Shown here: positions 1 to 19,421 of the stretch, in pieces
How the letters are laid out: each line of letters starts with the position of its first letter
Position numbering within the stretch: the first letter of the stretch is position 1
Source of the DNA: a virus
Length of the DNA stretch: 19,421 bases
Virus genome (UHGV): UHGV-1602873
Reading direction: 5' to 3' (one strand)
Made by a program: the position numbers and the translations under genes
The notes under the pieces: model-generated
Databases searched by the model: none
Seen by the model: only the letters and a program-made list of their open reading frames with translations
What the model was told of the DNA's origin: nothing

Positions 1-15
1 TTTGTTGACTTCCAT
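1..15 (-). CDS. Start of a Nu1-like terminase small subunit gene (first 5 codons only; continues off the window)
   Basis: Reverse complement of 1-15 is ATGGAAGTCAACAAA (MEVNK), identical to the first codons of the Nu1 gene at 15379; upstream context (16-30) also matches the Nu1 ribosome-binding region of the second copy. Confidence 0.45.
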
Positions 16-240
16 TGTTCATTCCACGGACAAAAACAGAGAAAGGAAACGACAGAGGCCAAAATGCCCGTTTTCAGCGCCTGTCATTTCCTTTCTTTTC
101 AGGGGGTATTTTAAATAAAAACATAAAGTTACGGCGAAGAAGAACGGAAATGCCTTAAACCGGAAAATTTCCATAAATAGAGAAAAACTGCGCGCCTGAC
201 GCCCCGTAGCCTGTCAGATCGCCGGAAAGGACCCGCCAGC
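16..240. other. cos site of the island (cos2): cosB-like region, cosN-equivalent 12-mer at 193-204, cosQ-like flank 205-238
   Basis: Position-for-position alignable without gaps to 15380-15600 (the lambda-type cos); the 12-nt cohesive-end equivalent reads cgcctgacgccc versus aggtcgccgccc in cos1 (5 of 12 differ); flanking R-site-like blocks mostly conserved. Confidence 0.6.
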
Positions 241-260
241 CAGAGCGGGCCCTAATTTCA

Positions 261-644
261 TCAACCAATCAGCTTATAGCGACCATCCCGTGCATTGCGG
301 CGTACACGCTCAATCTTGAGGCATAGCGCCGCATCTGGCTTTTTTGGGACAGGTACGCGGCAATATTCAGAAGCGCGAGGAATATTATTTATCCAGTCGA
401 TCACTTCACTTAAATACCAGGCCTTACGCCCTTCCGTAACCTGCACACGCTCCGGGAACTCTCCACTAGCCTCAAGGTTTAGCAGTGTACGCCGACTCAG
501 GGTTGTAATTTCCATCACCTGATTCATATCAACAAGGCGCTCGCTTAAACACATTTTGTCAGCGATAGCTTTTAATTCCTCTACAGCTGGATTCGGGTAC
601 ATCATTTCGGCAATTGGCTTAAGGTCATTGTAATCATTCTGCAT
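261..644 (-). CDS. AlpA/Xis-family winged-helix DNA-binding protein (127 aa)
   Basis: Segment ITTLSRRTLLNLEASGEFPERVQVTEGRKAWYLSEVIDWI matches the AlpA/excisionase-like fold signature (GxFP, W..SEV..WI); strong SD (AAGGGGGA) 5 nt upstream; start follows the upstream stop codon within ~15 nt. Confidence 0.7.
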   Translation of the reverse strand: MQNDYNDLKPIAEMMYPNPAVEELKAIADKMCLSERLVDMNQVMEITTLSRRTLLNLEASGEFPERVQVTEGRKAWYLSEVIDWINNIPRASEYCRVPVPKKPDAALCLKIERVRRNARDGRYKLIG

Positions 645-655
645 TGTATCCCCCT

Positions 656-997
656 TTACACACGAGCCAGCGGCTGAACAGAAATACCTGAGCCAACAAA
701 TGCTGCAATCTTTACTGACAGTTCTTTTACAGACTCAGGCCAGTTCAGAGCATCAACATTTAAGACACCTGTCTTATAGACCTGAGCCTGTGTTTTTTTC
801 GCGGTGTCGATTTGTACAGCGGAAACATAAACCGCTTTACCTACGCTCGAACCATCCCATACCACCAGTGCACCTGTTGCATCTTCCTGCATCAGTGGCG
901 TAAATGCAGGAATTACCCCTTTATTAGCTGAAAATATCCCCAGCGTAGTCACCAGTGCTTCAGTGCCAGCCATGAGTTCAGTGTAATGAGTAGCCAT
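656..997 (-). CDS. Head decoration protein, lambda gpD family (113 aa)
   Basis: C-terminal half aligns with lambda D (LVVWDGSSVGKAV..YKTG..WPES..AAFVGSGISV versus [31 protein letters not shown]); divergent from the gpD at 9491-9823. Confidence 0.8.
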   Translation of the reverse strand: MATHYTELMAGTEALVTTLGIFSANKGVIPAFTPLMQEDATGALVVWDGSSVGKAVYVSAVQIDTAKKTQAQVYKTGVLNVDALNWPESVKELSVKIAAFVGSGISVQPLARV

Positions 998-1006
998 TGC
1001 TCCCCC

Positions 1007-2047
1007 TTAGCCAATGCGAACGGTAACAAAACGATTGATGCGGGCCGGTATTGGCTGTGGTGCTGAATGTGTCTGCACATATTCAATAGCCGGATCACCA
1101 GGCACAATATAGTTTTTCGGTGCAAGTTCGGCTTTAGTCAGCCCCATTCGGATTAGCTCCGGATCCTGAATACCGCCATAGGCGACAATCCCCTGAAGAG
1201 CCGTATTGCCAAGCACCATCAAATCAGGATCAAGGAAATGTTTTTCTGTTCCGTCCTCGTCGGTATAACGCCCGCTGTAAACAACAATCGCAACATCGCC
1301 CATATACCCTTTAAAACTCACCGAATCACCAAGGTCTTTAAGGGCCGTTTCCAGTTCGGAATTAGAACCACGACGGGTATCCAAAGCCTCTTTTATCGCT
1401 CTGAATGAACGGTATTTCTTCCATACATTACCACCCATAATGATGATATTAGTGACGCCCTCACTAAATTCTGCGTAGCTCTCAATATCATCATTTGGAT
1501 CAAAAGTTTCTTTATCCTTACCTGACCACTCAGTACCGCCAGACTGAGTGATGATATTTTGTGGTTTTATATTCCAGTCCAGCTCATAACGTTCAATACC
1601 ATCGCCCTCAATGATATTTTTCCCCGTTGTGATTGCCTGAACAGCAAGCCATTCAATACGTGCACGAATAGCTTTAGCCTGATTTACAATCGCCTGTTTA
1701 ACTTTAATATTACGCGCCCCAAAAGCATTGTATTGCTCAGGTGACACACCAGCAGGGCGCACAGCTAACTTATTTGGATCAATGCTGCTTTTCGGCTTCA
1801 TATAGCCTGGACGAATTGTTTTTGATTCGTACCCTTCGTCACGTGAAACTTTACTACCCACCATAGGAGAACAAAACGCTGCAATTGGGATATTTGGATC
1901 GTCGATTGTATCAAGAATAATATCGCGCGATTCAAACATTACCGAGCGAGTAAAAAACAAACTGGTAAACAACGCATTTAGTTGTTTTTGTACATCTACA
2001 GCATTAACTACCTGTACAAGCTGAGTAGGCGAATATAAATCAACCAT
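1007..2047 (-). CDS. Major capsid protein, lambda gpE family (346 aa from MVDLY start)
   Basis: Full-length homology to lambda E, strongest centrally (ITQSGGTEWS, DTRRGSNSELETA, GDVAIVVYSG, VLGNT); AAGAGGA SD upstream of ATG at 2047; the 71-codon N-terminal extension of the raw ORF is not used. Confidence 0.9.
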   Translation of the reverse strand: MVDLYSPTQLVQVVNAVDVQKQLNALFTSLFFTRSVMFESRDIILDTIDDPNIPIAAFCSPMVGSKVSRDEGYESKTIRPGYMKPKSSIDPNKLAVRPAGVSPEQYNAFGARNIKVKQAIVNQAKAIRARIEWLAVQAITTGKNIIEGDGIERYELDWNIKPQNIITQSGGTEWSGKDKETFDPNDDIESYAEFSEGVTNIIIMGGNVWKKYRSFRAIKEALDTRRGSNSELETALKDLGDSVSFKGYMGDVAIVVYSGRYTDEDGTEKHFLDPDLMVLGNTALQGIVAYGGIQDPELIRMGLTKAELAPKNYIVPGDPAIEYVQTHSAPQPIPARINRFVTVRIG

Positions 2048-2221
2048 ACGCATCCTCTTTGCATTCATTAAAAATAATTGTGGATATATGCTATCACCGA
2101 TATTTGTCATGCGAACACATGCAACCGAGTGCAATGTTGTATAAAGTTTTGGGGTGACAACTTCAGTGCGGACAATTAGTGTTAATATCTTCACTCCCTT
2201 TGGTCGGGATTTATGTAGCAT

Positions 2222-2252
2222 GCCGGAAAATTTATTTTTTCCGGCTTTTTTT
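2222..2252 (+). terminator. Intrinsic terminator oriented on the plus strand
   Basis: Perfect stem gccggaaaa/ttttccggc (2222-2245) with 6-nt loop, followed by ttttttt (2246-2252). The U-tract follows the hairpin only in the plus direction, antisense to the flanking genes. Confidence 0.6.
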
Positions 2253-2263
2253 ATTGGCAATAT

Positions 2264-2713
2264 TTAAAACGGGATATCATCTCCCCATTGCTCATTATCT
2301 CCCTCTGGTGGCTGGCTTCCTTGCTGATCTGCCTGTTGTTTTGCTCTGTTCAGTGCGTCAGTAGCCTGCCCCTGTTGGCCTTTTTTGCCGCCCGGTCGCA
2401 CCGATCGCGCACTGATTACGCTGTCTGCGATAACCTGCCAGCCCTGCCGCGTTTCGCCGTTCTGTCCAGTCCACTGGCTCATCTGCATGTTACCCGCCAC
2501 GCTCAGGAGTTCGCCTTTGTGATGCTTTGCCAGCGCGTCGGCTTGTCTGCCAAACGCCAGGACAGATAACCACAACGTCGCCAGACCGTCATCCGACTGA
2601 CTGCAGGGCAGTGATACCGCCATACGCGCCAGCGTCATGGGGGTGCCCTTGCTGGTCTGTTTTGTCTGCGGGTCGTCCACCAACCGCCCGTAAACTGATA
2701 TTTGCGCCGTCAT
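2264..2713 (-). CDS. ssb: Single-stranded DNA-binding protein (SSB)
   Basis: OB-fold-like N-terminus (ISVYGRLVDDPQ..., LSVLAFGRQADALAKHHKGELLSVAGNMQMSQWTGQNGETR), Gly/Gln-rich linker and C-terminal acidic tip ending DDIPF, as in E. coli SSB. Confidence 0.8.
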   Translation of the reverse strand: MTAQISVYGRLVDDPQTKQTSKGTPMTLARMAVSLPCSQSDDGLATLWLSVLAFGRQADALAKHHKGELLSVAGNMQMSQWTGQNGETRQGWQVIADSVISARSVRPGGKKGQQGQATDALNRAKQQADQQGSQPPEGDNEQWGDDIPF

Positions 2714-2967
2714 GCTGCCTGCTCTCCGGACTTAATATTGATTGTTGTCACTTCCTCCGCTTCAGCAATCTCCCGTTCGGTCAGCGTGGCAAAGTTTGCA
2801 GCCGCCGTTGTCATGAATGCGCTTATCAGTTCGGGATGTGCTTTCGCGTATCCTTCCCCGGCGTTGCGGTCTATTGCCTTAATCGCCACCCTTAGCCAGT
2901 GTTCAGCCATATCAAGGGCGCGGTAATGTGGCTTTATATGTTTGTTCAGTTTTCCTGATGTGTGCAT
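2710..2967 (-). CDS. Hypothetical small protein (85 aa; possible internal start giving ~66 aa)
   Basis: ORF overlapping the ssb start by 4 nt (coupled); no recognisable motif. Confidence 0.45.
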   Translation of the reverse strand: MHTSGKLNKHIKPHYRALDMAEHWLRVAIKAIDRNAGEGYAKAHPELISAFMTTAAANFATLTEREIAEAEEVTTINIKSGEQAA

Positions 2968-3012
2968 TTTTATTTTTACCCCCTCGTTTAAAAAGTTTTT
3001 TGTGCACCACCA

Positions 3013-3245
3013 CCTTGTCTACCTTGTCTACCTGATTAGTTATCAGGCCAGTAATGGCGCGGGTTTCAGGGAGGTAGACAGCCCCAAATAGCTGTCTACC
3101 TCATCTCTACCCGTCTCCTTACCTGTCTACAAAAATGGGTAGATAAGGTAGATAACAGGTAGACAGTGAAAAATAGTTATCTACCTGCATTAATACATTG
3201 AAATAAAAGTATTTTCTTTCAGTCAGGTAGACAAGGTAGATAACC
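3013..3245. repeat. Iteron array, putative replication origin
   Basis: At least 10 copies of GGTAGA(C/T)A(A/G) in both orientations: tandem ttgtctacc x2 (3015-3032); 12-bp perfect inverted repeat gaggtagacagc/gctgtctacctc (3071-3082, 3091-3102); ggtagataa x2 (3138-3155); caggtagacag (3157-3167); caggtagacaaggtagataacc (3224-3245); AT-rich stretch 3189-3222. Lies immediately 3' of the primase-helicase gene. Confidence 0.65.
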
Positions 3246-3256
3246 ATTGCCATTTT

Positions 3257-5008
3257 TTATAAAAACGCATCGCAATCATCAGTAGTCGTTGCGTTGGTCT
3301 GCGTGACTCCCTTAACTTTTCGCGTAATATATTCATATCCGTAAACTTTCGCCGCTGACCTCATAGCCTTTCCGAACTCATTCACGCTCAAACATTTCCC
3401 CTTTCCTGTGTATGCCATGAAGGCCATATAGACACGGTAAAGGCTGTTTCTGGTCGTGTACTTCACGGTGTCACCACCACCGCCCATCATTAGCCCACGA
3501 GCTTCCTCCAGAAACTCCAGCGCCGCGCAAAGCTCAACAACCGGATCCGTTTGCTGCTTTATTGCCAGAGCTTCATCACCGTCACGCTGTTCCAGTAATA
3601 AAGCCCGTGCCTTTTCAGGGTCAGCAAAATTAGCCAGCAAGCGGCGGATAATTACGGGGATTTCTGCCGCTATCTTTTCCGGTAATTCCTTGTCTTTTTC
3701 GTCCTCCCTTACAATGTTGTCGAACCGGAAAATCACCCGACGGCGTGACACACCTCCGGCCCGTTCGGTAAAGATCATCGGGTCGTTATTGGTTGCCAGT
3801 ACCACCGCTCTTATTATCGTCGTGAATCGCTTCTCATATTTCGGGTTAATTTCAACGGGATCGCCTCCCGTGATTTTCTTGATGCCCGTGCCTTCCCCCG
3901 TATATTTCGGCTGATCGGCAAGGACGATAAGACGACTCCCGACAACCTGCGCGCGCCCTCCTGCATCATCGAGTGATGTCATCTCCGCGCTTACGGTGTT
4001 CTGTTTGCCAGCAAGCAGGGTGGCAATATGGGTAAATGTACTCTTACCGCTTCCCCCGTCTCCGGTGGCCTCAATGAACATCTGCCAGTCGTAGCGGTTC
4101 GCCATAATCATGTATAACGCGGCACATATACGCATCATCTTGCGCGGGTCTTTTCTTGCAGCATGTTCAAGCCATTTATGGAAATTTGGCGCATTATCGC
4201 GGATGTTTTCCCCTGCTACTGGTGGCGTGTACTCAATGCCATTGTGCGTGGTGCTCCAGTGCTCCGGCGAGTGCGGAGAAAATTCCCCCGTTTTCAGGTT
4301 AAGCACACCATTAGTGAACGGTAGCAAATCACCGGACGGCTCCCCCATGGGGTCGGCAATAACTTTTAACGCTTCCACGGCGTTATTGATTACACGTTTG
4401 CTGAACGTGGCCCTGTGCTCTGAATAGATCGCCACCATTTCGCGGCTCAGCTCCATTGTGCTGACCGGACACCATACCCCGCCGCGCCATACGTGGACGA
4501 TTTCACTTTCTGCATGAACACACACACCATCAAAGCGATCGGCAAGTAGTTGTGCACGTTCACTGTCTGCCATCTGTGAAAGTTGCGCCTTTTGCTTCGT
4601 CGGAAGATTAAGCACCAGACTTTCCCCACGCTCGCATTCCTCTTTGAGTCGCGGCAACTGCTCGGATAAATCCACTGGGCTGGTGTCAGTAATCCCCGCG
4701 TATTCGTGTACGGTCTTCACTCCAGCCACAGCCAGTAACGTAACAATCTGCGTCATGCTGTGCTCTGTGATATGTCCTGCGCGGTAAACACGCACACACT
4801 GACGATCTTCATCAATGATCCGGTAATCGGTGATATTTTTCAGTTGCTCATCAGCCAGCACGACAGGCGGCACATCGTCAGCGGCAATATGTTTACCCGC
4901 CCATTCCCGCCACTCTTTCGCATGGCTCCACGCATCACTACCTGCAAAGATGATTACCTCTGTCAGTCTGTCGCGTGGCTGTTTTTTTAAGTTCGGTGCC
5001 AGTTTCAT
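3257..5008 (-). CDS. Replication initiation primase/helicase (phage/plasmid primase, D5/P4-alpha NTPase family), 583 aa
   Basis: Walker A GDGGSGKST, downstream hydrophobic-D motif (LIVLAD); size and position after int-alpA as in P4-like and PICI elements; SD AGGGG upstream of ATG at 5008. Confidence 0.85.
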   Translation of the reverse strand: MKLAPNLKKQPRDRLTEVIIFAGSDAWSHAKEWREWAGKHIAADDVPPVVLADEQLKNITDYRIIDEDRQCVRVYRAGHITEHSMTQIVTLLAVAGVKTVHEYAGITDTSPVDLSEQLPRLKEECERGESLVLNLPTKQKAQLSQMADSERAQLLADRFDGVCVHAESEIVHVWRGGVWCPVSTMELSREMVAIYSEHRATFSKRVINNAVEALKVIADPMGEPSGDLLPFTNGVLNLKTGEFSPHSPEHWSTTHNGIEYTPPVAGENIRDNAPNFHKWLEHAARKDPRKMMRICAALYMIMANRYDWQMFIEATGDGGSGKSTFTHIATLLAGKQNTVSAEMTSLDDAGGRAQVVGSRLIVLADQPKYTGEGTGIKKITGGDPVEINPKYEKRFTTIIRAVVLATNNDPMIFTERAGGVSRRRVIFRFDNIVREDEKDKELPEKIAAEIPVIIRRLLANFADPEKARALLLEQRDGDEALAIKQQTDPVVELCAALEFLEEARGLMMGGGGDTVKYTTRNSLYRVYMAFMAYTGKGKCLSVNEFGKAMRSAAKVYGYEYITRKVKGVTQTNATTTDDCDAFL

Positions 5009-5304
5009 TTTTTGCCCCTGAATGCGTTAATCATGCTTTTCATTTTCTGGATGTTTCCCCGCGCTTTTTCCCTGCTGATGGGCTTACTGCGGGGTGCGGC
5101 ATATACCAGGGAAAAATCACGCCGGAACTGATAAACAGGCATCACGCAGTCATAGCTATACCCCTCACGGCGGTAAGTGATGCGCCGTTCTGCCACGCCT
5201 TTAATCGTTACCGTGCCGCCGTATTTATCGCGGTAAATATCGCCGTTCATAAATTCAGGCCGAGCGGGGCCGCTGGCAATAAAGCCAGAATTTTTCATTT
5301 CCAT
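5005..5304 (-). CDS. Hypothetical protein (99 aa), translationally coupled to the primase
   Basis: GAGGAA SD; stop overlaps the primase ATG (ATGA overlap). Confidence 0.55.
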   Translation of the reverse strand: MEMKNSGFIASGPARPEFMNGDIYRDKYGGTVTIKGVAERRITYRREGYSYDCVMPVYQFRRDFSLVYAAPRSKPISREKARGNIQKMKSMINAFRGKK

Positions 5305-5321
5305 ATTATTTATTCCTCGAC

Positions 5322-5543
5322 TTAACTCGACTTATTTGATAGCAGGGCACTATTTATTGCGTCATTGAGTTTTTCTGCTGATTCATCAATAAGTGACAAC
5401 AGGCCATAAGCAATATTTGCATCTTCATTGTCATTTATGCAATCAAGCCACATATTTAATATTGCTTTTGCTGAATTATTTAAAGTTAATGAACTTTCTG
5501 CACATGCTAACAATTTAAAAAAGACTTCCCGTTCTGTATTCAT
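5322..5543 (-). CDS. Hypothetical small protein (73 aa)
   Basis: AT-rich ORF; start abuts the stop of the upstream gene. Confidence 0.45.
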   Translation of the reverse strand: MNTEREVFFKLLACAESSLTLNNSAKAILNMWLDCINDNEDANIAYGLLSLIDESAEKLNDAINSALLSNKSS

Positions 5544-5735
5544 TTAATCCCCCACCAGCTTACTTTCTTCCTCAATGAGGAAACTAGCGACACTTCCCGA
5601 AAGGCGCGCCAGTAGGCTCGCCAGCGCGGATATATCAGCATCTGTAATTTTGTTCGGATATACCTCAAGAAGGCGGCAAATAATTTCTGTCTGGTGCGCA
5701 CGTTCAGCGGCTTCGTGTAATGTGATTTCCTGCAT
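5544..5735 (-). CDS. Hypothetical small protein (63 aa)
   Basis: Start codon overlaps the stop of the upstream ORF by 1 nt. Confidence 0.45.
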   Translation of the reverse strand: MQEITLHEAAERAHQTEIICRLLEVYPNKITDADISALASLLARLSGSVASFLIEEESKLVGD

Positions 5736-5920
5736 TAATGCACCTCTTTTAATTCATACACTGCTGAAATAATGACTTGTGATAAGCCATATTCTGATGA
5801 TTCGCTTCTCACCGCAGCAATAGCCGTCTGAACATTAACAGCCTTCACATTCTGAGCGATACCAATTGTGTGGCCTATTGGGTTAACAGCTCGGGCAAAT
5901 ACACGGAAGGTTTTAAGCAT
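5735..5920 (-). CDS. Hypothetical small protein (61 aa), first gene of the operon leading to the primase
   Basis: GGGAG SD 6 nt upstream of ATG; competes with a plus-strand ORF starting at 5919, so the call is tentative. Confidence 0.4.
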   Translation of the reverse strand: MLKTFRVFARAVNPIGHTIGIAQNVKAVNVQTAIAAVRSESSEYGLSQVIISAVYELKEVH

Positions 5921-6201
5921 GACTCACTCCCTGGCGGATTTTTGCAGCGAATACAGCAACACAACCGGACGGGCAACGGCTACGCGCTTCGCGTTCCGTC
6001 CAGGCGGTTACGTGGATGATTTGAGATTCTCCGGCACTCAGTGCCAGAAAACGCCACACAAAGGCCGTTTGTGTGTGTACAAGGTGTGGTATATGATTTA
6101 CAGCAACCATAACGGCTCCTAGTTTACGTTGTTGGTTAGACGCCCCGTATGTGTTCCCAGCACTGCGGGGCGTTGCTCTTTGTATTTCAACAATCCTTTC
6201 G

Positions 6202-6279
6202 GTGTGTTTCATGTTATGAGCGCATGAAACACACGTCAAGGCTTTTTGTATTTCTTTTTTTGTGTATACTGAAACACAC
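6202..6279. promoter_or_regulatory. Operator-like repeats overlapping a leftward sigma70-like promoter in a divergent control region
   Basis: 12-bp perfect inverted repeat gtgtgtttcatg/catgaaacacac (6202-6213, 6223-6234) plus a third copy gaaacacac (6271-6279). On the minus strand, TTGACG (6234-6239), 17-bp spacer, TAACAT (6211-6216) form a promoter whose -10 and spacer sit inside the repeats. Confidence 0.5.
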
Positions 6280-6300
6280 CGATGATTAGGAGTTTCAGAA

Positions 6301-6606
6301 ATGGCAACGGCTAACAAAAACGCAAAATCACAACTGACAACTGTCAGAGTCCCACTAGATGTTATGCAAGGGATGGAATCCGTTAAGCTGGACGGTGAAA
6401 GCAATGCCGGATTTATCGTAACCGCCATGCGCGGTGAAATCGCCCGCCGCCAGGCAGAAGGAAGCGGAGAAAATCCCCTCGTGTCTTCACTGGATGCCTT
6501 AGCTAAGGTCGAACAAATCGGTATCAAGGCAGCGGAGGAAATCGGGCAACTCGTAGCCGTCGCTCGTGAAGAACTCCAGCGGCGTAAAGCCAAAGAATCT
6601 GAATAA
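6301..6606 (+). CDS. Hypothetical protein, candidate regulator (101 aa)
   Basis: AGGAG SD 8 nt upstream; charged helical C-terminus; transcribed divergently from the small-gene/primase operon, next to the operator repeats. Function not recognised. Confidence 0.6.
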   Translation: MATANKNAKSQLTTVRVPLDVMQGMESVKLDGESNAGFIVTAMRGEIARRQAEGSGENPLVSSLDALAKVEQIGIKAAEEIGQLVAVAREELQRRKAKESE

Positions 6607-6956
6607 TTAGTATCAGCGCCGTGATGTGAGTAACTACGGCGCATTGCTATGTAAATACTGGCAATAAACAGAAAAGGTAGTTCTACTCCGAATAATTTTA
6701 TCTGACACTACTCCTGAACTAACATGCGCTTATCTTACAGGATATAAATATAAATCCATAAAATCACGATTAAATAAAGTCGCTCCAAACATAAACCACA
6801 CCCAACGCTTAACAAGATAGCAACAAACAGGTAAATAACTTGCAGAAATATTTATCGCAAGGATTATCATTATTAATGACAAATCACTTTACCAAGTCAT
6901 TCCCCTCTCTTATCATAAAGAGAAAGTAATAAATAAGTTAAGGGAGTTAGAATGCT

Positions 6957-7493
6957 ATGAATCTAAAAAAAATAGCCACAAACACAAAAAACAAGATAAC
7001 AGAAACATTTAATAAACTTATATTAGAGGCATCTAAAACCCCCACACAAGATGAAATTAAAATACTTGAGAGAAGGAGTAAGAAGTTTAATTACTCCTTT
7101 TTCTCATACGCAGTCACAGGAGCTATAATAGTTTTTTGCTCTCAACCATTAATTAAATACGCAAACCCAATACTTATTTTATTGAGTGGTCTGTTACTGT
7201 CTATCATCATTATCATTCTCAGAATGATTTATATTTCACAAGCGAATGCATCATGGACAACCAAAAAACGCTCACATGTACTAGTTCATTTTCTTTCTGC
7301 ATGTTTCATAGCATCAACATTGACGTTGCTATATCAGGCTTACGATAATAACATCACACACAAATTGTACTGTAAAAATATACAACAACTTATTGAAAAA
7401 AGGATAGAGACAGAAAAAAACATCAGCATATTCAGTGGGATGCAATGCACCCCGGTATATGATTACTCTTTATTTGGATTTAATCTCTTATAA
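6957..7493 (+). CDS. Small membrane protein (178 aa, about three predicted transmembrane segments) in an AT-rich cargo segment
   Basis: Hydrophobic stretches FFSYAVTGAIIVFCSQPLI, ILILLSGLLLSIIIIILRMIYI, VLVHFLSACFIASTLTLLY; AGGGAG SD; Lys/Asn/Ile-rich codon usage unlike its neighbours. Confidence 0.6.
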   Translation: MNLKKIATNTKNKITETFNKLILEASKTPTQDEIKILERRSKKFNYSFFSYAVTGAIIVFCSQPLIKYANPILILLSGLLLSIIIIILRMIYISQANASWTTKKRSHVLVHFLSACFIASTLTLLYQAYDNNITHKLYCKNIQQLIEKRIETEKNISIFSGMQCTPVYDYSLFGFNLL

Positions 7494-7502
7494 AGAATGT
7501 TA

Positions 7503-7536
7503 TTACTGATTTGAGTACAAATTCTCAAATCAGTAA
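7503..7536. terminator. Hairpin between convergent genes (membrane protein and alpA), likely bidirectional terminator
   Basis: Perfect 13-bp inverted repeat ttactgatttgag/ctcaaatcagtaa with 8-nt loop, flanked by T/A-rich sequence on both sides. Confidence 0.55.
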
Positions 7537-7562
7537 TTCATAATATTTTATTCTGAGATAAT

Positions 7563-7799
7563 TTAAACTACCCACTCACCTCGAATCCATGCCTGCACTT
7601 CTGAAAGACGATATGCAACAGCAGTGGAACCAATCTTGATCCGCTTAGGAAATTTTCCTTCCTTCTCCAGCTTCCAGCGTGTGCTGTTCGCAAGAGTGGT
7701 TAGCTCCCGACATTCTTTCTCACGGATCATTCGGTCAATGTTAGGAATGTACTCCAGACCCTTTTTATCAACAATTGCCATTTTTTTCATGTTAACCAA
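7563..7799 (-). CDS. alpA: AlpA-family transcriptional regulator/excisionase-like protein (78 aa)
   Basis: Signature LEYIPNIDRMIREKECRELTTLANSTRWKLEKEGKFPKRIKIGSTAVAYRLSEVQAWI; overlaps the integrase stop by 8 nt. Confidence 0.85.
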   Translation of the reverse strand: MVNMKKMAIVDKKGLEYIPNIDRMIREKECRELTTLANSTRWKLEKEGKFPKRIKIGSTAVAYRLSEVQAWIRGEWVV

Positions 7800-9027
7800 C
7801 CTTTTGTTTGAGGATTGTCACTTTTGAATCAGCACCTGCGATGCTATTGAGATATGTAGTCCAGAGTTCCAGAGCATCCAGTTTTTTAGCCATAAACTTA
7901 CTCCGGTTGTAAACACCTGCCACGCCAGGTAGCGCATGGCCTAACAGTTGTTCTACTACATAAAATTCAACACCGAGATCACTTAGATGAGTAGATAGCG
8001 TTCTTCTAAGGTCGTGTAGTGACCATTGTTTTTCATGGCCCAAACGTTTACCGATTTTCCCCCCAATCTTGCTTACGCTTTCTCTAATTCGCAGACTTCC
8101 CAGCACATAACCAGTATGTTTTGTCTCTTCGTGAACATCCGTTACCCACTGTCGTAGAATTTCAGGTACTGGTCTGACGATTTCAACACCAGTTTTTGAG
8201 TGATCTTTTGGTACAGTCCAAACCCAACTTTCGAGATCCCATTCGCTCCATTCTGATAATCGGGCTTCACTCATTCGACATCCAAATACTGTACAAAGCA
8301 CAAACATTTTTCGCGTGTATTCAGACATTAGTTTTAAATCAGGCTCGACAAAAATTGCCTTCCAGAGCTGGCCGAGTTCGGCTTCATCCAGAACCCGATC
8401 CCGCTTACCTGCAATCTGCCCCACATCACTCATGCGCAAATCCTTTAAAGCATCACACGTCGCGTACTGGCGTACCCGACAAAAACGAAGAGCTAATTTA
8501 GTGTCAGAAAAAACATACGCCGCCATAACTGGTGCATTACGTTTAATTCGGTCAAAACAGTCCAGCCATTCATATAGGTGAGTGTCATTTACGGGCAAAT
8601 GACCGATATAGGGAAAGATATGCTTTCGAAATCTGCCAAGCGTTACAGCATGAGTTTTACGACGCACCTTACAGTAATTTTCATACCAGTAATTTAGTGC
8701 ATCCTCCACTGTAACCGGCTTTAAGCGTTCTTCAGCCTGAATCTTAATCTGGATACGCGGATCACGTTTGTCAGCCAACCAACCACGGCACTCGTCGCGC
8801 TTTTCCCTTGCCTGTTTGAGTGACATATCAGGATATTTACCCAACGTTAGCCAGACCGGAGCAGCCCGGCCACCTGCTAACCTGTAGAAGAAAACAAAGC
8901 TCACAGCCCCTTTAGTACTCACACGAATAGAAAGCCCCTTTCCATCAGCAATGGTGATCTGCTTTTCTCTGGGTTTCCCCAGATATCCTTTAAGCGCTTT
9001 GTCGCTCAGTTTGTTCTCGCCAGCCAT
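7792..9027 (-). CDS. int: Tyrosine site-specific integrase, P4 family (start chosen at MAGENK; raw ORF extends to 9078)
   Basis: N-terminal arm-binding-like region (KALKGYLGKPREKQITIADGKGLSIRVS...), catalytic box HDLRRT and C-terminal tyrosine in GVAGVYNRS. Confidence 0.9.
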   Translation of the reverse strand: MAGENKLSDKALKGYLGKPREKQITIADGKGLSIRVSTKGAVSFVFFYRLAGGRAAPVWLTLGKYPDMSLKQAREKRDECRGWLADKRDPRIQIKIQAEERLKPVTVEDALNYWYENYCKVRRKTHAVTLGRFRKHIFPYIGHLPVNDTHLYEWLDCFDRIKRNAPVMAAYVFSDTKLALRFCRVRQYATCDALKDLRMSDVGQIAGKRDRVLDEAELGQLWKAIFVEPDLKLMSEYTRKMFVLCTVFGCRMSEARLSEWSEWDLESWVWTVPKDHSKTGVEIVRPVPEILRQWVTDVHEETKHTGYVLGSLRIRESVSKIGGKIGKRLGHEKQWSLHDLRRTLSTHLSDLGVEFYVVEQLLGHALPGVAGVYNRSKFMAKKLDALELWTTYLNSIAGADSKVTILKQKVG

Positions 9028-9159
9028 TTTTAGCCCCAAAAAGCAATACAAGCTGCAATACAGAGATGATTGCAACACACAGATAACGAGGAAAATTCAG
9101 TGAAAGCACCAGATAAACTTATTCTTTATTATCAAAAGATTAAGTGTAAAAACCAGCAA

Positions 9160-9435
9160 CTACACGAAAGCCTCAGAAAGCCATGCTAAGTGCTTGGGTT
9201 TGACATATCCCGGCGTAAATTCAGAGGTGGAGCCGCCACGGGAACGGATAACCTCACCGGAAACAATCGGCGAAACGTACAGCGCCATGTTTACCAGTCC
9301 CGGAATTTGTGAGAGATAGACTTTCTCCGTGGTGAAGGGATAGCTCTCACGGAAAAAGAGACGCAGAAACAGCGGATCAAACTTAAATTTCTGCTCATTT
9401 GCCGCCAGCAGCTGGGCGGTTGTGTACATCGACAT
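9160..9435 (-). pseudogene. E: Truncated lambda-type major capsid gene E (first ~82 codons, then 9 unrelated codons and a stop)
   Basis: MSMYTTAQLLAANEQKFKFDPLFLRLFF...TPGYVKPKH matches the lambda gpE N-terminus as recalled; the frame then reads LAWLSEAFV-stop at ~9190-9160, next to the integrase gene. Confidence 0.85.
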
Positions 9436-9440
9436 AAAAA

Positions 9441-9480
9441 AATCCCGTAAAAAAAGCCGCACAGGCGGCCTTTAGTGATG
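9441..9480 (-). terminator. GC hairpin plus U-tract in the D-E intergenic region (attenuator/terminator-like)
   Basis: On the minus strand: GCCGCC-TGT-GCGGC followed by TTTTTTT between the gpD stop and the E start. Confidence 0.35.
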
Positions 9481-9490
9481 AAGGGTAAGG

Positions 9491-9823
9491 TTAAACGATG
9501 CTGATTGCCGTTCCGGCAAACGCGGTCCGTTTTTTCGTCTCGTCGCTGGCAGCCTCCGGCCAGAGCACATCCTCATAACGGAACGTGCCGGACTTGTAGA
9601 ACGTCAGCGTGGTGCTGGTCTGGTCAGCATCAACCGCCAGAATGCCAACGGCAGTACCGTCGGTGGTGCCATCCCACGCAACCAGCTTACGGGTGGAGGT
9701 GTCCAGCATCAGCGGGGTCATTGCAGGCGCTTTCGCACTCAATCCGCCGGGCGCGGTTGCCGTATGTGCCGGGTCACTGTTGCCCAGCGGCTGGTAATGG
9801 GTAAAGGTTTCTTTGCTCGTCAT
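9491..9823 (-). CDS. D: Head decoration protein gpD (110 aa)
   Basis: Near-identical to lambda D as recalled ([12 protein letters not shown]...GTAISIV). Confidence 0.9.
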
Positions 9824-9832
9824 AAACATCCC

Positions 9833-10438
9833 TTACACTGGTGTGTTCAGCAAATCGTTAACGGCATCAGATGCCGGGTTACCTGCAGCCAGTGGTGCCG
9901 GTGCCCCCTGCATCAGACGATCCAGCGCAGTGTCACTGCGCGCCTGTGCACTCTGTGGTGCAGCTGCCAGAATGCGGCGGGCCGTTTCCACGGTCATACC
10001 GGGGGTTTCGGCCAGCACACGTGCCTGTTCTTCTCGTCCGTGAGCTTCCTCACAGTTGAGGATCCCCATAATGCGGCTGTTTTCTGCCGCAACCGCAGCG
10101 GTGATCTGCGCGTTCACGTCCGGCTGCGCCGCGCTGGCGTTTTCGCCCTCCGTCGCTTGCACCACGTCAGTAACGTCAGCCTGCGAAGCAGTGGTTGAAA
10201 CAGTTGTTGATTGAGTCTCTTTGGTCATTCGCCCTCCTGAGAGACGGGATTTACGTGCATCCAGTGCATCACGCATAACGGTGATCGCATCGGTGCTGTT
10301 GACAAGTTCATCAGCCAGTCCGGCATCAATGGCCTCCTGACCGCTGTACACTGCAGCCTCGGTATCCAGCACAGCCTGCACGGACAGGCCGGTATATGCC
10401 GACACCTTCTGCGCAAACATCCGGCGGGTTGCATCCAT
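9833..10438 (-). CDS. nu3: Capsid scaffolding protein Nu3 (in frame with and sharing the C-terminus of gpC)
   Basis: Internal ATG (MDATRRMFAQ...) giving 201 aa, the same nested arrangement as lambda Nu3 within C. Confidence 0.7.
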   Translation of the reverse strand: MDATRRMFAQKVSAYTGLSVQAVLDTEAAVYSGQEAIDAGLADELVNSTDAITVMRDALDARKSRLSGGRMTKETQSTTVSTTASQADVTDVVQATEGENASAAQPDVNAQITAAVAAENSRIMGILNCEEAHGREEQARVLAETPGMTVETARRILAAAPQSAQARSDTALDRLMQGAPAPLAAGNPASDAVNDLLNTPV

Positions 10439-11132
10439 CCGGGACTGCAGTGTCTCCCGGACATCACCCGGTAGATGGCTGTAGGGGTTGCCATCCACCT
10501 TATGGCTGCCGCTGTAAATCAGCGTGATTTCCACGCCCTGTTTCTCCAGCGCAGCGCCGTAATTACTGTGAGCCATCATGACGCCGATGGAGCCTGTCCG
10601 GGCGGTCTGCGTGACCAGACGCCGGGAGGCGGCGCTGGCAAGCAGCTGACCTGCACTGCAGTTCATGTCGTTGGCCAGCGCCCATACCGGCTTTATGTCA
10701 CGCACACGGGCGATGATGTCAGCACAGTCAAATGCTCCCGCCACCATCCCGCCCGGTGTGTCCATATCGAGCAGAATGCCGTCCACCATCGGATCGCTGG
10801 CAGCCTGTTGCAGACGGGCGATAATGCCGTTGTAACCGGTCATCCCCGAATACGGCTGCAGCGCCCGCGTCCGGCTGACCAGCGTGCCGGACACCGGCAG
10901 CACGGCGATGCCGTTCATGACCTGATAACTGCGGGCCTGTCGTGGTCCGTCATCATCAACGGATAACGCCAGCGCCGCGGGTGCCTCTCCGGCAGTCAGG
11001 CTGTCGCCGGACACCGCATCCGTCAGGCGGCTGATCCCAAGCTGGCCTGCAAGCGCACAAAAGAAAACCCGCGCATAGGCGGGTTCAAGCATCAGCGGCT
11101 CATTAAAGGCCATACTGGCAATATGCGGGAGA

Positions 11133-11152
<20 letters not shown>
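9833..11152 (-). CDS. C: Head protease/scaffold gpC (439 aa, GTG start)
   Basis: Starts VTAELRNLPHIASMAFNEPLMLEPAYARVFF with GTG at 11150-11152 preceded by GGAGGAG; the raw ORF's upstream extension is rejected; overlaps the end of B as in lambda. Confidence 0.9.
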
Positions 11153-14833
<3,681 letters not shown>

Positions 14834-14859
<26 letters not shown>

Positions 14860-15379
14860 TCAGCAACCCCGGTATCAGTTCATCCAGCGCGGCTGCTTTG
14901 TTCATGGCTTTGATAATATCCCGTTTCAGGAAATCAACATGTCGGTTTTCCAGTTCCGGAAAACGCCGCTGCACCGACAGGGGGATCCCGTCGAGAATAC
15001 TGGCAATTTCACCTGCGATCCGCGACAACACGAAAGTACAGAATGCGGTTTCCACCACTTCAGCGGAGTCTCTGGCATTCTTCAGTTCCTGTGCGTCGGC
15101 CTGCGCACGCGTAAGTCGATGGCGTTCGTACTCAATAGTCCCTGGCTGGAGATCTGCCTCGCTGACCTGCCGCAGTTCTTCAACCTCCCGGCGCAGCTTT
15201 TCGTTCTCAATTTCAGCATCCCTTTCGGCATACCATTTTATGACGGCGGCAGAGTCATAAAGCACCTCATTACCCTTGCCACCGCCTCGCAGAACGGGCA
15301 TTCCCTGTTCCTGCCAGTTCTGAATGGTACGGATACTCGCACCGAAAATGTCAGCCAGCTGCTTTTTGTTGACTTCCAT
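14834..15379 (-). CDS. nu1: Terminase small subunit Nu1 (181 aa)
   Basis: MEVNKKQLADIFGASIRTIQNWQEQGMPVLRGGGKGNEVLYDSAAVIKWYAERD... matches lambda Nu1. Confidence 0.95.
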
Positions 15380-15600
15380 TGTTCATTCCACGGACAAAAA
15401 CAGAGAAAGGAAACGACAGAGGCCAAAAAGCTCGCTTTCAGCACCTGTCGCTTCCTTTCTTTTCAGAGGGTATTTTAAATAAAAACATTAAGTTATGACG
15501 AAGAAGAACGGAAACGCCTTAAACCGGAAAATTTTCATAAATAGCGAAAACCCGCGAGGTCGCCGCCCCGTAACCTGTCGGATCGCCGGAAAGGACCCGC
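15380..15600. other. Lambda-type cos site (cos1): cosB, cosN with the 12-nt cohesive-end sequence at 15557-15568, cosQ-side flank
   Basis: Reverse complement of 15544-15578 reads ACAGGTTACG-GGGCGGCGACCT-CGCGGGTTTTCGC, i.e. lambda right end, cohesive end and left end joined. Confidence 0.85.
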
Positions 15601-15767
15601 AAAATGATAATAATTATCATCTGCATGTCACAACGTGCATCTACGCCATCAAACCACGTCAAATAATCAATTATGACGCAGGTATCATATTAATTGATCT
15701 GCATCAACTTAACGTAAAAACAACTTCAGACAATACAAATCAGCGACACTGAATACGGGACAACCTC

Positions 15768-16001
15768 ATGTCAACGAAGAACAGAACCCGCAGAACAACA
15801 ACCCGCAACATCCGCTTTCCTAACCAAATGATTGAACAAATTAACATCGCTCTTGAGCAAAAAGGGTCCGGGAATTTCTCAGCCTGGGTCATTGAAGCCT
15901 GCCGCCGGAGACTGTGCTCAGAAAAAAGAGTTTCTCCTGAAGCAAACAAAGAAAAGAGTGACATTACTGAATTGCTCAGAAAACAGATCAGACCAGATTG
16001 A
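15768..16001 (+). CDS. Small basic protein, possible ribbon-helix-helix DNA-binding protein (77 aa)
   Basis: Arg-rich N-terminus followed by NIRFPNQMIEQINIALEQKG (RHH-like pattern); no strong SD, so tentative. Confidence 0.45.
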   Translation: MSTKNRTRRTTTRNIRFPNQMIEQINIALEQKGSGNFSAWVIEACRRRLCSEKRVSPEANKEKSDITELLRKQIRPD

Positions 16002-16059
16002 AGCAATTTAGATAATCGTGCAGACTACGCCCCCCTCATATCACATGGAAGGTTTATCT

Positions 16060-16470
16060 ATGGATCAGGTAGTCATTTTTAAACAAATATTTGATAAAGT
16101 TCGAAACGATTTAAACTATCAATGGTTTTATTCTGAGCTAAAACGTCACAATGTCTCACATTACATTTACTATTTAGCCACAGAGAATGTTCATATTGTA
16201 TTAAAAAATGATAATACAGTGTTATTAAAGGGCCTAAAAAACATTGTGTCTGTCAAATTTTCAAAGGATAGGCATCTTATAGAAACGACCTCTAATAAGC
16301 TGAAATCCAGAGAGATCACATTTCAGGAATACAGAAGAAACCTTGCTAAAGCAGGAGTTTTTCGGTGGGTTACAAATATCCACGAACAAAAAAGATATTA
16401 CTATACCTTTGATAATTCATTACTCTTTACTGAAAACATACAGAGCACATCACAAATGTTTCCACACTAA
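16060..16470 (+). CDS. YbcV-like prophage protein (DUF1398 family), 136 aa from MDQVV start
   Basis: Resembles YbcV-type proteins of lambdoid prophages from memory; GGAAGG SD 8 nt upstream of ATG at 16060; AT-rich gene opposite in orientation to the lysis genes. Confidence 0.55.
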
Positions 16471-16772
16471 ACCATAACGTCCGGTTTCTTCTACCCCTGC
16501 ACCGGACTGGCTGACATGAAGAGCAACCCCGCGTTCAGTTGACGCGTTAATAACCCGGTGTGCATCGTTTTTGATTATTCCCGCACACTCACGCAGAAGG
16601 AATTCCCCGTCGGGCTACGGTCATGGTTAATGCGGGAATACGGCGACGATACAGCGCATGATGTGTCAGGCTTGAATACCTTTATCCGTTAAAAGGGATA
16701 TCAGTTAAGTTATCCCGTGCAGGGTATAAGCCATTATCAAGCCCCCCGTAGATAGGCTTTGTAATGACATCT

Positions 16773-17297
16773 TCAATTAATCAGCAGTTCAGGCTGTGTC
16801 ACCTGCAAGATGTATTCATGCTCGACAGCCAGGACACGCTTCTCTTTCTTCCGTTCGTTCATTAACCGACTGCCGATCGTACCTTTCAGCTTTGAGCGTG
16901 TTTCTTTGATGGCGTAGCGGTGCTGCATTTCTTCGCCAATTGCCATGCGGCGGCTCAGTTGTTCTGCCATCCAGTTGAATGCTGCGATATAGCTCTCCTT
17001 GATTGCCGCAGCAGCTTTCCCGGTGAACCCCATCACAACCATGATCCAGCCATCTTTCGTCAGGCTGTACATCGGGCGAACCTTGCCCTGCTCATCGATA
17101 TAATCAGCCGACGCAAAATTGCGTTGGCTAAACTCACGCGAGCAATCAGCCTTAACCTGCTCGATTTTCCTGAGAACATCACCGTGTCGCTTGCCGAAGT
17201 ACTTGGCAATTTTTCTGGATGTGGTAACGACCTCTCCGTTTTTGGCTTGCACCATTTCTCGGAAGTCGAAGGCTGGAATAACTGAATGATTATTCAT
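16773..17297 (-). CDS. Rha-family phage regulatory protein (174 aa from MNNHSV start)
   Basis: N-terminal MNNHSVIPAFDFREMVQAKNGEVVTTSRKIAKYFGKRHGDVLRKIEQV is a typical Rha/ORF6-N domain; the raw ORF's 81-codon upstream extension is rejected. Confidence 0.7.
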   Translation of the reverse strand: MNNHSVIPAFDFREMVQAKNGEVVTTSRKIAKYFGKRHGDVLRKIEQVKADCSREFSQRNFASADYIDEQGKVRPMYSLTKDGWIMVVMGFTGKAAAAIKESYIAAFNWMAEQLSRRMAIGEEMQHRYAIKETRSKLKGTIGSRLMNERKKEKRVLAVEHEYILQVTQPELLIN

Positions 17298-17435
17298 AGC
17301 GTCTTTACCTTTTAGAAAGTGAGCCTGTCTCACAGAAAAGCCGCCCGAGAGAGGTCGCCACCTATAACGGCATTTCTCAGGCTCGCTTACTGAAAGGCTC
17401 TCGTTAATATGCGCGTGAGATGCGCTGTGAAATTC

Positions 17436-17468
17436 AGATATAAAAAGCCCCGCGAATGCGAGGCTAAA
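17436..17468 (-). terminator. Intrinsic terminator downstream of the lysis cassette
   Basis: Minus-strand RNA GCCUCGC-AUUC-GCGGGGC (7-bp stem with one G-U pair) followed by UUUUUAUAU. Confidence 0.55.
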
Positions 17469-17639
17469 TCCTGGTATTTGTAATGAACTGGCTCTTATCT
17501 CAACGCAGCCCCTTACTGCGCGCCAGATGCTCAATATCAAGCATCAGCAATGAGATGTTTAATCTGGATTTACTCCAGAAGTGATCACCACCCTGTCTAC
17601 AGAGCCAGATGTGAAGGATGATGAGTAAAATTATCGCTA

Positions 17640-18107
17640 TCATCGAAGGCATTGCGTCCTAATGTATTCCTGAAGCGTTCTCAGTGCTGTTTGGTCGCGG
17701 ATAATTCCGTCCCGGATATCGAGAACGTTTCGTCCAGCAACTGGAGAGAGTTCGACGGTGGCATCATTGCCCATGCCGGAGGCGCTGGAGGTTTCGGCAG
17801 AGGATGGCACAGGGCATTTTCCTTTGACGAGCACCCTGCCACCATTATCAAGCTTCCGCAGAAGAGCATCATTTTCAGCTTTCGCATCAGCTAACTCCTT
17901 CGTGTATTTTGCATCGAGCGCAGCAACATCACGCTGACGCATCTGCATGTCAGTAATTGCCGCGTTCGCCAGCTTCAGTTCTCTGACATTTTTGTCGCGC
18001 TGGGCTTTGTAGGTAATGGCGTTATCACGGTAATGATTAACAGCCCATGACAGGCAGACGATGATGCAGATAACCAGAGCGGAGATAATCGCGGTTACTC
18101 TGTTCAT
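17640..18107 (-). CDS. Rz: Rz i-spanin
   Basis: N-terminal TM anchor and coiled coil ([40 protein letters not shown]...) matching lambda Rz; overlaps the endolysin stop. Confidence 0.8.
17681..17887 (-). CDS. Rz1: Rz1 o-spanin lipoprotein, embedded in the +1 frame of Rz
   Basis: Signal peptide with lipobox VAGC and Pro-rich mature part ([16 protein letters not shown]), fully nested inside Rz. Confidence 0.7.
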
Positions 18108-18601
18108 TGCTGACCCCACAAACAGATTTCACGCTCAATCTCACGACGAGTCATGAGACCTTTCCATTGCTTACCGCCAGCATATGTCCAGCGACGTAGC
18201 TGATCACATGCGCCTTTGATATCGCCCTGGTTTATTTTGCGAAGAAGCGTCGATGTTCTGAAATTGCCAGCACCCACGTTGTAAACGAATGAGTAAAGAG
18301 CGCCGCGCATTGTTTCCGGTATATCGACTTTGATGTACGGGTTAATTTGTCTGGCGACCGTGGCAAGGTCTTTATTCAGGAGGGCTTTGCATTCTGCTTT
18401 GGTATACGTTTTACCGAGCATGATGTCTTTTCCTGTATGCCCGTGACATACAGTCCATACACCAACAATATCTTTGTATGGTATGTAGCTGACACCTTCC
18501 AGACCATCGTTACCACTTGGGCCAGTAATTAACACTGATGCTATAGCAATTGCTCCGCCACCAATAGCAGCAGCAACGGCTTTTCGTAATGATGGAGGCA
18601 T
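18104..18601 (-). CDS. R: SAR endolysin, T4-lysozyme-like fold (phage 21 R type), 165 aa
   Basis: N-terminal Gly/Ala-rich weakly hydrophobic SAR segment ([20 protein letters not shown]) followed by catalytic E-x8-D-x5-T ([17 protein letters not shown]). Confidence 0.9.
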
Positions 18602-18816
18602 TATTCACCTCTCGCAGCCTTGCGCTTATCTTCTTTAATCTTGAAATAAAGGTTTGTCAGGTACGTCAGCAGGCCAAATACCAGGCTACCCAGCACACCT
18701 ATTGCTGCCCACTGTGAGGGCGTGACTTTATCGAGCAGCTGTAAAAACCAGTAACCGGCACTACCTGCTGAGGTGCCATAGGCGACACCCGTTGTTAACT
18801 TATCCATGGATTTCAT
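18601..18816 (-). CDS. S: Pinholin/antiholin (phage 21 S type), 71 aa from MKSMDKL
   Basis: Two TM segments and a dual-start motif (MKSMDKL...); stop overlaps the endolysin start. Confidence 0.8.
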
Positions 18817-18883
18817 AACCCCACCTCGCAGATGCGGGTGCTGTGTAATGGAAATAAAAAGGCCACCTGACGTGGCCACCAGA

Positions 18884-19378
18884 TTATTTCCCCACCAGCT
18901 CGTTTATCTCTTTCACTGTCTGGTTAAACCGCTCTGACTCAAGCTCAACACCTAAGGCCCGACGCCCCAGCGCCATTGCTGCTTTTATTGTGGAACCGGA
19001 TCCCATAAAAAAATCAGCAACCAGATCACCAGGTCGACTACTGGCATTGATTATTTGCCTGAGCATATCCGCCGGTTTCTCACACGGATGTTTACCCGGG
19101 TAGAACTGAACGGGTTTATGCATCCAGACATCGGTATAAGGCACGGAGACTGATACGGAGAAATAGCGCCGGAGAGATTTAAACTCATCCAGCAATTCAG
19201 AATATTTGCGATTCAGTGAATCATAAGACGCCACCAGCTGGTGGTGTGGTTGTTCCAGTTGTTGTTCCTGAAACTTCTCTGCCGCTATACGGGAAAACAG
19301 TGCCTGTAACTTCCGATAGTCAGCCTCATTCGGCAACTGCCACTGACTGGCACCAAACCAGTGGGATGTAGTGGTCAA
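18884..19378 (-). CDS. Phage DNA N6-adenine methyltransferase-like protein (164 aa; apparent TTG start)
   Basis: HPCEKP motif and AdoMet-binding FxGxG (DFFMGSGST) in beta-class order; in-frame stop 7 codons upstream of the TTG start; immediately upstream of the holin. Confidence 0.55.
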
Positions 19379-19421
19379 GTAATATTGGCCACGGTTTTAC
19401 AGTAAAAATGGTATCTGTTCT

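Follow-up and report, generated by a model that had tools for sequence, protein, structure and literature searches.

Identity and boundaries of the element

The window analyzed here, a 19,421-nt stretch of viral DNA (UHGV virus genome UHGV-1602873), contains between positions 1 and 9190 a block of genes in which an integrase and a satellite-type replication core coexist with lambda-type capsid, decoration, and cos sequences, which raises the question of what kind of element this is. A preliminary description had taken it for a satellite-type island, and this reading stood: the integrase, AlpA, and a primase with iterons are present, tail and lysis genes are lacking, and all the features listed were recovered on the minus strand, at the coordinates given there. 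With a probability of roughly 0.9, positions 1 to 9190 represent most of an 11.3-kb helper-embedded PICI (HE-PICI) of site group E:Phage_cap_E:80, and we are just as confident that the island is a mosaic variant of Eco567.11capE, the published prototype, and lies co-oriented inside gene E of a lambdoid prophage. The type itself is already known: HE-PICI 11capE, integrated in a lambda-like prophage within the gene for the major capsid protein, was described in 2023 by Tommasini, Mageeney, and Williams (PMC10111431).

Phage records align at 100% identity from position 9191 on, and nothing of 1 to 9190 matched them except cos, which sets the exact right boundary at 9190/9191. The disrupted helper gene is E (the cognate of lambda E), cut at codon ∼80 by an island on the same strand; its 82 N-terminal codons occupy 9191 to 9435 (minus strand). 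The closest complete genome (L001; 99% identical), which served as the source of the RefSeq annotation and of the left flank, has the layout E′, island, ′E-FI-FII-tail, and we infer the leftmost 2.1 kb of the island from relatives with 99 to 99.9% identity. In silico joining of 9191 to 9435 with L001 17876 to 17096 yields an intact E of 341 aa (1,026 nt); for the prototype, precise excision after helper induction, with restoration of the late gene, was shown experimentally (PMC10111431). The insertion into the helper major capsid gene, with 9191 to 9435 as part of the split E, had been missed in the earlier reading of this DNA.

The attL core, AACCCAAGCA, lies at 9191 to 9200 (minus strand), right at the island/helper boundary. 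The repeat of this junction that had been expected at the other end is the attR core, AGCCGAAGCA, at L001 17877 to 17886, equal to attL at 8 of 10 positions; in the island's genome the two cores thus differ at the remaining two, and both fall at E codons 79 to 82. Both variants, with identical flanks, are listed in the supplementary alignments for E_Phage_cap_E_80 (PMC10111431). The attL junction is present in 173 of 5,426 complete E. coli genomes. From core to core, the island spans 11,314 bp (L001 17877 to 29190), and the Gram-negative PICI layout is apparent in its size (such elements measure ∼10 to 15 kb), in int and alpA at one end, and in an origin directly 3′ of pri-rep. Within these boundaries, the L001 annotation, Pfam, and PHROGs revealed no terminase, portal, protease, tail, or lysis genes, i.e., none of the modules of a temperate lambdoid phage. 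The leftward extension thus failed to deliver the terminase, portal, and protease that had been sought inside the island; tail genes do exist on that side, but they are the helper's. Their presence, put forward earlier as an argument against a satellite, would misfire as such, since these genes are part of the interrupted prophage and are located past attR and the C-terminal E fragment.

Integration zone and relationship to the prototype

The tyrosine integrase gene (7792 to 9027, minus strand; Arm-DNA-bind_3 and Phage_integrase in Pfam) belongs to the HE-PICI clade. Its ATG at 9027 gives a 411-aa protein, and an alternative GTG at 9078 would cross the arm-site motif. Identity to the Eco567.11capE integrase at 409 of these 411 residues places it in the 11capE clade. 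AlpA, the excisionase/regulator (7563 to 7790, minus strand; Pfam E = 2.8e-15), is the very RefSeq protein of prototype 11capE, WP_000737991.1. Both genes had been predicted, together with an overlap that does not hold: alpA adjoins int unless the TTG at 7799 is its start. An alpA gene adjoining an inward-facing int is a signature of PICIs, unlike prophages (PMC10111431). The P′ arm carries the doubled motif tcTGTATTGCagctTGTATTGCtt at 9041 to 9064 (minus strand), starting at +133 from the core center. Once attP is reconstructed, the doubled TGTATTGC motif is found on both sides of the core center, with an upstream pair whose end is at −81 and a downstream pair beginning at +133; for the doubled tgTGTATTGCantgTGTATTGCa motif, the published distances from the attP center are 81 ± 2 bp (upstream) and 132 ± 2 bp (downstream) (PMC10111431).

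Eco567.11capE (E. coli NRG857c) occupies the same site in a lambda-type gene E in the same orientation, with the same gene order, att flanks, and doubled arm motif. The two elements share six RefSeq accessions (AlpA, the decoration protein, a 127-aa HTH protein, a 64-aa stub, and the HEPN and DUF262 proteins), and their DNA is 96.5% identical in the integration zone and 99.0% identical in the late zone plus cargo. By contrast, the replication zone of the island (window ∼2921 to 6313), comprising an Icd-like ORF, small ORFs, a DUF4222 gene, the primase, and the iterons, has been replaced relative to the prototype, to which it is at most 74 to 78% identical in short patches; the primases differ in length (583 aa versus 606 aa). 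The attR core is AGCCGAAGCA here and AACCCAAGCA in Eco567.11capE, the former variant also appearing in the supplement of PMC10111431. Finally, the helpers differ, with a DLP12-like lambdoid prophage here and an icd-site prophage in Eco567.11capE.

Replication module and the preceding zone

The published zone order in HE-PICIs is Integration, Bro, Replication, Late (PMC10111431); in the island, Pfam and PHROGs clearly identify the integration, replication, and late zones. The position of the Bro zone is occupied by two opposite-strand genes (6301 to 7493; GC, 0.34 to 0.36) that RefSeq annotates as a YlcI/YnfO-family protein (6301 to 6606, plus strand) and a predicted 178-aa membrane protein of low GC content (6957 to 7493, plus strand). 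Neither contains Bro-N or any other Pfam domain above the cutoff, and a C4/isrK (CI-like) RNA was not found between alpA and the replication genes.

On the minus strand, a chain of translationally coupled small ORFs (5005 to 6110) includes an Icd-like ORF (so named in RefSeq; 5913 to 6110), three further ORFs (5735 to 5920, 5544 to 5735, and 5322 to 5543), and a DUF4222 ORF (5005 to 5304; E = 9e-24) that overlaps by 4 nt the gene for a 583-aa D5/DUF5906-type primase-helicase (3257 to 5008; D5_N, DUF5906, and Pox_D5; phrog_864 E = 2.9e-161). A putative replication origin follows at 3012 to 3248, where 10 GGTAGAYA iterons in both orientations are all contained in 3016 to 3242; only 0.55 copies are expected for the whole window, and none of 200 shuffles reached 10. 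This position matches that of the PICI ori, which is located 3′ of pri (PMC6092414). Next in line on the minus strand are an 85-aa, ssb-coupled protein (2710 to 2967; phrog_1231 E = 3.2e-48, no Pfam match) and a single-stranded DNA-binding protein, SSB (2264 to 2713; Pfam SSB E = 2.1e-15).

Satellite P4 resembles the island in its size of ∼11 kb, its integrase of the same broad clade, its D5-family primase-helicase, and its helper cos packaging. However, its cos is P2-type and that of the island lambda-type, P4 has no capsid protein, and the island has no CI/C4-type RNA; among the 15 island proteins scanned, Pfam and PHROGs found no homologues of Sid, Psu, or Delta.

The interrupted helper prophage

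The helper genes Nu1-A-W-B-C-D-E′ fill window positions 9191 to 15379, all on the minus strand. The ORF list and the L001 RefSeq annotation concur on D (9491 to 9823), the portal gene B (11133 to 12734), and A (12934 to 14859); the C/Nu3 protease-scaffold and W genes lie within 9491 to 15379 according to that annotation. Nu1 (14834 to 15379; Phage_Nu1 E = 4.6e-100) is bordered by the helper cos, identified by alignment at 15380 to 15620 (minus strand) with the canonical cosN GGGCGGCGACCT. In L001, the rest of the helper (E C terminus, FI, and tail genes) lies just left of the island, and the surroundings are those of a DLP12-like lambdoid prophage (emrE, ybcK, rusA, nohD).

That the island is a dead, vertically inherited insertion in a cryptic prophage, both partners being immobile, is improbable. 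The prototype yielded no virions and many helpers look truncated (PMC10111431), and the attL and attR mismatches noted above would also fit such a relic. Nevertheless, every island ORF is intact, the integrase shares 99.5% of its residues with an enzyme for which precise excision was demonstrated, the replication, Q, lysis, head, and tail genes of the L001 helper form a full complement, and the same island type resides in helpers at different sites, i.e., icd in NRG857c and the DLP12-like context here. The varied hosts of this island type (from humans, poultry, pigs, and seawater), along with the swapped replication module, indicate ongoing mobility and recombination.

A diverged capsid/decoration pair

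The late zone of the HE-PICI encodes, on the minus strand, a gpE-family major capsid protein (1007 to 2047; Phage_cap_E E = 1.1e-41) and a 113-aa gpD-family head-decoration protein (656 to 997; Pfam HDPD E = 4.4e-15), in agreement with the initial assignments. The capsid gene is free of lesions: its 346-aa product covers profile positions 4 to 327 of 329. This protein is 42% identical to helper E and 55% identical to c1499 of the classical Gram-negative PICI EcCICFT073, no phage record exceeding 42.3% identity; similarly, the decoration protein is 54% identical to EcCICFT073 c1500 and 38% identical to helper D. As judged from these sequence relationships, the diverged pair is a conserved module of the PICI lineage. 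The last gene before cos (261 to 644, minus strand) encodes a second AlpA-family winged-helix protein of 127 aa, also as first proposed (Phage_AlpA E = 7.6e-9; phrog_2790 E = 1.1e-49; best solved structure AlpA, PDB 8c3t, E = 2e-9). It has no similarity to the 137-aa protein at the same position in EcCICFT073.

The proposal that E and D upstream of cos make up a new architecture fell, since the type is published (PMC10111431) and the same order occurs in EcCICFT073, where it was described in 2018 for c1499/c1500 (PMC6092414), and in PICIs that occupy the chromosome at tRNA-Pro and abgR/smrA. A capsid gene, a decoration gene, and a cos of their own are thus usual in PICIs of E. coli. EcCICFT073 (Fillol-Salom et al. 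2018 and 2019; PMC6092414, PMC6739421) shares with the island the series from int-alpA through pri-ori to capsid, decoration, a small gene, and cos, as well as lambdoid helpers and cos packaging. However, it is integrated in the chromosome beside phoQ rather than in a prophage, the genes preceding cos are unrelated, and its cos combines a canonical cosN with the lack of a lambda-type cosB and is followed by RppA, which retargets the helper TerS, whereas the island pairs a variant cosN with a full lambda-type cosB and lacks an Rpp homologue (for RppA, the best tblastn hit had E = 2.2).

An intact capsid protein and a decoration protein, both divergent relative to all phages of the collection, next to a cos with a private cosN, might suggest a new lambda-type capsid-forming PICI (cf-PICI) that builds its own heads and takes only helper tails. 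Indeed, cf-PICIs such as EcCIEDL933 combine the same PICI int-alpA-rep core with a satellite-encoded major capsid protein, but they also encode protease, portal, connectors, HNH, TerS, and TerL (Alqurainy et al., 10.1101/2022.09.08.507074), all of which are absent from the island. Moreover, in EcCICFT073, which carries a homologous pair, the packaged DNA is phage-sized and the capsid gene can be dispensed with. We thus regard this possibility as very remote.

A satellite-specific cosN and a Nu1 stub

The HE-PICI cos (16 to 240, minus strand) is complete, as anticipated, starting 32 bp upstream of the nick and comprising cosN, a full lambda-type cosB, and the Nu1 ribosome-binding region. Alignments that included phages PhiR46_1 and Kati revealed ∼90% identity to the helper cos (15380 to 15600) and to lambdoid-phage cos sites through cosN, all of cosB, and the Nu1 start. 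The 12-nt cohesive end predicted from them, GGGCGTCAGGCG (193 to 204, minus strand), differs at 5 of 12 positions from the GGGCGGCGACCT overhang of the helper and lambda. This exact cosN variant was found in 37 IMG/VR contigs, none with a phage layout around it: 35 have the island-type D and HTH genes directly upstream, 33 of them with a near-identical E as well, and the other two start too near cos for the upstream genes to be judged.

The ORF after cos enters the window with only its first five codons (MEVNK; ATGGAAGTCAACAAA, positions 1 to 15 read from 15 to 1 on the minus strand), which have no Pfam or PHROG match. It is 64 aa long (MEVNKDQLADILGKS...) in all nine relatives (L001, L004, and seven IMG/VR contigs), i.e., those fetched whose post-cos ORF begins at the same GAAGTC-containing ATG, and has only ∼13 residues in common with Nu1. 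In the closest relatives, this ORF is by its predicted product a Nu1 stub and no terminase small subunit, and it precedes AT-rich defense cargo (31% GC). Of the cos/Nu1 genes originally credited to the island, the lambda-type cos thus stands, but the packaging module does not. That the whole is an ordinary temperate lambdoid phage with a P4-type integrase, its capsid, decoration, cos, and Nu1 sequences opening its own morphogenetic module leftward, is hardly credible despite the tail genes on that side in L001 and the lambda-like cos and Nu1 start, since those tail genes complete the interrupted prophage past attR and the 3′ E fragment, the Nu1 ORF ends as a stub before cargo, alpA adjoins int in PICI fashion (PMC10111431), and the 11,314 bp between the att cores hold none of the terminase, portal, protease, tail, or lysis genes of such a phage.

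Proposed life cycle and implications

With E split at codon ∼80, the helper is left in the lysogen without a capsid protein of its own, as read directly from the DNA. SOS induction of the helper would cause the composite to excise and replicate, the satellite being copied passively; in the prototype, composite excision and replication on helper induction were shown by qPCR and deep sequencing (PMC10111431). Q-dependent helper late transcription probably reads through Nu1...D-E′ into int-alpA, whereupon Int and AlpA would cut the satellite out at the 10-bp core and so reconstitute the 341-aa E, a step reproduced here in silico and demonstrated in the prototype. Homology with the PICI pri-ori module suggests that the satellite circle then replicates from the 10-iteron origin via its own primase-helicase and SSB. 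In the resulting concatemers, the satellite cos would be cut by the helper's Nu1/A terminase, and the retention of a full lambda-type cosB without Rpp suggests direct competition for this enzyme rather than TerS retargeting. Cutting by the terminase of the resident helper is nonetheless not assured, given the overhang mismatch at 5 of 12 positions. By analogy with EcCICFT073, whose DNA is packaged at phage size (PMC6092414, PMC6739421), satellite DNA may enter heads that draw on the helper for portal, scaffold, and tails; four genome copies (45.3 kb) would fit a lambda-size head. Since virions of neither partner were detected by the authors for the prototype (PMC10111431), packaging and transfer remain proposals for the whole HE-PICI group.

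It has been suggested in print that the satellite E/D pair supplies capsid protein while helper E is interrupted. In EcCICFT073, deletion of the homologous capsid or decoration gene left transfer and interference unchanged (PMC6092414, PMC6739421). A tentative and rather unlikely extension is that, when embedded, the pair and the private cosN form a partial private head-and-packaging identity, in which shells of satellite protein would be built on the helper portal and scaffold while helper E is split, and noncomplementary cohesive ends would prevent the joining of helper and satellite DNA.

A helper-embedded satellite, as published in 2023, is a parasite of a virus that keeps the virus's capsid gene hostage until excision. 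The window contributes one further HE-PICI instance, with a swapped replication module, and minor new details, namely, a satellite-specific cosN and the lack of Rpp. If a private head and packaging identity did exist, it would stand between the classical and the capsid-forming PICIs as an intermediate form.

Insertion of the island in the helper capsid gene

Right to left, the window beyond the island (1-9190) carries the late part of a lambdoid prophage, the helper, with all relevant genes on the minus strand: lysis genes and a Rha-like gene (16773-19378), cos (about 15380-15620), Nu1 (14834-15379; Phage_Nu1, E = 4.6e-100), A, W, B, and C between Nu1 and D, D itself (9491-9823), and E′ (9191-9435), in which a lambda-type major capsid gene E breaks off after its first 82 codons. 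The match to lambdoid phage sequences ends abruptly at 9190/9191, where GC content falls from about 0.58 to about 0.45. Positions 9191-9500 are matched at 99-100% by phage records that contain nothing of 1-9190 except cos. The helper region between Q/lysis and cos (15931-19421) differs from that of the otherwise 99%-identical E. coli FDAARGOS_1268 (L001); it encodes a Rha-family regulator (16773-17300; the Rha domain is the only profile-tested one in this region), Rz/Rz1, an endolysin of 165 aa (18104-18601), a small membrane protein at the place of the holin (18601-18879), and an ORF resembling a methylase gene (18884-19378).

None of 5,426 complete E. coli genomes matches the whole window (best, 97-99% identity at 84-91% coverage), and the left flank was therefore deduced from relatives, of which L001 is the closest complete genome (99.9% identity over 1-9500 and 99.0% over 1-15930). 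Left of the window, L001 carries a Nu1-like ORF that stops after 64 codons, a low-GC cargo (31%) in opposite orientation (L001 17887-20015, between the Nu1 stub and attR) encoding a DUF262/GmrSD_N protein along with a HEPN protein, and, beyond it, the missing 3′ part of E followed by FI, FII, and a complete set of lambda-type tail genes. The attR flank predicted left of the window reads …CATGTAGCCGAAGCATGAGGTG…. Joining E′ (9435-9191) in silico to the 3′ fragment at the repeated core yields a 1026-nt open frame for a 341-aa E, the same length as lambda gpE as annotated in J02459.1. The island is thus an 11,314-bp insertion in the major capsid gene of its helper. This embedding in E is the key fact omitted from the preliminary description, which would have taken a full tail and lysis module next to Nu1 on the left as a sign of an ordinary temperate phage. 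Tail genes do occur there in L001, but they are the helper's own, so this test would mislead; the terminase, portal, and protease genes also sought on that side are absent from the island.

The attL (window 9191-9200) and attR (L001 17877-17886) cores, AACCCAAGCA and AGCCGAAGCA, differ at 2 of 10 positions. Either only the shared AAGCA end takes part in strand exchange, or the 5′ part of helper E was later swapped with another lambdoid allele.

Membership in the published HE-PICI group

The element is already known: it is a mosaic variant and one more member of the helper-embedded PICI (HE-PICI) group of prototype Eco567.11capE from E. coli NRG857c, of which 201 instances were reported (PMC10111431). 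The integrase is identical to that of the prototype at 409 of 411 positions, the attL and attR flanks agree with the supplementary alignments for site E_Phage_cap_E_80, and both core variants are listed in the same supplement (PMC10111431). A doubled TGTATTGC motif has been reported only at HE-PICI attP, at distances from the centre of 81 ± 2 bp on the upstream side and 132 ± 2 bp on the downstream side (PMC10111431); the corresponding positions in the island are -81, where the upstream pair ends, and +133, where the downstream pair starts. Gene order at the NRG857c locus (L004) is that of L001, with which it shares the RefSeq accessions of six proteins. The DNA is 96.5% identical to that of the prototype in the integration zone and 99.0% in the late zone and cargo. 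Between these 96-99% identical flanks, however, the island carries a different replication module (about 2921-6313), comprising an Icd-like ORF, small ORFs, DUF4222, primase, and iterons. IMG/VR relatives have primases of at least three types (about 100%, 78%, and 48% identity). Of the 5,426 complete E. coli genomes, 173 have the attL junction and 74 the whole island.

Gene content and origin

Profile searches of each gene named in the preliminary description, along with cos alignment, bore out its view of a satellite that has capsid and decoration genes and a cos. The genes identified in these searches, all on the minus strand, encode a tyrosine integrase with Arm-DNA-bind_3 (7792-9027), AlpA (7563-7790), a primase-helicase with D5_N and DUF5906 domains (3257-5008), SSB (2264-2713), a Phage_cap_E protein that is intact (1007-2047; covering positions 4-327 of the 329 in the profile), a decoration protein of the HDPD family (656-997), and a second AlpA-family protein of 127 aa (261-644; hereafter HTH), which also matches AlpA structure 8c3t. 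Small overlapping ORFs, DUF4222 among them, form a chain ahead of the primase-helicase gene. The iterons noted after the primase are real, with 10 copies of GGTAGAYA inside 3016-3242 against 0.55 expected by chance in the whole window. The Rfam scan of 1-9500 gave no match of any kind at E ≤ 0.1, and hence no P4 CI/C4/isrK-type immunity RNA, and promoter-like sites in a promoter/terminator consensus scan were at chance level (17 found, 17.0 expected). Between alpA and the replication genes, a 34-36% GC pocket contains a gene on the plus strand (6957-7493), opposite to the rest of the island, for a predicted 178-aa multi-pass membrane protein that has no family assignment and is conserved in the prototype (WP_001049527/8).

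The DUF262/GmrSD_N cargo protein best matches NsnA (E = 2e-59) and then PD-T4-2_A (E = 7e-39) in PADLOC, and the RiboL-PSP HEPN protein has a weak match to PD-T4-2_B (E = 2e-4). The pair is probably a two-gene anti-phage system; the same RefSeq cargo proteins occur in the prototype.

A PICI-borne capsid-decoration pair

The order E-D-cos, initially taken for a new architecture, is not so: in the model E. coli PICI EcCICFT073, capsid gene c1499 and decoration gene c1500 likewise lie directly before cos (PMC6092414). Island E shares 55% identity with c1499 and island D 54% with c1500, compared with 42% and 38% for the respective helper proteins, and the closest phage protein to island E among 50,697 phage records does not exceed 42.3% identity. 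The pair being closer to EcCICFT073 than to the helper, and no phage protein exceeding this value, sequence comparison places E/D in a PICI-borne lineage and not as a recent copy from the helper. A simple "backup" made by recent copying of helper E was rejected on the same identities. The E-D-HTH module was found in 365 complete genomes at ≥80% coverage, including chromosomal PICIs at tRNA-Pro and beside abgR. Deletion of the EcCICFT073 capsid and decoration homologues left transfer and interference unchanged, with a tested helper that had an intact E. Capsid-forming PICIs encode protease, portal, connectors, HNH, TerS, and TerL (10.1101/2022.09.08.507074), whereas the island lacks every one of these, and its assignment to that class was rejected.

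A variant cosN and a hypervariable slot after cos

The island cos (16-240) is about 90% identical to the helper cos over an alignment that begins 32 bp upstream of the nick, takes in the whole of cosB, and ends at the Nu1 start codon. By lambda coordinates, the stretch upstream of the nick presumably includes cosQ. The predicted 12-nt cohesive end (193-204, minus strand) is GGGCGTCAGGCG, as against GGGCGGCGACCT in the helper (near 15560) and lambda, with 5 of 12 positions differing. Borrowing of this variant from a sequenced phage was considered and rejected: the closest phage cos, that of PhiR46_1 (93% identical), has a related but different overhang, third variant GGGCGGAAGGCG, and the exact island cosN occurs in 37 IMG/VR contigs, none with a phage layout. 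In 35 of these, island-type D and HTH lie directly upstream, accompanied by a near-identical E in 33 of the 35; the other two (L010 and L039) start too near cos to tell.

This family has a hypervariable slot downstream of cos, occupied by the 64-aa stub with defence cargo, by a full-length Nu1-like TerS, or by unrelated sequence replacing part of cosB. Four IMG/VR contigs (L009, L013, L035, and L038) encode the full-length TerS just after cos, 71% identical to helper Nu1, and two relatives with the same late module (L005 and L006, both at 10257-10799) have a 180-aa gene annotated as 'terminase small subunit'. When relatives sharing this cosN are compared, positions 1-15 of the window agree with the stub class (GAAGTC), not the TerS class (GAAGCC), which suggests a stub in the source strain as well. 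The original assignment of a Nu1 gene to the island was mistaken.

EcCICFT073 differs in that its cos (E. coli CFT073, L007 2490-2670) has the canonical lambda cosN, diverges just after the ...GCTATTTATGA stretch following cosN, and is followed by a 144-aa ORF in the rppA position, whereas the island keeps full cosB. There, RppA retargets TerS without a lambda-type cosB; the island has a complete one. No Rpp homologue was found in the island. The HTH before cos was rejected as Rpp, since it belongs to the AlpA family and is related to neither of the proteins that flank cos in EcCICFT073. Because lambda-type cosB is kept complete and there is no Rpp homologue, the island is expected to bind helper Nu1 in its unmodified form, in direct competition with the helper.

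Proposed life cycle

After mitomycin C, the helper-satellite composite of the prototype was excised and replicated; precise satellite excision occurred later, at 2 h, and virions were not recovered (PMC10111431). In the lysogen, the satellite holds helper E split, and helper induction would replicate it passively. Helper late transcription may then read into int-alpA, as hypothesized by the authors of PMC10111431, and satellite excision would restore E. The excised satellite would replicate from the iteron origin, giving concatemers that helper terminase could cut at the satellite cos. Four island genomes amount to 45.3 kb, a phage-sized length, and EcCICFT073 DNA is packaged at phage size (PMC6092414).

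Although the element is known, its biology is attractive, and the difference in the island cosN, its distribution among contigs, and the variability of the slot appear to go slightly beyond PMC10111431.

Follow-up and report, generated by a model that had tools for sequence, protein, structure and literature searches.

The first 236 bp of the window, the 19,421-nt stretch of viral DNA analyzed here (UHGV-1602873), form a second, complete lambda-type cos site, cos2, whose predicted cohesive end differs at 5 of 12 bases from that of the helper prophage around it. Its surroundings indicate that cos2 is most likely the packaging site of a helper-embedded PICI of ~11 kb, of the "11capE" type, located in gene E of a lambda-like prophage. 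We consider it probable that cos2 is a working PICI packaging site and that its overhang is a tolerated allele of the satellite late module rather than the mark of a changed enzyme specificity; as far as sequence comparison can tell, the variant sticky end is most likely ordinary natural variation. The direct evidence comes from the anatomy of the site, the conservation pattern across cos sites, a census of alleles and the identity of the terminases. The elements of cos2 and the corresponding helper site are as follows.

1..236, minus strand: cos2, a complete lambda-type cos with cosQ, cosN and cosB, followed by the start of a Nu1-derived ORF; gapless 91% alignment to cos1, homology ending 2 bp past cosQ
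228..234, minus strand: cosQ heptamer GGGTCCT, same as in lambda and cos1, at -30 to -24 from the overhang
205..227, minus strand: cosQ–cosN spacer of 23 nt as in cos1, with TACG at the top-strand nick; 2 changes (209 and 216), both at positions polymorphic in our survey
193..204, minus strand: predicted 12-nt cohesive end 5'-GGGCGTCAGGCG-3', with nick positions predicted by homology to lambda
181..192, minus strand: cosN right flank (overhang positions 13–24), CGC at 13–15 retained; changes at 16, 18 and 24, all polymorphic in the survey
140..155, minus strand: R3-equivalent TerS-binding repeat AGGCATTTCCGTTCTT, corresponding to lambda bp 50–65 with a G-to-A change at bp 54 (R3 coordinates from PMC9026076)
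80..95, plus strand: R2-equivalent repeat CCTGTCATTTCCTTTC, in the orientation opposite to R3 and R1
41..56, minus strand: R1-equivalent repeat TCTGTCGTTTCCTTTC, unchanged in cos1
15365..15600, minus strand: cos1, the helper prophage's own cos, with the overhang at 15557–15568 (canonical, GGGCGGCGACCT) and cosQ at 15592–15598

In the unexcised composite, cos1 and cos2 have the same orientation at a distance of 15,364 bp, and pairwise alignment of 1–236 with 15365–15600 (offset 15364) is gapless, with 22 mismatches. The original prediction correctly described this alignment as gapless but began it one base off, at 15366, and carried the homology to 240 instead of 236. It was exact about the 12-mers: 193–204 reads cgcctgacgccc (GGGCGTCAGGCG in lambda orientation) and 15557–15568 reads aggtcgccgccc, the reverse complement of the lambda cohesive end, and they differ at overhang positions 6, 8, 9, 10 and 12, with three further changes in the next 12 bases toward cosB (window 189, 187 and 181, overhang positions 16, 18 and 24). 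The claimed concentration of divergence on cosN also holds, as 7 mismatches fall within one 13-nt window (P ~ 0.003, random placement of all 22 mismatches). By segment, the mismatches number 0/45 in the Nu1 start and leader, 8/85 from R1 to R2, 7/62 from I1 to R3, 5/12 in the 12-mer, 2/23 in the cosQ–cosN spacer and 0/7 in cosQ. The flanks had been called nearly identical, which is true of cosQ (7/7) and the spacer (21/23) but generous for cosB, where 15 mismatches lie within positions 1–192 and the region is 92% identical to the helper's.

That cos2 is a second and complete lambda-type site, as had been predicted, is seen in each of its parts. GGGTCCT stands 23 bp upstream of the top-strand nick, as in cos1; cosN reads TACG|GGGCGTCAGGCG|CGC, retaining GGGCG at overhang positions 1–5, C11 and the CG pair next to each nick; and cosB has R3, an inverted R2 and R1 at lambda spacing, without an indel relative to cos1 over the 236 bp. 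We take the position of the R2 equivalent (80–95) from its alignment to the lambda sequence. The AT-rich interval between R3 and R2 (96–139, the expected region of IHF site I1) aligns to cos1 with 5 changes. In the repeat core, R3 and R2 of cos2 both have A for G (CATTTCC for CGTTTCC), and R1 has the lambda form; phages share the cos2 R3 allele, which occurs naturally in the cos sites of contigs with 98% identical Nu1. In L001, a 99.9% identical genome, the homology to the helper extends leftward by another ~40 bp, over ~13 codons at the start of Nu1, bringing its total to ~260–275 bp, in agreement with the "258 bp, 90%" of PMC10111431. Homology to phage cos sites thus starts 2 bp outside cosQ and stops ~40 bp into Nu1, borders that cover the functional cos and little else.

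The island, ~11.3 kb long, interrupts helper gene E, and the lambda-like prophage lies on the minus strand. The features around cos2 are the following.

1..15, minus strand: start (five codons, MEVNK) of a chimeric ORF of 64 aa, derived from Nu1, that leaves the window (full ORF at L001 19821–20015)
261..644, minus strand: AlpA-family HTH gene, 127 aa (Pfam PF05930, E=7.6e-9; PDB 8c3t, AlpA, E=2e-9)
656..997, minus strand: gpD homologue, satellite late zone (Pfam HDPD; RefSeq annotation)
1007..2047, minus strand: gpE homologue, satellite late zone (Pfam Phage_cap_E; RefSeq annotation)
2264..2713, minus strand: SSB (annotation/Pfam)
3257..5008, minus strand: D5/DUF5906 primase (annotation/Pfam)
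within 2264..9027, minus strand: DUF4222 and Icd-like genes of the satellite (annotation/Pfam)
7563..7790, minus strand: AlpA (annotation/Pfam)
7792..9027, minus strand: tyrosine integrase (annotation/Pfam)
9190..9435, minus strand: helper major capsid gene E, N-terminal fragment on the attL side, severed by the satellite (C-terminal fragment at L001 17096–17884)
12934..14859, minus strand: helper A (gpA), intact, 641 aa, 633–640 of 641 residues as in gpA of other lambda-type prophages
14834..15379, minus strand: helper Nu1, intact, 181 aa (sequence and annotation)

The order of int–alpA, primase and replication genes and late zone, all on the minus strand, is that of a Gram-negative PICI, as is the length (about 10–20 kb in such elements), and the splitting of gene E into the fragments at 9190–9435 and L001 17096–17884 is that expected of an HE-PICI at the capE site. 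Annotation and Pfam searches found no terS or terL in the island. As the original prediction had it, cos2 belongs to the island and not to the phage and is adjoined by an AlpA-like gene: the stop codon of the 127-aa AlpA-family gene lies 26 nt from cosQ, and, whichever cosN allele a sister island has, the gene is inherited together with its cos. Beyond the left edge of the window, L001 continues with the 64-aa ORF, a pair of HEPN and DUF262 genes and, after these, the C-terminal fragment of E. In this ORF, only ~13 codons at the start are Nu1-like (MEVNKDQLADILG) and the remainder is unrelated and AT-rich; it is a hypothetical protein in RefSeq and has no Pfam match, and from its sequence the chimera looks like a scar of cos capture. 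The lack of an intact Nu1/A to the left of cos2, which had been proposed as a sign that the site is a relic, is real, this chimeric ORF being all that is there, but it does not refute function because the satellite would use the helper terminase in trans, and that enzyme is intact at 12934–15379.

Other features of the element and its host were seen in passing. The satellite encodes its own gpE and gpD homologues (656–2047, minus strand) while disrupting gene E of the helper; in EcCICFT073, the equivalent capsid and decoration genes are dispensable for transfer. Inverted and repeated motifs of the GGTAGACAAGGTAGA type lie just downstream of the primase gene (window 3015–3035 and 3172–3248), in a region that may be the satellite replication origin. 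Near cos1, the helper prophage has iss, a gene for a serum-resistance lipoprotein (16325–16618, plus strand, according to the annotation of a near-identical genome).

The island is essentially the same element as Eco567.11capE, the HE-PICI of E. coli NRG857c, with a length of ~11 kb, the same site in gene E and the same gene order, and its cos2 region matches NRG 857C at 100% identity. Tommasini, Mageeney & Williams (2023) pointed out that, where cos would be expected, element and helper share 258 bp with 90% identity (PMC10111431); the term "cosN" has 0 occurrences in that paper, and the difference of the overhang from that of the helper is unreported there. A close and well-studied counterpart of cos2 is cos1 of the E. 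coli PICI EcCICFT073 (Fillol-Salom et al. 2018, 2019; Murialdo & Feiss 2022), where gpE- and gpD-like genes are likewise followed by a lambda-like cosQ–cosN. Packaging there is by a lambda-type helper terminase in trans, as it probably is for cos2. In the details, EcCICFT073 is a mirror image: its cosN is canonical and equals the helper's, its cosB is unrelated and Rpp retargets TerS, whereas cos2 has a helper-type cosB, no detectable Rpp homologue and an overhang that differs from the helper's. EcCICFT073 cos1, its cos2 and helper phage 4 all have the canonical overhang, and the transduction experiments done with that element therefore do not bear on the variant allele. Carrying the helper's cos for packaging in trans is also the way of P4 with P2 and of SaPIbov5 with phi12 and phiSLT; the cohesive-end sequences of P4 and SaPIbov5 are, as far as is known, those of their helpers, whereas the cos2 overhang differs. 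Like the island, these cos-type satellites combine the lack of a terminase with a helper-type cos (PMC6092414).

The overhang has natural variants in phages as well, namely those of N15 and phiD326 (bp 9 and 12), Gifsy-1 (bp 8, 9 and 11) and mEp213/LLS (GGGCGGCGCGCT). The survey by Vahanian et al. in 2017 is said to be the key one on cosN variation. Compared with N15, phiD326 and Gifsy-1, cos2 has five changes instead of two or three, and one of them is at position 6; unlike the natural phage variants, its allele is also mainly borne by satellites and shares a replicon with a canonical cos 15.4 kb away. Published lambda-like cosN variants differ in the right part of the overhang only, with the left half, the CG pairs and cosQ conserved, and lambda terminase has shown no cosN specificity among the alleles tested (PMC4669245, PMC12315714).

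We scanned IMG/VR for cosQ and found ~100 new lambda-type cos sites among the matches listed. Among these matches, phage contexts mostly had the canonical overhang, and phages or satellites also showed ~10 other overhangs, GGGCGGAAGGCG, GGGCGGCGTCCT, GGGCGGCAGCGT and GGGCGACGTCCG among them. In a position-wise survey of 101 distinct lambda-type cos sequences, where positions -3 to -1 and 1–3 were fixed by the selection filter, variation concentrated at overhang positions 6, 8, 9, 10 and 12, at 16, 18 and 24 and in the middle of the cosQ–cosN spacer. Positions -4, 4, 5 and 15 were invariant, and conservation was 99% at position 14, 98% for C11 and 95% at position 13. All ten differences between cos2 and cos1 in the interval from -30 to +24 (-12, -5, 6, 8, 9, 10, 12, 16, 18 and 24) fall on positions polymorphic among the 101 sequences, and none on an invariant one.

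The exact variant 18-mer was present in 57 IMG/VR contigs, ~50 of them sister satellites and 3 of phage type (L012, L046 and L057). The sister satellites share the same late module of gpE-like, gpD-like and AlpA-like genes and have several cosB types and downstream genes. For an allele census we used the satellite side of the junction as the anchor and took every match, 92 in all, of which 90 were readable and 36 were E-embedded, with the following overhangs.

GGGCGTCAGGCG (variant): 50 of 90 readable, 31 E-embedded
GGGCGGCGACCT (canonical): 34 of 90 readable, 3 E-embedded
GGGCGGAAGGCG: 4 of 90 readable, 2 E-embedded
GGGCGGCAGACG: 1 of 90 readable, 0 E-embedded
GGGCGGCTGACG: 1 of 90 readable, 0 E-embedded

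Sequence of the cos2 type beside the AlpA-like gene was found in 408 of 5,426 complete E. coli genomes. The exact variant overhang had no match in 50,697 curated phage records, the best full-length matches being PhiR46_1 and YDC107_1, which have the overhang GGGCGGAAGGCG and lambda-type Nu1/A. A scan of GTDB (one genome per species) for the 18-mer ACGGGGCGTCAGGCGCGC gave 98 matches, none with cosQ upstream; these are chance matches in unrelated, mostly high-GC genomes. In the searchable literature, the variant 12-mer was not found in a cos context and matched unrelated primers only.

The sister islands differed in other respects. Many have a full-length terS directly after cos, with a matching non-lambda cosB; the product is Nu1-like with 72% identity in L003, L007, L020 and others and ~37% in L010, L015, L173, L178 and others, and L178 has its own terS and non-lambda cosB although the cosB of its resident helper is lambda-type. 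By analogy, this looks like the "own TerS" strategy of SaPIs. A rule that the island cosB always equals the cosB type of the resident helper was considered and rejected, being true for the window and L173 and false for L174 and L178. The islands have two cargo slots, one of them separating cos from the right attachment site and the other close to alpA, occupied by differing defense-type genes, such as DUF262 with HEPN, abortive-infection proteins and a TIR-domain protein (L001 18041–19757; L173 17895–18656 and 26127–26810; L178 26231–27106). A chromosomal relative of the satellite lies between clpS and cspD (L177 19346–39123, NZ_CP024815.1) in at least two tandem copies, one of which has frameshifted capsid and decoration genes. 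Chromosomal relatives also have a second cos-like site, inverted and a few hundred bp from the main one (~19119 in L175 and L177, ~19307 in L176, 3339 in L279), with a diverged overhang region in L175–L177, for example GGGCGGCGGTTA in L176; an inverted second cos-like site has likewise been reported as cos2 of EcCICFT073. We also considered an improved twofold symmetry of the cos2 nick flanks as a compensation, but the pattern was inconsistent across sister sites.

The three phage-type contigs allow the variant overhang to be compared with the terminase beside it. In L012, L046 and L057, Nu1 is 98–99% and gpA 99% identical to the helper's. The only complete gpA beside a variant overhang, that of L046, differs from the gpA of the window at 8 of 641 residues, seven of which are also found in phages with the canonical overhang; the private change, S269G, lies outside the nuclease region. 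As the variant, canonical and GGGCGGAAGGCG overhangs all stand beside near-identical terminases, these enzymes appear with at least three different right halves of cosN. Experiments on lambda agree with this tolerance: changes at bp 7–12 had no measurable effect on cos cleavage, TerS at R3 positioning TerL, and G2C was harmful while its symmetric partner C11G was silent (Feiss et al. 2015, PMC4669245). In natural phages, variation is found at overhang positions 8–12 (N15, phiD326 and Gifsy-1) and spares cosQ, the left overhang half and the CG pair beside each nick (PMC4669245). The shift in packaging specificity that the original prediction had suggested from the divergence of cosN is thus unsupported, since the changed bases are at naturally variable positions, bp 7–12 are immaterial to cleavage and terminases 98–99% identical to the helper's are found beside the same overhang.

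A course of events consistent with these observations would start with excision and replication of the satellite, upon which the helper terminase would act in trans. Nu1 would bind R3, R2 and R1, and gpA would nick 12 bp apart at the positions homologous to those in lambda, with packaging stopping at the next usable cos via cosQ. The packaged satellite DNA would then carry self-complementary 5'-GGGCGTCAGGCG ends, and four island units of ~45 kb in all would make a lambda-sized load, similar to that shown for EcCICFT073 (PMC6092414). Because Nu1 at R3 positions the enzyme, bp 6–12 would not be read strictly by a lambda-type terminase, and as the five changed bases lie within this loosely read segment, the different overhang would be a tolerated allele. 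The nick positions, cleavage and packaging at cos2 and the neutrality of its changes are what we infer from this evidence.

In favor of a tolerated allele, every constrained cos element is kept and the differences are found only at naturally polymorphic positions; the island has no detectable Rpp homologue, which fits its helper-type cosB. Other observations fit less well. The exact overhang was found in 3 phage-type contigs against ~50 satellite contigs and in no curated phage record, and its use by a phage terminase therefore rests on predicted prophages. Excision and replication of the element were seen in the source strain, but neither virions nor transfer were detected (Tommasini et al. 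2023, PMC10111431). G6T, the sole overhang change outside the bp 7–12 to which the cited cleavage data apply, falls at the margin of the left half-site, and R3 and R2 each have a G-to-A change, that in R3 being known from phage cos sites.

One could alternatively suppose that the embedded satellite keeps sticky ends that are unable to pair with the helper's, as an adaptive private overhang. Such ends would block the end-to-end joining of satellite and helper after injection, as well as the circularization of chromosomes cut from cos2 to cos1, which would, given the published 61-kb composite, be ~46 kb long and have mismatched ends. The helper had the canonical and the satellite the variant overhang in all six readable pairs (the window, L001, L173, L174, L178 and L044 with L093), and satellites often have the variant allele, which phages have rarely or never and which is in the majority among E-embedded islands (31/36), its 12-mer persisting while the flanks on both sides are shuffled. 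The predicted duplex energy is about -9 kcal/mol for an island end with a helper end and about -19 kcal/mol for cognate ends, and a mismatch of 2 bases already lowers the viable yield ~4-fold (PMC4669245); poor heterologous joining is thus expected, with only weak annealing between satellite and helper ends. The shift in end compatibility that had been proposed is to this extent a fair physical inference, but the observations do not require that it was selected: 3 of the 36 E-embedded sisters have the canonical overhang and 2 a third allele, and as the integrases of the E-embedded islands are 99–100% identical, the shared allele may be plain inheritance by descent. EcCICFT073 moreover transfers well with the same overhang as its helper (PMC6092414), and the cos2-to-cos1 product would lack head genes anyway. 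We therefore regard adaptive private ends as unlikely, and selection for the private overhang of the family as a cis-level device of insulation or interference, acting by overhang sequence alone, as quite improbable.

It is similarly quite unlikely that cos2 is a decaying, nonfunctional relic of a captured phage cos in which the cluster of cosN changes marks lost function. The changes are indeed concentrated at the cleavage site, the adjoining Nu1 remnant is truncated and the source strain gave no detected virions (PMC10111431). Decay, however, would not spare all constrained positions, avoid indels over 236 bp and end at the borders of the functional cos, and the same 12-mer is found in ~50 viral-database contigs and among the alleles of the cos2-type sites in the 408 E. 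coli genomes. The island also occurs in different prophage backgrounds, with lambda-type and non-lambda-type cosB, which argues for continuing mobility. Very unlikely, finally, is the analogy-based idea that the variant cosN requires an island-encoded, Rpp-like factor retargeting the helper terminase, the candidate being the AlpA-like protein beside cosQ: its 127-aa winged-HTH gene always adjoins cos in this satellite family and Rpp is a precedent for an island protein redirecting lambda terminase (PMC6739421), but the same protein (95–100% identical) accompanies canonical, variant and other alleles, phage contigs have the variant overhang without it, and a helper-type cosB makes retargeting unnecessary. 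No specificity factor was found by PDB search with the AlpA-like protein, which gave no RppC match, by Pfam on ten island proteins or by tblastn with CFT073 RppA as the query, whose matches in the window and the island were only noise (E>=5.9); no rpp gene was found directly downstream of cos2, where the ORF is the 64-aa Nu1 chimera, and the cos2 cosB, at 92% identity, is not unrelated to the helper's as in Rpp-class elements.

The element and the kind of variation were already known, and cos2 reveals no new packaging mechanism; the new detail is a five-base overhang allele, common in this family of satellites, that differs from that of the embedding helper. In practice, tools for predicting cos ends and phage termini that assume GGGCGGCGACCT will miss such sites. 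cos2 mirrors the well-studied Rpp system, in which cosB changes and cosN is kept, and is a natural counterpart to the experiments with mismatched ends by Feiss et al. (2015). The census documents that the lambda-type cohesive end is polymorphic at overhang positions 6–12, and that a widespread family of E. coli satellites has at least five cosN alleles, the commonest of which differs from its helper at 5 of 12 bases.

Follow-up and report, generated by a model that had tools for sequence, protein, structure and literature searches.

A small protein of a phage satellite, AlpA2, encoded behind the satellite's capsid and decoration genes and directly ahead of its cos site, appears to belong with the head genes that precede it. 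Judged from sequence comparison, the capsid, decoration, and AlpA2 genes constitute one portable cassette that recurs across otherwise different satellites, and we see about an even chance that AlpA2 is a transcription factor specific to this cassette, which would bind a repeat array upstream of the capsid gene cooperatively and activate the capsid-decoration-alpA2 operon once triggered by upstream read-through. A sequence-only reading of the same DNA had proposed a cos-recognition or packaging-specificity factor and, as a secondary idea, a late regulator. Its underlying observation stands with minor numeric corrections and its packaging proposal falls, while the late regulator is the reading best supported by the conserved array and the candidate promoter geometry.

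The analyzed stretch of 19,421 nucleotides (the window; virus genome UHGV-1602873) is a lambdoid prophage whose capsid gene E is interrupted by an island about 11 kb long. Inserted in gene E of the lambdoid prophage, the island belongs to a known kind of helper-embedded satellite (HE-PICI), the 11capE type described by Tommasini, Mageeney and Williams (2023). It lies in a helper late gene with fragments of E on both flanks, its int, alpA, and pri genes are co-oriented with the helper late genes, and it contains the doubled attP motif tgTGTATTGCa. In the complete genome, the island extends to the left beyond the window, where a 64-aa ORF, HEPN/DUF262 cargo, and the rest of E are found. The features that frame the island are given below in window coordinates or, where indicated, in those of the 33.5-kb locus L001.

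14834-15379, minus strand: Nu1, followed by A, W, B, C, and D (helper late genes)
9160-9462: N-terminal fragment of the split helper capsid gene E, on one side of the island
L001 9096-9884: C-terminal fragment of the split helper capsid gene E, on the other side
9042-9062 and 9071-9079 (L001 9962-9982): doubled attP arm motif TGTATTGCA, 12-bp spacing
7563-7790 (or to 7799), minus strand: canonical alpA (AlpA1), overlapping the end of int; Pfam match 3.1e-15; candidate int-proximal regulator or RDF
2968-3256: likely satellite replication origin between primase and orf85, with at least 13 GTCTACC/GGTAGAC iterons in both orientations and AT-rich stretches

Several observations concern the satellite and its relatives in their own right. 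At 6188-6279, in the divergent region between the YlcI/YnfO-like and Icd-like genes, GTGTGTTTCA occurs three times (once inverted), and these repeats are a probable operator of the satellite early control region; no C4/IsrK-type RNA was found there at the Rfam gathering threshold, and an Rfam scan of the whole window gave no RNA family. Just left of the window (L001 10041-11757), between the satellite cos and attR, an AT-rich pair of DUF262 and HEPN genes on the opposite strand is probably anti-phage defence cargo, and an Abi_C gene occupies the same position in related islands. An AT-rich gene beside alpA1 (6957-7493, plus strand), likely another cargo gene, encodes a predicted membrane protein of 178 aa and is followed by a perfect 14-nt inverted repeat at 7502-7537. 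In the related loci L006 and L176 (Buttiauxella, Scandinavium), the interrupted lambda-E-type gene lies in a prophage with Baseplate_J and Tail_P2_I, that is, a P2-like baseplate and tail, and one satellite family thus parasitizes helpers of differing tail types.

AlpA2 and the two genes ahead of it are arranged as follows, in order of transcription.

1007-2047, minus strand: major capsid protein, lambda E-like, 346 aa, first cistron; Pfam Phage_cap_E 2e-41; RefSeq start
656-997, minus strand: head decoration protein, lambda D-like, second cistron; Pfam HDPD 4.4e-15; RefSeq annotation
650-655, minus strand: Shine-Dalgarno sequence AGGGGG, 5 nt ahead of the AlpA2 ATG within an 11-nt gap, as read from the sequence
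261-644, minus strand: AlpA2, ATG start, 127 aa, AlpA family

The ORF, the gene order, and the Pfam match bear out the earlier description of a 127-aa AlpA-type protein encoded after the capsid and decoration genes, as the AGGGGG at 650-655 does for the strong Shine-Dalgarno sequence. The decoration stop codon (TAA at 656-658) is close, as described, but the gap measures 11 nt rather than about 15. Proximity to cos also holds, the AlpA2 stop codon lying 26 nt from cosQ and the homology to the helper cos starting at about position 238. Residues 36-85 match Pfam Phage_AlpA (PF05930; 7.6e-9, 35.8 bits against a cut-off of 21), a domain carried by all AlpA2 homologs, and the sole significant PDB sequence match is 8c3t, the AlpA-family excisionase of GIsul2 (2e-9). 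Helices are predicted at residues 9-15 and 19-33, followed by a winged HTH (37-86), a linker, and a C-terminal helix (103-120); the modeled domain shows the excisionase-type wHTH fold, with a beta-strand, two helices, a beta-hairpin wing, and a third helix. A first AF2 model, built from 19 close sequences, was poor (pLDDT 55). The N-terminal extension, put at 40 residues in the sequence-only reading, is real, but it comprises about 35 residues and is conserved only in part: residues 1-20 are variable, and the common E. coli allele P0065 begins 13 residues later. That reading had not mentioned the conserved C-terminal tail of about 40 residues, which contains the predicted helix 103-120.

Against orthologs from other genera, synonymous sites of alpA2 are saturated, and dN, at 0.2 for the gene as a whole, falls to 0.05 in the HTH and rises to 0.23-0.33 in the C-terminal tail and to about 0.45 across residues 1-35; by these comparisons AlpA2 is a real coding gene under constraint. 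Its recognition helix, TTLSRRTLL, is almost invariant among relatives. The protein has three scattered cysteines (C32, C95, and C107), no CxxC pairs, and a wHTH fold, and does not correspond to the Cys4 zinc fingers of Ogr/Delta. Two candidates for interpreting its terminal regions were set aside: P0103, which seemed to share the C-terminal tail alone, is a capsid::AlpA2 deletion fusion and uninformative on the tail, and the P. aeruginosa "AlpA" antiterminator, weighed as a guide to the N-terminal extension, turns out to be 21Q-like, with eight helices and a site that lies between -35 and -10, its name being coincidental.

The comparison covered 12 diverged loci from Escherichia, Buttiauxella, Scandinavium, Kosakonia, Kluyvera, Superficieibacter, Cedecea, Pluralibacter, Salmonella, and metagenomes. 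All 12 (at least nine genera) keep the order capsid E-like/HDPD/AlpA2 with gaps of 6-13 nt. What accompanies the trio varies: the int-proximal regulator is of the AlpA1 type, the HTH_17 type, or a third kind, the replicases include D5_N/DUF5906, DUF927, and Zn-ribbon primase forms, and the integrases differ too. The cassette occurs with or without TerS, and either embedded in capsid gene E or chromosomally, L177 and L178 being chromosomal PICIs near rpoD-dnaG rather than helper-embedded elements. The satellite capsid protein is 55% identical to that of EcCICFT073. The 127-aa AlpA2 family is narrow, with about 95 clusters at 90% identity, all from Enterobacterales where the organism is named, and five representatives below 1e-30 among 1.8 billion proteins. 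No full-length homolog was found in 50,697 phage records, in which a counterpart beside cos in true phages was represented by weak HTH-only matches alone, and scans of IMG/VR returned near-identical E. coli copies only.

When the sequences upstream of the capsid gene were aligned, a conserved block stood out from otherwise diverged surroundings. The elements of this region are as follows.

2222-2245, strand unassigned: GC-rich hairpin between SSB and the array (terminator scan, inverted repeat I8); relatives have clear terminator hairpins there
2119-2144, minus strand: direct-repeat array TTATAC / TTGCAC / TTGCAT with exact 10-bp spacing, the proposed AlpA2 operator
2088-2096, minus strand: candidate extended -10 TGATAGCAT (TGnTAnnAT), predicted, 40 nt before the capsid ATG

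The array is found at the same place in 12 of the 12 loci and consists of three to four repeats of TT[G/A][C/T]A[C/T], with the consensus (C/T)ATTGCAC and TTATAC as the first unit; most relatives have four units, whereas the window has three. It is the sole array of its kind on both strands of the window, of the 33.5-kb L001, and of every related locus, and none of 2000 dinucleotide-preserving shuffles yielded one. A unit taken singly carries little information (about 7 bits), and meaning can be attached to the phased array only. EcCICFT073 and its helper lack both the array and AlpA2. In 9 of the 12 loci, the last unit is followed after 21-22 nt by TGnTAnnAT, located 29-46 nt ahead of the capsid ATG (the -10 is less clear in L006, L176, and L013), and this geometry is kept despite the saturation of synonymous sites. 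The proximal unit falls at about -43 to -38 of a candidate extended -10 promoter without a -35, a geometry of the class-II activator type. The terminator-type hairpin just upstream indicates that the capsid cassette is its own transcription unit, apart from the replication unit.

Of the DNA-binding proteins, AlpA2 alone is shared by every element that bears the array. Small co-variations agree with this: the R52G change of the Cedecea-type AlpA2 accompanies TTGTAC units, and wing changes in the Buttiauxella and Scandinavium proteins accompany TTATAC units, which suggests that AlpA2 is the partner of the array. AlpA1 was also considered as its binder and rejected, five array-bearing loci having no AlpA1-type gene; a replication origin at the array was ruled out by the GTCTACC iterons and AT-rich origin at 2968-3256.

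In the mechanism that we propose, AlpA2 would be the third and last cistron of a portable unit comprising promoter, capsid, decoration, and AlpA2. Several AlpA2 molecules would bind the ATTGCAC-type units head-to-tail, with the units ending at about -38, and from this class-II-like position would activate both the capsid operon and AlpA2 synthesis itself. Xis-, BldC-, and PrtN-type wHTH proteins are known to bind phased direct repeats in this head-to-tail manner. The first AlpA2 molecules would arise when transcription reads through the upstream terminator, in the embedded state as Q-modified helper late transcription and otherwise from the satellite early operon, and the loop would then sustain capsid expression on excised, replicating satellite circles. 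We infer here both that AlpA2 is the binder of the array and that its effect is activation; the terminal helices may serve in oligomerization or RNAP contact. The AlpA of PICIs is a proven activator of its own promoter (PMC6092414).

Some considerations weigh against this activator model. The array and alpA2 lie within 2 kb of one cassette, so linkage alone could explain why they are inherited together; the protein on the array could come from the host or the helper; an activator at the end of its own operon requires a separate trigger; and the extended -10 promoter might be constitutive and the array repressive. An alternative is a regulator with another logic or target, which could be a negative autoregulator capping the capsid operon or a factor that interferes at promoters of the helper or host, the array then being occupied by, for example, a host response regulator. 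An extended -10 promoter does not require an activator in order to fire, RNAP could be occluded by units that reach -38, and satellites are known to repress helper genes, as PLE does with CapR. Winged-helix response regulators, too, use phased direct repeats as sites. We nevertheless regard such a regulator as unlikely: between Q and J, the 33.5 kb of the helper late region contain no comparable array, the units fit no enterobacterial regulator motif known to us, and sites from -38 to -74 without a -35 form a geometry more typical of activation. A sigma-54 promoter at the array, read directly from the sequence, fails as well, with no GG at -24 and a spacing one base short.

The activator model can be extended to the cassette as a whole. 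Tentatively, and with rather less than even confidence, we suggest that capsid, decoration, and AlpA2, together with the phased ATTGCAC operator, may form a self-activating head-gene cassette that moves between unrelated satellites, helper-embedded as well as chromosomal, and frees capsid production from helper late transcription after excision. More speculatively, the conserved basic C-terminal helix of AlpA2 might also contact terminase or cos DNA and thereby couple late transcription to packaging.

The varied company of the cassette bears on whether AlpA2 could instead be a second RDF or an att architectural protein, working with Int at attL/attR or attP, for instance in timing late excision from the helper capsid gene. 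Its closest solved relative is indeed an excisionase (8c3t, GIsul2), the attP arm motif has the ATTGCA core that the array units also have, and 11capE excision happens late. Yet an int-proximal RDF-type gene is already present in every AlpA2-bearing element, the cassette is found in chromosomal PICIs and alongside integrases unrelated to each other, the doubled attP motif is missing from the AlpA2-bearing L010, L011, L013, L177, and L178, and alpA2 lies not beside int but 7 kb away from it, within the head operon. The mobility of the trio, independent of the recombination module, argues against an excisionase role, and we consider this possibility very improbable, in agreement with the earlier preference for a function other than excision. 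The canonical alpA that the sequence-only reading had placed beside int is present; AlpA1 and the AlpA2 family are related (hhalign 96.9%) and differ in their recognition helices. The common ATTGCA core is the one element that keeps a second RDF under consideration, and it makes a role for AlpA2 at att in embedded elements possible. The doubled attP motif, with its 12-bp spacing, was seen only together with HES-type integrases, and its resemblance to the capsid-promoter units, spaced by 10 bp, may reflect paralogy of AlpA1 and AlpA2 sites.

Downstream of AlpA2, the window contains the satellite cos and the beginning of a further reading frame.

228-234, minus strand: cosQ (GGGTCCT), 26 nt after the AlpA2 stop codon, in the 3' arm of the hairpin GGGCCCGC-n8-GCGGGTCC; assigned by alignment with the helper cos
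193-204, minus strand: cosN, 12-nt cohesive end GGGCGTCAGGCG, of which 5 of the 12 positions differ from GGGCGGCGACCT, the helper's counterpart at 15557-15568
39-153, minus strand: cosB of helper (lambda) type, near-identical to the helper cos1 and comprising R3 (about 135-153), R2 (about 80-97), and R1 (about 39-56)
1-15, minus strand: first five codons of a Nu1-like ORF, which outside the window diverges after about 13 codons into a 64-aa chimeric ORF

The assignment of cosQ, cosN, and cosB follows the anatomy of lambda cos. This anatomy is also described in PMC9026076. The island and helper cos are homologous from cosQ through cosN and R3-R1 to the Nu1 ATG, and the helper type of the island cosB implies that helper Nu1 should recognize the island cos without an adaptor. 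The bases flanking cosN, as well as cosQ and cosB, are almost the same as in the helper, and the overhangs vary among related satellites as well; differing cohesive ends might prevent annealing between helper and satellite ends.

This region is where AlpA2 would act as a packaging factor, binding at or near the satellite cos and helping the helper terminase to recognize, cut, or terminate in the manner of Nu1 or Rpp. The MerR-like wHTH fold is shared with Nu1, as had been suggested for its DNA-binding domain, but a sequence relation is lacking. For Nu1 and Rpp alike, BLASTP, hhalign, and fold searches yielded the generic MerR-like fold alone; hhalign to AlpA2 gave 0.1% for RppA and 1.5% for Nu1 versus 96.9% for AlpA1, and Pfam Phage_Nu1 had no match in AlpA2. 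The comparison with Nu1 and with PICI packaging-redirection proteins thus brought these no closer to AlpA2 than generic MerR-like folds, and the true Nu1 homologs of the relatives are separate genes. The closeness of AlpA2 to cos is accounted for by gene order, the capsid cassette ending where the cos-TerS module begins.

Variation among the relatives bears on packaging as well. A full Nu1-family TerS is encoded just after cos in L002, L006, L009, L011, L176, and L178 and in the near-identical copies L004 and L005, and the TerS-bearing loci whose cos was read (L002, L006, L009, and L011) have a cosB unlike that of lambda, CTGGTGGTGGTGTTGTTGTTC. The window, L003, and L010 have lambda-type R sites and no TerS, and L012 has a third cosB type. 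The TerS proteins of the relatives, often accompanied by a conserved 91-aa ORF, are 167-180 aa long and 37-52% identical to helper Nu1 (e.g., L002 8547-9089). In the present island, the terS position is taken by the 64-aa AT-rich chimeric ORF, which keeps about the first 13 Nu1 codons (L001 11821-12015), and recombination with the helper seems to exchange the TerS/cosB module. At least three cosB types follow the presence or absence of a satellite Nu1-family TerS, while the HTH of AlpA2 stays constant, which indicates that packaging specificity tracks TerS/cosB pairs. The DNA between the AlpA2 stop codon and cosQ is not conserved between genera, and positions 1-260 contain neither a repeat array nor a high-scoring unit. 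Since cosQ and cosN are common to the helper, AlpA2 binding there would give no specificity, and with a helper-type cosB in the window redirection is unneeded. TerS and Rpp are encoded downstream of cos, whereas AlpA2 is encoded upstream of cosQ and does not co-vary with cosB; nor does AlpA2 have homology to RppA, RppB, or RppC, the island cosB is of helper type, and the chimeric ORF stands at the terS position. A packaging function of AlpA2 is therefore improbable in our view, and the cos-recognition or packaging-specificity factor of the sequence-only reading finds no support.

In EcCICFT073, whose RppA lies downstream of cos, the gene at the position of alpA2 was examined as a counterpart and encodes an unrelated acidic protein of 137 aa. 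This gene (L008 22084-22497, flanked by the decoration gene and cos) has a match (E 1e-8) in the C-terminal portion of the head-maturation-protease PHROG, the region that nests the lambda Nu3 scaffold, so the 137-aa protein may be a satellite scaffold.

PICI and HE-PICI satellites are known to carry capsid genes. Should AlpA2 be the cassette activator, it would represent a testable regulatory node for switching such genes on, in which one protein and a 30-40 bp operator control the building of the satellite's own heads, and it would explain how capsid expression continues after excision from the helper late operon. The location of packaging specificity in swappable TerS/cosB pairs, not in AlpA2, is useful for engineering PICI-based delivery particles.

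Compared with known systems, the island agrees with the 11capE type of HE-PICI in its capsid E site, gene order, doubled attP motif, and helper-shared cos. AlpA2 belongs to the same family (PF05930) as the AlpA of EcCICFT073 and Vis of P4. However, PICI AlpA proteins have 62-83 aa, whereas AlpA2 has 127 aa, being extended by about 35 residues at the N terminus and having a conserved C-terminal tail of some 40, and their helix reads TTLANSTRW instead of TTLSRRTLL; moreover, the AlpA2 gene closes the capsid operon at a distance of 7 kb from int and is passed on with the capsid cassette rather than with the integration module. The GIsul2 excisionase (8c3t), RdfS, and the Xis proteins of lambda and Pukovnik act at att with their cognate integrase, whereas AlpA2 co-occurs with several unrelated integrases and with another RDF-type gene in each element. 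Rpp (RppA/RppC) and lambda Nu1 resemble AlpA2 in their MerR-like wHTH fold and in genes that flank cos in PICIs and lambdoid phages; unlike AlpA2, which is independent of cosB type, they have an N-terminal wHTH, are encoded downstream of cosB, and co-vary with it.

Parallels in regulatory logic are offered by PrtN and BldC, which, like AlpA2, are small wHTH proteins of excisionase/MerR-like fold, and which activate from tandem repeats of about 10 bp, those of PrtN lying upstream of phage-derived structural genes. The P-box repeat consensus is of the ATTG type. PrtN binds the P boxes of the P. aeruginosa pyocin genes (PMC4684702). Models of PrtN were among the BFVD fold matches of AlpA2 (E about 0.01; ranks 12, 13, and 18), and BldC was among the PDB matches; both proteins belong to Pfam families other than that of AlpA2, and PrtN is under the control of a repressor cleavable in the SOS response, its gene lying outside the operon that it activates. 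Delta of P4 is a satellite late activator encoded inside its own sid-delta-psu (Psid) operon, which ends next to cos. By analogy, AlpA2 may work like delta, as a late activator within the capsid/decoration operon that it would activate; delta is, however, an Ogr-type zinc finger that also transactivates the late promoters of its helper P2, whereas AlpA2 lacks a zinc finger and a search of the helper late region gave no array.

In the portions of Tommasini, Mageeney and Williams (2023) available to us, every Phage_AlpA match is classed as "Integration", and we found there no mention of a second AlpA, of its cassette, or of an array at the promoter. The AlpA family was known before, as were this type of satellite and its cos; as far as these portions extend, the extended second AlpA paralog tied to a capsid cassette, together with its phased candidate operator, is apparently new.

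Follow-up and report, generated by a model that had tools for sequence, protein, structure and literature searches.

The stretch of DNA analysed here (the window) is 19,421 nucleotides of the virus genome UHGV-1602873, and it contains two sets of lambda-type capsid and decoration genes. The first set belongs to a lambda-like prophage. Starting from a cos site at 15365..15600 (minus strand) with the canonical cosN GGGCGGCGACCT at 15557-15568, intact Nu1, A, W, B and C/Nu3 genes, 97.5-100% identical to those of lambda, occupy 9833..15379 (minus strand). An intact D gene follows at 9491..9823 (minus strand; HDPD 1.6e-22), and 106 of the 110 residues of its product are those of lambda gpD. The E gene is broken. 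Its first 82 codons, at 9190..9435 (minus strand; Phage_cap_E 4.5e-15), are identical to residues 1-82 of lambda E, and the remaining 259 lie outside the window, beyond an island of approximately 11.3 kb (11,314 bp) that splits the gene after codon 82. The annotation of the near-identical locus L001 calls the 82-codon fragment a partial major capsid protein. The second set, consisting of a gpE homologue (E') and a gpD homologue (D'), is located within the island, 7-9 kb from the first. Indeed, Pfam searches and the junction sequences bear out the sequence-only reading, which had described two capsid and decoration sets within 10 kb, an island carrying its own gpE and gpD homologues beside a helper prophage with a broken E, and E' as the one gene of the gpE family left intact in the window.

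The island belongs to the Gram-negative PICI family and exhibits the hallmarks of that family: int, alpA, pri with a downstream ori, unidirectional gene order and a size within the 10-20 kb class. Its genes are arranged in the order int, alpA, an accessory/Bro zone, primase, ori, SSB, E', D', an HTH gene and cos. They include a tyrosine integrase of the 11capE clade (7792..9027, minus strand; Pfam Arm-DNA-bind_3 and Phage_integrase), the regulator/excisionase gene alpA (7563..7790, minus strand; Pfam Phage_AlpA 3.1e-15), a primase/replicase (3257..5008, minus strand; Pfam D5_N, DUF5906 and Pox_D5) and SSB (2264..2713, minus strand; Pfam SSB 2.1e-15). A repeat search revealed iterons GGTAGACA and GGTAGATAA, in direct and inverted copies (repeat families D2, D15, I1, I5 and I9), at 3015..3248 (unstranded; L001 18015-18248). 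They are positioned just 3' of the primase gene and are probably the island's replication origin; in PICIs, pri is followed 3' by the origin (PMC6092414). The helper genes Nu1, A, W, B, C, D and the 5' part of E and the island genes int, alpA, pri, ssb, E' and D' are all on the minus strand, and thus the island is co-oriented with the late operon. The left end of the island, its attR end and the 3' part of E were taken from two near-identical loci, L001 and L010, in both of which the 3' part of E comes after the island. A DUF262 and HEPN gene pair is also carried by the island, just outside the window. No P4-type immunity RNA (C4/isrK) reached gathering thresholds when the window was scanned with Rfam. 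A scan for promoters and terminators gave no convincing dedicated promoter for E' in the island, where promoter-like counts are at shuffle level, and in the interval from ssb to E' no strong terminator on the minus strand.

The E' gene (1007..2047, minus strand) begins with an ATG that has an AGAGGA Shine-Dalgarno sequence and encodes a 346-residue homologue of the gpE family of major capsid proteins (PF03864 2e-41; PHROG 29 2e-89). It covers the Phage_cap_E profile over its full length (positions 4-327 of 329), and its PDB matches are 3BQW (2.7e-121) and lambda gpE 7VI9 (4.7e-77). The former is a 351-residue crystal structure deposited as 'Putative capsid protein of prophage', in which the residues aligned to E' equal those of c1499 from the island EcCICFT073. 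Cryo-EM structures of lambda gpE also exist. The D' gene (656..997, minus strand) encodes a 113-residue homologue of gpD/SHP decoration proteins (PHROG 49 1.2e-25) that matches PF02924 (HDPD, 4.4e-15) over positions 1-111 of 116; its PDB matches are phage 21 SHP 1TD0 (6e-16) and lambda gpD (1e-11). E' and D' therefore share folds and families with lambda gpE and gpD (7VI9, 1C5E) and phage 21 SHP (1TD0).

Directly after D' lies a gene for a 127-residue AlpA-family HTH protein (261..644, minus strand; Phage_AlpA 7.6e-9; PHROG 2790 1e-49). This gene always occupies that position in the PICI family that carries E' and D' (it is syntenic in loci L002-L007, at 64-96% identity), and its dN/dS is 0.056. 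The possibility that it encodes Rpp was considered and rejected. Structures of Rpp have reportedly been solved and would be expected in the PDB, and a PDB search with the HTH protein gave AlpA 8C3T (2e-9) and no other DNA-binding structure at E<=1. Similarly, the protein is unrelated to the one encoded after the D' homologue in EcCICFT073.

Where helper E meets the integrase side of the island there is a 10-bp att core, AGCCGAAGCA, at 9191..9200 (minus strand), and the same core is found at both junctions, with the attR end being seen in the proxy loci only. Similarity to uninterrupted E genes, from more than 3,000 E. coli genomes, ends precisely at position 9191 of the window. Removal of the island in silico, for which the rebuilt helper E is that of L001, restores an in-frame E of 341 residues, of which 338 match lambda E. 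The helper fragment spans positions 1-78 of the Phage_cap_E profile, which fits an insertion near profile codon 80, and the supplement of the 2023 survey discussed below lists an identical core for E_Phage_cap_E_80 HE-PICIs. Near the core, at 9043..9068 (unstranded), is a doubled motif (GCAATAC..GCAATACAG) with a second copy at the other end of the island, outside the window. In L001 these copies are 26-nt repeats (repeat family D6), each containing GCAATAC twice, at 12963-12988 and 24043-24068, and they are 85% identical; we infer that they are the doubled attP-flanking motif described previously (PMC10111431). Judged by its junctions, the break in E is a precise and reversible site-specific insertion rather than prophage decay.

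Taken together, the second capsid and decoration pair almost certainly consists of genes of a PICI embedded in its helper (an HE-PICI), of the 11capE type, at the site E:Phage_cap_E:80, an assignment made by sequence comparison. This arrangement is already known: the 11capE class was published in 2023 (Tommasini, Mageeney and Williams; PMC10111431), in a survey that included 201 instances at this site. Both the island-side att arms and the set of genes are as published for 11capE, in the paper and in its supplement. For example, Eco567.11capE of E. coli NRG857c (CP001855.1:1199333-1210409; NAR Genom Bioinform 2023; PMC10111431) uses the same E site (Phage_cap_E codon ~80), has island-side att arms of nearly identical sequence, and shares the late zone, the variant cosN and the DUF262/HEPN cargo. 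Its proteins are nearly those of our island (integrase 409/411, AlpA 75/75, E' 345/346, D' 113/113 and HTH 127/127 identical residues). The two differ in their core, AGCCGAAGCA here and AACCCAAGCA in NRG857c, both of which are in the supplement of the paper, and in the middle zone, from the icd-like gene to the primase, which is a different allele without a megablast match. Furthermore, the helper in our window is almost lambda itself in its head genes, unlike that of NRG857c. After induction of NRG857c, prophage and satellite are first excised as one composite, which replicates; excision of the satellite comes later (PMC10111431). No plaque-forming particles were recovered from the strain with 11capE and 50icd (Tommasini et al.; PMC10111431).

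The junction of int, alpA and E is present in 174 of 5,426 complete E. coli genomes, and HE-PICIs at the same codon of E also occur in Cedecea and Kosakonia, with integrases 83-88% identical to that of the island. Evidence of mobility comes from the closest copy of the island (FDAARGOS_1268), in which 3 of 9,195 bases are different, against 148 of 6,730 in the helper around it. On this comparison (99.97% identity for the island, 97.8% for the helper) the same island resides in different lambda-like helpers.

At its distal end the island has a cos site of its own (1..245, minus strand), comprising a lambda-like cosQ, a variant cosN (GGGCGTCAGGCG, 193-204), a lambda-like cosB and the start of a Nu1 remnant. 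It aligns with helper cos 15365-15600 over 236 bp at 90.7% identity, and its cosN differs from that of the helper at 5 of 12 bases. The Nu1 remnant has its first 5 codons in the window, and the Nu1-like portion, its first 12 codons, continues leftward into the proxy sequence; a full Nu1-like (TerS) gene is absent from the island.

Pfam and annotation likewise revealed no portal, prohead protease, head-tail connector, TerS or TerL among the island ORFs, Pfam and the RefSeq annotation of an identical island revealed no tail or lysis genes, and helper B, C, A and W proteins as tblastn queries gave zero matches in related islands. Capsid-forming PICIs (cf-PICIs, e.g. EcCIEDL933) have their own major capsid protein, as the island does, but also encode portal, protease, connectors and terminase and steal only tails; the island is without these genes. 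The Ccm protein of SaPIbov5 is, like E', a satellite homologue of the HK97-fold capsid protein of the helper, but it redirects capsid size in a Gram-positive system and shows no sequence relationship to E'. With P4-like satellites the island shares only the integrase, AlpA, an Icd-like protein and a D5-type primase, and no Sid, Psu or Delta was found in it by annotation and Pfam.

Although E' and D' are homologous to the helper pair, both have diverged considerably, as had been proposed from the sequence alone. Pairwise alignment gives 42% overall identity between E' and the rebuilt helper E or lambda E, and 33% between E' and the 82-codon helper fragment; for D' and helper D the values are 38% (BLASTP, 6e-18) and 35% (global alignment). 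The further proposal that divergence is concentrated at the termini while the centre of gpE is conserved was examined with lambda E and the E rebuilt from L001, the window itself holding only 82 helper E codons, and it holds in part. Alignment columns 211-270 are indeed 67-69% identical and the last 50 columns only 33%, but the conserved columns lie past the middle, and the entire stretch of columns 1-165, not the terminus alone, is diverged (13-40% identical per 30-column window). Thus the N-terminal half of E' is its most divergent part, and the best-kept block, at gpE residues ~160-270, is found past the middle of a near-collinear alignment with just five short indels relative to lambda E. 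Recent gene conversion of this block with a lambda-type E was considered and ruled out: along the whole alignment of E' with lambda E, each segment shows saturation at synonymous sites (pS 0.65-0.90), with a pS of 0.74 in the conserved centre.

The relatives of E' and D' point to a history separate from that of the helper genes. Among 50,697 phage records the best match to E' is lambda E, at 42.3%. PICI capsid proteins are 77-98% identical within their subfamily, 52-55% identical to c1499 and 41-46% identical to phage E proteins, while two phage E types share 61% with each other. The PICI capsids group together and have clade-specific motifs at both ends, which in E' occur in the N-terminal half and at the C-terminus. 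The gene order E'-D'-HTH recurs in chromosomal PICIs, at two sites in E. coli and also in four further genera; for example, the E' cassette, at 79-96% nucleotide identity, occurs in PICIs at tRNA-Pro/yejM and cspD/clpS, where no capsid gene is interrupted. Values of dN/dS (0.05-0.08 for E', 0.06-0.11 for D') signify strong purifying selection. By these comparisons E' and D' are an old satellite-specific lineage, the c1499/c1500 family, and not a recent copy of helper genes. In fact, because the module is also found in islands outside capsid genes, its presence is not specifically a response to the breaking of E.

The lineage is also present in EcCICFT073, the model Gram-negative PICI (Fillol-Salom et al. 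2018, 2019). Its c1499 and c1500 occupy the same slot, after pri/ssb and before cos, belong to the same two families and are nearer to E' (55% identity) and D' (54%) than any phage protein. The two islands differ in that EcCICFT073 is chromosomal, beside phoQ, and has RppA and a non-lambda cosB, whereas the present island lies inside its helper and has a lambda-like cosB without an Rpp or TerS gene. Deletion of c1499 or c1500 left transfer and interference unchanged, and all DNA packaged from EcCICFT073 with lambda was phage-sized (PMC6092414); interference in this family has been explained by Rpp acting on TerS (PMC6739421). These results argue against an essential or size-redirecting role for the pair, at least with the helpers tested. 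In the literature after 2019 we found no demonstrated function for the gpE and gpD homologues of PICIs.

We infer that E' and D' are a cognate structural pair assembled on the portal and scaffold of the helper, which is the likeliest role and to which we would give slightly less than an even chance. Q-antiterminated late transcription of the helper would read through the 5' fragment of E into the island, and as a consequence E' and D' would be made late and helper E would be absent until the island excises. E', as a full-length HK97-fold protein, would then build or join shells together with D', using B, C/Nu3, terminase and tails of the helper (a separate shell, possibly of different size, and co-assembly with the helper's proteins were the two options offered by the sequence-only reading); since the island is without C/Nu3, B, W, A and Nu1, any E' shell would depend on the helper's. 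Island DNA would be packaged as multimers from its own lambda-like cos, four copies (45.3 kb) being a lambda-sized substrate. The N-terminal region of HK97-fold capsid proteins is expected to contact the scaffold and the decoration protein. Because this region of E' is the least like lambda E, productive use of lambda Nu3 is not assured, and because of its altered cosN the island may package poorly or not at all with the present helper.

A bolder form of this proposal, 'capsid replacement', strikes us as possible but doubtful. Here the satellite would have a shell of its own, with E' as lattice and D' as cement, nucleated on the portal and scaffold of the helper, and of the two capsid proteins only E' would be made early in the late phase. 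The position of the island inside E and in line with the late operon would make helper E available after excision only, and the private cosN overhang might stop island ends from annealing to helper ends.

Three other roles each appear to us less probable. It was suggested with the description of 11capE that such genes are a back-up copy, captured from the helper to replace the interrupted capsid gene until excision (PMC10111431). The island does interrupt E while carrying an intact E-family gene in late-operon orientation, and 11capE was found by searching for islands that encode a homologue of their own target gene (PMC10111431). Capture from the helper is nevertheless unlikely given that E' and helper E share only 42% identity and have diverged to saturation at synonymous sites, that no closer phage relative exists among the 50,697 records, that the same cassette occurs in the PICIs at tRNA-Pro/yejM and cspD/clpS, and that D' is carried even though D is uninterrupted. 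The divergence, the non-embedded cassettes and the presence of D' indicate that compensation is at most a secondary benefit and not the origin of the genes.

Alternatively, E', with or without D', might join or replace gpE so that the shells come out small, with room for the 11-kb island but not for the 48-kb helper. Capsid homologues have been linked to small capsids in other PICIs, with SaPIbov5 Ccm reported and PmCI172 suspected (PMC6092414), and for Proteobacteria SatelliteFinder includes 'capsid morphogenesis' among the core components of a PICI (PMC10085698). The strong purifying selection implies that the genes have a function, and by our own scaling estimate 11.3 kb would fill a lambda-type T=3 shell to approximately 83%. 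Against such redirection, which we consider improbable, stand the phage-sized DNA packaged from EcCICFT073 with lambda, the lack of relief of interference upon deletion of c1499 or c1500, the attribution of that interference to Rpp and TerS (PMC6739421), and the fact that four island copies already amount to a normal lambda headful.

The pair might instead serve a non-structural purpose, for instance by deceiving or triggering defence systems that sense capsids, by titrating the helper's scaffold, portal or chaperone, or by excluding other phages. Strong constraint on genes whose deletion from EcCICFT073 has no phenotype in transfer or interference would be consistent with this, as would the defence cargo that PICIs often carry, in this island DUF262 and HEPN. 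However, E' and D' have lost neither the length nor the fold signatures of capsid and decoration proteins that assemble, and they invariably occur together, as a lattice and its cement should, so that we see little likelihood of a non-structural role. Finally, that there is no satellite at all, only two decaying prophages side by side or a rearrangement that duplicated head genes, as two closely spaced E/D sets in a prophage-rich region might suggest, is extremely improbable: it is refuted by the 10-bp core junction with its adjoining integrase and arm-type repeats, and it is at odds with the perfect E given by deletion of the island, the PICI gene content without portal, terminase, tail or lysis genes, the 99.97% identical island in a helper only 97.8% identical, and the published experimental excision of 11capE.

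The locus is a striking one, in which a parasite of a virus is lodged in the virus's own capsid gene. Satellite-borne gpE and gpD homologues have been known since 2018, and the additions made here are modest: E' and D' are an old satellite lineage and no recent capture, the same island occurs in different lambda-like helpers, and its cosN is altered. The puzzle is that enterobacterial PICIs keep a deeply diverged pair under strong selection although its deletion has no laboratory phenotype. If the island did replace the capsid of its helper, it would be an intermediate between classical PICIs, which use all-helper capsids, and capsid-forming PICIs. Because helper E would be off until the island excises, the embedded island may provide a natural test case for the role of this pair.

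The long genes of the window are all encoded on the minus strand. They include a lambda-type head-gene block made up of Nu1 (14834-15379), A (12934-14859), W (12731-12937), B (11133-12734), C/Nu3 (9833-11152) and D (9491-9823), whose proteins share 96-100% identity with their phage lambda counterparts and are free of stop codons; the helper genes for portal, protease/scaffold, terminase and D are intact. Helper E starts at 9435 and follows lambda E for 82 codons, after which the sequence is unrelated, leaving the island gene E' as the sole intact gpE-family gene in the window, as the sequence-only reading had proposed. A 10-bp core, AGCCGAAGCA, is common to both island junctions, which read ...GGATATGTCA AGCCGAAGCA C|TTAGCATGG... 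from the 5′ part of E into the island and ...GACTCATGT AGCCGAAGCA TGAGGTGAAT... from the island into the 3′ part of E in E. coli FDAARGOS_1268. Because the window stops within the island, the attR junction, the 3′ part of E and the cargo genes were read from near-identical proxy loci. When the two parts of E are fused at the core, they form an unbroken 341-codon ORF that agrees with lambda E at 338 of 341 positions. Of 5,426 complete E. coli genomes searched with the int-alpA-junction segment, 174 contain the int-alpA-E junction in full, while more than 3,000 further E. coli genomes carry an uninterrupted E and match as far as the core's edge, at exactly window position 9191. Therefore, the shared core, the restored reading frame and the exact match edge identify the interruption of E as site-specific, reversible integration of the island and rule out prophage decay as its cause. 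Close to either end, the island has a doubled motif of 26 nt (GCAATAC...GCAATACAG).

Published work already covers every main feature of this arrangement. Tommasini, Mageeney and Williams (2023, PMC10111431) defined 'helper-embedded PICIs' (HE-PICIs), the founder being 11capE of E. coli NRG857c. This island of 11 kb interrupts capsid gene E of a lambda-like prophage and has its own capsid gene, a 10-bp identity block, a doubled motif around attP and a ~258-bp stretch with 90% identity to the helper cos. They list 201 instances for site E:Phage_cap_E:80, and in their supplement members of this group have the core 'agccgaagca' and island-side att arms that are nearly base-for-base those in the window. 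Indeed, the integrase (409/411 residues), AlpA (75/75), E' (345/346), the decoration protein D' (113/113) and the AlpA-family HTH protein (127/127) are identical or almost identical to those of NRG857c 11capE. The nucleotide sequences agree at 97.4% in the int-alpA zone and 98.4% in the late zone, and only the middle zone, from the icd-like gene to the primase, holds a different allele.

The island encodes, on the minus strand, a tyrosine integrase (7792-9027), AlpA (7563-7790), a D5-type primase (3257-5008), with small accessory genes between AlpA and primase, an SSB (2264-2713), the full-length gpE-family protein E' (1007-2047; Pfam Phage_cap_E, 2e-41), the gpD-family protein D' (656-997; HDPD, 4.4e-15) and the HTH protein (261-644), followed by a lambda-like cos (~1-245, minus strand). 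It is co-oriented with the helper late operon, and carries capsid and decoration genes without a portal, scaffold or terminase gene. Directly 3′ of the primase gene, iterons at 3015-3248 form a crowded block of direct and inverted GGTAGACA/GGTAGATAA repeats, a probable replication origin of the island. Between ssb and E', a gap of 216 bp (2048-2263) contains a hairpin, GCCGGAAAA...TTTTCCGGC. Its T-run occurs solely on the plus strand, and the hairpin is therefore not an obvious terminator of the island's own transcripts. Upstream of the annotated ATG, the E' reading frame stays open as far as a TTG at 2260, but homologues begin at 2047. A 34-36% GC patch between alpA and a YlcI/YnfO-like gene encodes, on the strand opposite to the island core genes (6957-7493, plus strand), a predicted 178-aa membrane protein that is common to NRG857c 11capE and found no match in PHROG or PADLOC. 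Directly left of window position 1, the FDAARGOS_1268 locus (13041-14757, opposite strand) encodes DUF262 and HEPN proteins, the former matching PADLOC NsnA (2e-59) and PD-T4-2_A (7e-39) and the latter PD-T4-2_B (2e-4), a probable two-gene anti-phage system borne by the satellite.

The cos of the island differs from that of its helper at cosN. Island cosN (193-204, minus strand) reads GGGCGTCAGGCG and differs at 5 of 12 bases from the helper and lambda cosN, GGGCGGCGACCT (15557-15568, minus strand), while the surrounding cosQ and cosB are ~91% identical to the helper's. FDAARGOS_1268 and the founder element of NRG857c, 11capE, share this variant; at six further PICI cos sites the 12-mer is that of lambda or is 1-3 bases off. 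The variant could give the island private cohesive ends or could make its cos poorly cleavable, and it may be linked to the published failure to recover plaque-forming particles from the 11capE strain (PMC10111431). Whereas EcCICFT073-type PICIs combine a non-phage cosB with Rpp, the cosB of this island (region 1-260 of the window, minus strand, and 14821-15015 in the FDAARGOS_1268 locus) is lambda-like (R3-I1-R2-R1). Next comes a 64-aa ORF in which the initial 12 codons of Nu1 are fused to unrelated sequence, a position at which four sister PICIs (L002, L003, L005 and L007) instead have a full 180-aa Nu1-like gene.

Two E/D sets do lie within 10 kb, homologous yet much diverged, and the sequence-only reading was a correct account of a real and interesting arrangement. 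With the full helper E rebuilt from the FDAARGOS_1268 locus, as the window has only 82 of its codons, and with lambda compared as well, E' shares 42% overall identity with helper E, with only five short indels; D' and helper D share 38% by BLASTP (6e-18) and 35% by global alignment. That the ends of E' diverge around a conserved centre proved approximately right: the divergent part is the N-terminal half (13-40% per 30-column window over alignment columns 1-165), together with the last 50 columns (33%), and conservation peaks in a block beyond the midpoint (columns 211-270, 67-69%). Synonymous divergence of E' from lambda E has reached saturation in all segments, this block among them (pS 0.65-0.90); its conservation therefore reflects protein constraint and not recent recombination.

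What the pair does is less certain. After mitomycin C, the prophage-11capE composite excises and replicates, with precise excision of the island as a later, ~2 h stage (PMC10111431). Helper late transcription would run through into the island, so that E' and D' would be made late, and helper E could not be made before island excision. In the lambda capsid gpD contacts gpE near the N-arm and E-loop. E' and D' may thus be a matched lattice-and-cement pair, given that E' diverges most in its N-terminal half and that the genes always occur together. Any E' shell would have to use helper B and C/Nu3, and the island's own cos would serve to package its DNA, four copies of which make 45.3 kb, a normal lambda headful. 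We consider a structural role of some kind to be close to an even call, if slightly short of it. Redirection of capsid size is an unlikely role: SatelliteFinder counts a 'capsid morphogenesis' gene, 'thought to' modify capsids, among the core PICI components of Proteobacteria (PMC10085698), but in the related EcCICFT073 deletion of c1499 or c1500 gave no phenotype, with island transfer and lambda interference unchanged, and DNA packaged with lambda was all phage-sized (PMC6092414). Interference and packaging specificity in that family are attributed to Rpp, which acts on helper TerS at a non-phage cosB (PMC6739421). These partial data from a related island argue against an essential or size-redirecting role, and the deletions show that a structural role, if real, is dispensable with the helpers tested. 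A non-structural role is similarly improbable. The later literature searched yielded no paper demonstrating a function for PICI capsid or decoration homologues. That the genes are relics is very unlikely, since the dN/dS values (E', 0.05-0.08; D', 0.06-0.11; HTH gene, 0.06) show strong constraint on E' and D'.

PICI late genes have been suggested to be captured from helpers, possibly as a back-up for the interrupted gene (PMC10111431); the comparisons point instead to an old, satellite-specific lineage. In a tblastn search of 50,697 phage records the closest relative of E' was lambda E, at 42.3%. The E'/D' cassette, at a coverage of at least 80%, is present in 395 of 5,426 E. coli genomes and is thus commoner than the embedded island (174). 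In two sampled cases, at tRNA-Pro/yejM and cspD/clpS, the cassette belongs to chromosomal PICIs of the ordinary kind, whose genes run pri - hyp - ssb - E' - D' - HTH. Among species-representative genomes, E' recurs at 80-87% identity in Kluyvera, Superficieibacter, Cedecea and Kosakonia, each time with D' and the HTH gene next in line. A recognisable PICI integrase or primase lies upstream in all but Superficieibacter, and no portal, protease or large terminase is nearby in any of the four. The model PICI EcCICFT073 has c1499/c1500 in the same position, at 55% and 54% identity to E' and D'. In all-against-all comparison PICI capsids cluster together (77-98% within the subfamily, 52-55% to c1499), against 41-46% to two phage-type E proteins that share 61% with each other, and have motifs specific to their clade, such as AFCSPMVGS close to the N-terminus and, at the C-terminus, GDPAIEYVQTHSAPQP. 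E' matches PDB 3BQW (2.7e-121), a 351-aa 'Putative capsid protein of prophage' whose aligned residues equal those of c1499; other matches were lambda gpE (7VI9) for E', and phage 21 SHP and lambda gpD for D'. Islands in Cedecea sp. and Kosakonia sp., with integrases 83-88% identical to that of the window, lie inside E split at the same codon, so this capsid-gene target is used across genera. The interrupted E is 66% identical to lambda E in Cedecea and 87% in Kosakonia; in the former E' proteins remain ~80% alike, and E' therefore does not closely track the helper's E. Within E. coli, the island differs from the FDAARGOS_1268 copy by 3 mismatches in 9,195 bases (window 1-9195), whereas 148 of 6,730 positions differ in the adjoining helper DNA (9201-15930; 97.8% identity) and the two prophages are largely unrelated beyond ~15930. 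The same satellite thus resides in different lambda-like helpers, consistent with its recent transfer between prophages.

Follow-up and report, generated by a model that had tools for sequence, protein, structure and literature searches.

What does a dense cluster of short repeats, lying directly 3' of a gene annotated as a 'DNA primase family protein', do for the mobile element that carries it? The cluster is found in a 19,421-nt stretch of viral DNA (UHGV virus genome UHGV-1602873, referred to throughout as the window), and a sequence-only reading had taken it to be a replication origin of the kind usual in P4-like elements and in PICIs (phage-inducible chromosomal islands), at which the island's own primase-helicase would act. 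On that reading replication of the island is tied to its own initiator, and the cluster marks a cis site for building replicons or for disabling the island. As both the origin type and the island type have been published, our result mainly annotates a known system; what is modestly new is a protein labelled 'primase' without a recognisable primase domain, a dyad layout of 12 sites in which one gap is AT-rich and the other an invariant GC-rich one, and the finding that initiator and origin are swapped together between helper-embedded islands which are identical elsewhere. The swapped cassettes are a natural set of specificity variants with which to study DNA recognition by origin-binding domains of the P4-alpha type.

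Twelve iterons in a near-perfect dyad

Ten exact copies of the iteron GGTAGAYAR occur on the two strands of the 19.4-kb window and every one of them lies within a 229-bp array at 3015–3243, while dinucleotide-preserving shuffles give a chance level of 0.26 copies on average and 3 at most. The motif is again confined to a single cluster in a 36-kb locus from another strain which contains the whole island, and copies with one mismatch are found outside the array of the window as scattered singles at about the level expected by chance. Adding two degenerate copies to the ten exact ones brings the array to 12 sites, and the earlier count of more than ten copies in about 230 bp therefore holds only when the degenerate ones are included. 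The array begins 13 nt past the stop codon of the 583-aa ORF on the minus strand, directly 3' of the gene as had been claimed, and takes up most of the 289-bp intergenic region (2968–3256) bounded by the stop of this ORF and the start of an 85-aa ORF, also on the minus strand.

At the initiator-distal end is a tandem pair of iterons on the minus strand (3015–3032; GGTAGACAA GGTAGACAA, with 9-bp spacing at 3015/3024), which is inverted with respect to the initiator-proximal tandem pair on the plus strand (3226–3243; GGTAGACAA GGTAGATAA, with 9-bp spacing at 3226/3235), and the arms 3015–3035 and 3223–3243 are 95% complementary. The position of the initiator-proximal pair is kept in all related loci. 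A third tandem pair, GGTAGATAA GGTAGATAA on the plus strand, is central (3138–3155, again with 9-bp spacing at 3138/3147), and the tandem pairs noticed earlier are real. Between the distal and central pairs is an inverted pair (3071–3102, with iterons at 3073–3081 on the plus strand and 3092–3100 on the minus strand) which had been described as a perfect 12-bp palindrome. Its 12-nt arms, 3071–3082 and 3091–3102, are indeed 100% complementary, but they are separated by an 8-nt spacer and form an inverted repeat rather than a contiguous palindrome. The two degenerate iterons follow on the minus strand, the first at 3103–3111 (GGTAGAGAT), a position which is also occupied in the alignments of EcCICFT073 and two of the related loci (L074 and L046), and the second at 3123–3131 (TGTAGACAG), which is less conserved than the first among the relatives. 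The remaining inverted pair (3158–3185) consists of GGTAGACAG on the plus strand (3158–3166) and GGTAGATAA on the minus strand (3177–3185), and lies within a 30-nt unit of which 3072–3101 is a second copy.

Read along the array, the sites are oriented - - + - - - + + + - + +, and with successive centres 9, 46, 22, 11, 20, 12, 9, 11, 22, 46 and 9 bp apart they form a near-perfect dyad in which most spacings are about one or two helical turns.

The adjacent gene encodes an initiator-helicase without a recognisable primase domain

The initiator gene (3257–5008, minus strand) encodes a protein of 583 aa in which Pfam recognises D5_N (residues 152–281), a DUF5906/SF3 helicase domain (315–416) and, weakly, the C-terminal part of Pox_D5 (517–575). 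It shares 41% identity over 443 aa with residues 321–762 of P4 alpha, and its ATPase region matches that of SaPI5 PriRep (7ola, E 5e-15). Over its last ~95 residues the protein matches the solved origin-binding domain of P4 alpha (1ka8, E 2e-8 by phmmer), and the C-terminal domain (residues 481–583, encoded by 3260–3568 on the minus strand) is presumed to be a winged-helix origin-binding domain. A model of this domain, in which confidence is low (pLDDT 56), has a helix–helix–helix–strand–strand order, a fold search with it found no match, and the winged-helix assignment thus rests on the sequence match to 1ka8. Helix 3 is predicted to span residues 542–555 and includes N543 and G546, which are class-specific.

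The sequence-only reading had called this protein a primase-helicase, and the first half of that name has to be given up. No primase domain was recognisable in the 583-aa protein, which aligns only to residues 321–762 of P4 alpha and has neither the Zn-ribbon nor the Toprim domain of that protein (PF08273 and PF13362/PF01751, respectively), so 'primase-helicase' is an annotation label for an activity which the sequence does not support. The full-length AlphaFold model is poor (pLDDT 46) but confident for residues 1–125, which form a generic alpha/beta domain, and a Foldseek search with this N-terminal domain (135 aa) returned no significant PDB match. From its domain content, initiator-helicase is the most fitting name for the protein.

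The array lies in an island that interrupts a lambdoid prophage

The minus strand of the window carries the late region of a lambdoid prophage together with an island that interrupts it. The prophage part includes lysis genes, cosN, Nu1, A, W, portal, protease/scaffold and decoration protein D genes, and an N-terminal fragment of the capsid gene E of about 90 codons (9160–9462, minus strand) adjoins the island integrase (7792–9078, minus strand). Next to the integrase is AlpA (7563–7799, minus strand; identified by Pfam), and downstream of the array are two further genes of the replication zone, also on the minus strand, encoding the 85-aa protein (2710–2967; phrog_1231) and an SSB (2264–2713). 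The island also has an Icd-like gene, small ORFs, DUF4222, an AlpA-like HTH gene, and capsid and decoration genes of its own, the products of which are 33% and 38% identical to their prophage counterparts. In Escherichia coli RM14723 the same array is found in an island of ~11.4 kb which divides the capsid gene of the prophage in two, and a split capsid gene is annotated both in this strain and in NRG857c. Array homologues were detected by blastn in 565 of 5,426 complete E. coli genomes and were always chromosomal.

Gram-negative PICIs are recognised by an integrase with AlpA, unidirectional genes, a pri-rep gene and a size of ~10–20 kb, and here we find an integrase and AlpA at one end and an initiator gene, all three on the minus strand. 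A helper-embedded configuration has already been published for PICIs (Tommasini, Mageeney and Williams 2023; PMC10111431), and by its gene content and insertion site we classify the island as a helper-embedded PICI of the published 11capE type. As long as the island stays embedded, the replication and late transcription of the helper prophage also run through the array.

Repeat arrays in both orientations are found in centromere-like and cosB-type sites, and the transfer of EcCICFT073, the model Gram-negative PICI, depends on cos sites, so the array might be read as a packaging (cos/pac) or partition (centromere-like) site instead. We regard this as extremely improbable. The only exact lambda-type cosN in the window is at 15557–15568, in the prophage and upstream of Nu1, and the array is therefore not a cos site; among the island genes that fall within the window, none for ParA/ParB or a small terminase was seen; and the iterons change with the C-terminal domain of the initiator (see below) and not with the late or packaging genes.

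Homology to the tested origin of EcCICFT073

The closest comparison for reading the array as an origin is with EcCICFT073. With EcCICFT073 rep and its putative ori cloned, a temperature-sensitive plasmid persists at the restrictive temperature, and mutating or deleting either rep or ori lowers plasmid maintenance, with deletion of ori reducing colony formation without abolishing it (Fillol-Salom et al. 2018, ISME J; PMC6092414). The gene order in EcCICFT073 matches that of the window (DUF4222, Pri-Rep, an intergenic region of ~288 bp, the 85-aa gene, SSB, capsid and decoration), and blastn aligned the array with the region downstream of pri-rep at 75% identity over 96% of the 303-bp query. The two regions have a GGTAGAYAR-type core in common and their sites stand at the same offsets from the stop codon; both also contain the AT-rich gap and the invariant blocks including the GC-rich one, and the aligned iteron cores are invariant between them. 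EcCICFT073 Pri-Rep (584 aa) is 80% identical to the 583-aa protein, rising to 92–95% in D5_N and the helicase, with the differences located in the N-terminal 135 aa (43% identity) and the C-terminal domain (83% identity), where LSVNEFGKAM of the window corresponds to LNVNDFGKAM. The two islands also differ in that the EcCICFT073 integrase shares just 45% identity with the one in the window and is found between roxA and phoQ, whereas the island of the window is inside a prophage capsid gene, and in that the array of the window has one degenerate site more.

Like the origins of Gram-negative PICIs described by Fillol-Salom et al. (2018), the array is 3' of the initiator gene and has two sets of iterons around an AT-rich region. 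As far as can be judged from sequence, it has every feature by which such an origin can be recognised, and it is directly homologous to the origin that was tested in EcCICFT073.

One AT-rich gap and one GC-rich gap

The AT-rich region is a 40-bp gap at 3186–3225 with 22.5% GC, which we presume to be the DNA unwinding element, and a 60-nt segment around it (3170–3229) has 25% GC compared with ~50% in the surroundings. It is flanked by iterons which oppose each other, 3177–3185 on the minus strand and the pair 3226–3243 on the plus strand, in agreement with the inverted sites that the sequence-only reading had placed around an AT-rich stretch, and is found at the same place in every relative. 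It is in this gap that the origin model for Gram-negative PICIs and SaPIs places origin melting (PMC6092414; PMC9371898).

The dyad counterpart of the AT-rich gap is the initiator-distal 46-bp gap, which contains an invariant GC-rich block without iterons (3046–3069, minus strand; CTGAAACCCGCGCCATTACTGGCC). The column entropy of the block is near zero among 50 distinct sequences and it is also kept in the five-class alignment, but it is missing from the P4-type origin of 11capE, in which both gaps are AT-rich. The origin model gives this block no role. A GCCA/TGGC hairpin within it was considered and rejected, as the G-type classes have TGAC and L074 has GTCA without a compensating change.

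Other sequence signals were sought around the array. Scans with IHF and DnaA-box consensus sequences found no enrichment in the array, scans of 2600–3600 found neither a sigma-70-like promoter nor a terminator-like site, Rfam at the gathering threshold gave no match across the window, and a blastn search of 50,697 phage records with the array as query gave none either.

Since the array is part of a co-oriented string of genes in which no terminator-like site was found, read-through is possible and transcription may cross the array. This, and the fact that the iterons of iteron plasmids commonly double as copy-control or autoregulatory sites, would suit a different reading in which the main role of the array is that of a transcriptional operator, or of an autoregulatory region, for the 85-aa/SSB/capsid operon rather than an initiation site, controlling read-through from the replication genes when bound by the initiator or by another regulator. 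We consider this very unlikely, given the absence of a sigma-70-like promoter from the same interval, the need for the homologous EcCICFT073 region in plasmid maintenance, an AT-rich gap between inverted sites which is typical of an origin and not of an operator, and the finding (see below) that none of the island's other HTH proteins follows the iteron type. A secondary role in regulation or copy control, in addition to that of an origin, is possible.

Iterons and the C-terminal domain of the initiator change together

We compared the array across 83 loci with relatives of the initiator plus RM14723, CFT073, NRG857c and P4 (the scan for initiator relatives gave three loci from genome contigs, and viral contigs were the productive source). 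About 85 related loci retain the layout of 12 sites, and in these the iteron sequence varies by lineage: GGTAGAYAR in the class of the window and that of EcCICFT073, GGTAGAGG and GGTAGAAG in two other E. coli classes, CTGTTCAC in Serratia, ATGAACA in Morganella, and the P4-type (TGTTCAC) sequence CTGTTCACC in 11capE. Over the same loci, a change of iteron goes along with a change in the C-terminal domain of the initiator.

Among 50 distinct E. coli sequences the GGTAGA core has an entropy of 0.26 bits compared with 0.69 for the spacers (Mann-Whitney p = 5e-9), and the 3-nt flanks of the iterons are the most variable at 1.10 bits, which is the pattern expected of a conserved binding core with flanks that would determine specificity. 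In 77 of 78 loci the motif VN(E/D)FGKAM is found with GTAGA-YAR iterons and VA(E/D)FSKAM with GTAGA-NGR iterons. In the one exception, L049, an A/S-type helix is combined with iterons of the A type, and the gene looks recombinant within its last 30 codons. That residues 543 and 546 of helix 3 track the iteron flank is suggestive, with few independent lineages contributing to the association. N543/G546 rather than A/S at the start of the recognition helix may partly set specificity by reading the 3-nt flank.

Two of the related loci, L029 and L030, are 97–100% identical to the window on both sides of the segment containing the initiator and array, and diverge from ~1.2 kb before the initiator stop to the end of the array (helicase 75–93% and iteron region ~55% identical to the window). 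The initiator of the window is itself a mosaic, with an N-terminal 135 aa which is 64% identical to 11capE compared with 43% to EcCICFT073, and a remainder which is 83–95% identical to EcCICFT073. Together, the comparisons with L029/L030 and 11capE indicate that the iterons travel with the helicase and C-terminal part of the initiator and with nothing else. A conserved block at 2968–2996 (minus strand; AAAACTTTTTAAACGAGGGGGTAAAAATAAAA), which includes the ribosome-binding site of the next gene, is invariant in the alignment and is where the L029/L030 recombination breakpoints are located, and from its position we take it to be the right-hand edge of the exchangeable initiator–origin cassette.

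From the same comparisons, no other DNA-binding protein of the island qualifies as the iteron binder, since each candidate is either identical in an island with different iterons or absent from one with the same iterons. The 127-aa AlpA-like HTH protein is identical in 11capE and DUF4222 is identical in L030, in both cases despite different iterons, and the Icd-like C-terminal part of the 243-aa ORF (a transcriptional repressor in PHROGs) is identical in L029.

We put forward, tentatively and as rather less than an even chance, that the helicase, the origin-binding domain and the array of iterons together make up a 'replicon specificity cassette' which can be exchanged horizontally. The boundaries of such a cassette would be the linker after the N-terminal domain (around residue 135) and the last iteron, and at least three orthogonal cassettes (GGTAGAYAR, GGTAGAGG and P4-type TGTTCACC) may be carried on one helper-embedded PICI backbone. 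The non-primase N-terminal domain, which stays with the backbone, might together with the GC-rich block provide a link to a priming or loading factor of the host or helper. If the proposal is true, such cassettes would make it possible for several PICIs and a helper to replicate within the same cell without interfering with one another.

A probable single origin and how it might work

Taken together, these observations make it very probable that 3015–3243 serves a phage-inducible chromosomal island as its only origin of replication. An iteron-type origin 3' of its own initiator gene, with the C-terminal domain as the predicted binder, had been proposed at the outset and is supported by the homology to EcCICFT073, the match to 1ka8, the conserved iteron cores, and the joint exchange of iterons and C-terminal domain. 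Competence for replication and the binding and melting of iteron regions are known from homologues (EcCICFT073 and SaPI Rep, respectively), and by analogy we infer binding, melting and loading on the sequence of the window as well as the source of primers.

In the mechanism we propose, the C-terminal domain of the initiator would bind the 9–10-bp iterons (AGGTAGAYAR) at 12 sites which form two roughly dyad-related halves and are placed one or two helical turns apart. The bound initiator would then oligomerise and melt the AT-rich gap at 3186–3225, before loading itself as a hexameric helicase, as has been described or proposed for SaPI Reps. Because the initiator has no recognisable primase domain, primers would probably be made by host DnaG, or else by an uncharacterised activity of the N-terminal domain.

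Comparison with known replicons and islands

Classical iteron plasmids such as pSC101, R6K and RK2 have direct repeats of 17–22 bp, a RepA-family initiator, DnaA boxes and often IHF sites, and the array differs from these in having iterons of 9–10 bp in both orientations, an SF3 helicase as the initiator, and no enrichment in DnaA or IHF sites.

The relationship with P4 is closer. P4 alpha has a helicase and an origin-binding domain which are homologous to those of the window initiator (41% identity and 1ka8, respectively), and P4 also has short iterons in both orientations with 9-bp tandem pairs directly 3' of the initiator gene. P4 alpha reportedly binds its own iterons (GenBank annotation of P4; Ziegelin et al. 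1993; Yeo et al. 2002). In contrast to the initiator of the window, P4 alpha has an N-terminal Zn-ribbon and Toprim primase domain, and the P4 type I repeat, TGTTCACC, differs from the iteron of the window. P4 also has two separate cis elements, and in its GenBank annotation the array 3' of alpha is crr and ori is ~2.1 kb upstream of alpha. The arrangement in the window is therefore PICI-like and not P4-like, and of the earlier statement that this is the usual ori arrangement in P4-like elements and PICIs, the PICI half stands by homology to EcCICFT073 and the P4 half does not.

The P4 annotation also opens the way to another reading, in which the array is an accessory cis element like crr and replication starts at a separate ori several kilobases away. 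The initiator of the window is a homologue of P4 alpha, and crr likewise follows its initiator gene directly on the 3' side, its type I repeats being spaced by 9 bp and running in both orientations. We consider this reading highly improbable, as there is no second iteron cluster in the island or the surrounding 36 kb, the EcCICFT073 construct with only rep and the putative ori replicated, and the array has an AT-rich gap of its own which crr does not. In our preferred reading as a single PICI origin, the array does not belong to a P4 replicon in the strict sense, judging from an initiator without a primase domain, a different iteron and a single cis element.

The SaPI Rep and PriRep proteins (Qiao et al. 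2022; PMC9371898) are also initiator-helicases with a C-terminal winged helix and an ATPase domain homologous to that of the window initiator. SaPI5 PriRep is a self-loading helicase in which the winged helix binds iterons downstream of its own gene, and SaPI origins have 6–12 iterons downstream of rep with at least two on each side of an AT-rich region and opposed to each other (PMC9371898). The array has 12 sites, and the plus-strand pair at 3226–3243 faces 3177–3185 on the minus strand across the AT-rich gap. The SaPIs belong to a Gram-positive lineage with iterons of 5–6 nt, their similarity to the window is restricted to the ATPase core, and SaPI5 PriRep has a putative primase part where none is recognisable in the protein of the window.

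For the island as a whole, a close relative is Eco567.11capE of E. coli NRG857c. The integrases are 99.5% identical, and 11capE is likewise inserted in a lambdoid major capsid gene E and co-oriented with the late genes, with an HTH regulator annotated beside the integrase at the position of AlpA in the window. The 127-aa HTH protein (100%), decoration protein (100%), capsid (98%) and SSB (95%) are identical or nearly so, and the downstream order of 85-aa gene and SSB is shared. In contrast, the initiators are 48% identical overall (D5_N 34%, helicase 57% and C-terminal domain 35%), and the 11capE origin has P4-type CTGTTCACC iterons in the same 12-site layout without the GC-rich block. The island of the window thus has the insertion site of a helper-embedded PICI (E:Phage_cap_E) but does not share the replication module of the type element, and on the pattern of identities we interpret it as a replication-cassette recombinant in which an 11capE backbone carries an EcCICFT073-type cassette in place of the P4-type one.

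Genomic setting of the island

The part of the island lying within the window (1 to ~9190) is inserted in gene E (major capsid protein) of a lambdoid prophage, the N-terminal ~90 codons of which are found at 9160-9462 on the minus strand, and the island has the same orientation as the prophage late operon. It carries divergent capsid and decoration genes of its own (33% and 38% identical to those of the prophage, respectively), and the decoration gene is followed by a second AlpA-like HTH protein of 127 aa (261-644, minus strand). The prophage Nu1/terminase genes have an exact lambda cosN (GGGCGGCGACCT; 15557-15568, minus strand) upstream of them, and the island part inside the window yielded no cos-like site.

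Two of the mechanically listed ORFs are probably over-extended. The first, a 243-aa ORF (5913-6644, minus strand), has an Icd-like family match confined to its last ~50 residues, and the RefSeq gene at this place encodes 67 aa. The second, the capsid ORF (1007-2260, minus strand), is 417 aa long with a TTG start codon compared with 346 aa for the RefSeq capsid gene, the use of which leaves a gap of ~217 bp after SSB.

The copy of the island in E. coli RM14723 is undergoing decay. It is identical to the window island apart from frameshifts in the initiator gene (18358-20108 in that locus) and in the integrase gene (22576-23810), and IS3 elements have disrupted its helper prophage. In contrast, the window has intact versions of both genes.

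The initiator and its iterons

The N-terminal domain of the 583-aa initiator (codons 1-135; 4604-5008) is not a primase domain despite the 'primase' annotation of the protein, because no Zn-ribbon, Toprim or AEP domain was found in it. It is predicted by modelling to adopt a flavodoxin-like α/β fold, and the modelled domain had no match in the PDB. This is the most variable portion of the protein and it moves as part of the island backbone, not of the helicase–origin cassette.

Only one of the 78 loci departed from the correspondence between recognition-helix class and iteron type. In this exception, L049 (IMG/VR UViG 3300029303_000153), A-type GGTAGAYAR iterons are paired with a recognition helix of the 'A/S' type (NVAEFSKAM), and the C-terminal tail of the initiator is that of the other class; the locus seems to have recombined inside the last ~30 codons of the initiator gene. 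If L049 is functional, then specificity is not determined by residues 543 and 546 alone.

Within the iteron array, a 46-bp gap which corresponds to the AT-rich gap in the other half of the dyad is occupied by an invariant GC-rich block (3046-3069; CTGAAACCCGCGCCATTACTGGCC as minus-strand sequence) that is as conserved across the E. coli classes as the iteron cores. A hairpin in this block was considered and found no support from covariation.

Comparison with Eco567.11capE

The island arrangement is the already published helper-embedded PICI configuration of the type represented by Eco567.11capE from E. coli NRG857c, the integrase of which is 99.5% identical to that of the window island. The 127-aa AlpA-like HTH protein is 100% identical in the two islands despite their different iterons, and we therefore rejected it as the iteron binder. 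The P4-type origin of Eco567.11capE (25051-25337 of the NRG857c locus) has 12 CTGTTCACC-like iterons whose layout matches that of the window array, but lacks the GC-rich block, and the adjoining initiator has a C-terminal domain only 35% identical to that of the window, whereas the remainder of the island is 95–100% identical.

Follow-up and report, generated by a model that had tools for sequence, protein, structure and literature searches.

Which protein, if any, reads the repeated sequences at 6202–6300 of the viral genome UHGV-1602873, and what would it control by doing so? Here the window means the whole stretch of DNA analysed, 19,421 nucleotides (19.4 kb) long, to which positions refer unless another locus is named. 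The first-pass annotation had read this region as a repressor-controlled switch on island replication and had named the 101-aa protein encoded at 6301–6606 as the candidate binder. Comparison with related loci supports a switch of this kind through a conserved divergent layout, conserved promoter positions and covariation between the N-terminal strand of the protein and the repeats. Judged from these sequence comparisons, the repeats very probably serve as binding sites for a neighbouring gene product, a small repressor of the Arc/Mnt type with a ribbon-helix-helix (RHH) fold.

The region lies in a satellite island. Positions 5700–6700 are 100% identical to E. coli chromosomes, and at the identical locus in RefSeq the island is flanked by the two partial coding sequences into which a lambdoid prophage's major capsid gene has been divided. 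The island in the window belongs to the capsid-gene (capE) type of helper-embedded PICI in E. coli and resides inside the capsid gene of a lambdoid prophage: it has the tyrosine integrase, the AlpA-type gene, the primase module and the insertion inside, and co-oriented with, a prophage late gene that mark this type (Tommasini, Mageeney and Williams, PMC10111431). The interruption of the capsid gene is seen at 9190–9435 in the window and at 4397–5185 and 16491–16736 in locus L001, and the island has capsid and decoration genes of its own (1007–2047 and 656–997, both on the minus strand).

Most of the other island genes also read leftward (minus strand). The operon of interest begins with an Icd-like protein of 65 aa (5913–6110, Shine-Dalgarno AGGAG at 6120–6116), followed by three small open reading frames (5322–5920), DUF4222 (5005–5304), which precedes the primase, and the D5_N/DUF5906 primase-helicase (3257–5008), which is the main cargo of the controlled operon; SSB (2264–2713) and a second AlpA-like protein of 127 aa (261–644) lie beyond. 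Upstream of this operon and co-oriented with it are the genes for an AlpA-like helix-turn-helix protein (7563–7790) and the integrase (7792–9027). Two genes read rightward (plus strand): the 101-aa gene, a member of the YlcI/YnfO family with a Shine-Dalgarno AGGAG at 6288–6292, and, downstream of it, a 178-aa open reading frame (6957–7493). For the latter, only a DUF443 match below threshold was obtained, and none of the related loci examined has a counterpart; it looks like variable cargo at a place that other islands use for Bro-N or AntA genes. The intergenic region is thus, as first described, a divergent control region, with the 101-aa gene on one side and the Icd-like–DUF4222–primase–SSB operon on the other.

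A perfect 12-bp inverted repeat, with a third copy 35 bp past its second arm, had been reported here. Both features are present: direct reading and a repeat search place the arms at 6202–6213 (GTGTGTTTCATG) and 6223–6234 (CATGAAACACAC), and the third copy, TGAAACACAC, is at 6270–6279. The spacer of the inverted repeat, given earlier as 10 bp, is 9 bp (6214–6222). The repeat search found 13 bp (TGAAACACACCGA) common to the third copy (6270–6282) and the minus strand of the first arm. Exact TGAAACACAC occurs three times in the whole 19.4-kb window, always within 6202–6279, and copies with one or two mismatches elsewhere in the window are at chance level (22 found, 19 expected). A single one-mismatch core (TGCAACACAC) is seen at 9071–9080, approximately 45 bp upstream of the integrase start; it was dropped as a further operator because matches of this kind occur in the window at chance frequency. 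Dinucleotide shuffling of 6111–6300 gave three non-overlapping copies of any 10-mer in 0/20,000 shuffles and a perfect inverted repeat of at least 12 bp in 0/5,000; an initial version of the 10-mer test, inflated by T-runs, had given 22/5,000, and was rerun with non-overlapping words of at least three letters. Since shuffles reproduced neither feature, a chance origin of the repeats is excluded.

The repeats coincide with two predicted promoters placed back to back. The leftward promoter proposed in the first-pass annotation (P_left, 6211–6239, minus strand) could be confirmed as TTGACG at 6239–6234, a 17-bp spacer and TAACAT at 6216–6211, with 9/12 consensus matches in an independent scan; it heads the operon from icd-like to primase, with a predicted start near 6204. 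The plus-strand TATACT noted next to the third copy is likewise found, at 6265–6270, its last T being the first base of that copy. It would serve as the −10 of a rightward promoter (P_right) upstream of the 101-aa gene, with a predicted start near 6277 and a poor, T-rich −35 (7/12). Both positions are conserved: in most of 21 loci the leftward TTGACN starts at −62 from the ATG of the 101-aa protein and is followed by a 16–18-bp spacer and TAnnnT, and in most loci the rightward −10 (TATACT, TATAAT or TATATT) lies at −36.

In related loci the sites are centred at about −116.5, −94.5, −71.5, −49.5 and −26.5 from the ATG of the YlcI-like gene, and are therefore 22–23 bp apart, a spacing of about two helical turns that would put the half-sites on about the same face of the DNA. 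The window has five corresponding half-sites. O0 (6180–6189, minus strand, TGAAATACAA, two mismatches) is degenerate and the weakest of the five; it lies 22 bp beyond O1, inside the leftward 5′ untranslated region, and overlaps the T-rich tail of a plus-strand terminator. O1 (6202–6211, minus strand, exact TGAAACACAC) is within the left arm of the inverted repeat and spans the last base of the leftward −10 to about +3; its centre at −94.5 from the ATG is kept in relatives. O2 (6225–6234, plus strand, exact TGAAACACAC), within the right arm, fills the spacer of the leftward promoter and abuts its −35. O3 (6246–6255, minus strand, AGAAATACAA, three mismatches) is a degenerate partner of O4 and occupies the expected −35/spacer of the rightward promoter; copies at this position in other specificity classes have the same orientation and change with the class (AGTCTTACAC, TGAATACCAA, AGAATCACAA). 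O4 (6270–6279, plus strand, exact TGAAACACAC) shares its first base with the end of the rightward −10 and extends over about +1. Taken alone, O0 and O3 in the window are not significant, but their counterparts in related loci are stronger, class-dependent and in the same position and orientation.

Each predicted promoter thus has one half-site in its −35/−10 spacer (O2; O3) and one at −10/+1 (O1; O4), and the layout of four to five phased half-sites is pseudo-symmetric about 6240. The triple repeat first described is therefore right as to its three copies but incomplete: over the rightward promoter there is a second, weaker inverted pair, of which the third copy forms the strong half, within an array of four to five phased sites. 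Exceptions to the spacing are loci L005 and L006, with 35- and 45-bp spacings, and in EcCICFT073 O1 and O2 are direct repeats, unlike the inverted pair of the window.

The 101-aa protein matches the NCBIfam YlcI/YnfO family (NF041551) over residues 9–50 with 62.6 bits (cutoff 30), and RefSeq annotates 6301–6606 as the same family. Pfam at its normal threshold gave no match for the protein, the Rv0623-like PSK_trans_fac family appeared only below threshold (best E 0.0011, in 26 of 33 homologues), no RHH chain was matched in a profile search of the PDB, and tblastn against 50,697 phage records gave no match at E ≤0.01. An AlphaFold2 model from a 33-sequence alignment has an extended N-terminus, a strand at approximately residues 11–17, helices at 19–28 and approximately 35–53, and a long helix at 59–100 (block pLDDT ~78–94). 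The N-domain is thus modelled as β-α-α, and nearly all of its structural matches, though of low Z, are RHH proteins, with omega on top and Arc among them. In the alignment Arg16 and Pro18 (R16-x-P18) are invariant, and a G32-x-S/T motif at the start of helix B is almost invariant (G32-E-S34 in the window); the protein therefore has the G-x-S/T/N loop at the start of helix B and the basic residue on the DNA-facing strand that are typical of RHH proteins. We take R16-x-P18 to correspond to R13-x-P15 of Arc. Hypervariable residues 12–15 and 17 adjoin the invariant Arg16 and Pro18 in an otherwise highly conserved protein, and some UniRef homologues are already named “Arc-like DNA binding domain” proteins. 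On this model, the 101-aa protein is predicted to be an Arc/Mnt-type RHH DNA binder.

The C-terminal domain (residues 57–101; 6469–6603) is nearly invariant across operator classes, and natural 59-aa variants without the C-terminal helix still have phased sites; the domain may serve in oligomerisation, in non-specific contact with DNA or in the sensing of an inducer. We considered a dependence of the 22-bp phasing on this helix, given that the short-protein loci L005 and L006 are spaced otherwise, but dropped it because the 59-aa variant of EcCICFT073 has a 23-bp spacing. The PDB profile search also gave the C-domain a weak match of helix-hairpin-helix-like kind to Hef (E 0.007), which was not adopted because one continuous helix is predicted. 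The helper prophage has a distant YlcI member of its own, encoded between lysis genes and nohD (15768–15962, plus strand; 23069–23263 in L001), with 17% identity and the same R-x-P and G-x-x motifs.

To relate protein and sites, we compared 22 distinct related control regions, drawn from E. coli genomes, Xenorhabdus, Photorhabdus, Enterobacter, Erwinia, Serratia, Phytobacter, contigs of chosen protein variants (metagenomes included) and EcCICFT073. At least part of the region is carried by about one quarter of complete E. coli genomes, and the divergent layout, with a repressor-like gene at the head of a replication module, is kept in the loci examined from E. coli and the six other genera named. 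The sites are alike within each locus and different between loci, and the difference follows residues 12–15 and 17 of the adjacent protein, giving about a dozen specificity classes of operator and N-terminal strand. Strand LTTV goes with GAAACACAC in E. coli, Xenorhabdus and Photorhabdus, where the flanks and the inverted-repeat spacer have diverged; LFTV with TGAAACACA in Serratia; MTTV with GTGAAATACAC, MTTL with GTGATATACA and QISI with TGAATCACA in E. coli; SLTA with G(T/G)CTTACA in E. coli and Enterobacter; QLNA/QINA with TGAAT(C/A)(G/C)C(A) in E. coli, a metagenome and Phytobacter; xKNx with AAATACACACC in Erwinia, E. coli and others; MIST with GACTACAC in a metagenome; and ALKA with GTGGCCCAC in EcCICFT073.

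Mosaic loci separate the N-domain from its neighbours. In L027 the Icd-like protein is 98% identical to that of the window, the N-domain is 94% identical, differing in the N-arm and by L12M, V15L and L19H, and the operator has changed at 2 of 10 positions; the L027-type operator (L12M + V15L) is TGATATACAC, compared with TGAAACACAC in the window, and the SLTA-type operator is GTCTTACAC. Conversely, L003 has a 100% identical N-domain and has kept the operator despite Icd-like, DUF4222 and AlpA proteins of 45%, 36% and 50% identity, and the Xenorhabdus and Photorhabdus loci have kept it with no detectable Icd-like homologue. In L022 the C-domain is 98% identical, but N-domain and operator are both different. 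Among the sequences compared, then, the operator tracks the N-domain of the 101-aa protein, and not the Icd-like protein, AlpA, DUF4222 or the protein’s own C-domain. A Mantel test of operator against strand distance gave a significant r of ~0.7, only modestly above the r of 0.56 for non-site control DNA, so that shared ancestry explains part of the correlation; we therefore give more weight to the mosaic loci. The nomination of the 101-aa protein as the binder is in this way supported by its predicted RHH N-domain and by a strand that covaries with the repeats as no other neighbour does.

EcCICFT073 itself (L030, E. coli CFT073) carries the 59-aa YlcI/YnfO gene C_RS30120 at 9474–9653 (minus strand), on the opposite strand from the other EcCICFT073 genes, with a control region at 9654–9852 that contains GTGGCCCAC twice and CTGTCCCCCAC, at the same positions as the sites of other loci. 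The gene has a late-added locus tag and is thus probably absent from the maps of the original studies.

Several other readings of the repeats have to be weighed against an autoregulated repressor. The repeats may be bound by another factor (the AlpA-like protein at 7563–7790, the 127-aa AlpA-like protein at 261–644, the Icd-like protein, or a protein of the host or the helper), in which case the 101-aa protein would have some other function. AlpA is documented to activate Gram-negative PICIs, which it does at promoters (PMC6092414), and our covariation comparison spanned the fetched flanks, beyond which the 127-aa protein and the helper proteins lie. Operator class nevertheless follows the N-domain of the 101-aa protein, whereas AlpA (31–58% identity), the Icd-like protein (45% or undetectable) and DUF4222 vary freely among loci with the same operator. 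With a host factor as the binder, the occurrence of about a dozen locus-specific site sequences in E. coli alone cannot be explained, and sites over −10/+1 and in the spacer are in the positions of a repressor rather than of an activator. We consider binding by another factor improbable, and very slightly less probable than the view that the 101-aa RHH protein does bind the sites but mainly in another capacity, which is itself unlikely. That capacity could be as an omega- or ParG-like centromere or origin organiser, as an antitoxin-like partner of the Icd-like division inhibitor, or as a promoter activator. However, there is no partition ATPase nearby, and in PICIs the origin has been placed downstream of pri (PMC6092414, PMC10111431). 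In Xenorhabdus and Photorhabdus the module is present at LTTV loci in which no Icd-like gene can be detected, and every strong site overlaps core promoter elements.

The inverted repeat could also act as a hairpin in RNA or DNA, for example as a terminator or processing site in read-through transcripts, rather than as protein sites; the perfect 12-bp stem with its 9-nt loop would fold, and the plus strand is T-rich 8 nt later. No hairpin would include the third exact copy or the phased degenerate copies, however; the arms are 22 bp apart in L005 and L006 and are direct repeats in EcCICFT073, and, as the predicted leftward start is within O1, P_left would transcribe one arm only, all of which makes a hairpin very improbable. 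Repetition by chance or low complexity, without function, might be suspected in a region that is T-rich and has further CA/TG-rich words at 6055–6079, but it is contradicted by the shuffles (0/20,000 and 0/5,000) and refuted by the comparative data, in which site positions are kept across genera while the sequence is replaced, and we give it practically no credence. The best explanation, and in our judgement a likely one, is that the 101-aa protein is an autoregulated RHH repressor and the half-sites are its operators, through which it would occlude both promoters of the replication module.

On the repressor model, RHH dimers would insert their N-terminal β-ribbon (residues 12–15 and 17, with Arg16 and Pro18) into the major groove of each half-site, and the bound dimers would occlude RNA polymerase, as the site positions and knowledge of Arc, Mnt, CopG and omega suggest. 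The perfect O1/O2 pair would shut P_left tightly and so keep the replication module (icd-like, DUF4222, primase and SSB) off, and the pair of weak O3 and O4 would exert a milder negative autoregulation on P_right. Release may come from transcription that enters from the int/alpA side, runs antisense through the repressor gene and continues into the operon; its sources would be AlpA-dependent transcription and, in this helper-embedded island, late transcription of the helper, which is expected to run into an embedded satellite (PMC10111431). The int/AlpA-like region (7563–9027) is a likely source of such read-through, a role suggested by the published work on these islands (PMC6092414, PMC10111431). 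In several relatives alpA and the repressor gene are separated by a Bro-N or AntA gene, and a Bro/Ant-type antirepressor is a possible further route of release in these. Since AlpA overexpression alone induces excision and replication of EcCICFT073 (PMC6092414), the repressor is not an absolute lock and is unlikely to be the sole switch.

A second lock is probably added by a plus-strand antisense RNA over the ribosome-binding site of icd-like. This candidate cis-antisense RNA of ~80 nt (6092–6189) has a −10 of TATGAT at 6092–6097, in which T, A and the final T are invariant in 21 loci, and a start near 6102–6105. It is complementary to the icd-like start codon, Shine-Dalgarno sequence and 5′ untranslated region, and comprises a stem-loop (6101–6134) with an anti-Shine-Dalgarno sequence in its loop and a strong terminator hairpin (6139–6174) with a T-rich tail. 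The 94 bp at 6090–6183 are the most widely conserved part of the region and are 96.8% identical in O157:H7 islands, which lack the RHH gene and in which all genes annotated in the vicinity are on the minus strand. Folding gives −34.7 kcal/mol (z = −4.0), and covariation, with compensatory changes in the terminator hairpin, supports the fold. Across the alignment 97.4% of cells are paired, compared with 86.5% in shuffles (0/500 as high), the covariation score is 0.41 compared with 0.21 in shuffles, and slid controls pair at 37–53%. Read as the plus strand the fold has 67 G·U pairs and no A·C, while as the minus strand only 79.6% of cells would pair. Such an RNA would silence leaky icd-like transcripts, as a probable second layer of control. 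Just upstream of its candidate promoter, a terminator-like hairpin, CACACAAACGGCCTTTGTGTG then GCGTTTTCTG, is present on the minus strand at 6055–6075, within the icd-like coding region; it is not conserved, other lineages having a different hairpin or none.

RNA immunity of the P4/P1 type was rejected for the window because the Rfam models C4, isrK and c4-a1b1 gave no match at E ≤1 over the whole window or at E ≤10 on 5880–6320; there was no other credible Rfam family in the window or in 5880–6320. The same models do detect C4 and isrK in the relative L022, an E. coli island whose RHH-controlled operon opens with a full-length gene of the Ash family; true C4 (75.8 bits) and isrK (81.4 bits) RNAs lie inside this gene, at 780–978 (minus strand). 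As L022 carries C4/isrK downstream of the RHH/operator module, protein-repressor and P4-type RNA immunity would co-exist in some relatives.

The 2018 description of EcCICFT073 left open whether any repressor exists, PMC10111431 mentions neither an operator nor YlcI, and a non-exhaustive search of the literature on YlcI/YnfO, on PICIs with ribbon-helix-helix and on EcCICFT073 with repressor found no prior description. The mechanism is classical; new are the function assigned to YlcI/YnfO, the arrangement of several sites in phase, the range of specificity classes and the finding that EcCICFT073 has the module. The analysis proposes a concrete function for the uncharacterised YlcI/YnfO family and finds that in a widespread family of E. 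coli satellites the replication operon is headed by a repressor/operator module; EcCICFT073, for which reporters and mutants already exist, has this module as well. The strand variants with their matching operators offer a ready-made recognition code for RHH engineering and potentially orthogonal small repressors. As a wider and tentative proposal, the RHH protein of the YlcI/YnfO family may, together with its phased operators and the antisense RNA, form the missing immunity or master-repressor system of Gram-negative PICIs, EcCICFT073 included. Its specificities, about a dozen or more and mutually orthogonal, would depend on four or five β-strand residues and would insulate co-resident satellites, and the lock would be overridden by AlpA-dependent or helper late read-through or by Bro/Ant antirepressors.

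Comparison with known systems places the module among several designs. It resembles the Stl (Rpr) control of SaPIs and Gram-positive PICIs (PMC6092414) in the divergent gene pair that heads the replication module and in the orientation of the repressor gene, which points away from the operon. A divergent repressor-like gene at the head of the replication module, the Stl/Rpr-type layout, is present here. To our knowledge, the family of the 101-aa protein is unrelated to Stl. In contrast to Stl-type control, the documented trigger of Gram-negative PICIs is AlpA activation (PMC6092414). The early-left region of P4 (PLE, CI RNA/seqA, eta/kil, α primase and Vis; summarised in part in PMC10111431) has the same genomic position, downstream of an AlpA/Vis-type gene, and its promoter likewise heads an operon whose first gene is Icd/Ash(eta)-like and whose last encodes a primase. 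P4 immunity is RNA-only, however, whereas here a protein repressor with operators on the promoter is predicted, and the candidate RNA of the window is cis-antisense, from the opposite strand. The immI operon of P1 comprises the c4 antisense RNA, icd and ant, c4 being co-oriented with the operon and processed from its own transcript, and we know of no RHH repressor in it. In both P1 immI and the window the first gene is Icd-like, and a small regulatory RNA is likely to act on the start of its translation; they differ in that a C4-family match is absent from scans of the window.

Omega of pSM19035 and CopG of pMV158, the latter of which occludes RNA polymerase at its promoter (PMC2724298), are RHH proteins whose dimers occupy arrays of short repeats, in either orientation, over replication or maintenance promoters. 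Omega uses contiguous 7-bp heptads and CopG a 13-bp element, whereas the sites here are of 10–12 bp and two helical turns apart. In the immI region of P22, the Mnt and Arc repressors are accompanied by the sar antisense RNA, and Mnt consists of an RHH N-domain and a C-terminal helical domain. Sequence similarity of the P22 proteins to the 101-aa protein is not significant, the P22 system controls an antirepressor rather than satellite replication genes, and it has a single 21-bp operator in place of four to five half-sites 22–23 bp apart. By analogy the overall design nevertheless appears closest to P22 immI: a small autoregulated RHH repressor, predicted here, like Mnt, to have a C-terminal helical domain, is divergent from the operon it would control, its operators overlap back-to-back core promoters, and a short antisense RNA, starting inside the first regulated gene as sar does, would cover the ribosome-binding site of that gene.

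Follow-up and report, generated by a model that had tools for sequence, protein, structure and literature searches.

A variable cargo slot of a helper-embedded satellite carries a rare three-helix membrane protein gene with a possible role in phage exclusion

A satellite embedded in a prophage capsid gene

The window analyzed here is a stretch of 19,421 nucleotides (nt) from the virus genome UHGV-1602873. It carries an island with the gene order of a helper-embedded PICI (HE-PICI), in which a tyrosine integrase, a co-oriented AlpA, and a primase are all encoded on the minus strand. The main genes of the island and the cargo slot between them are as follows.

3257–5008, minus strand: D5-type primase gene
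6301–6606, plus strand: YlcI/YnfO-family gene (101 aa), the conserved left flank of the slot (NCBIfam YlcI_YnfO_N, 2.7e-17; phrog_6522, 5e-64)
6649–7570, no strand: cargo slot of variable content and low GC (called the "dynamic/Bro zone" in HE-PICIs) between the YlcI/YnfO-like gene and alpA, defined by homology breakpoints, GC content, and alternative cargos
7563–7799, minus strand: alpA, the conserved right flank (Pfam Phage_AlpA, 3.1e-15)
7792–9078, minus strand: HE-PICI tyrosine integrase gene (Pfam Arm-DNA-bind_3 and Phage_integrase)

[quoted passage not shown] Directly beyond the integrase, the annotation records a fragment of a prophage capsid pseudogene. In E. coli strain 104 (NZ_CP029164), whose RefSeq sequence includes a 99.9%-identical region, the two halves of the major capsid gene flank the island, with decoration, protease, portal, and terminase genes beyond them in the same orientation. 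The same split-capsid arrangement is found in three further Escherichia coli loci. This context was absent from a preliminary description of the locus. The iss/bor genes are non-defense morons that lambdoid prophages carry nearby.

Elements of this type have been described previously (Tommasini, Mageeney & Williams 2023, PMC10111431). [quoted passage not shown] Like this island, they interrupt a lambda-E-like capsid gene in a lambdoid prophage and have the same orientation as that gene. Their dynamic zone was described as dominated by Bro-N network proteins or regulators and by immunity RNAs (PMC10111431). In contrast, the zone examined here has no Bro gene and encodes an orphan membrane protein instead. 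Neither a C4/isrK immunity RNA nor any other Rfam RNA was detected in the 340-nt spacer upstream of this gene or in the whole window.

A low-GC slot with exchangeable cargos

The slot is easily recognized by its base composition. Each 300-nt window across positions 6601–7650 has a GC content of 0.31–0.34. The segment 6649–7570 as a whole is 30.7% GC, compared with 47.7% for positions 1–6648 and 44.9% for positions 7571–9100. The preliminary description had placed an AT-rich segment at 6620–7560. Its AT-richness relative to the rest of the island is borne out, but its limits need revision. Homology with other E. coli islands stops at ~6648–6651 on the left; on the right it restarts at ~7571–7584, slightly within the 3′ end of alpA. 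Because homology breaks at these points, the cargo unit is taken to be ~6649–7570. A hairpin on the plus strand (positions 6616–6642) borders the slot on its left, just past the stop codon of the ylcI-like gene; its predicted fold of −17.2 kcal/mol is not significant (z = −1.95). Repeats or operators sought within 6600–7000 yielded only short matches at chance level.

To define the cargos, 66 IMG/VR loci that have the same integrase and AlpA were surveyed. These loci hold 19 different low-GC cargos between conserved flanks, and the same alternation of cargos at the slot is seen in complete E. coli genomes. Several inserts are known or candidate defense genes. They include PD-T7-1 (1.3e-153), a TIR protein of the PDC-S35/CAP12 type (7e-67; Pfam 1e-33), an AbiC-like protein (putAbiC, 2.8e-16), and an HNH effector-like protein (PDC-M68A, 5e-28). 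Other cargos encode DUF3800 or DUF2971+SWIM proteins, and non-defense cargos such as BRO-N and HicB-like genes also occupy the slot. At least eight further cargos of the zone are uncharacterized. The gene of interest occurs more often than any other cargo (20 of 66 elements) and is present in 68 of 5426 E. coli genomes; it is thus a variable component and not an invariant core gene. Low GC content, homology breaks at both edges, and swapping among sister elements establish that the segment is an acquired, exchangeable cargo slot of the HE-PICI, and the expectation of a variable hotspot at this position holds.

A hotspot of P4 satellites reported in 2022 (PMC9122126) is organized in a similar manner, with conserved core flanks, a low-GC variable insert of one or two genes, and both known and unknown anti-phage systems. 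The present slot differs in that it lies in an HE-PICI between ylcI-like and alpA flanks, and in that PADLOC has no model for its membrane protein.

The cargo gene and its expression signals

A single real gene is present in the cargo segment, as had been noted from its open reading frame. The gene and the candidate signals around it are the following.

6888–6916, plus strand: sigma-70-like promoter candidate, TTTACC-17-TATCAT (consensus scan, 9 of 12 matches), ~40 nt before the start codon
6942–6946, plus strand: Shine–Dalgarno-like GGGAG, 10 nt 5′ of the ATG, read from the sequence
6957–7493, plus strand: gene with an ATG start that encodes a three-TM membrane protein of 178 aa (RefSeq WP_001049528.1, "hypothetical protein")
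7502–7537, no strand: hairpin with a 14-bp stem between the gene and alpA, a candidate bidirectional terminator

The gene is convergent with the minus-strand alpA and is on the same strand as the upstream YlcI/YnfO-family gene, to which it is linked in 32 of 32 loci with E. coli alleles. The linkage to int-alpA-ylcI also persists where the replication module differs, with at least three such modules represented. Its product is rich in isoleucine (13.5%), leucine (12.4%), lysine (9.0%), and asparagine (6.7%), and the GC content at third codon positions is 0.31, compared with 0.40–0.63 for neighboring genes. These values agree with the Lys/Asn/Ile-rich bias remarked on earlier.

The promoter call is weak, since nine such sites occur in the region where 5.3 are expected. 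The hairpin downstream of the gene is strong. As RNA, the plus strand folds with −21.2 kcal/mol (z = −4.9) and the minus strand with −18.2 kcal/mol (z = −3.9), and none of 200 shuffled sequences fold as well. It had been described as the terminator in which the gene ends. The strong hairpin is indeed present, but a consensus scan calls it a terminator on the minus (alpA) strand only. The T-run on the plus strand begins 8 nt past the stem, so that for the cargo gene the hairpin lacks the canonical form of an intrinsic terminator.

A rare protein family under purifying selection

The 178-aa protein represents a rare and previously undescribed family. An exhaustive search of 1.84 billion protein representatives returned 11 hits, the family occurs in three of 185,579 species genomes, and ~20 clusters of the protein are known. 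Homologs in other genera are of similar length and are 23%–36% identical. They are found in low-GC islets of Kosakonia, Pantoea, and Pseudomonas, in one prophage, and in related satellites. A tblastn search of 50,697 isolated phage genomes found no homolog, and a search of plasmids gave one marginal Pantoea match.

No credible family was found for the protein or its 16 homologs in Pfam, PADLOC, PHROGs, or NCBIfam, and these collections revealed no homology to known defense, Sie, Abi, holin, or immunity families. The earlier impression that no known domain can be recognized therefore stands, and no housekeeping homolog emerged from the family and profile searches. At E ≤ 0.1, the 17 members match 27 Pfam families, and holin and colicin-immunity models are absent from the 25 most frequent of these. 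A PDB sequence search with the family profile returned nothing at E ≤ 1, and fold searches gave only generic helical matches. One candidate identity, DUF443 (PF04276), was rejected: its score of 19.2 bits is below the cut-off of 26.2, and only the two near-identical E. coli alleles among the 17 members match.

The genomic contexts of the homologs are typical of defense or moron genes. Homologs from Kosakonia and metagenomic satellites occupy the same slot as the gene studied here, and the homolog in a lambdoid prophage is antisense inside the head-gene operon. A gap of 49 nt separates the Pseudomonas mandelii homolog from a type XI retron RT-protease gene upstream of it, and genes for a Fic protein and a DUF4238 protein are also adjacent. 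GC content is below that of the surroundings in nine of nine loci, and no conserved partner gene stands beside the homologs in the loci examined. The gene is therefore a horizontally mobile, stand-alone module. At one homolog locus, the identification of a neighboring gene as RT_II-A was set aside; the PADLOC match is weak (E = 0.003) and is unconfirmed by Pfam even at E ≤ 1.

None of the 32 loci with E. coli alleles has an interrupted reading frame. A comparison of the two E. coli alleles reveals dN = 0 and six synonymous changes over codons 1–79 and 119–178 (139 codons). The intervening codons form a distinct patch.

7194–7310, plus strand: mosaic patch, codons 80–118 (from the end of TM2 through the predicted cytoplasmic loop to the start of TM3), highly divergent in the second E. 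coli allele

This patch holds 34 of the ~39 nucleotide differences over 1.2 kb, with a dS of 0.47 and a dN of 0.43, in contrast to dN = 0 in its flanks. The gene is thus real and constrained, and purifying selection on both its N- and C-terminal parts is strong.

Architecture and predicted topology

Hydropathy analysis locates hydrophobic segments at approximately amino acids 45–62, 71–93, and 106–129, in accord with the three segments reported previously. An AlphaFold (AF2) model built with the family alignment (pLDDT 84) has helices at 31–61, 71–94, and 103–147. The protein features encoded by the gene are listed below.

7089–7142, plus strand: TM1, aa 45–62 (hydropathy; AF2 helix 31–61; hydrophobic in 17 of 17 family members)
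7143–7166, plus strand: conserved TM1–TM2 loop, QPLIKYAN(P), predicted to be periplasmic (alignments; positive-inside rule)
7167–7235, plus strand: TM2, aa 71–93 (hydropathy, AF2, family pattern of charge and hydrophobicity)
7272–7343, plus strand: TM3, aa 106–129 (hydropathy, AF2, family pattern of charge and hydrophobicity)
7344–7490, plus strand: C-terminal soluble domain of ~49 aa, predicted to be periplasmic and disulfide-bonded (invariant alignment columns; AF2)

Length, topology, and motifs are conserved from the Enterobacterales to Pseudomonas. Among homologs with 23%–36% identity, the invariant residues are F48, P64, P71, C139, Q143, F159, and C164. In family alignments of the TM1–TM2 loop, P64 and P71 are invariant and K67 is nearly so. 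The C-terminal domain contains C139 (7371–7373), Q143, F159, and C164 (7446–7448) and is the most confident region of the AF2 model (block pLDDT 94–95).

The positive-inside pattern is constant in the family. The TM2–TM3 loop carries a charge of +2 to +5 with no acidic residues in enterobacterial members, and the C-terminal domain is charge neutral and carries the invariant cysteine pair. This charge pattern places the domain outside the cytoplasm. We infer a topology in which a Lys-rich N-terminal helix is cytoplasmic, three TM helices follow, and the C-terminal domain faces the periplasm, where its cysteine pair probably forms a disulfide bond. Most of the invariant residues fall in the first loop and the C-terminal domain, which together would make up the periplasmic face.

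Possible function in superinfection exclusion

The gene is oriented against the late transcription of both satellite and helper and is closed by a hairpin, and therefore it is probably expressed in the quiescent lysogen. Transcription might be driven by its own promoter or come from the upstream ylcI-like gene. The interpretation that we favor, tentatively, is that this lysogeny-expressed gene encodes an anti-phage membrane protein that acts on the periplasmic side of the inner membrane, with superinfection exclusion as the most likely mechanism. This prediction draws on genomic context and topology, as does the suggestion in the preliminary description of a role in superinfection exclusion or abortive infection. 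The slot supplies one self-contained mobile gene for a small inner-membrane protein, with its predicted Lys-rich cytoplasmic helix, three TM segments, QPLxKYxNP periplasmic loop, and C-terminal domain of ~50 residues held by the cysteine pair. By acting on the periplasmic face against incoming phages, the protein might block entry of their genomes, and the composite of helper and satellite would be protected.

A broader proposal, which we consider doubtful, is that the proteins form a new family of single-gene, periplasm-facing phage-exclusion factors whose disulfide domain and QPLxKYxNP loop intercept the genome-delivery machinery. HE-PICIs, and occasionally prophages or defense islands, would carry them against competitors, and the dynamic zone of HE-PICIs would be an unrecognized defense hotspot. 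If the gene does exclude phages, then the defense catalog would gain a small membrane system of just one gene that represents a new family and a new fold. The zone behind alpA in helper-embedded satellites would then work as a defense hotspot whose uncharacterized cargos could be screened, and the result would bear on how a satellite inside a helper prophage protects that helper. If there is no phage phenotype, the gene would be an ordinary orphan moron.

The SieA protein of phage P22 offers a parallel in organization. It is 164 aa long, compared with 178 aa here, is hydrophobic with multiple TM segments, and is encoded on a temperate element by a single gene antisense to the late operon, directly after late gene 16. 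However, a dedicated promoter is annotated for sieA, whereas the cargo gene has only a candidate, and SieA is without the conserved periplasmic cysteine-pair domain. The role of the cargo protein is a predicted one. Homology to SieA was rejected (hhalign probability 0.13%, E = 0.45), and no PHROGs family matches at E ≤ 0.01.

Alternative explanations

An unlikely alternative is that the protein is an abortive-infection effector, a class that includes RexB-type proteins and the 2TM effectors found in retron, CBASS, and Pycsar systems. Such a protein would be inert until the envelope is perturbed or a phage product binds, and would then oligomerize, collapse the membrane potential, and kill the cell before phage release. 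The hotspot and defense-island contexts fit this explanation as well as they fit superinfection exclusion, the slot also accommodates Abi-type proteins (putAbiC, TIR), and the protein shares with the retron Ec48-type 2TM, CBASS/Pycsar TM, and RexB effectors a small, helical, multi-TM build and an occurrence in defense neighborhoods. There is also a faint match to a SAVED-fused 2TM effector domain, but at E = 0.038 in one of 17 members it is at noise level. Most of the conservation falls on the predicted periplasmic face and not on a cytoplasmic sensor surface. Moreover, the gene is solitary, since the window contains neither a sensor gene nor an RT gene as its partner, and the protein differs from the known effectors in having three TM segments together with an ordered periplasmic domain. 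The adjacency to a retron does not recur: one of ~10 homolog contexts adjoins RT-Protease_XI. An association with retrons is rejected as a general rule because three close relatives of the RT-protease lack the gene and the RT family, with >4400 members against ~20 clusters of the membrane protein, is >200 times larger.

Also unlikely, and somewhat more so, is that the gene is a hitch-hiker with no phage-related function, either an accessory to host physiology or virulence or a decaying remnant. The great rarity of the family, its lack of an assigned function, and the precedent of the iss/bor morons are compatible with this possibility. Decay is difficult to reconcile with the uniformly intact reading frames and strong purifying selection, and the conservation of length, topology, and motifs as far as Pseudomonas likewise argues against a hitch-hiker.

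It is improbable that the protein is an orphan fitness cargo conferring immunity to a membrane-targeting toxin, such as a pore-forming colicin or pyocin or a T6SS or CDI ionophore. Pore-forming colicin immunity proteins have a comparable size and a multi-TM inner-membrane architecture. Those of the Cai/Cbi type, at ~110–180 aa, also resemble the cargo protein in having several TM helices and AT-rich genes that are often antisense to their neighbors. A protein with a conserved periplasmic face would be well placed to intercept an incoming toxin. The Pantoea homolog is at the end of a T6SS tssF-tssG-tssJ cluster, and one Pseudomonas homolog is ~3 kb from an S-type pyocin gene. However, this pyocin has a Cytotoxic (nuclease-type) domain and its own small gene directly after it. 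Colicin, microcin, and T6SS immunity models are absent from the 25 most frequent Pfam families matched by the members, and a cognate toxin gene is adjacent in none of the loci examined. The contexts are mostly satellites and a prophage, not colicin plasmids, and the other cargos there are anti-phage genes.

Very improbable is a role in the satellite life cycle, through holin- or antiholin-like control of lysis timing or through interference with the helper that favors satellite transfer: the small size and three TM segments of a protein carried by a satellite reliant on lysis by its helper, its first rank among cargos found with this integrase, and its linkage to int-alpA-ylcI would fit, but the gene opposes both alpA-driven transcription and the late transcription of the helper, is set apart by the hairpin, is replaced by unrelated genes in 70% of sister elements, matches no holin model among the 25 most frequent Pfam families, and has a predicted N-in/C-out topology opposite to that of lambda-S-type class I holins. 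Its homologs also reside in chromosomal islets that are not satellites.

A low-GC slot in a helper-embedded satellite

GC is 0.31–0.34 in all 300-nt windows across 6601–7650. The segment 6649–7570 has a GC content of 30.7%, versus 47.7% for the remainder of the island on its left and 44.9% for alpA–int on its right, which bears out the AT-rich segment of the preliminary description. Only its limits, first placed at 6620 and 7560, need a small shift. When window 5700–8700 was used as a megablast query against 5426 complete E. coli genomes, alignments broke reproducibly at query positions 949–952 (window ∼6648–6651) and 1872–1885 (window ∼7571–7584). The low-GC trough contains a single substantial ORF, which encodes the membrane protein WP_001049528.1.

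6888–6916: sigma-70 promoter candidate, weak evidence
6957–7493, plus strand: membrane protein gene, ATG start, 178 aa
7502–7537: hairpin with a 14-bp stem, between the stop codons of the membrane protein gene and alpA
7563–7799, minus strand: alpA (Pfam Phage_AlpA, 3e-15), convergent with the membrane protein gene

A GGGAG motif lies 10 nt 5′ of the ATG. The protein is rich in Ile/Leu/Lys/Asn (GC3 0.31), and hydropathy analysis reveals three hydrophobic segments (aa 45–62, 71–93, and 106–129). Thus, a lone plus-strand gene convergent with alpA, its three hydrophobic segments and its Lys/Asn/Ile-rich make-up had been described correctly from the outset. The gene was also said to end in a hairpin terminator. 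The hairpin is present and folds stably as RNA (−21.2 kcal/mol, z −4.9 on the plus strand; −18.2 kcal/mol, z −3.9 on the minus strand), but in a consensus scan it qualifies as a terminator on the alpA strand alone. On the strand of the membrane protein gene, 8 nt separate the stem from the start of the U-run.

The remaining landmarks of the element are as follows, with minus-strand genes in their order of reading.

1–9190: island, a satellite that interrupts a lambdoid prophage in its major-capsid gene
7792–9078, minus strand: int, followed by alpA and then the slot
5322–6110, minus strand: Icd-like gene and three small ORFs, next after the slot
Minus strand, between that group and the primase: DUF4222 protein gene
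3257–5008, minus strand: D5-type primase, followed by SSB
1007–2260, minus strand: the island's own HK97-fold major capsid gene
656–997, minus strand: the island's own head-decoration gene
261–644, minus strand: excisionase-like HTH gene, last of the series
∼9190–9435: capsid-gene fragment beyond the island
9491–15379: prophage head genes

E. coli strain 104 carries a region 99.9% identical to that of the window. Its RefSeq annotation shows a prophage major-capsid gene split in two, one part on each side of the island, followed on the same strand by the prophage's decoration, S49 protease, portal, and terminase genes, nohD, and its lysis genes. [quoted passage not shown] The element and the existence of a dynamic zone behind alpA are thus already published. 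The low-GC segment falls exactly in that dynamic zone. More generally, accessory genes of PICIs are located between the regulation and replication modules (PMC10085698).

A minus-strand 243-aa ORF at 5913–6644 arises artefactually from a long open frame, with a phage-family match in its last ∼65 codons only (Icd-like, 5913–6110). The real gene is the overlapping YlcI/YnfO-like gene at 6301–6606 on the plus strand (phrog_6522, 5e-64; NCBIfam, 2.7e-17).

The slot is a hotspot for defence cargo

The megablast query matched 1330 genomes, just 44 of them over ≥80% of its length. We also fetched 68 IMG/VR loci with the same integrase (86%–100% identity) and clustered the DNA after alpA. Among the 66 usable loci there are 19 slot types, all with a GC content of 0.27–0.37 and one or two genes in either orientation. 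The slot is therefore a variable hotspot with reproducible breakpoints. Our gene defines its commonest type (20 of 66 loci) and is found in 68 of the 5426 E. coli genomes, always on the chromosome, rather than being an invariant core gene. Two more types carry a homologue at 32%–35% identity plus a second gene. Other cargos include the following, with sister HE-PICIs from IMG/VR (L038, L041, L042, and L074) first and islands of complete E. coli genomes (L002–L005) after them.

L042, 6062–7408: PD-T7-1 (PADLOC, 1.3e-153)
L041, 6053–6925: PDC-S35 with a CAP12/Pycsar-type TIR domain (7e-67; Pfam, 1e-33)
L038, 1779–2459: putAbiC protein (Pfam, 2.8e-16)
L074, 6038–7126: HNH effector-like protein, PDC-M68A (5e-28)
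L002: unknown 241-aa gene, with a HicB-annotated gene in place of the ylcI-like gene
L003: DUF2971 and SWIM protein
L004: TIR protein
L005 (NZ_CP011416.1), 5241–8406: BRO-N protein; here the island sits in the portal gene of a prophage

DUF3800 and DUF5677 proteins are further known or candidate defence cargos. The presence of bona fide defence genes in this HE-PICI zone appears to be a new observation. For at least eight other cargos (180–467 aa), neither PADLOC nor Pfam gave a match, and these may be defence candidates yet to be explored. The sister island in L005 shares its ylcI-like and replication genes with the window and has a different integrase. In L074, an extra 234-aa multi-TM, Cys-rich protein lies beyond the ylcI-like gene (7515–8216) and has no sequence kinship to ours.

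Most slot types (at least 13 of 19, across L038–L093) are edged by a small YlcI/YnfO- or HicB-like gene directed toward the slot. It has two forms, 101 aa in the window and ∼60–71 aa elsewhere, and the cargos may be expressed by transcription coming from it. A separate ylcI, that of the helper prophage, lies at window ∼15768–16001.

An apparently new family of membrane proteins

A word-indexed search of 5.8 billion proteins returned nothing but E. coli alleles (≥88% identity). Exhaustive phmmer against 1.84 billion representatives yielded 11 proteins at E ≤ 1e-3, five of which are full-length relatives (27%–36% identity, 165–175 aa, E 1e-13 to 3e-19), and a profile search added a few more, Pseudomonas proteins among them. 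GTDB, with one genome per species, contributed three family loci (Kosakonia, Pantoea, and a MAG), and JGI metagenomes a single distant one; plasmids gave one marginal match and 50,697 phage genomes none. Nothing was matched in PADLOC, PHROGs, NCBIfam, or the PDB sequences, and no Pfam family is matched consistently by the members, in agreement with the earlier view that no known domain is recognizable by eye. DUF443 was rejected (19 bits versus a cut-off of 26, limited to two E. coli alleles). The RefSeq accession was not found in the literature searched. Absent from every library searched, the family appears to be new.

Seven positions are invariant in a 17-sequence alignment (F48, P64, P71, C139, Q143, F159, and C164), and K67 and G78 are nearly so. 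The motif QPLLK(Y/F)xNP lies between TM1 and TM2, and the C-terminal domain contains C..LQ....EK...F...C(R/Q), in enterobacteria HDxYC..LQ....EKNSxIFxNMxCR. The short TM2–TM3 loop is net positive family-wide (+2 to +5 with no acidic residues in enterobacterial members), and the N-terminal segment is Lys/Arg-rich in enterobacterial members (+11/−5 in the window protein). Charges are balanced in the C-terminal domain, the site of the invariant cysteine pair. By the positive-inside rule, the protein is predicted to be N-in, with loop 1 and the C-terminal domain in the periplasm. This topology would place most invariant positions on the periplasmic face, where a C139–C164 disulfide bond is plausible.

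The two main E. coli alleles share 88%–89% protein identity and differ almost exclusively in codons 80–118 (window 7194–7310), a stretch that runs from the end of TM2 through the cytoplasmic loop into the start of TM3. Within 1.2 kb compared, 34 of ∼39 nucleotide differences fall in window 7150–7350. In this patch dS is 0.47 and dN 0.43. Codons 1–79 and 119–178 have six synonymous and no non-synonymous changes, indicating strong purifying selection on the N- and C-terminal parts. The second allele is mosaic, and its codons 80–118 are likely a recombinant patch whose source was a more distant allele. For milder alleles, whole-gene dN/dS is 0.09–0.27.

Genomic contexts and proposed function

All 32 loci with E. 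coli alleles have the order ylcI-like (92%–100%), membrane protein gene, alpA (100%), and int (100%). At least three different replication modules accompany this block (primase 48%, 88%–92%, or 97%–100% identity; Icd 49%–52% or 100%). In Kosakonia and a metagenomic satellite, the homologue follows a small ylcI-like gene (DUF3950 match in locus L028 only) by 29–66 nt on the same strand, which suggests co-transcription, and a second, unrelated cargo gene precedes alpA. In a lambdoid prophage, a low-GC homologue lies antisense between a Mu-F-like gene and other head genes. The Pantoea homologue occupies a low-GC islet preceded by T6SS tssF-tssG-tssJ and followed by an HNH protein. In P. mandelii (L029, 6303–7952), the homologue follows a type XI retron RT-protease (PADLOC, 1.4e-174) at a distance of 49 nt, and the islet also encodes Fic and DUF4238 proteins. 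Three close RT relatives (64%–81% identity) have other genes or nothing at this position, and the RT family exceeds 4400 members. The homologue is therefore a neighbour of the retron in a defence island, and a general role as retron component is rejected. This downstream position is variable in Pseudomonas; one of the three, locus L111 (5090–7122; RT 81% identical), has TIR_2 and LD_cluster2 there. The remaining contexts are ORFan-rich islets. Gene GC is below that of the surroundings in nine of nine loci, and the lack of a conserved partner gene across contexts indicates a stand-alone module.

The gene is antisense to both the alpA-driven satellite operon and the helper late operon hosting the satellite, with a strong hairpin on its 3′ side, and is co-oriented with and downstream of the divergently transcribed ylcI-like gene. 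We infer that it would be expressed in the uninduced lysogen and might act at the inner membrane in the manner of superinfection exclusion. In anatomy, the gene resembles P22 sieA, which encodes a hydrophobic 164-aa protein, has a promoter of its own, and lies antisense immediately behind late gene 16, although the two proteins are not homologous. Superinfection exclusion is the best fit given the defence hotspot, the moron-like and defence-island contexts, the stand-alone gene, and the periplasmic-face conservation, and we propose this role tentatively. An abortive-infection membrane effector is unlikely. Taken together, these two variants make some anti-phage role slightly more likely than not. 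Rival explanations outside this role are that the protein confers orphan immunity to toxins that target membranes, that it serves the satellite in lysis or interference, and that the gene is an accessory unconnected with phages. The gene is a solid and well-delimited candidate for a single-gene factor, acting in membrane defence or exclusion, that would be new.

Other low-GC and defence-like sites

A second low-GC patch (0.31–0.36) occupies 15900–16500, between the packaging and lysis regions of the helper prophage. Its 150-aa ORF (16018–16470) has a single, noise-level match (Csx23, E = 0.016). RefSeq places iss nearby in strain 104; the ORF product does not appear to resemble Iss. Just past the left end of the window in strain 104 (L001, 3419–5135), a DUF262 gene is followed by a HEPN-domain gene. 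With this GmrSD-like/HEPN pair, the far end of the satellite appears to have a second cargo site of a defence-like kind.

Follow-up and report, generated by a model that had tools for sequence, protein, structure and literature searches.

A phage satellite of the 11capE family at the break in the major capsid gene of a lambda-type prophage

Gene E, the major capsid gene in the lambda-type prophage found in UHGV virus genome UHGV-1602873, is broken inside codon 82, and the DNA that follows the break belongs to a phage satellite. We put at about 0.93 the probability that this break is the integrase-side junction (attL) of a phage-inducible chromosomal island embedded in its helper (HE-PICI) and belonging to the 11capE family, which entered the gene by clean site-specific insertion and follows the lifecycle proposed below. 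The break itself is real, at the positions given here, and far beyond chance. The inserted DNA, about 11 kb long, is a Gram-negative PICI rather than a generic island: a phage satellite that brings a cos site as well as E-like and D-like genes of its own.

The founding HE-PICI is Eco567.11capE, found in prophage 50icd of E. coli NRG857c at the site E:Phage_cap_E:80 (Tommasini, Mageeney & Williams 2023, PMC10111431). In this type element the identity block measures 10 bp; a capsid gene of its own is present, as is a 258-bp cos-like segment 90% identical to that of its helper; the block is given as aacccaagca in the supplementary tables, and a survey of 201 instances was already part of the same 2023 publication (PMC10111431). 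The 2023 publication thus already covers the element together with its site, core, arm motif and distribution, and what the DNA analysed here adds is a mosaic variant with a different replication module.

The helper prophage and the break in gene E

The stretch of DNA that was analysed (the window) is 19,421 nt long and has a G+C content of 49.1%. On its minus strand, positions 9191-15568 match lambda nt 6379-1 in a single collinear block at 98.09% identity, with a 1-nt indel in cosB relative to lambda. The helper features are as follows.

15380-15600, minus strand: helper prophage cos site, with the cosN cohesive end GGGCGGCGACCT at 15557-15568, as in lambda
14834-15379, minus strand: Nu1, open; 181 aa, the lambda length, with 179 residues identical to lambda
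12934-14859, minus strand: A, open; 641 aa, the lambda length, 637 residues identical
12731-12937, minus strand: W, open; 68 aa, the lambda length, 68 residues identical
11133-12734, minus strand: B, open; 533 aa, the lambda length, 532 residues identical
9833-11152, minus strand: C (C/Nu3), open; 439 aa, the lambda length, 428 residues identical
9491-9823, minus strand: D, open; 110 aa, the lambda length, 106 residues identical
9160-9435, minus strand: truncated major capsid gene E, made of codons 1-82 of lambda E, nine island-derived codons (LAWLSEAFV) and TAG
9191-9200, minus strand: 10-bp att identity block, the attL core, made up of E codons K79-P80-K81 plus the first base of H82
9028-9190, minus strand: int-proximal arm of the island attP, an AT-rich spacer with the doubled motif TGTATTGC-agct-TGTATTGC at 9043-9062 (minus)

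The six head and packaging genes from Nu1 to D (9491-15379, minus strand) are all intact, and their products are 97-100% identical to the lambda proteins. A first-pass annotation made from the sequence letters had read these genes as lambda-type Nu1, A, W, B, C/Nu3 and D of lambda length, a reading that the collinear match at 98.09% and the ORF lengths confirm.

From its start at 9435 (MSMYTT...), gene E keeps to the lambda E sequence up to residue 82 (...PGYVKPKH), after which the nine codons LAWLSEAFV lead to a TAG at 9160-9162. The same annotation had placed the cut after about codon 82, followed by nine unrelated codons and a stop at 9160, exactly as found. It had also described an integrase ORF that begins at 9027 and is transcribed away from the break; this ORF does begin there, 133 bp past the stop and on the same strand as E. 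In relatives, the 5' piece of E bears the RefSeq name 'major capsid protein, missing C-terminus'.

The match with lambda ends at E nt 245, in codon 82, exactly at the core. Read along the plus strand the core is TGCTTGGGTT, and along the coding strand AACCCAAGCA; its sequence is that of the identity block published for Eco567.11capE. The AT-rich spacer at 9079-9190 had been proposed as the place of an att core. Its AT-richness holds (34.8% G+C, vs 49.1% for the window), but the core lies at 9191-9200, on the E-side border of the spacer, where the sequence still codes for E.

The two TGTATTGC half-sites of the arm, at 9043 and 9055, are separated from the core centre by about 131.5 bp. In the 11capE family the attP centre has one doubled motif 81 +/- 2 bp on its upstream side and another 132 +/- 2 bp on its downstream side (PMC10111431). 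A second, co-oriented doubled copy of TGTATTGC is present at the far end of the island of E. coli strain 104 (L001, 9361-9386), about 81.5 bp from the core, and the spacing rule of the family is thus respected on both sides, on one by the window and on the other by this relative. Furthermore, the attL of the window agrees with a published attL of site group E:Phage_cap_E:80 at 162 of 163 nt.

That the junction holds no tRNA-like sequence, as the first-pass annotation had remarked, was confirmed over the whole window: ARAGORN found no tRNA or tmRNA, an Rfam scan returned nothing at gathering score, and a tRNA or known RNA at the junction was accordingly rejected. With its coordinates, the break in E, the integrase, the spacer and the tRNA point all checking out, the earlier description proved accurate. 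An int promoter within the spacer was also considered and rejected, as the scan gave one weak sigma-70-like match (9150-9121, 9 of 12) and totals not above those of shuffled sequence. On the minus strand, no terminator-like site is predicted between the truncated gene (E') and int.

The far junction and the empty site in relatives

As the start of the window falls within the cos region of the island, the second junction lies outside it, and annotated relatives were therefore used. The genome of strain 104 is 98.2% identical to window positions 1-15930, and 100% identical over int and the arm. In this strain the far end of the island adjoins a 789-bp 3' piece of E, annotated as 'major capsid protein, missing N-terminus', and then FI, FII, Z, U, V, G, T, H, M, L, K, I and J. 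The core TGCTTGGGTT is present at both ends of an insert of 11,317 bp. Dropping in silico the insert together with one copy of the repeat yields an E gene of 341 codons, with 335 of 341 residues as in lambda E, and over 610 bp the site rebuilt in this way matches uninterrupted E genes of other genomes at 100%. Such an uninterrupted (empty) site is present in 3,097 of 5,426 complete E. coli genomes.

Several predictions had been made about this other end, and in relatives they are borne out: the missing 3' part of E is found there, followed by FI/FII/Z/U/V and, in strain 104, by the operon through J; a short direct repeat does mark the junction, being 10 bp long and having the sequence of the 9191-9200 core; and attB could be rebuilt by comparison with uninterrupted E genes, without a mismatch over the 610 bp. 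The same island was also expected at the same site elsewhere. Indeed, int and the arm are found at >=80% coverage in 175 of the 5,426 complete E. coli genomes, and adjoin E in 170 of these 175. A 1.1-kb query spanning the junction is likewise fully covered in 170 of 5,426 genomes (about 3%), which come from many hosts.

The far junction of strain 104 could not serve to count complete insertions and was dropped for this purpose, only 30 genomes having it. That only 30 of about 170 genomes have this junction shows that the far island end is a hotspot of variable cargo; the counting was therefore based on matches to E fragments and on junction motifs in fetched loci. IMG/VR loci were retrieved through the island cos sequence. 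In every one of them that reaches a junction, the 5' piece of E ends at nt 245 and the 3' piece starts at nt 247 of lambda E. Ten copies are complete (L001, L002 and the IMG/VR loci L006, L015, L018, L034, L035, L037, L039 and L041); their length ranges from 10,367 to 11,317 bp with varying cargo, while the attL flank (core + CTTAGCATGGCT) and the attR flank (TGACTCATGT + core) are identical in 10/10.

The core occurs as two synonymous alleles, AACCCAAGCA and AGCCGAAGCA. One IMG/VR copy, L039, has a mixed core, with AGCCG... at attL and AACCC... at attR, which places the crossover in the shared AAGCA half. We infer that in L039 the island integrated into a target whose core differed, and that a mismatched target is tolerated. 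As read from these sequences, the two core alleles and the mixed-core copy indicate independent integrations into different prophages. For the genome studied here, the attR is expected to read TGACTCATGT + A(A/G)CC(C/G)AAGCA + TGA(A/G)GTGAATCC, with the rest of E and then FI on the outer side and variable cargo inward.

The cargo beside the far att site of L001 (9439-11155) consists of paired DUF262 and HEPN genes, with matches to the PADLOC models NsnA and PD-T4-2 A/B; it is a candidate anti-phage defence system.

Island genes, cos site and family membership

The part of the island within the window, listed from the integrase to the cos site, contains the following features.

7792-9027, minus strand: tyrosine integrase of 411 aa (MAGENK...), Pfam Arm-DNA-bind_3 + Phage_integrase
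7563-7790, minus strand: AlpA-family regulator or excisionase of 75 aa, Pfam Phage_AlpA, E = 2.8e-15
5913-7493, both strands: variable 'dynamic' zone, with ORF names from the annotation of a 98%-identical relative
6957-7493, plus strand: 178-aa ORF in the dynamic zone
6301-6606, plus strand: YlcI/YnfO-like ORF (RefSeq name in relatives), on the opposite strand to its neighbours
5913-6110, minus strand: Icd-like ORF in the dynamic zone
5005-5304, minus strand: DUF4222 protein of the replication module (3257-5304)
3257-5008, minus strand: D5_N/DUF5906 primase-helicase of 583 aa, replication module
3012-3248, no strand assigned: putative replication origin, with about 10 GGTAGAYA iterons, some in each orientation, immediately downstream of the primase gene
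2264-2713, minus strand: single-strand DNA-binding protein, Pfam SSB
1007-2047, minus strand: the island's own major capsid protein, lambda E family, 346 aa, Pfam Phage_cap_E, E = 1.1e-41
656-997, minus strand: the island's own head decoration protein, lambda D family, 113 aa, Pfam HDPD
261-644, minus strand: 127-aa protein with an AlpA-like helix-turn-helix beside the island cos, Pfam Phage_AlpA, E = 7.6e-9
1-235, minus strand: island cos site, cut by the window start, with helper-like cosQ + cosB and the cosN cohesive end GGGCGTCAGGCG at 193-204

The minus strand carries int, alpA and pri as well as E and the genes Nu1 to D. The ORFs of the dynamic zone (5913-7493) have no Pfam match. No portal, protease, terminase, tail or lysis gene was found among the island ORFs in the window. 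In PICIs, the replication origin is located downstream of pri (PMC10111431); the iterons at 3012-3248 are in a place that fits this rule and are the likely replication origin of the satellite.

The capsid protein of the island is 42% identical to the helper E protein, and its decoration protein 38% identical to helper D. The capsid gene has a dN/dS of 0.09, measured against a variant whose capsid protein is 85% identical, and the decoration gene one of 0.10; both genes are under purifying selection. For the 127-aa protein beside cos, the best PDB match is an AlpA-family protein, and its identification as an Rpp homologue was rejected, the PDB search having given no Rpp chain at E <= 1.

The island cos is about 90% identical to the helper cos (15342-15600), while its 12-nt cohesive end, GGGCGTCAGGCG, differs at 5 of 12 positions from the GGGCGGCGACCT of the helper and lambda. 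This cosN allele was found in 57 IMG/VR stretches, three of which (L021, L049 and L059) are lambda-like phage cos sites beside Nu1 and A genes that are 98-99% identical. A decayed cos was therefore rejected as an explanation of the divergent end; its place beside near-identical Nu1 and A in lambda-like contigs makes it a natural cosN allele. The cos module of the island probably derives from another lambdoid lineage.

Downstream of the island cos, the strain 104 variant (L001, 11220-11414) carries the first ~11 codons of Nu1 (MEVNK.QLADI) fused to an unrelated 64-aa ORF, and the window (1-15) has the same fusion, starting at about codon 5 of that ORF. Many members of the family (IMG/VR L010, L012, L016, L019 and others) instead possess a Nu1-like gene after cos that is complete and shares 71-72% or 37% identity with helper Nu1. 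With a complete gene in some members and a remnant in others, the family varies in encoding its own TerS.

The window shares with Eco567.11capE the target codon, the 10-bp block and the flanking attL sequence, as well as the orientation relative to the late operon and a copy of cos about 90% identical to the helper cos. The proteins of the integration and late zones are almost the same (99-100%): 409/411 residues are identical in the integrase (99.5%), 75/75 in AlpA (100%), 345/346 in the capsid protein (~99.4%), 113/113 in the decoration protein and 127/127 in the HTH protein. The SSB is 95% identical and the 178-aa ORF 88%. In contrast, the primase has 583 aa vs 606 aa in the type element and is 46.9% identical, and window positions 2920-6314 have no megablast match to it. 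Judged by this comparison, the replication module (2920-6314: primase, DUF4222 protein and small ORFs) is swapped, a modular exchange within the family. The closest complete relative of the island measures 11,317 bp, vs 11,077 bp for the type element.

All the features of the 11capE family that sequence can reveal were found. The insertion is in a late gene of a prophage, at about codon 80 of a lambda-E homologue, with FI-J beyond the island in relatives; the identity block, aacccaagca or its agccgaagca allele, is present as the attL copy in the window and as both copies in L001, L002 and 8 IMG/VR loci; the integrase belongs to the 11capE clade (409/411); and int, alpA and pri are co-oriented with the interrupted late gene. 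Moreover, the island agrees with the definition of a Gram-negative PICI, that is 10-20 kb with int, alpA, pri, ori and a cos or pac site of phage type, and without lysis or tail genes.

Proposed lifecycle, alternatives and related satellites

The sequences show that the arm-type tyrosine integrase recombined the attP of the island with the 10-bp sequence at E codons 79-82. The two junctions, the far one read from relatives, show E to have been split without loss or gain of phage sequence. According to the mechanism that we propose, the helper in the resulting composite lysogen would be unable to make its capsid protein. On induction the composite would excise and replicate, a step measured for the type element, and helper late transcription would read through Nu1-A-W-B-C-D-E' into int and alpA, since these genes are co-oriented and no minus-strand terminator is predicted between E' and int. 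The satellite would then excise late, restoring E; once free, it could replicate from its own primase and iteron origin, and the helper terminase could package it through the island cos. In the type strain, mitomycin C makes the composite excise and replicate, followed later, by 2 h, by excision of the satellite in 42-98% of the excised composites; qPCR and read counts showed this excision to be precise, with formation of the predicted attB and attP (PMC10111431). No plaques were seen with the induced type strain, and no infectious helper or satellite particles were recovered (PMC10111431).

That E was truncated by a deletion or rearrangement, the island merely adjoining the scar, is very improbable. 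A single junction is visible within the window, as such a scar would have it, but in relatives two co-oriented pieces of E flank the island and, once joined, give without loss or gain an intact gene of 341 codons that matches empty sites at 100%, and the junction is the same to the nucleotide in 10/10 copies. Entry by homologous recombination between the island's own capsid gene and the prophage E is hardly conceivable. The island does possess an E-family gene; the encoded protein is, however, only 42% identical to E, and the gene is intact, lies about 7 kb from the junction and reads AAGCCGAAAAGCAGC, unlike the core, where the att site would align. Moreover, the junction is located in the attP region beside int, with arm-type motifs at fixed distances. 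The earlier view, that an island has inserted into gene E of a lambda-type prophage already in place, is thus supported by the junctions, the repeat and the E gene rebuilt in relatives.

A further alternative accepts the insertion but takes the composite for a dead end, a fossil arrangement in which the prophage is permanently disarmed and makes no particles. The absence of plaques from the induced cultures of the type study favours it, as does excision at only 7-11% of icd sites (PMC10111431), and the window spans only part of the prophage, with defects possible elsewhere. Against it stand the six intact helper head genes, the dN/dS of ~0.1 of the satellite capsid and decoration genes, the precise excision of the type element in 42-98% of excised composites (PMC10111431), the two target core alleles and the mixed-core copy, which point to repeated recent integrations, and the spread over 170 genomes from many hosts. 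We consider a dead end unlikely. The first-pass annotation had held that the insertion would disable the prophage's own head production; E is split, as it supposed, but the loss is not permanent, precise excision having been measured for the type element (PMC10111431).

Packaging of the satellite by the helper terminase, and its transfer, would be part of this cycle. The 5 of 12 differences between the cohesive ends of island and resident helper count against it, as do the particles that could not be recovered in the type study (PMC10111431). The packaging range of lambda is roughly 37-51 kb. Four island copies amount to 41.5-45.3 kb (from 10,367-11,317 bp), three or five copies falling outside the lambda range, so that only a tetramer would suit a lambda head. 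Concatemers of phage length have been reported for EcCICFT073 (PMC6092414, PMC6739421), which is in keeping with this.

The latter is the closest comparison outside the family. EcCICFT073 has the same gene order int-alpA-...-pri-ori-capsid-decoration-cos, with E-like and D-like genes and without terS, and uses cos for its packaging by helpers of the lambda or phi80 type (Fillol-Salom et al. 2018, 2019; PMC6092414, PMC6739421). Unlike the present island, it occupies a chromosomal site and not a site within its helper, and it keeps the phage cosN with a changed cosB and needs RppA to retarget the helper TerS. The window island is the reverse, with a helper-like cosB and a different cosN allele. 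Packaging redirection of the Rpp type was not recognised here: the cosB is ~90% identical to that of the helper, and the 127-aa protein, the only one compared, gave no Rpp match in the PDB (E <= 1).

Beyond delaying helper E while embedded, the satellite might use head genes of its own. Its conserved, co-diverged E-like/D-like pair could build a shell on the portal, protease and scaffold of the helper, in which case the first heads would be of satellite type, filled with tetramers cut at the satellite's own cosN; we regard this as a speculative and rather doubtful scheme. By analogy, the capsid and decoration knock-outs of EcCICFT073, which had no effect, argue against an essential role of such genes. 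In that element the two homologues are not needed for interference (PMC6092414, PMC6739421), and Tommasini et al. state that transfer of PICIs does not require their capsid genes (PMC10111431). If the scheme were true, these elements would be a functional intermediate between classical PICIs and capsid-forming PICIs (cf-PICIs). The latter also encode an HK97-fold capsid protein but have a full module for heads and packaging and depend on the helper for tails only, whereas the window island has capsid and decoration genes only; the cf-PICI set of capsid, protease, portal, connectors and small terminase or HNH is not present among its ORFs. With P4-like satellites the island shares only the Icd-like ORF and the D5-type primase. 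Its proteins show no Pfam Psu, Delta, Sid or Epsilon, and its helper is lambda-type, not P2-type.

In active lysogeny, or regulated gene integrity, an element integrates into a gene and interrupts it, and its precise excision at a set time makes the gene whole again, as with skin in B. subtilis sigK and phi10403S in Listeria comK. Here the split gene is that of a helper phage, and the timing serves the satellite, not the cell. The concept is cited by Tommasini et al. (PMC10111431), and the split E is an example of gene restoration by timed excision. A satellite sitting in its helper's gene for the capsid protein controls when the helper can build heads; it is also replicated and transcribed passively with the helper, an unusually close parasitism between two mobile elements. 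Annotation is affected as well: ~3% of complete E. coli genomes (170/5,426) have such a locus, which shows up as a pair of 'partial major capsid protein' pseudogenes, and prophages carrying such a split E may be wrongly scored defective.

The helper region upstream of cos (15600-19421) encodes a DUF1398 protein (16018-16470) and a Rha-family regulator (16773-17540, minus strand), together with Rz, a lysozyme and a P21-type holin. An ORF at 18884-19378 matches only the C-terminal part of a DNA methylase model, and a YlcI/YnfO (DUF3950) ORF of the helper lies at 15768-16001 (plus strand), on the opposite strand to its neighbours. This segment is unlike that of the closest island-bearing relatives, where iss/bor occupy the same place; the helper prophages are themselves mosaic.
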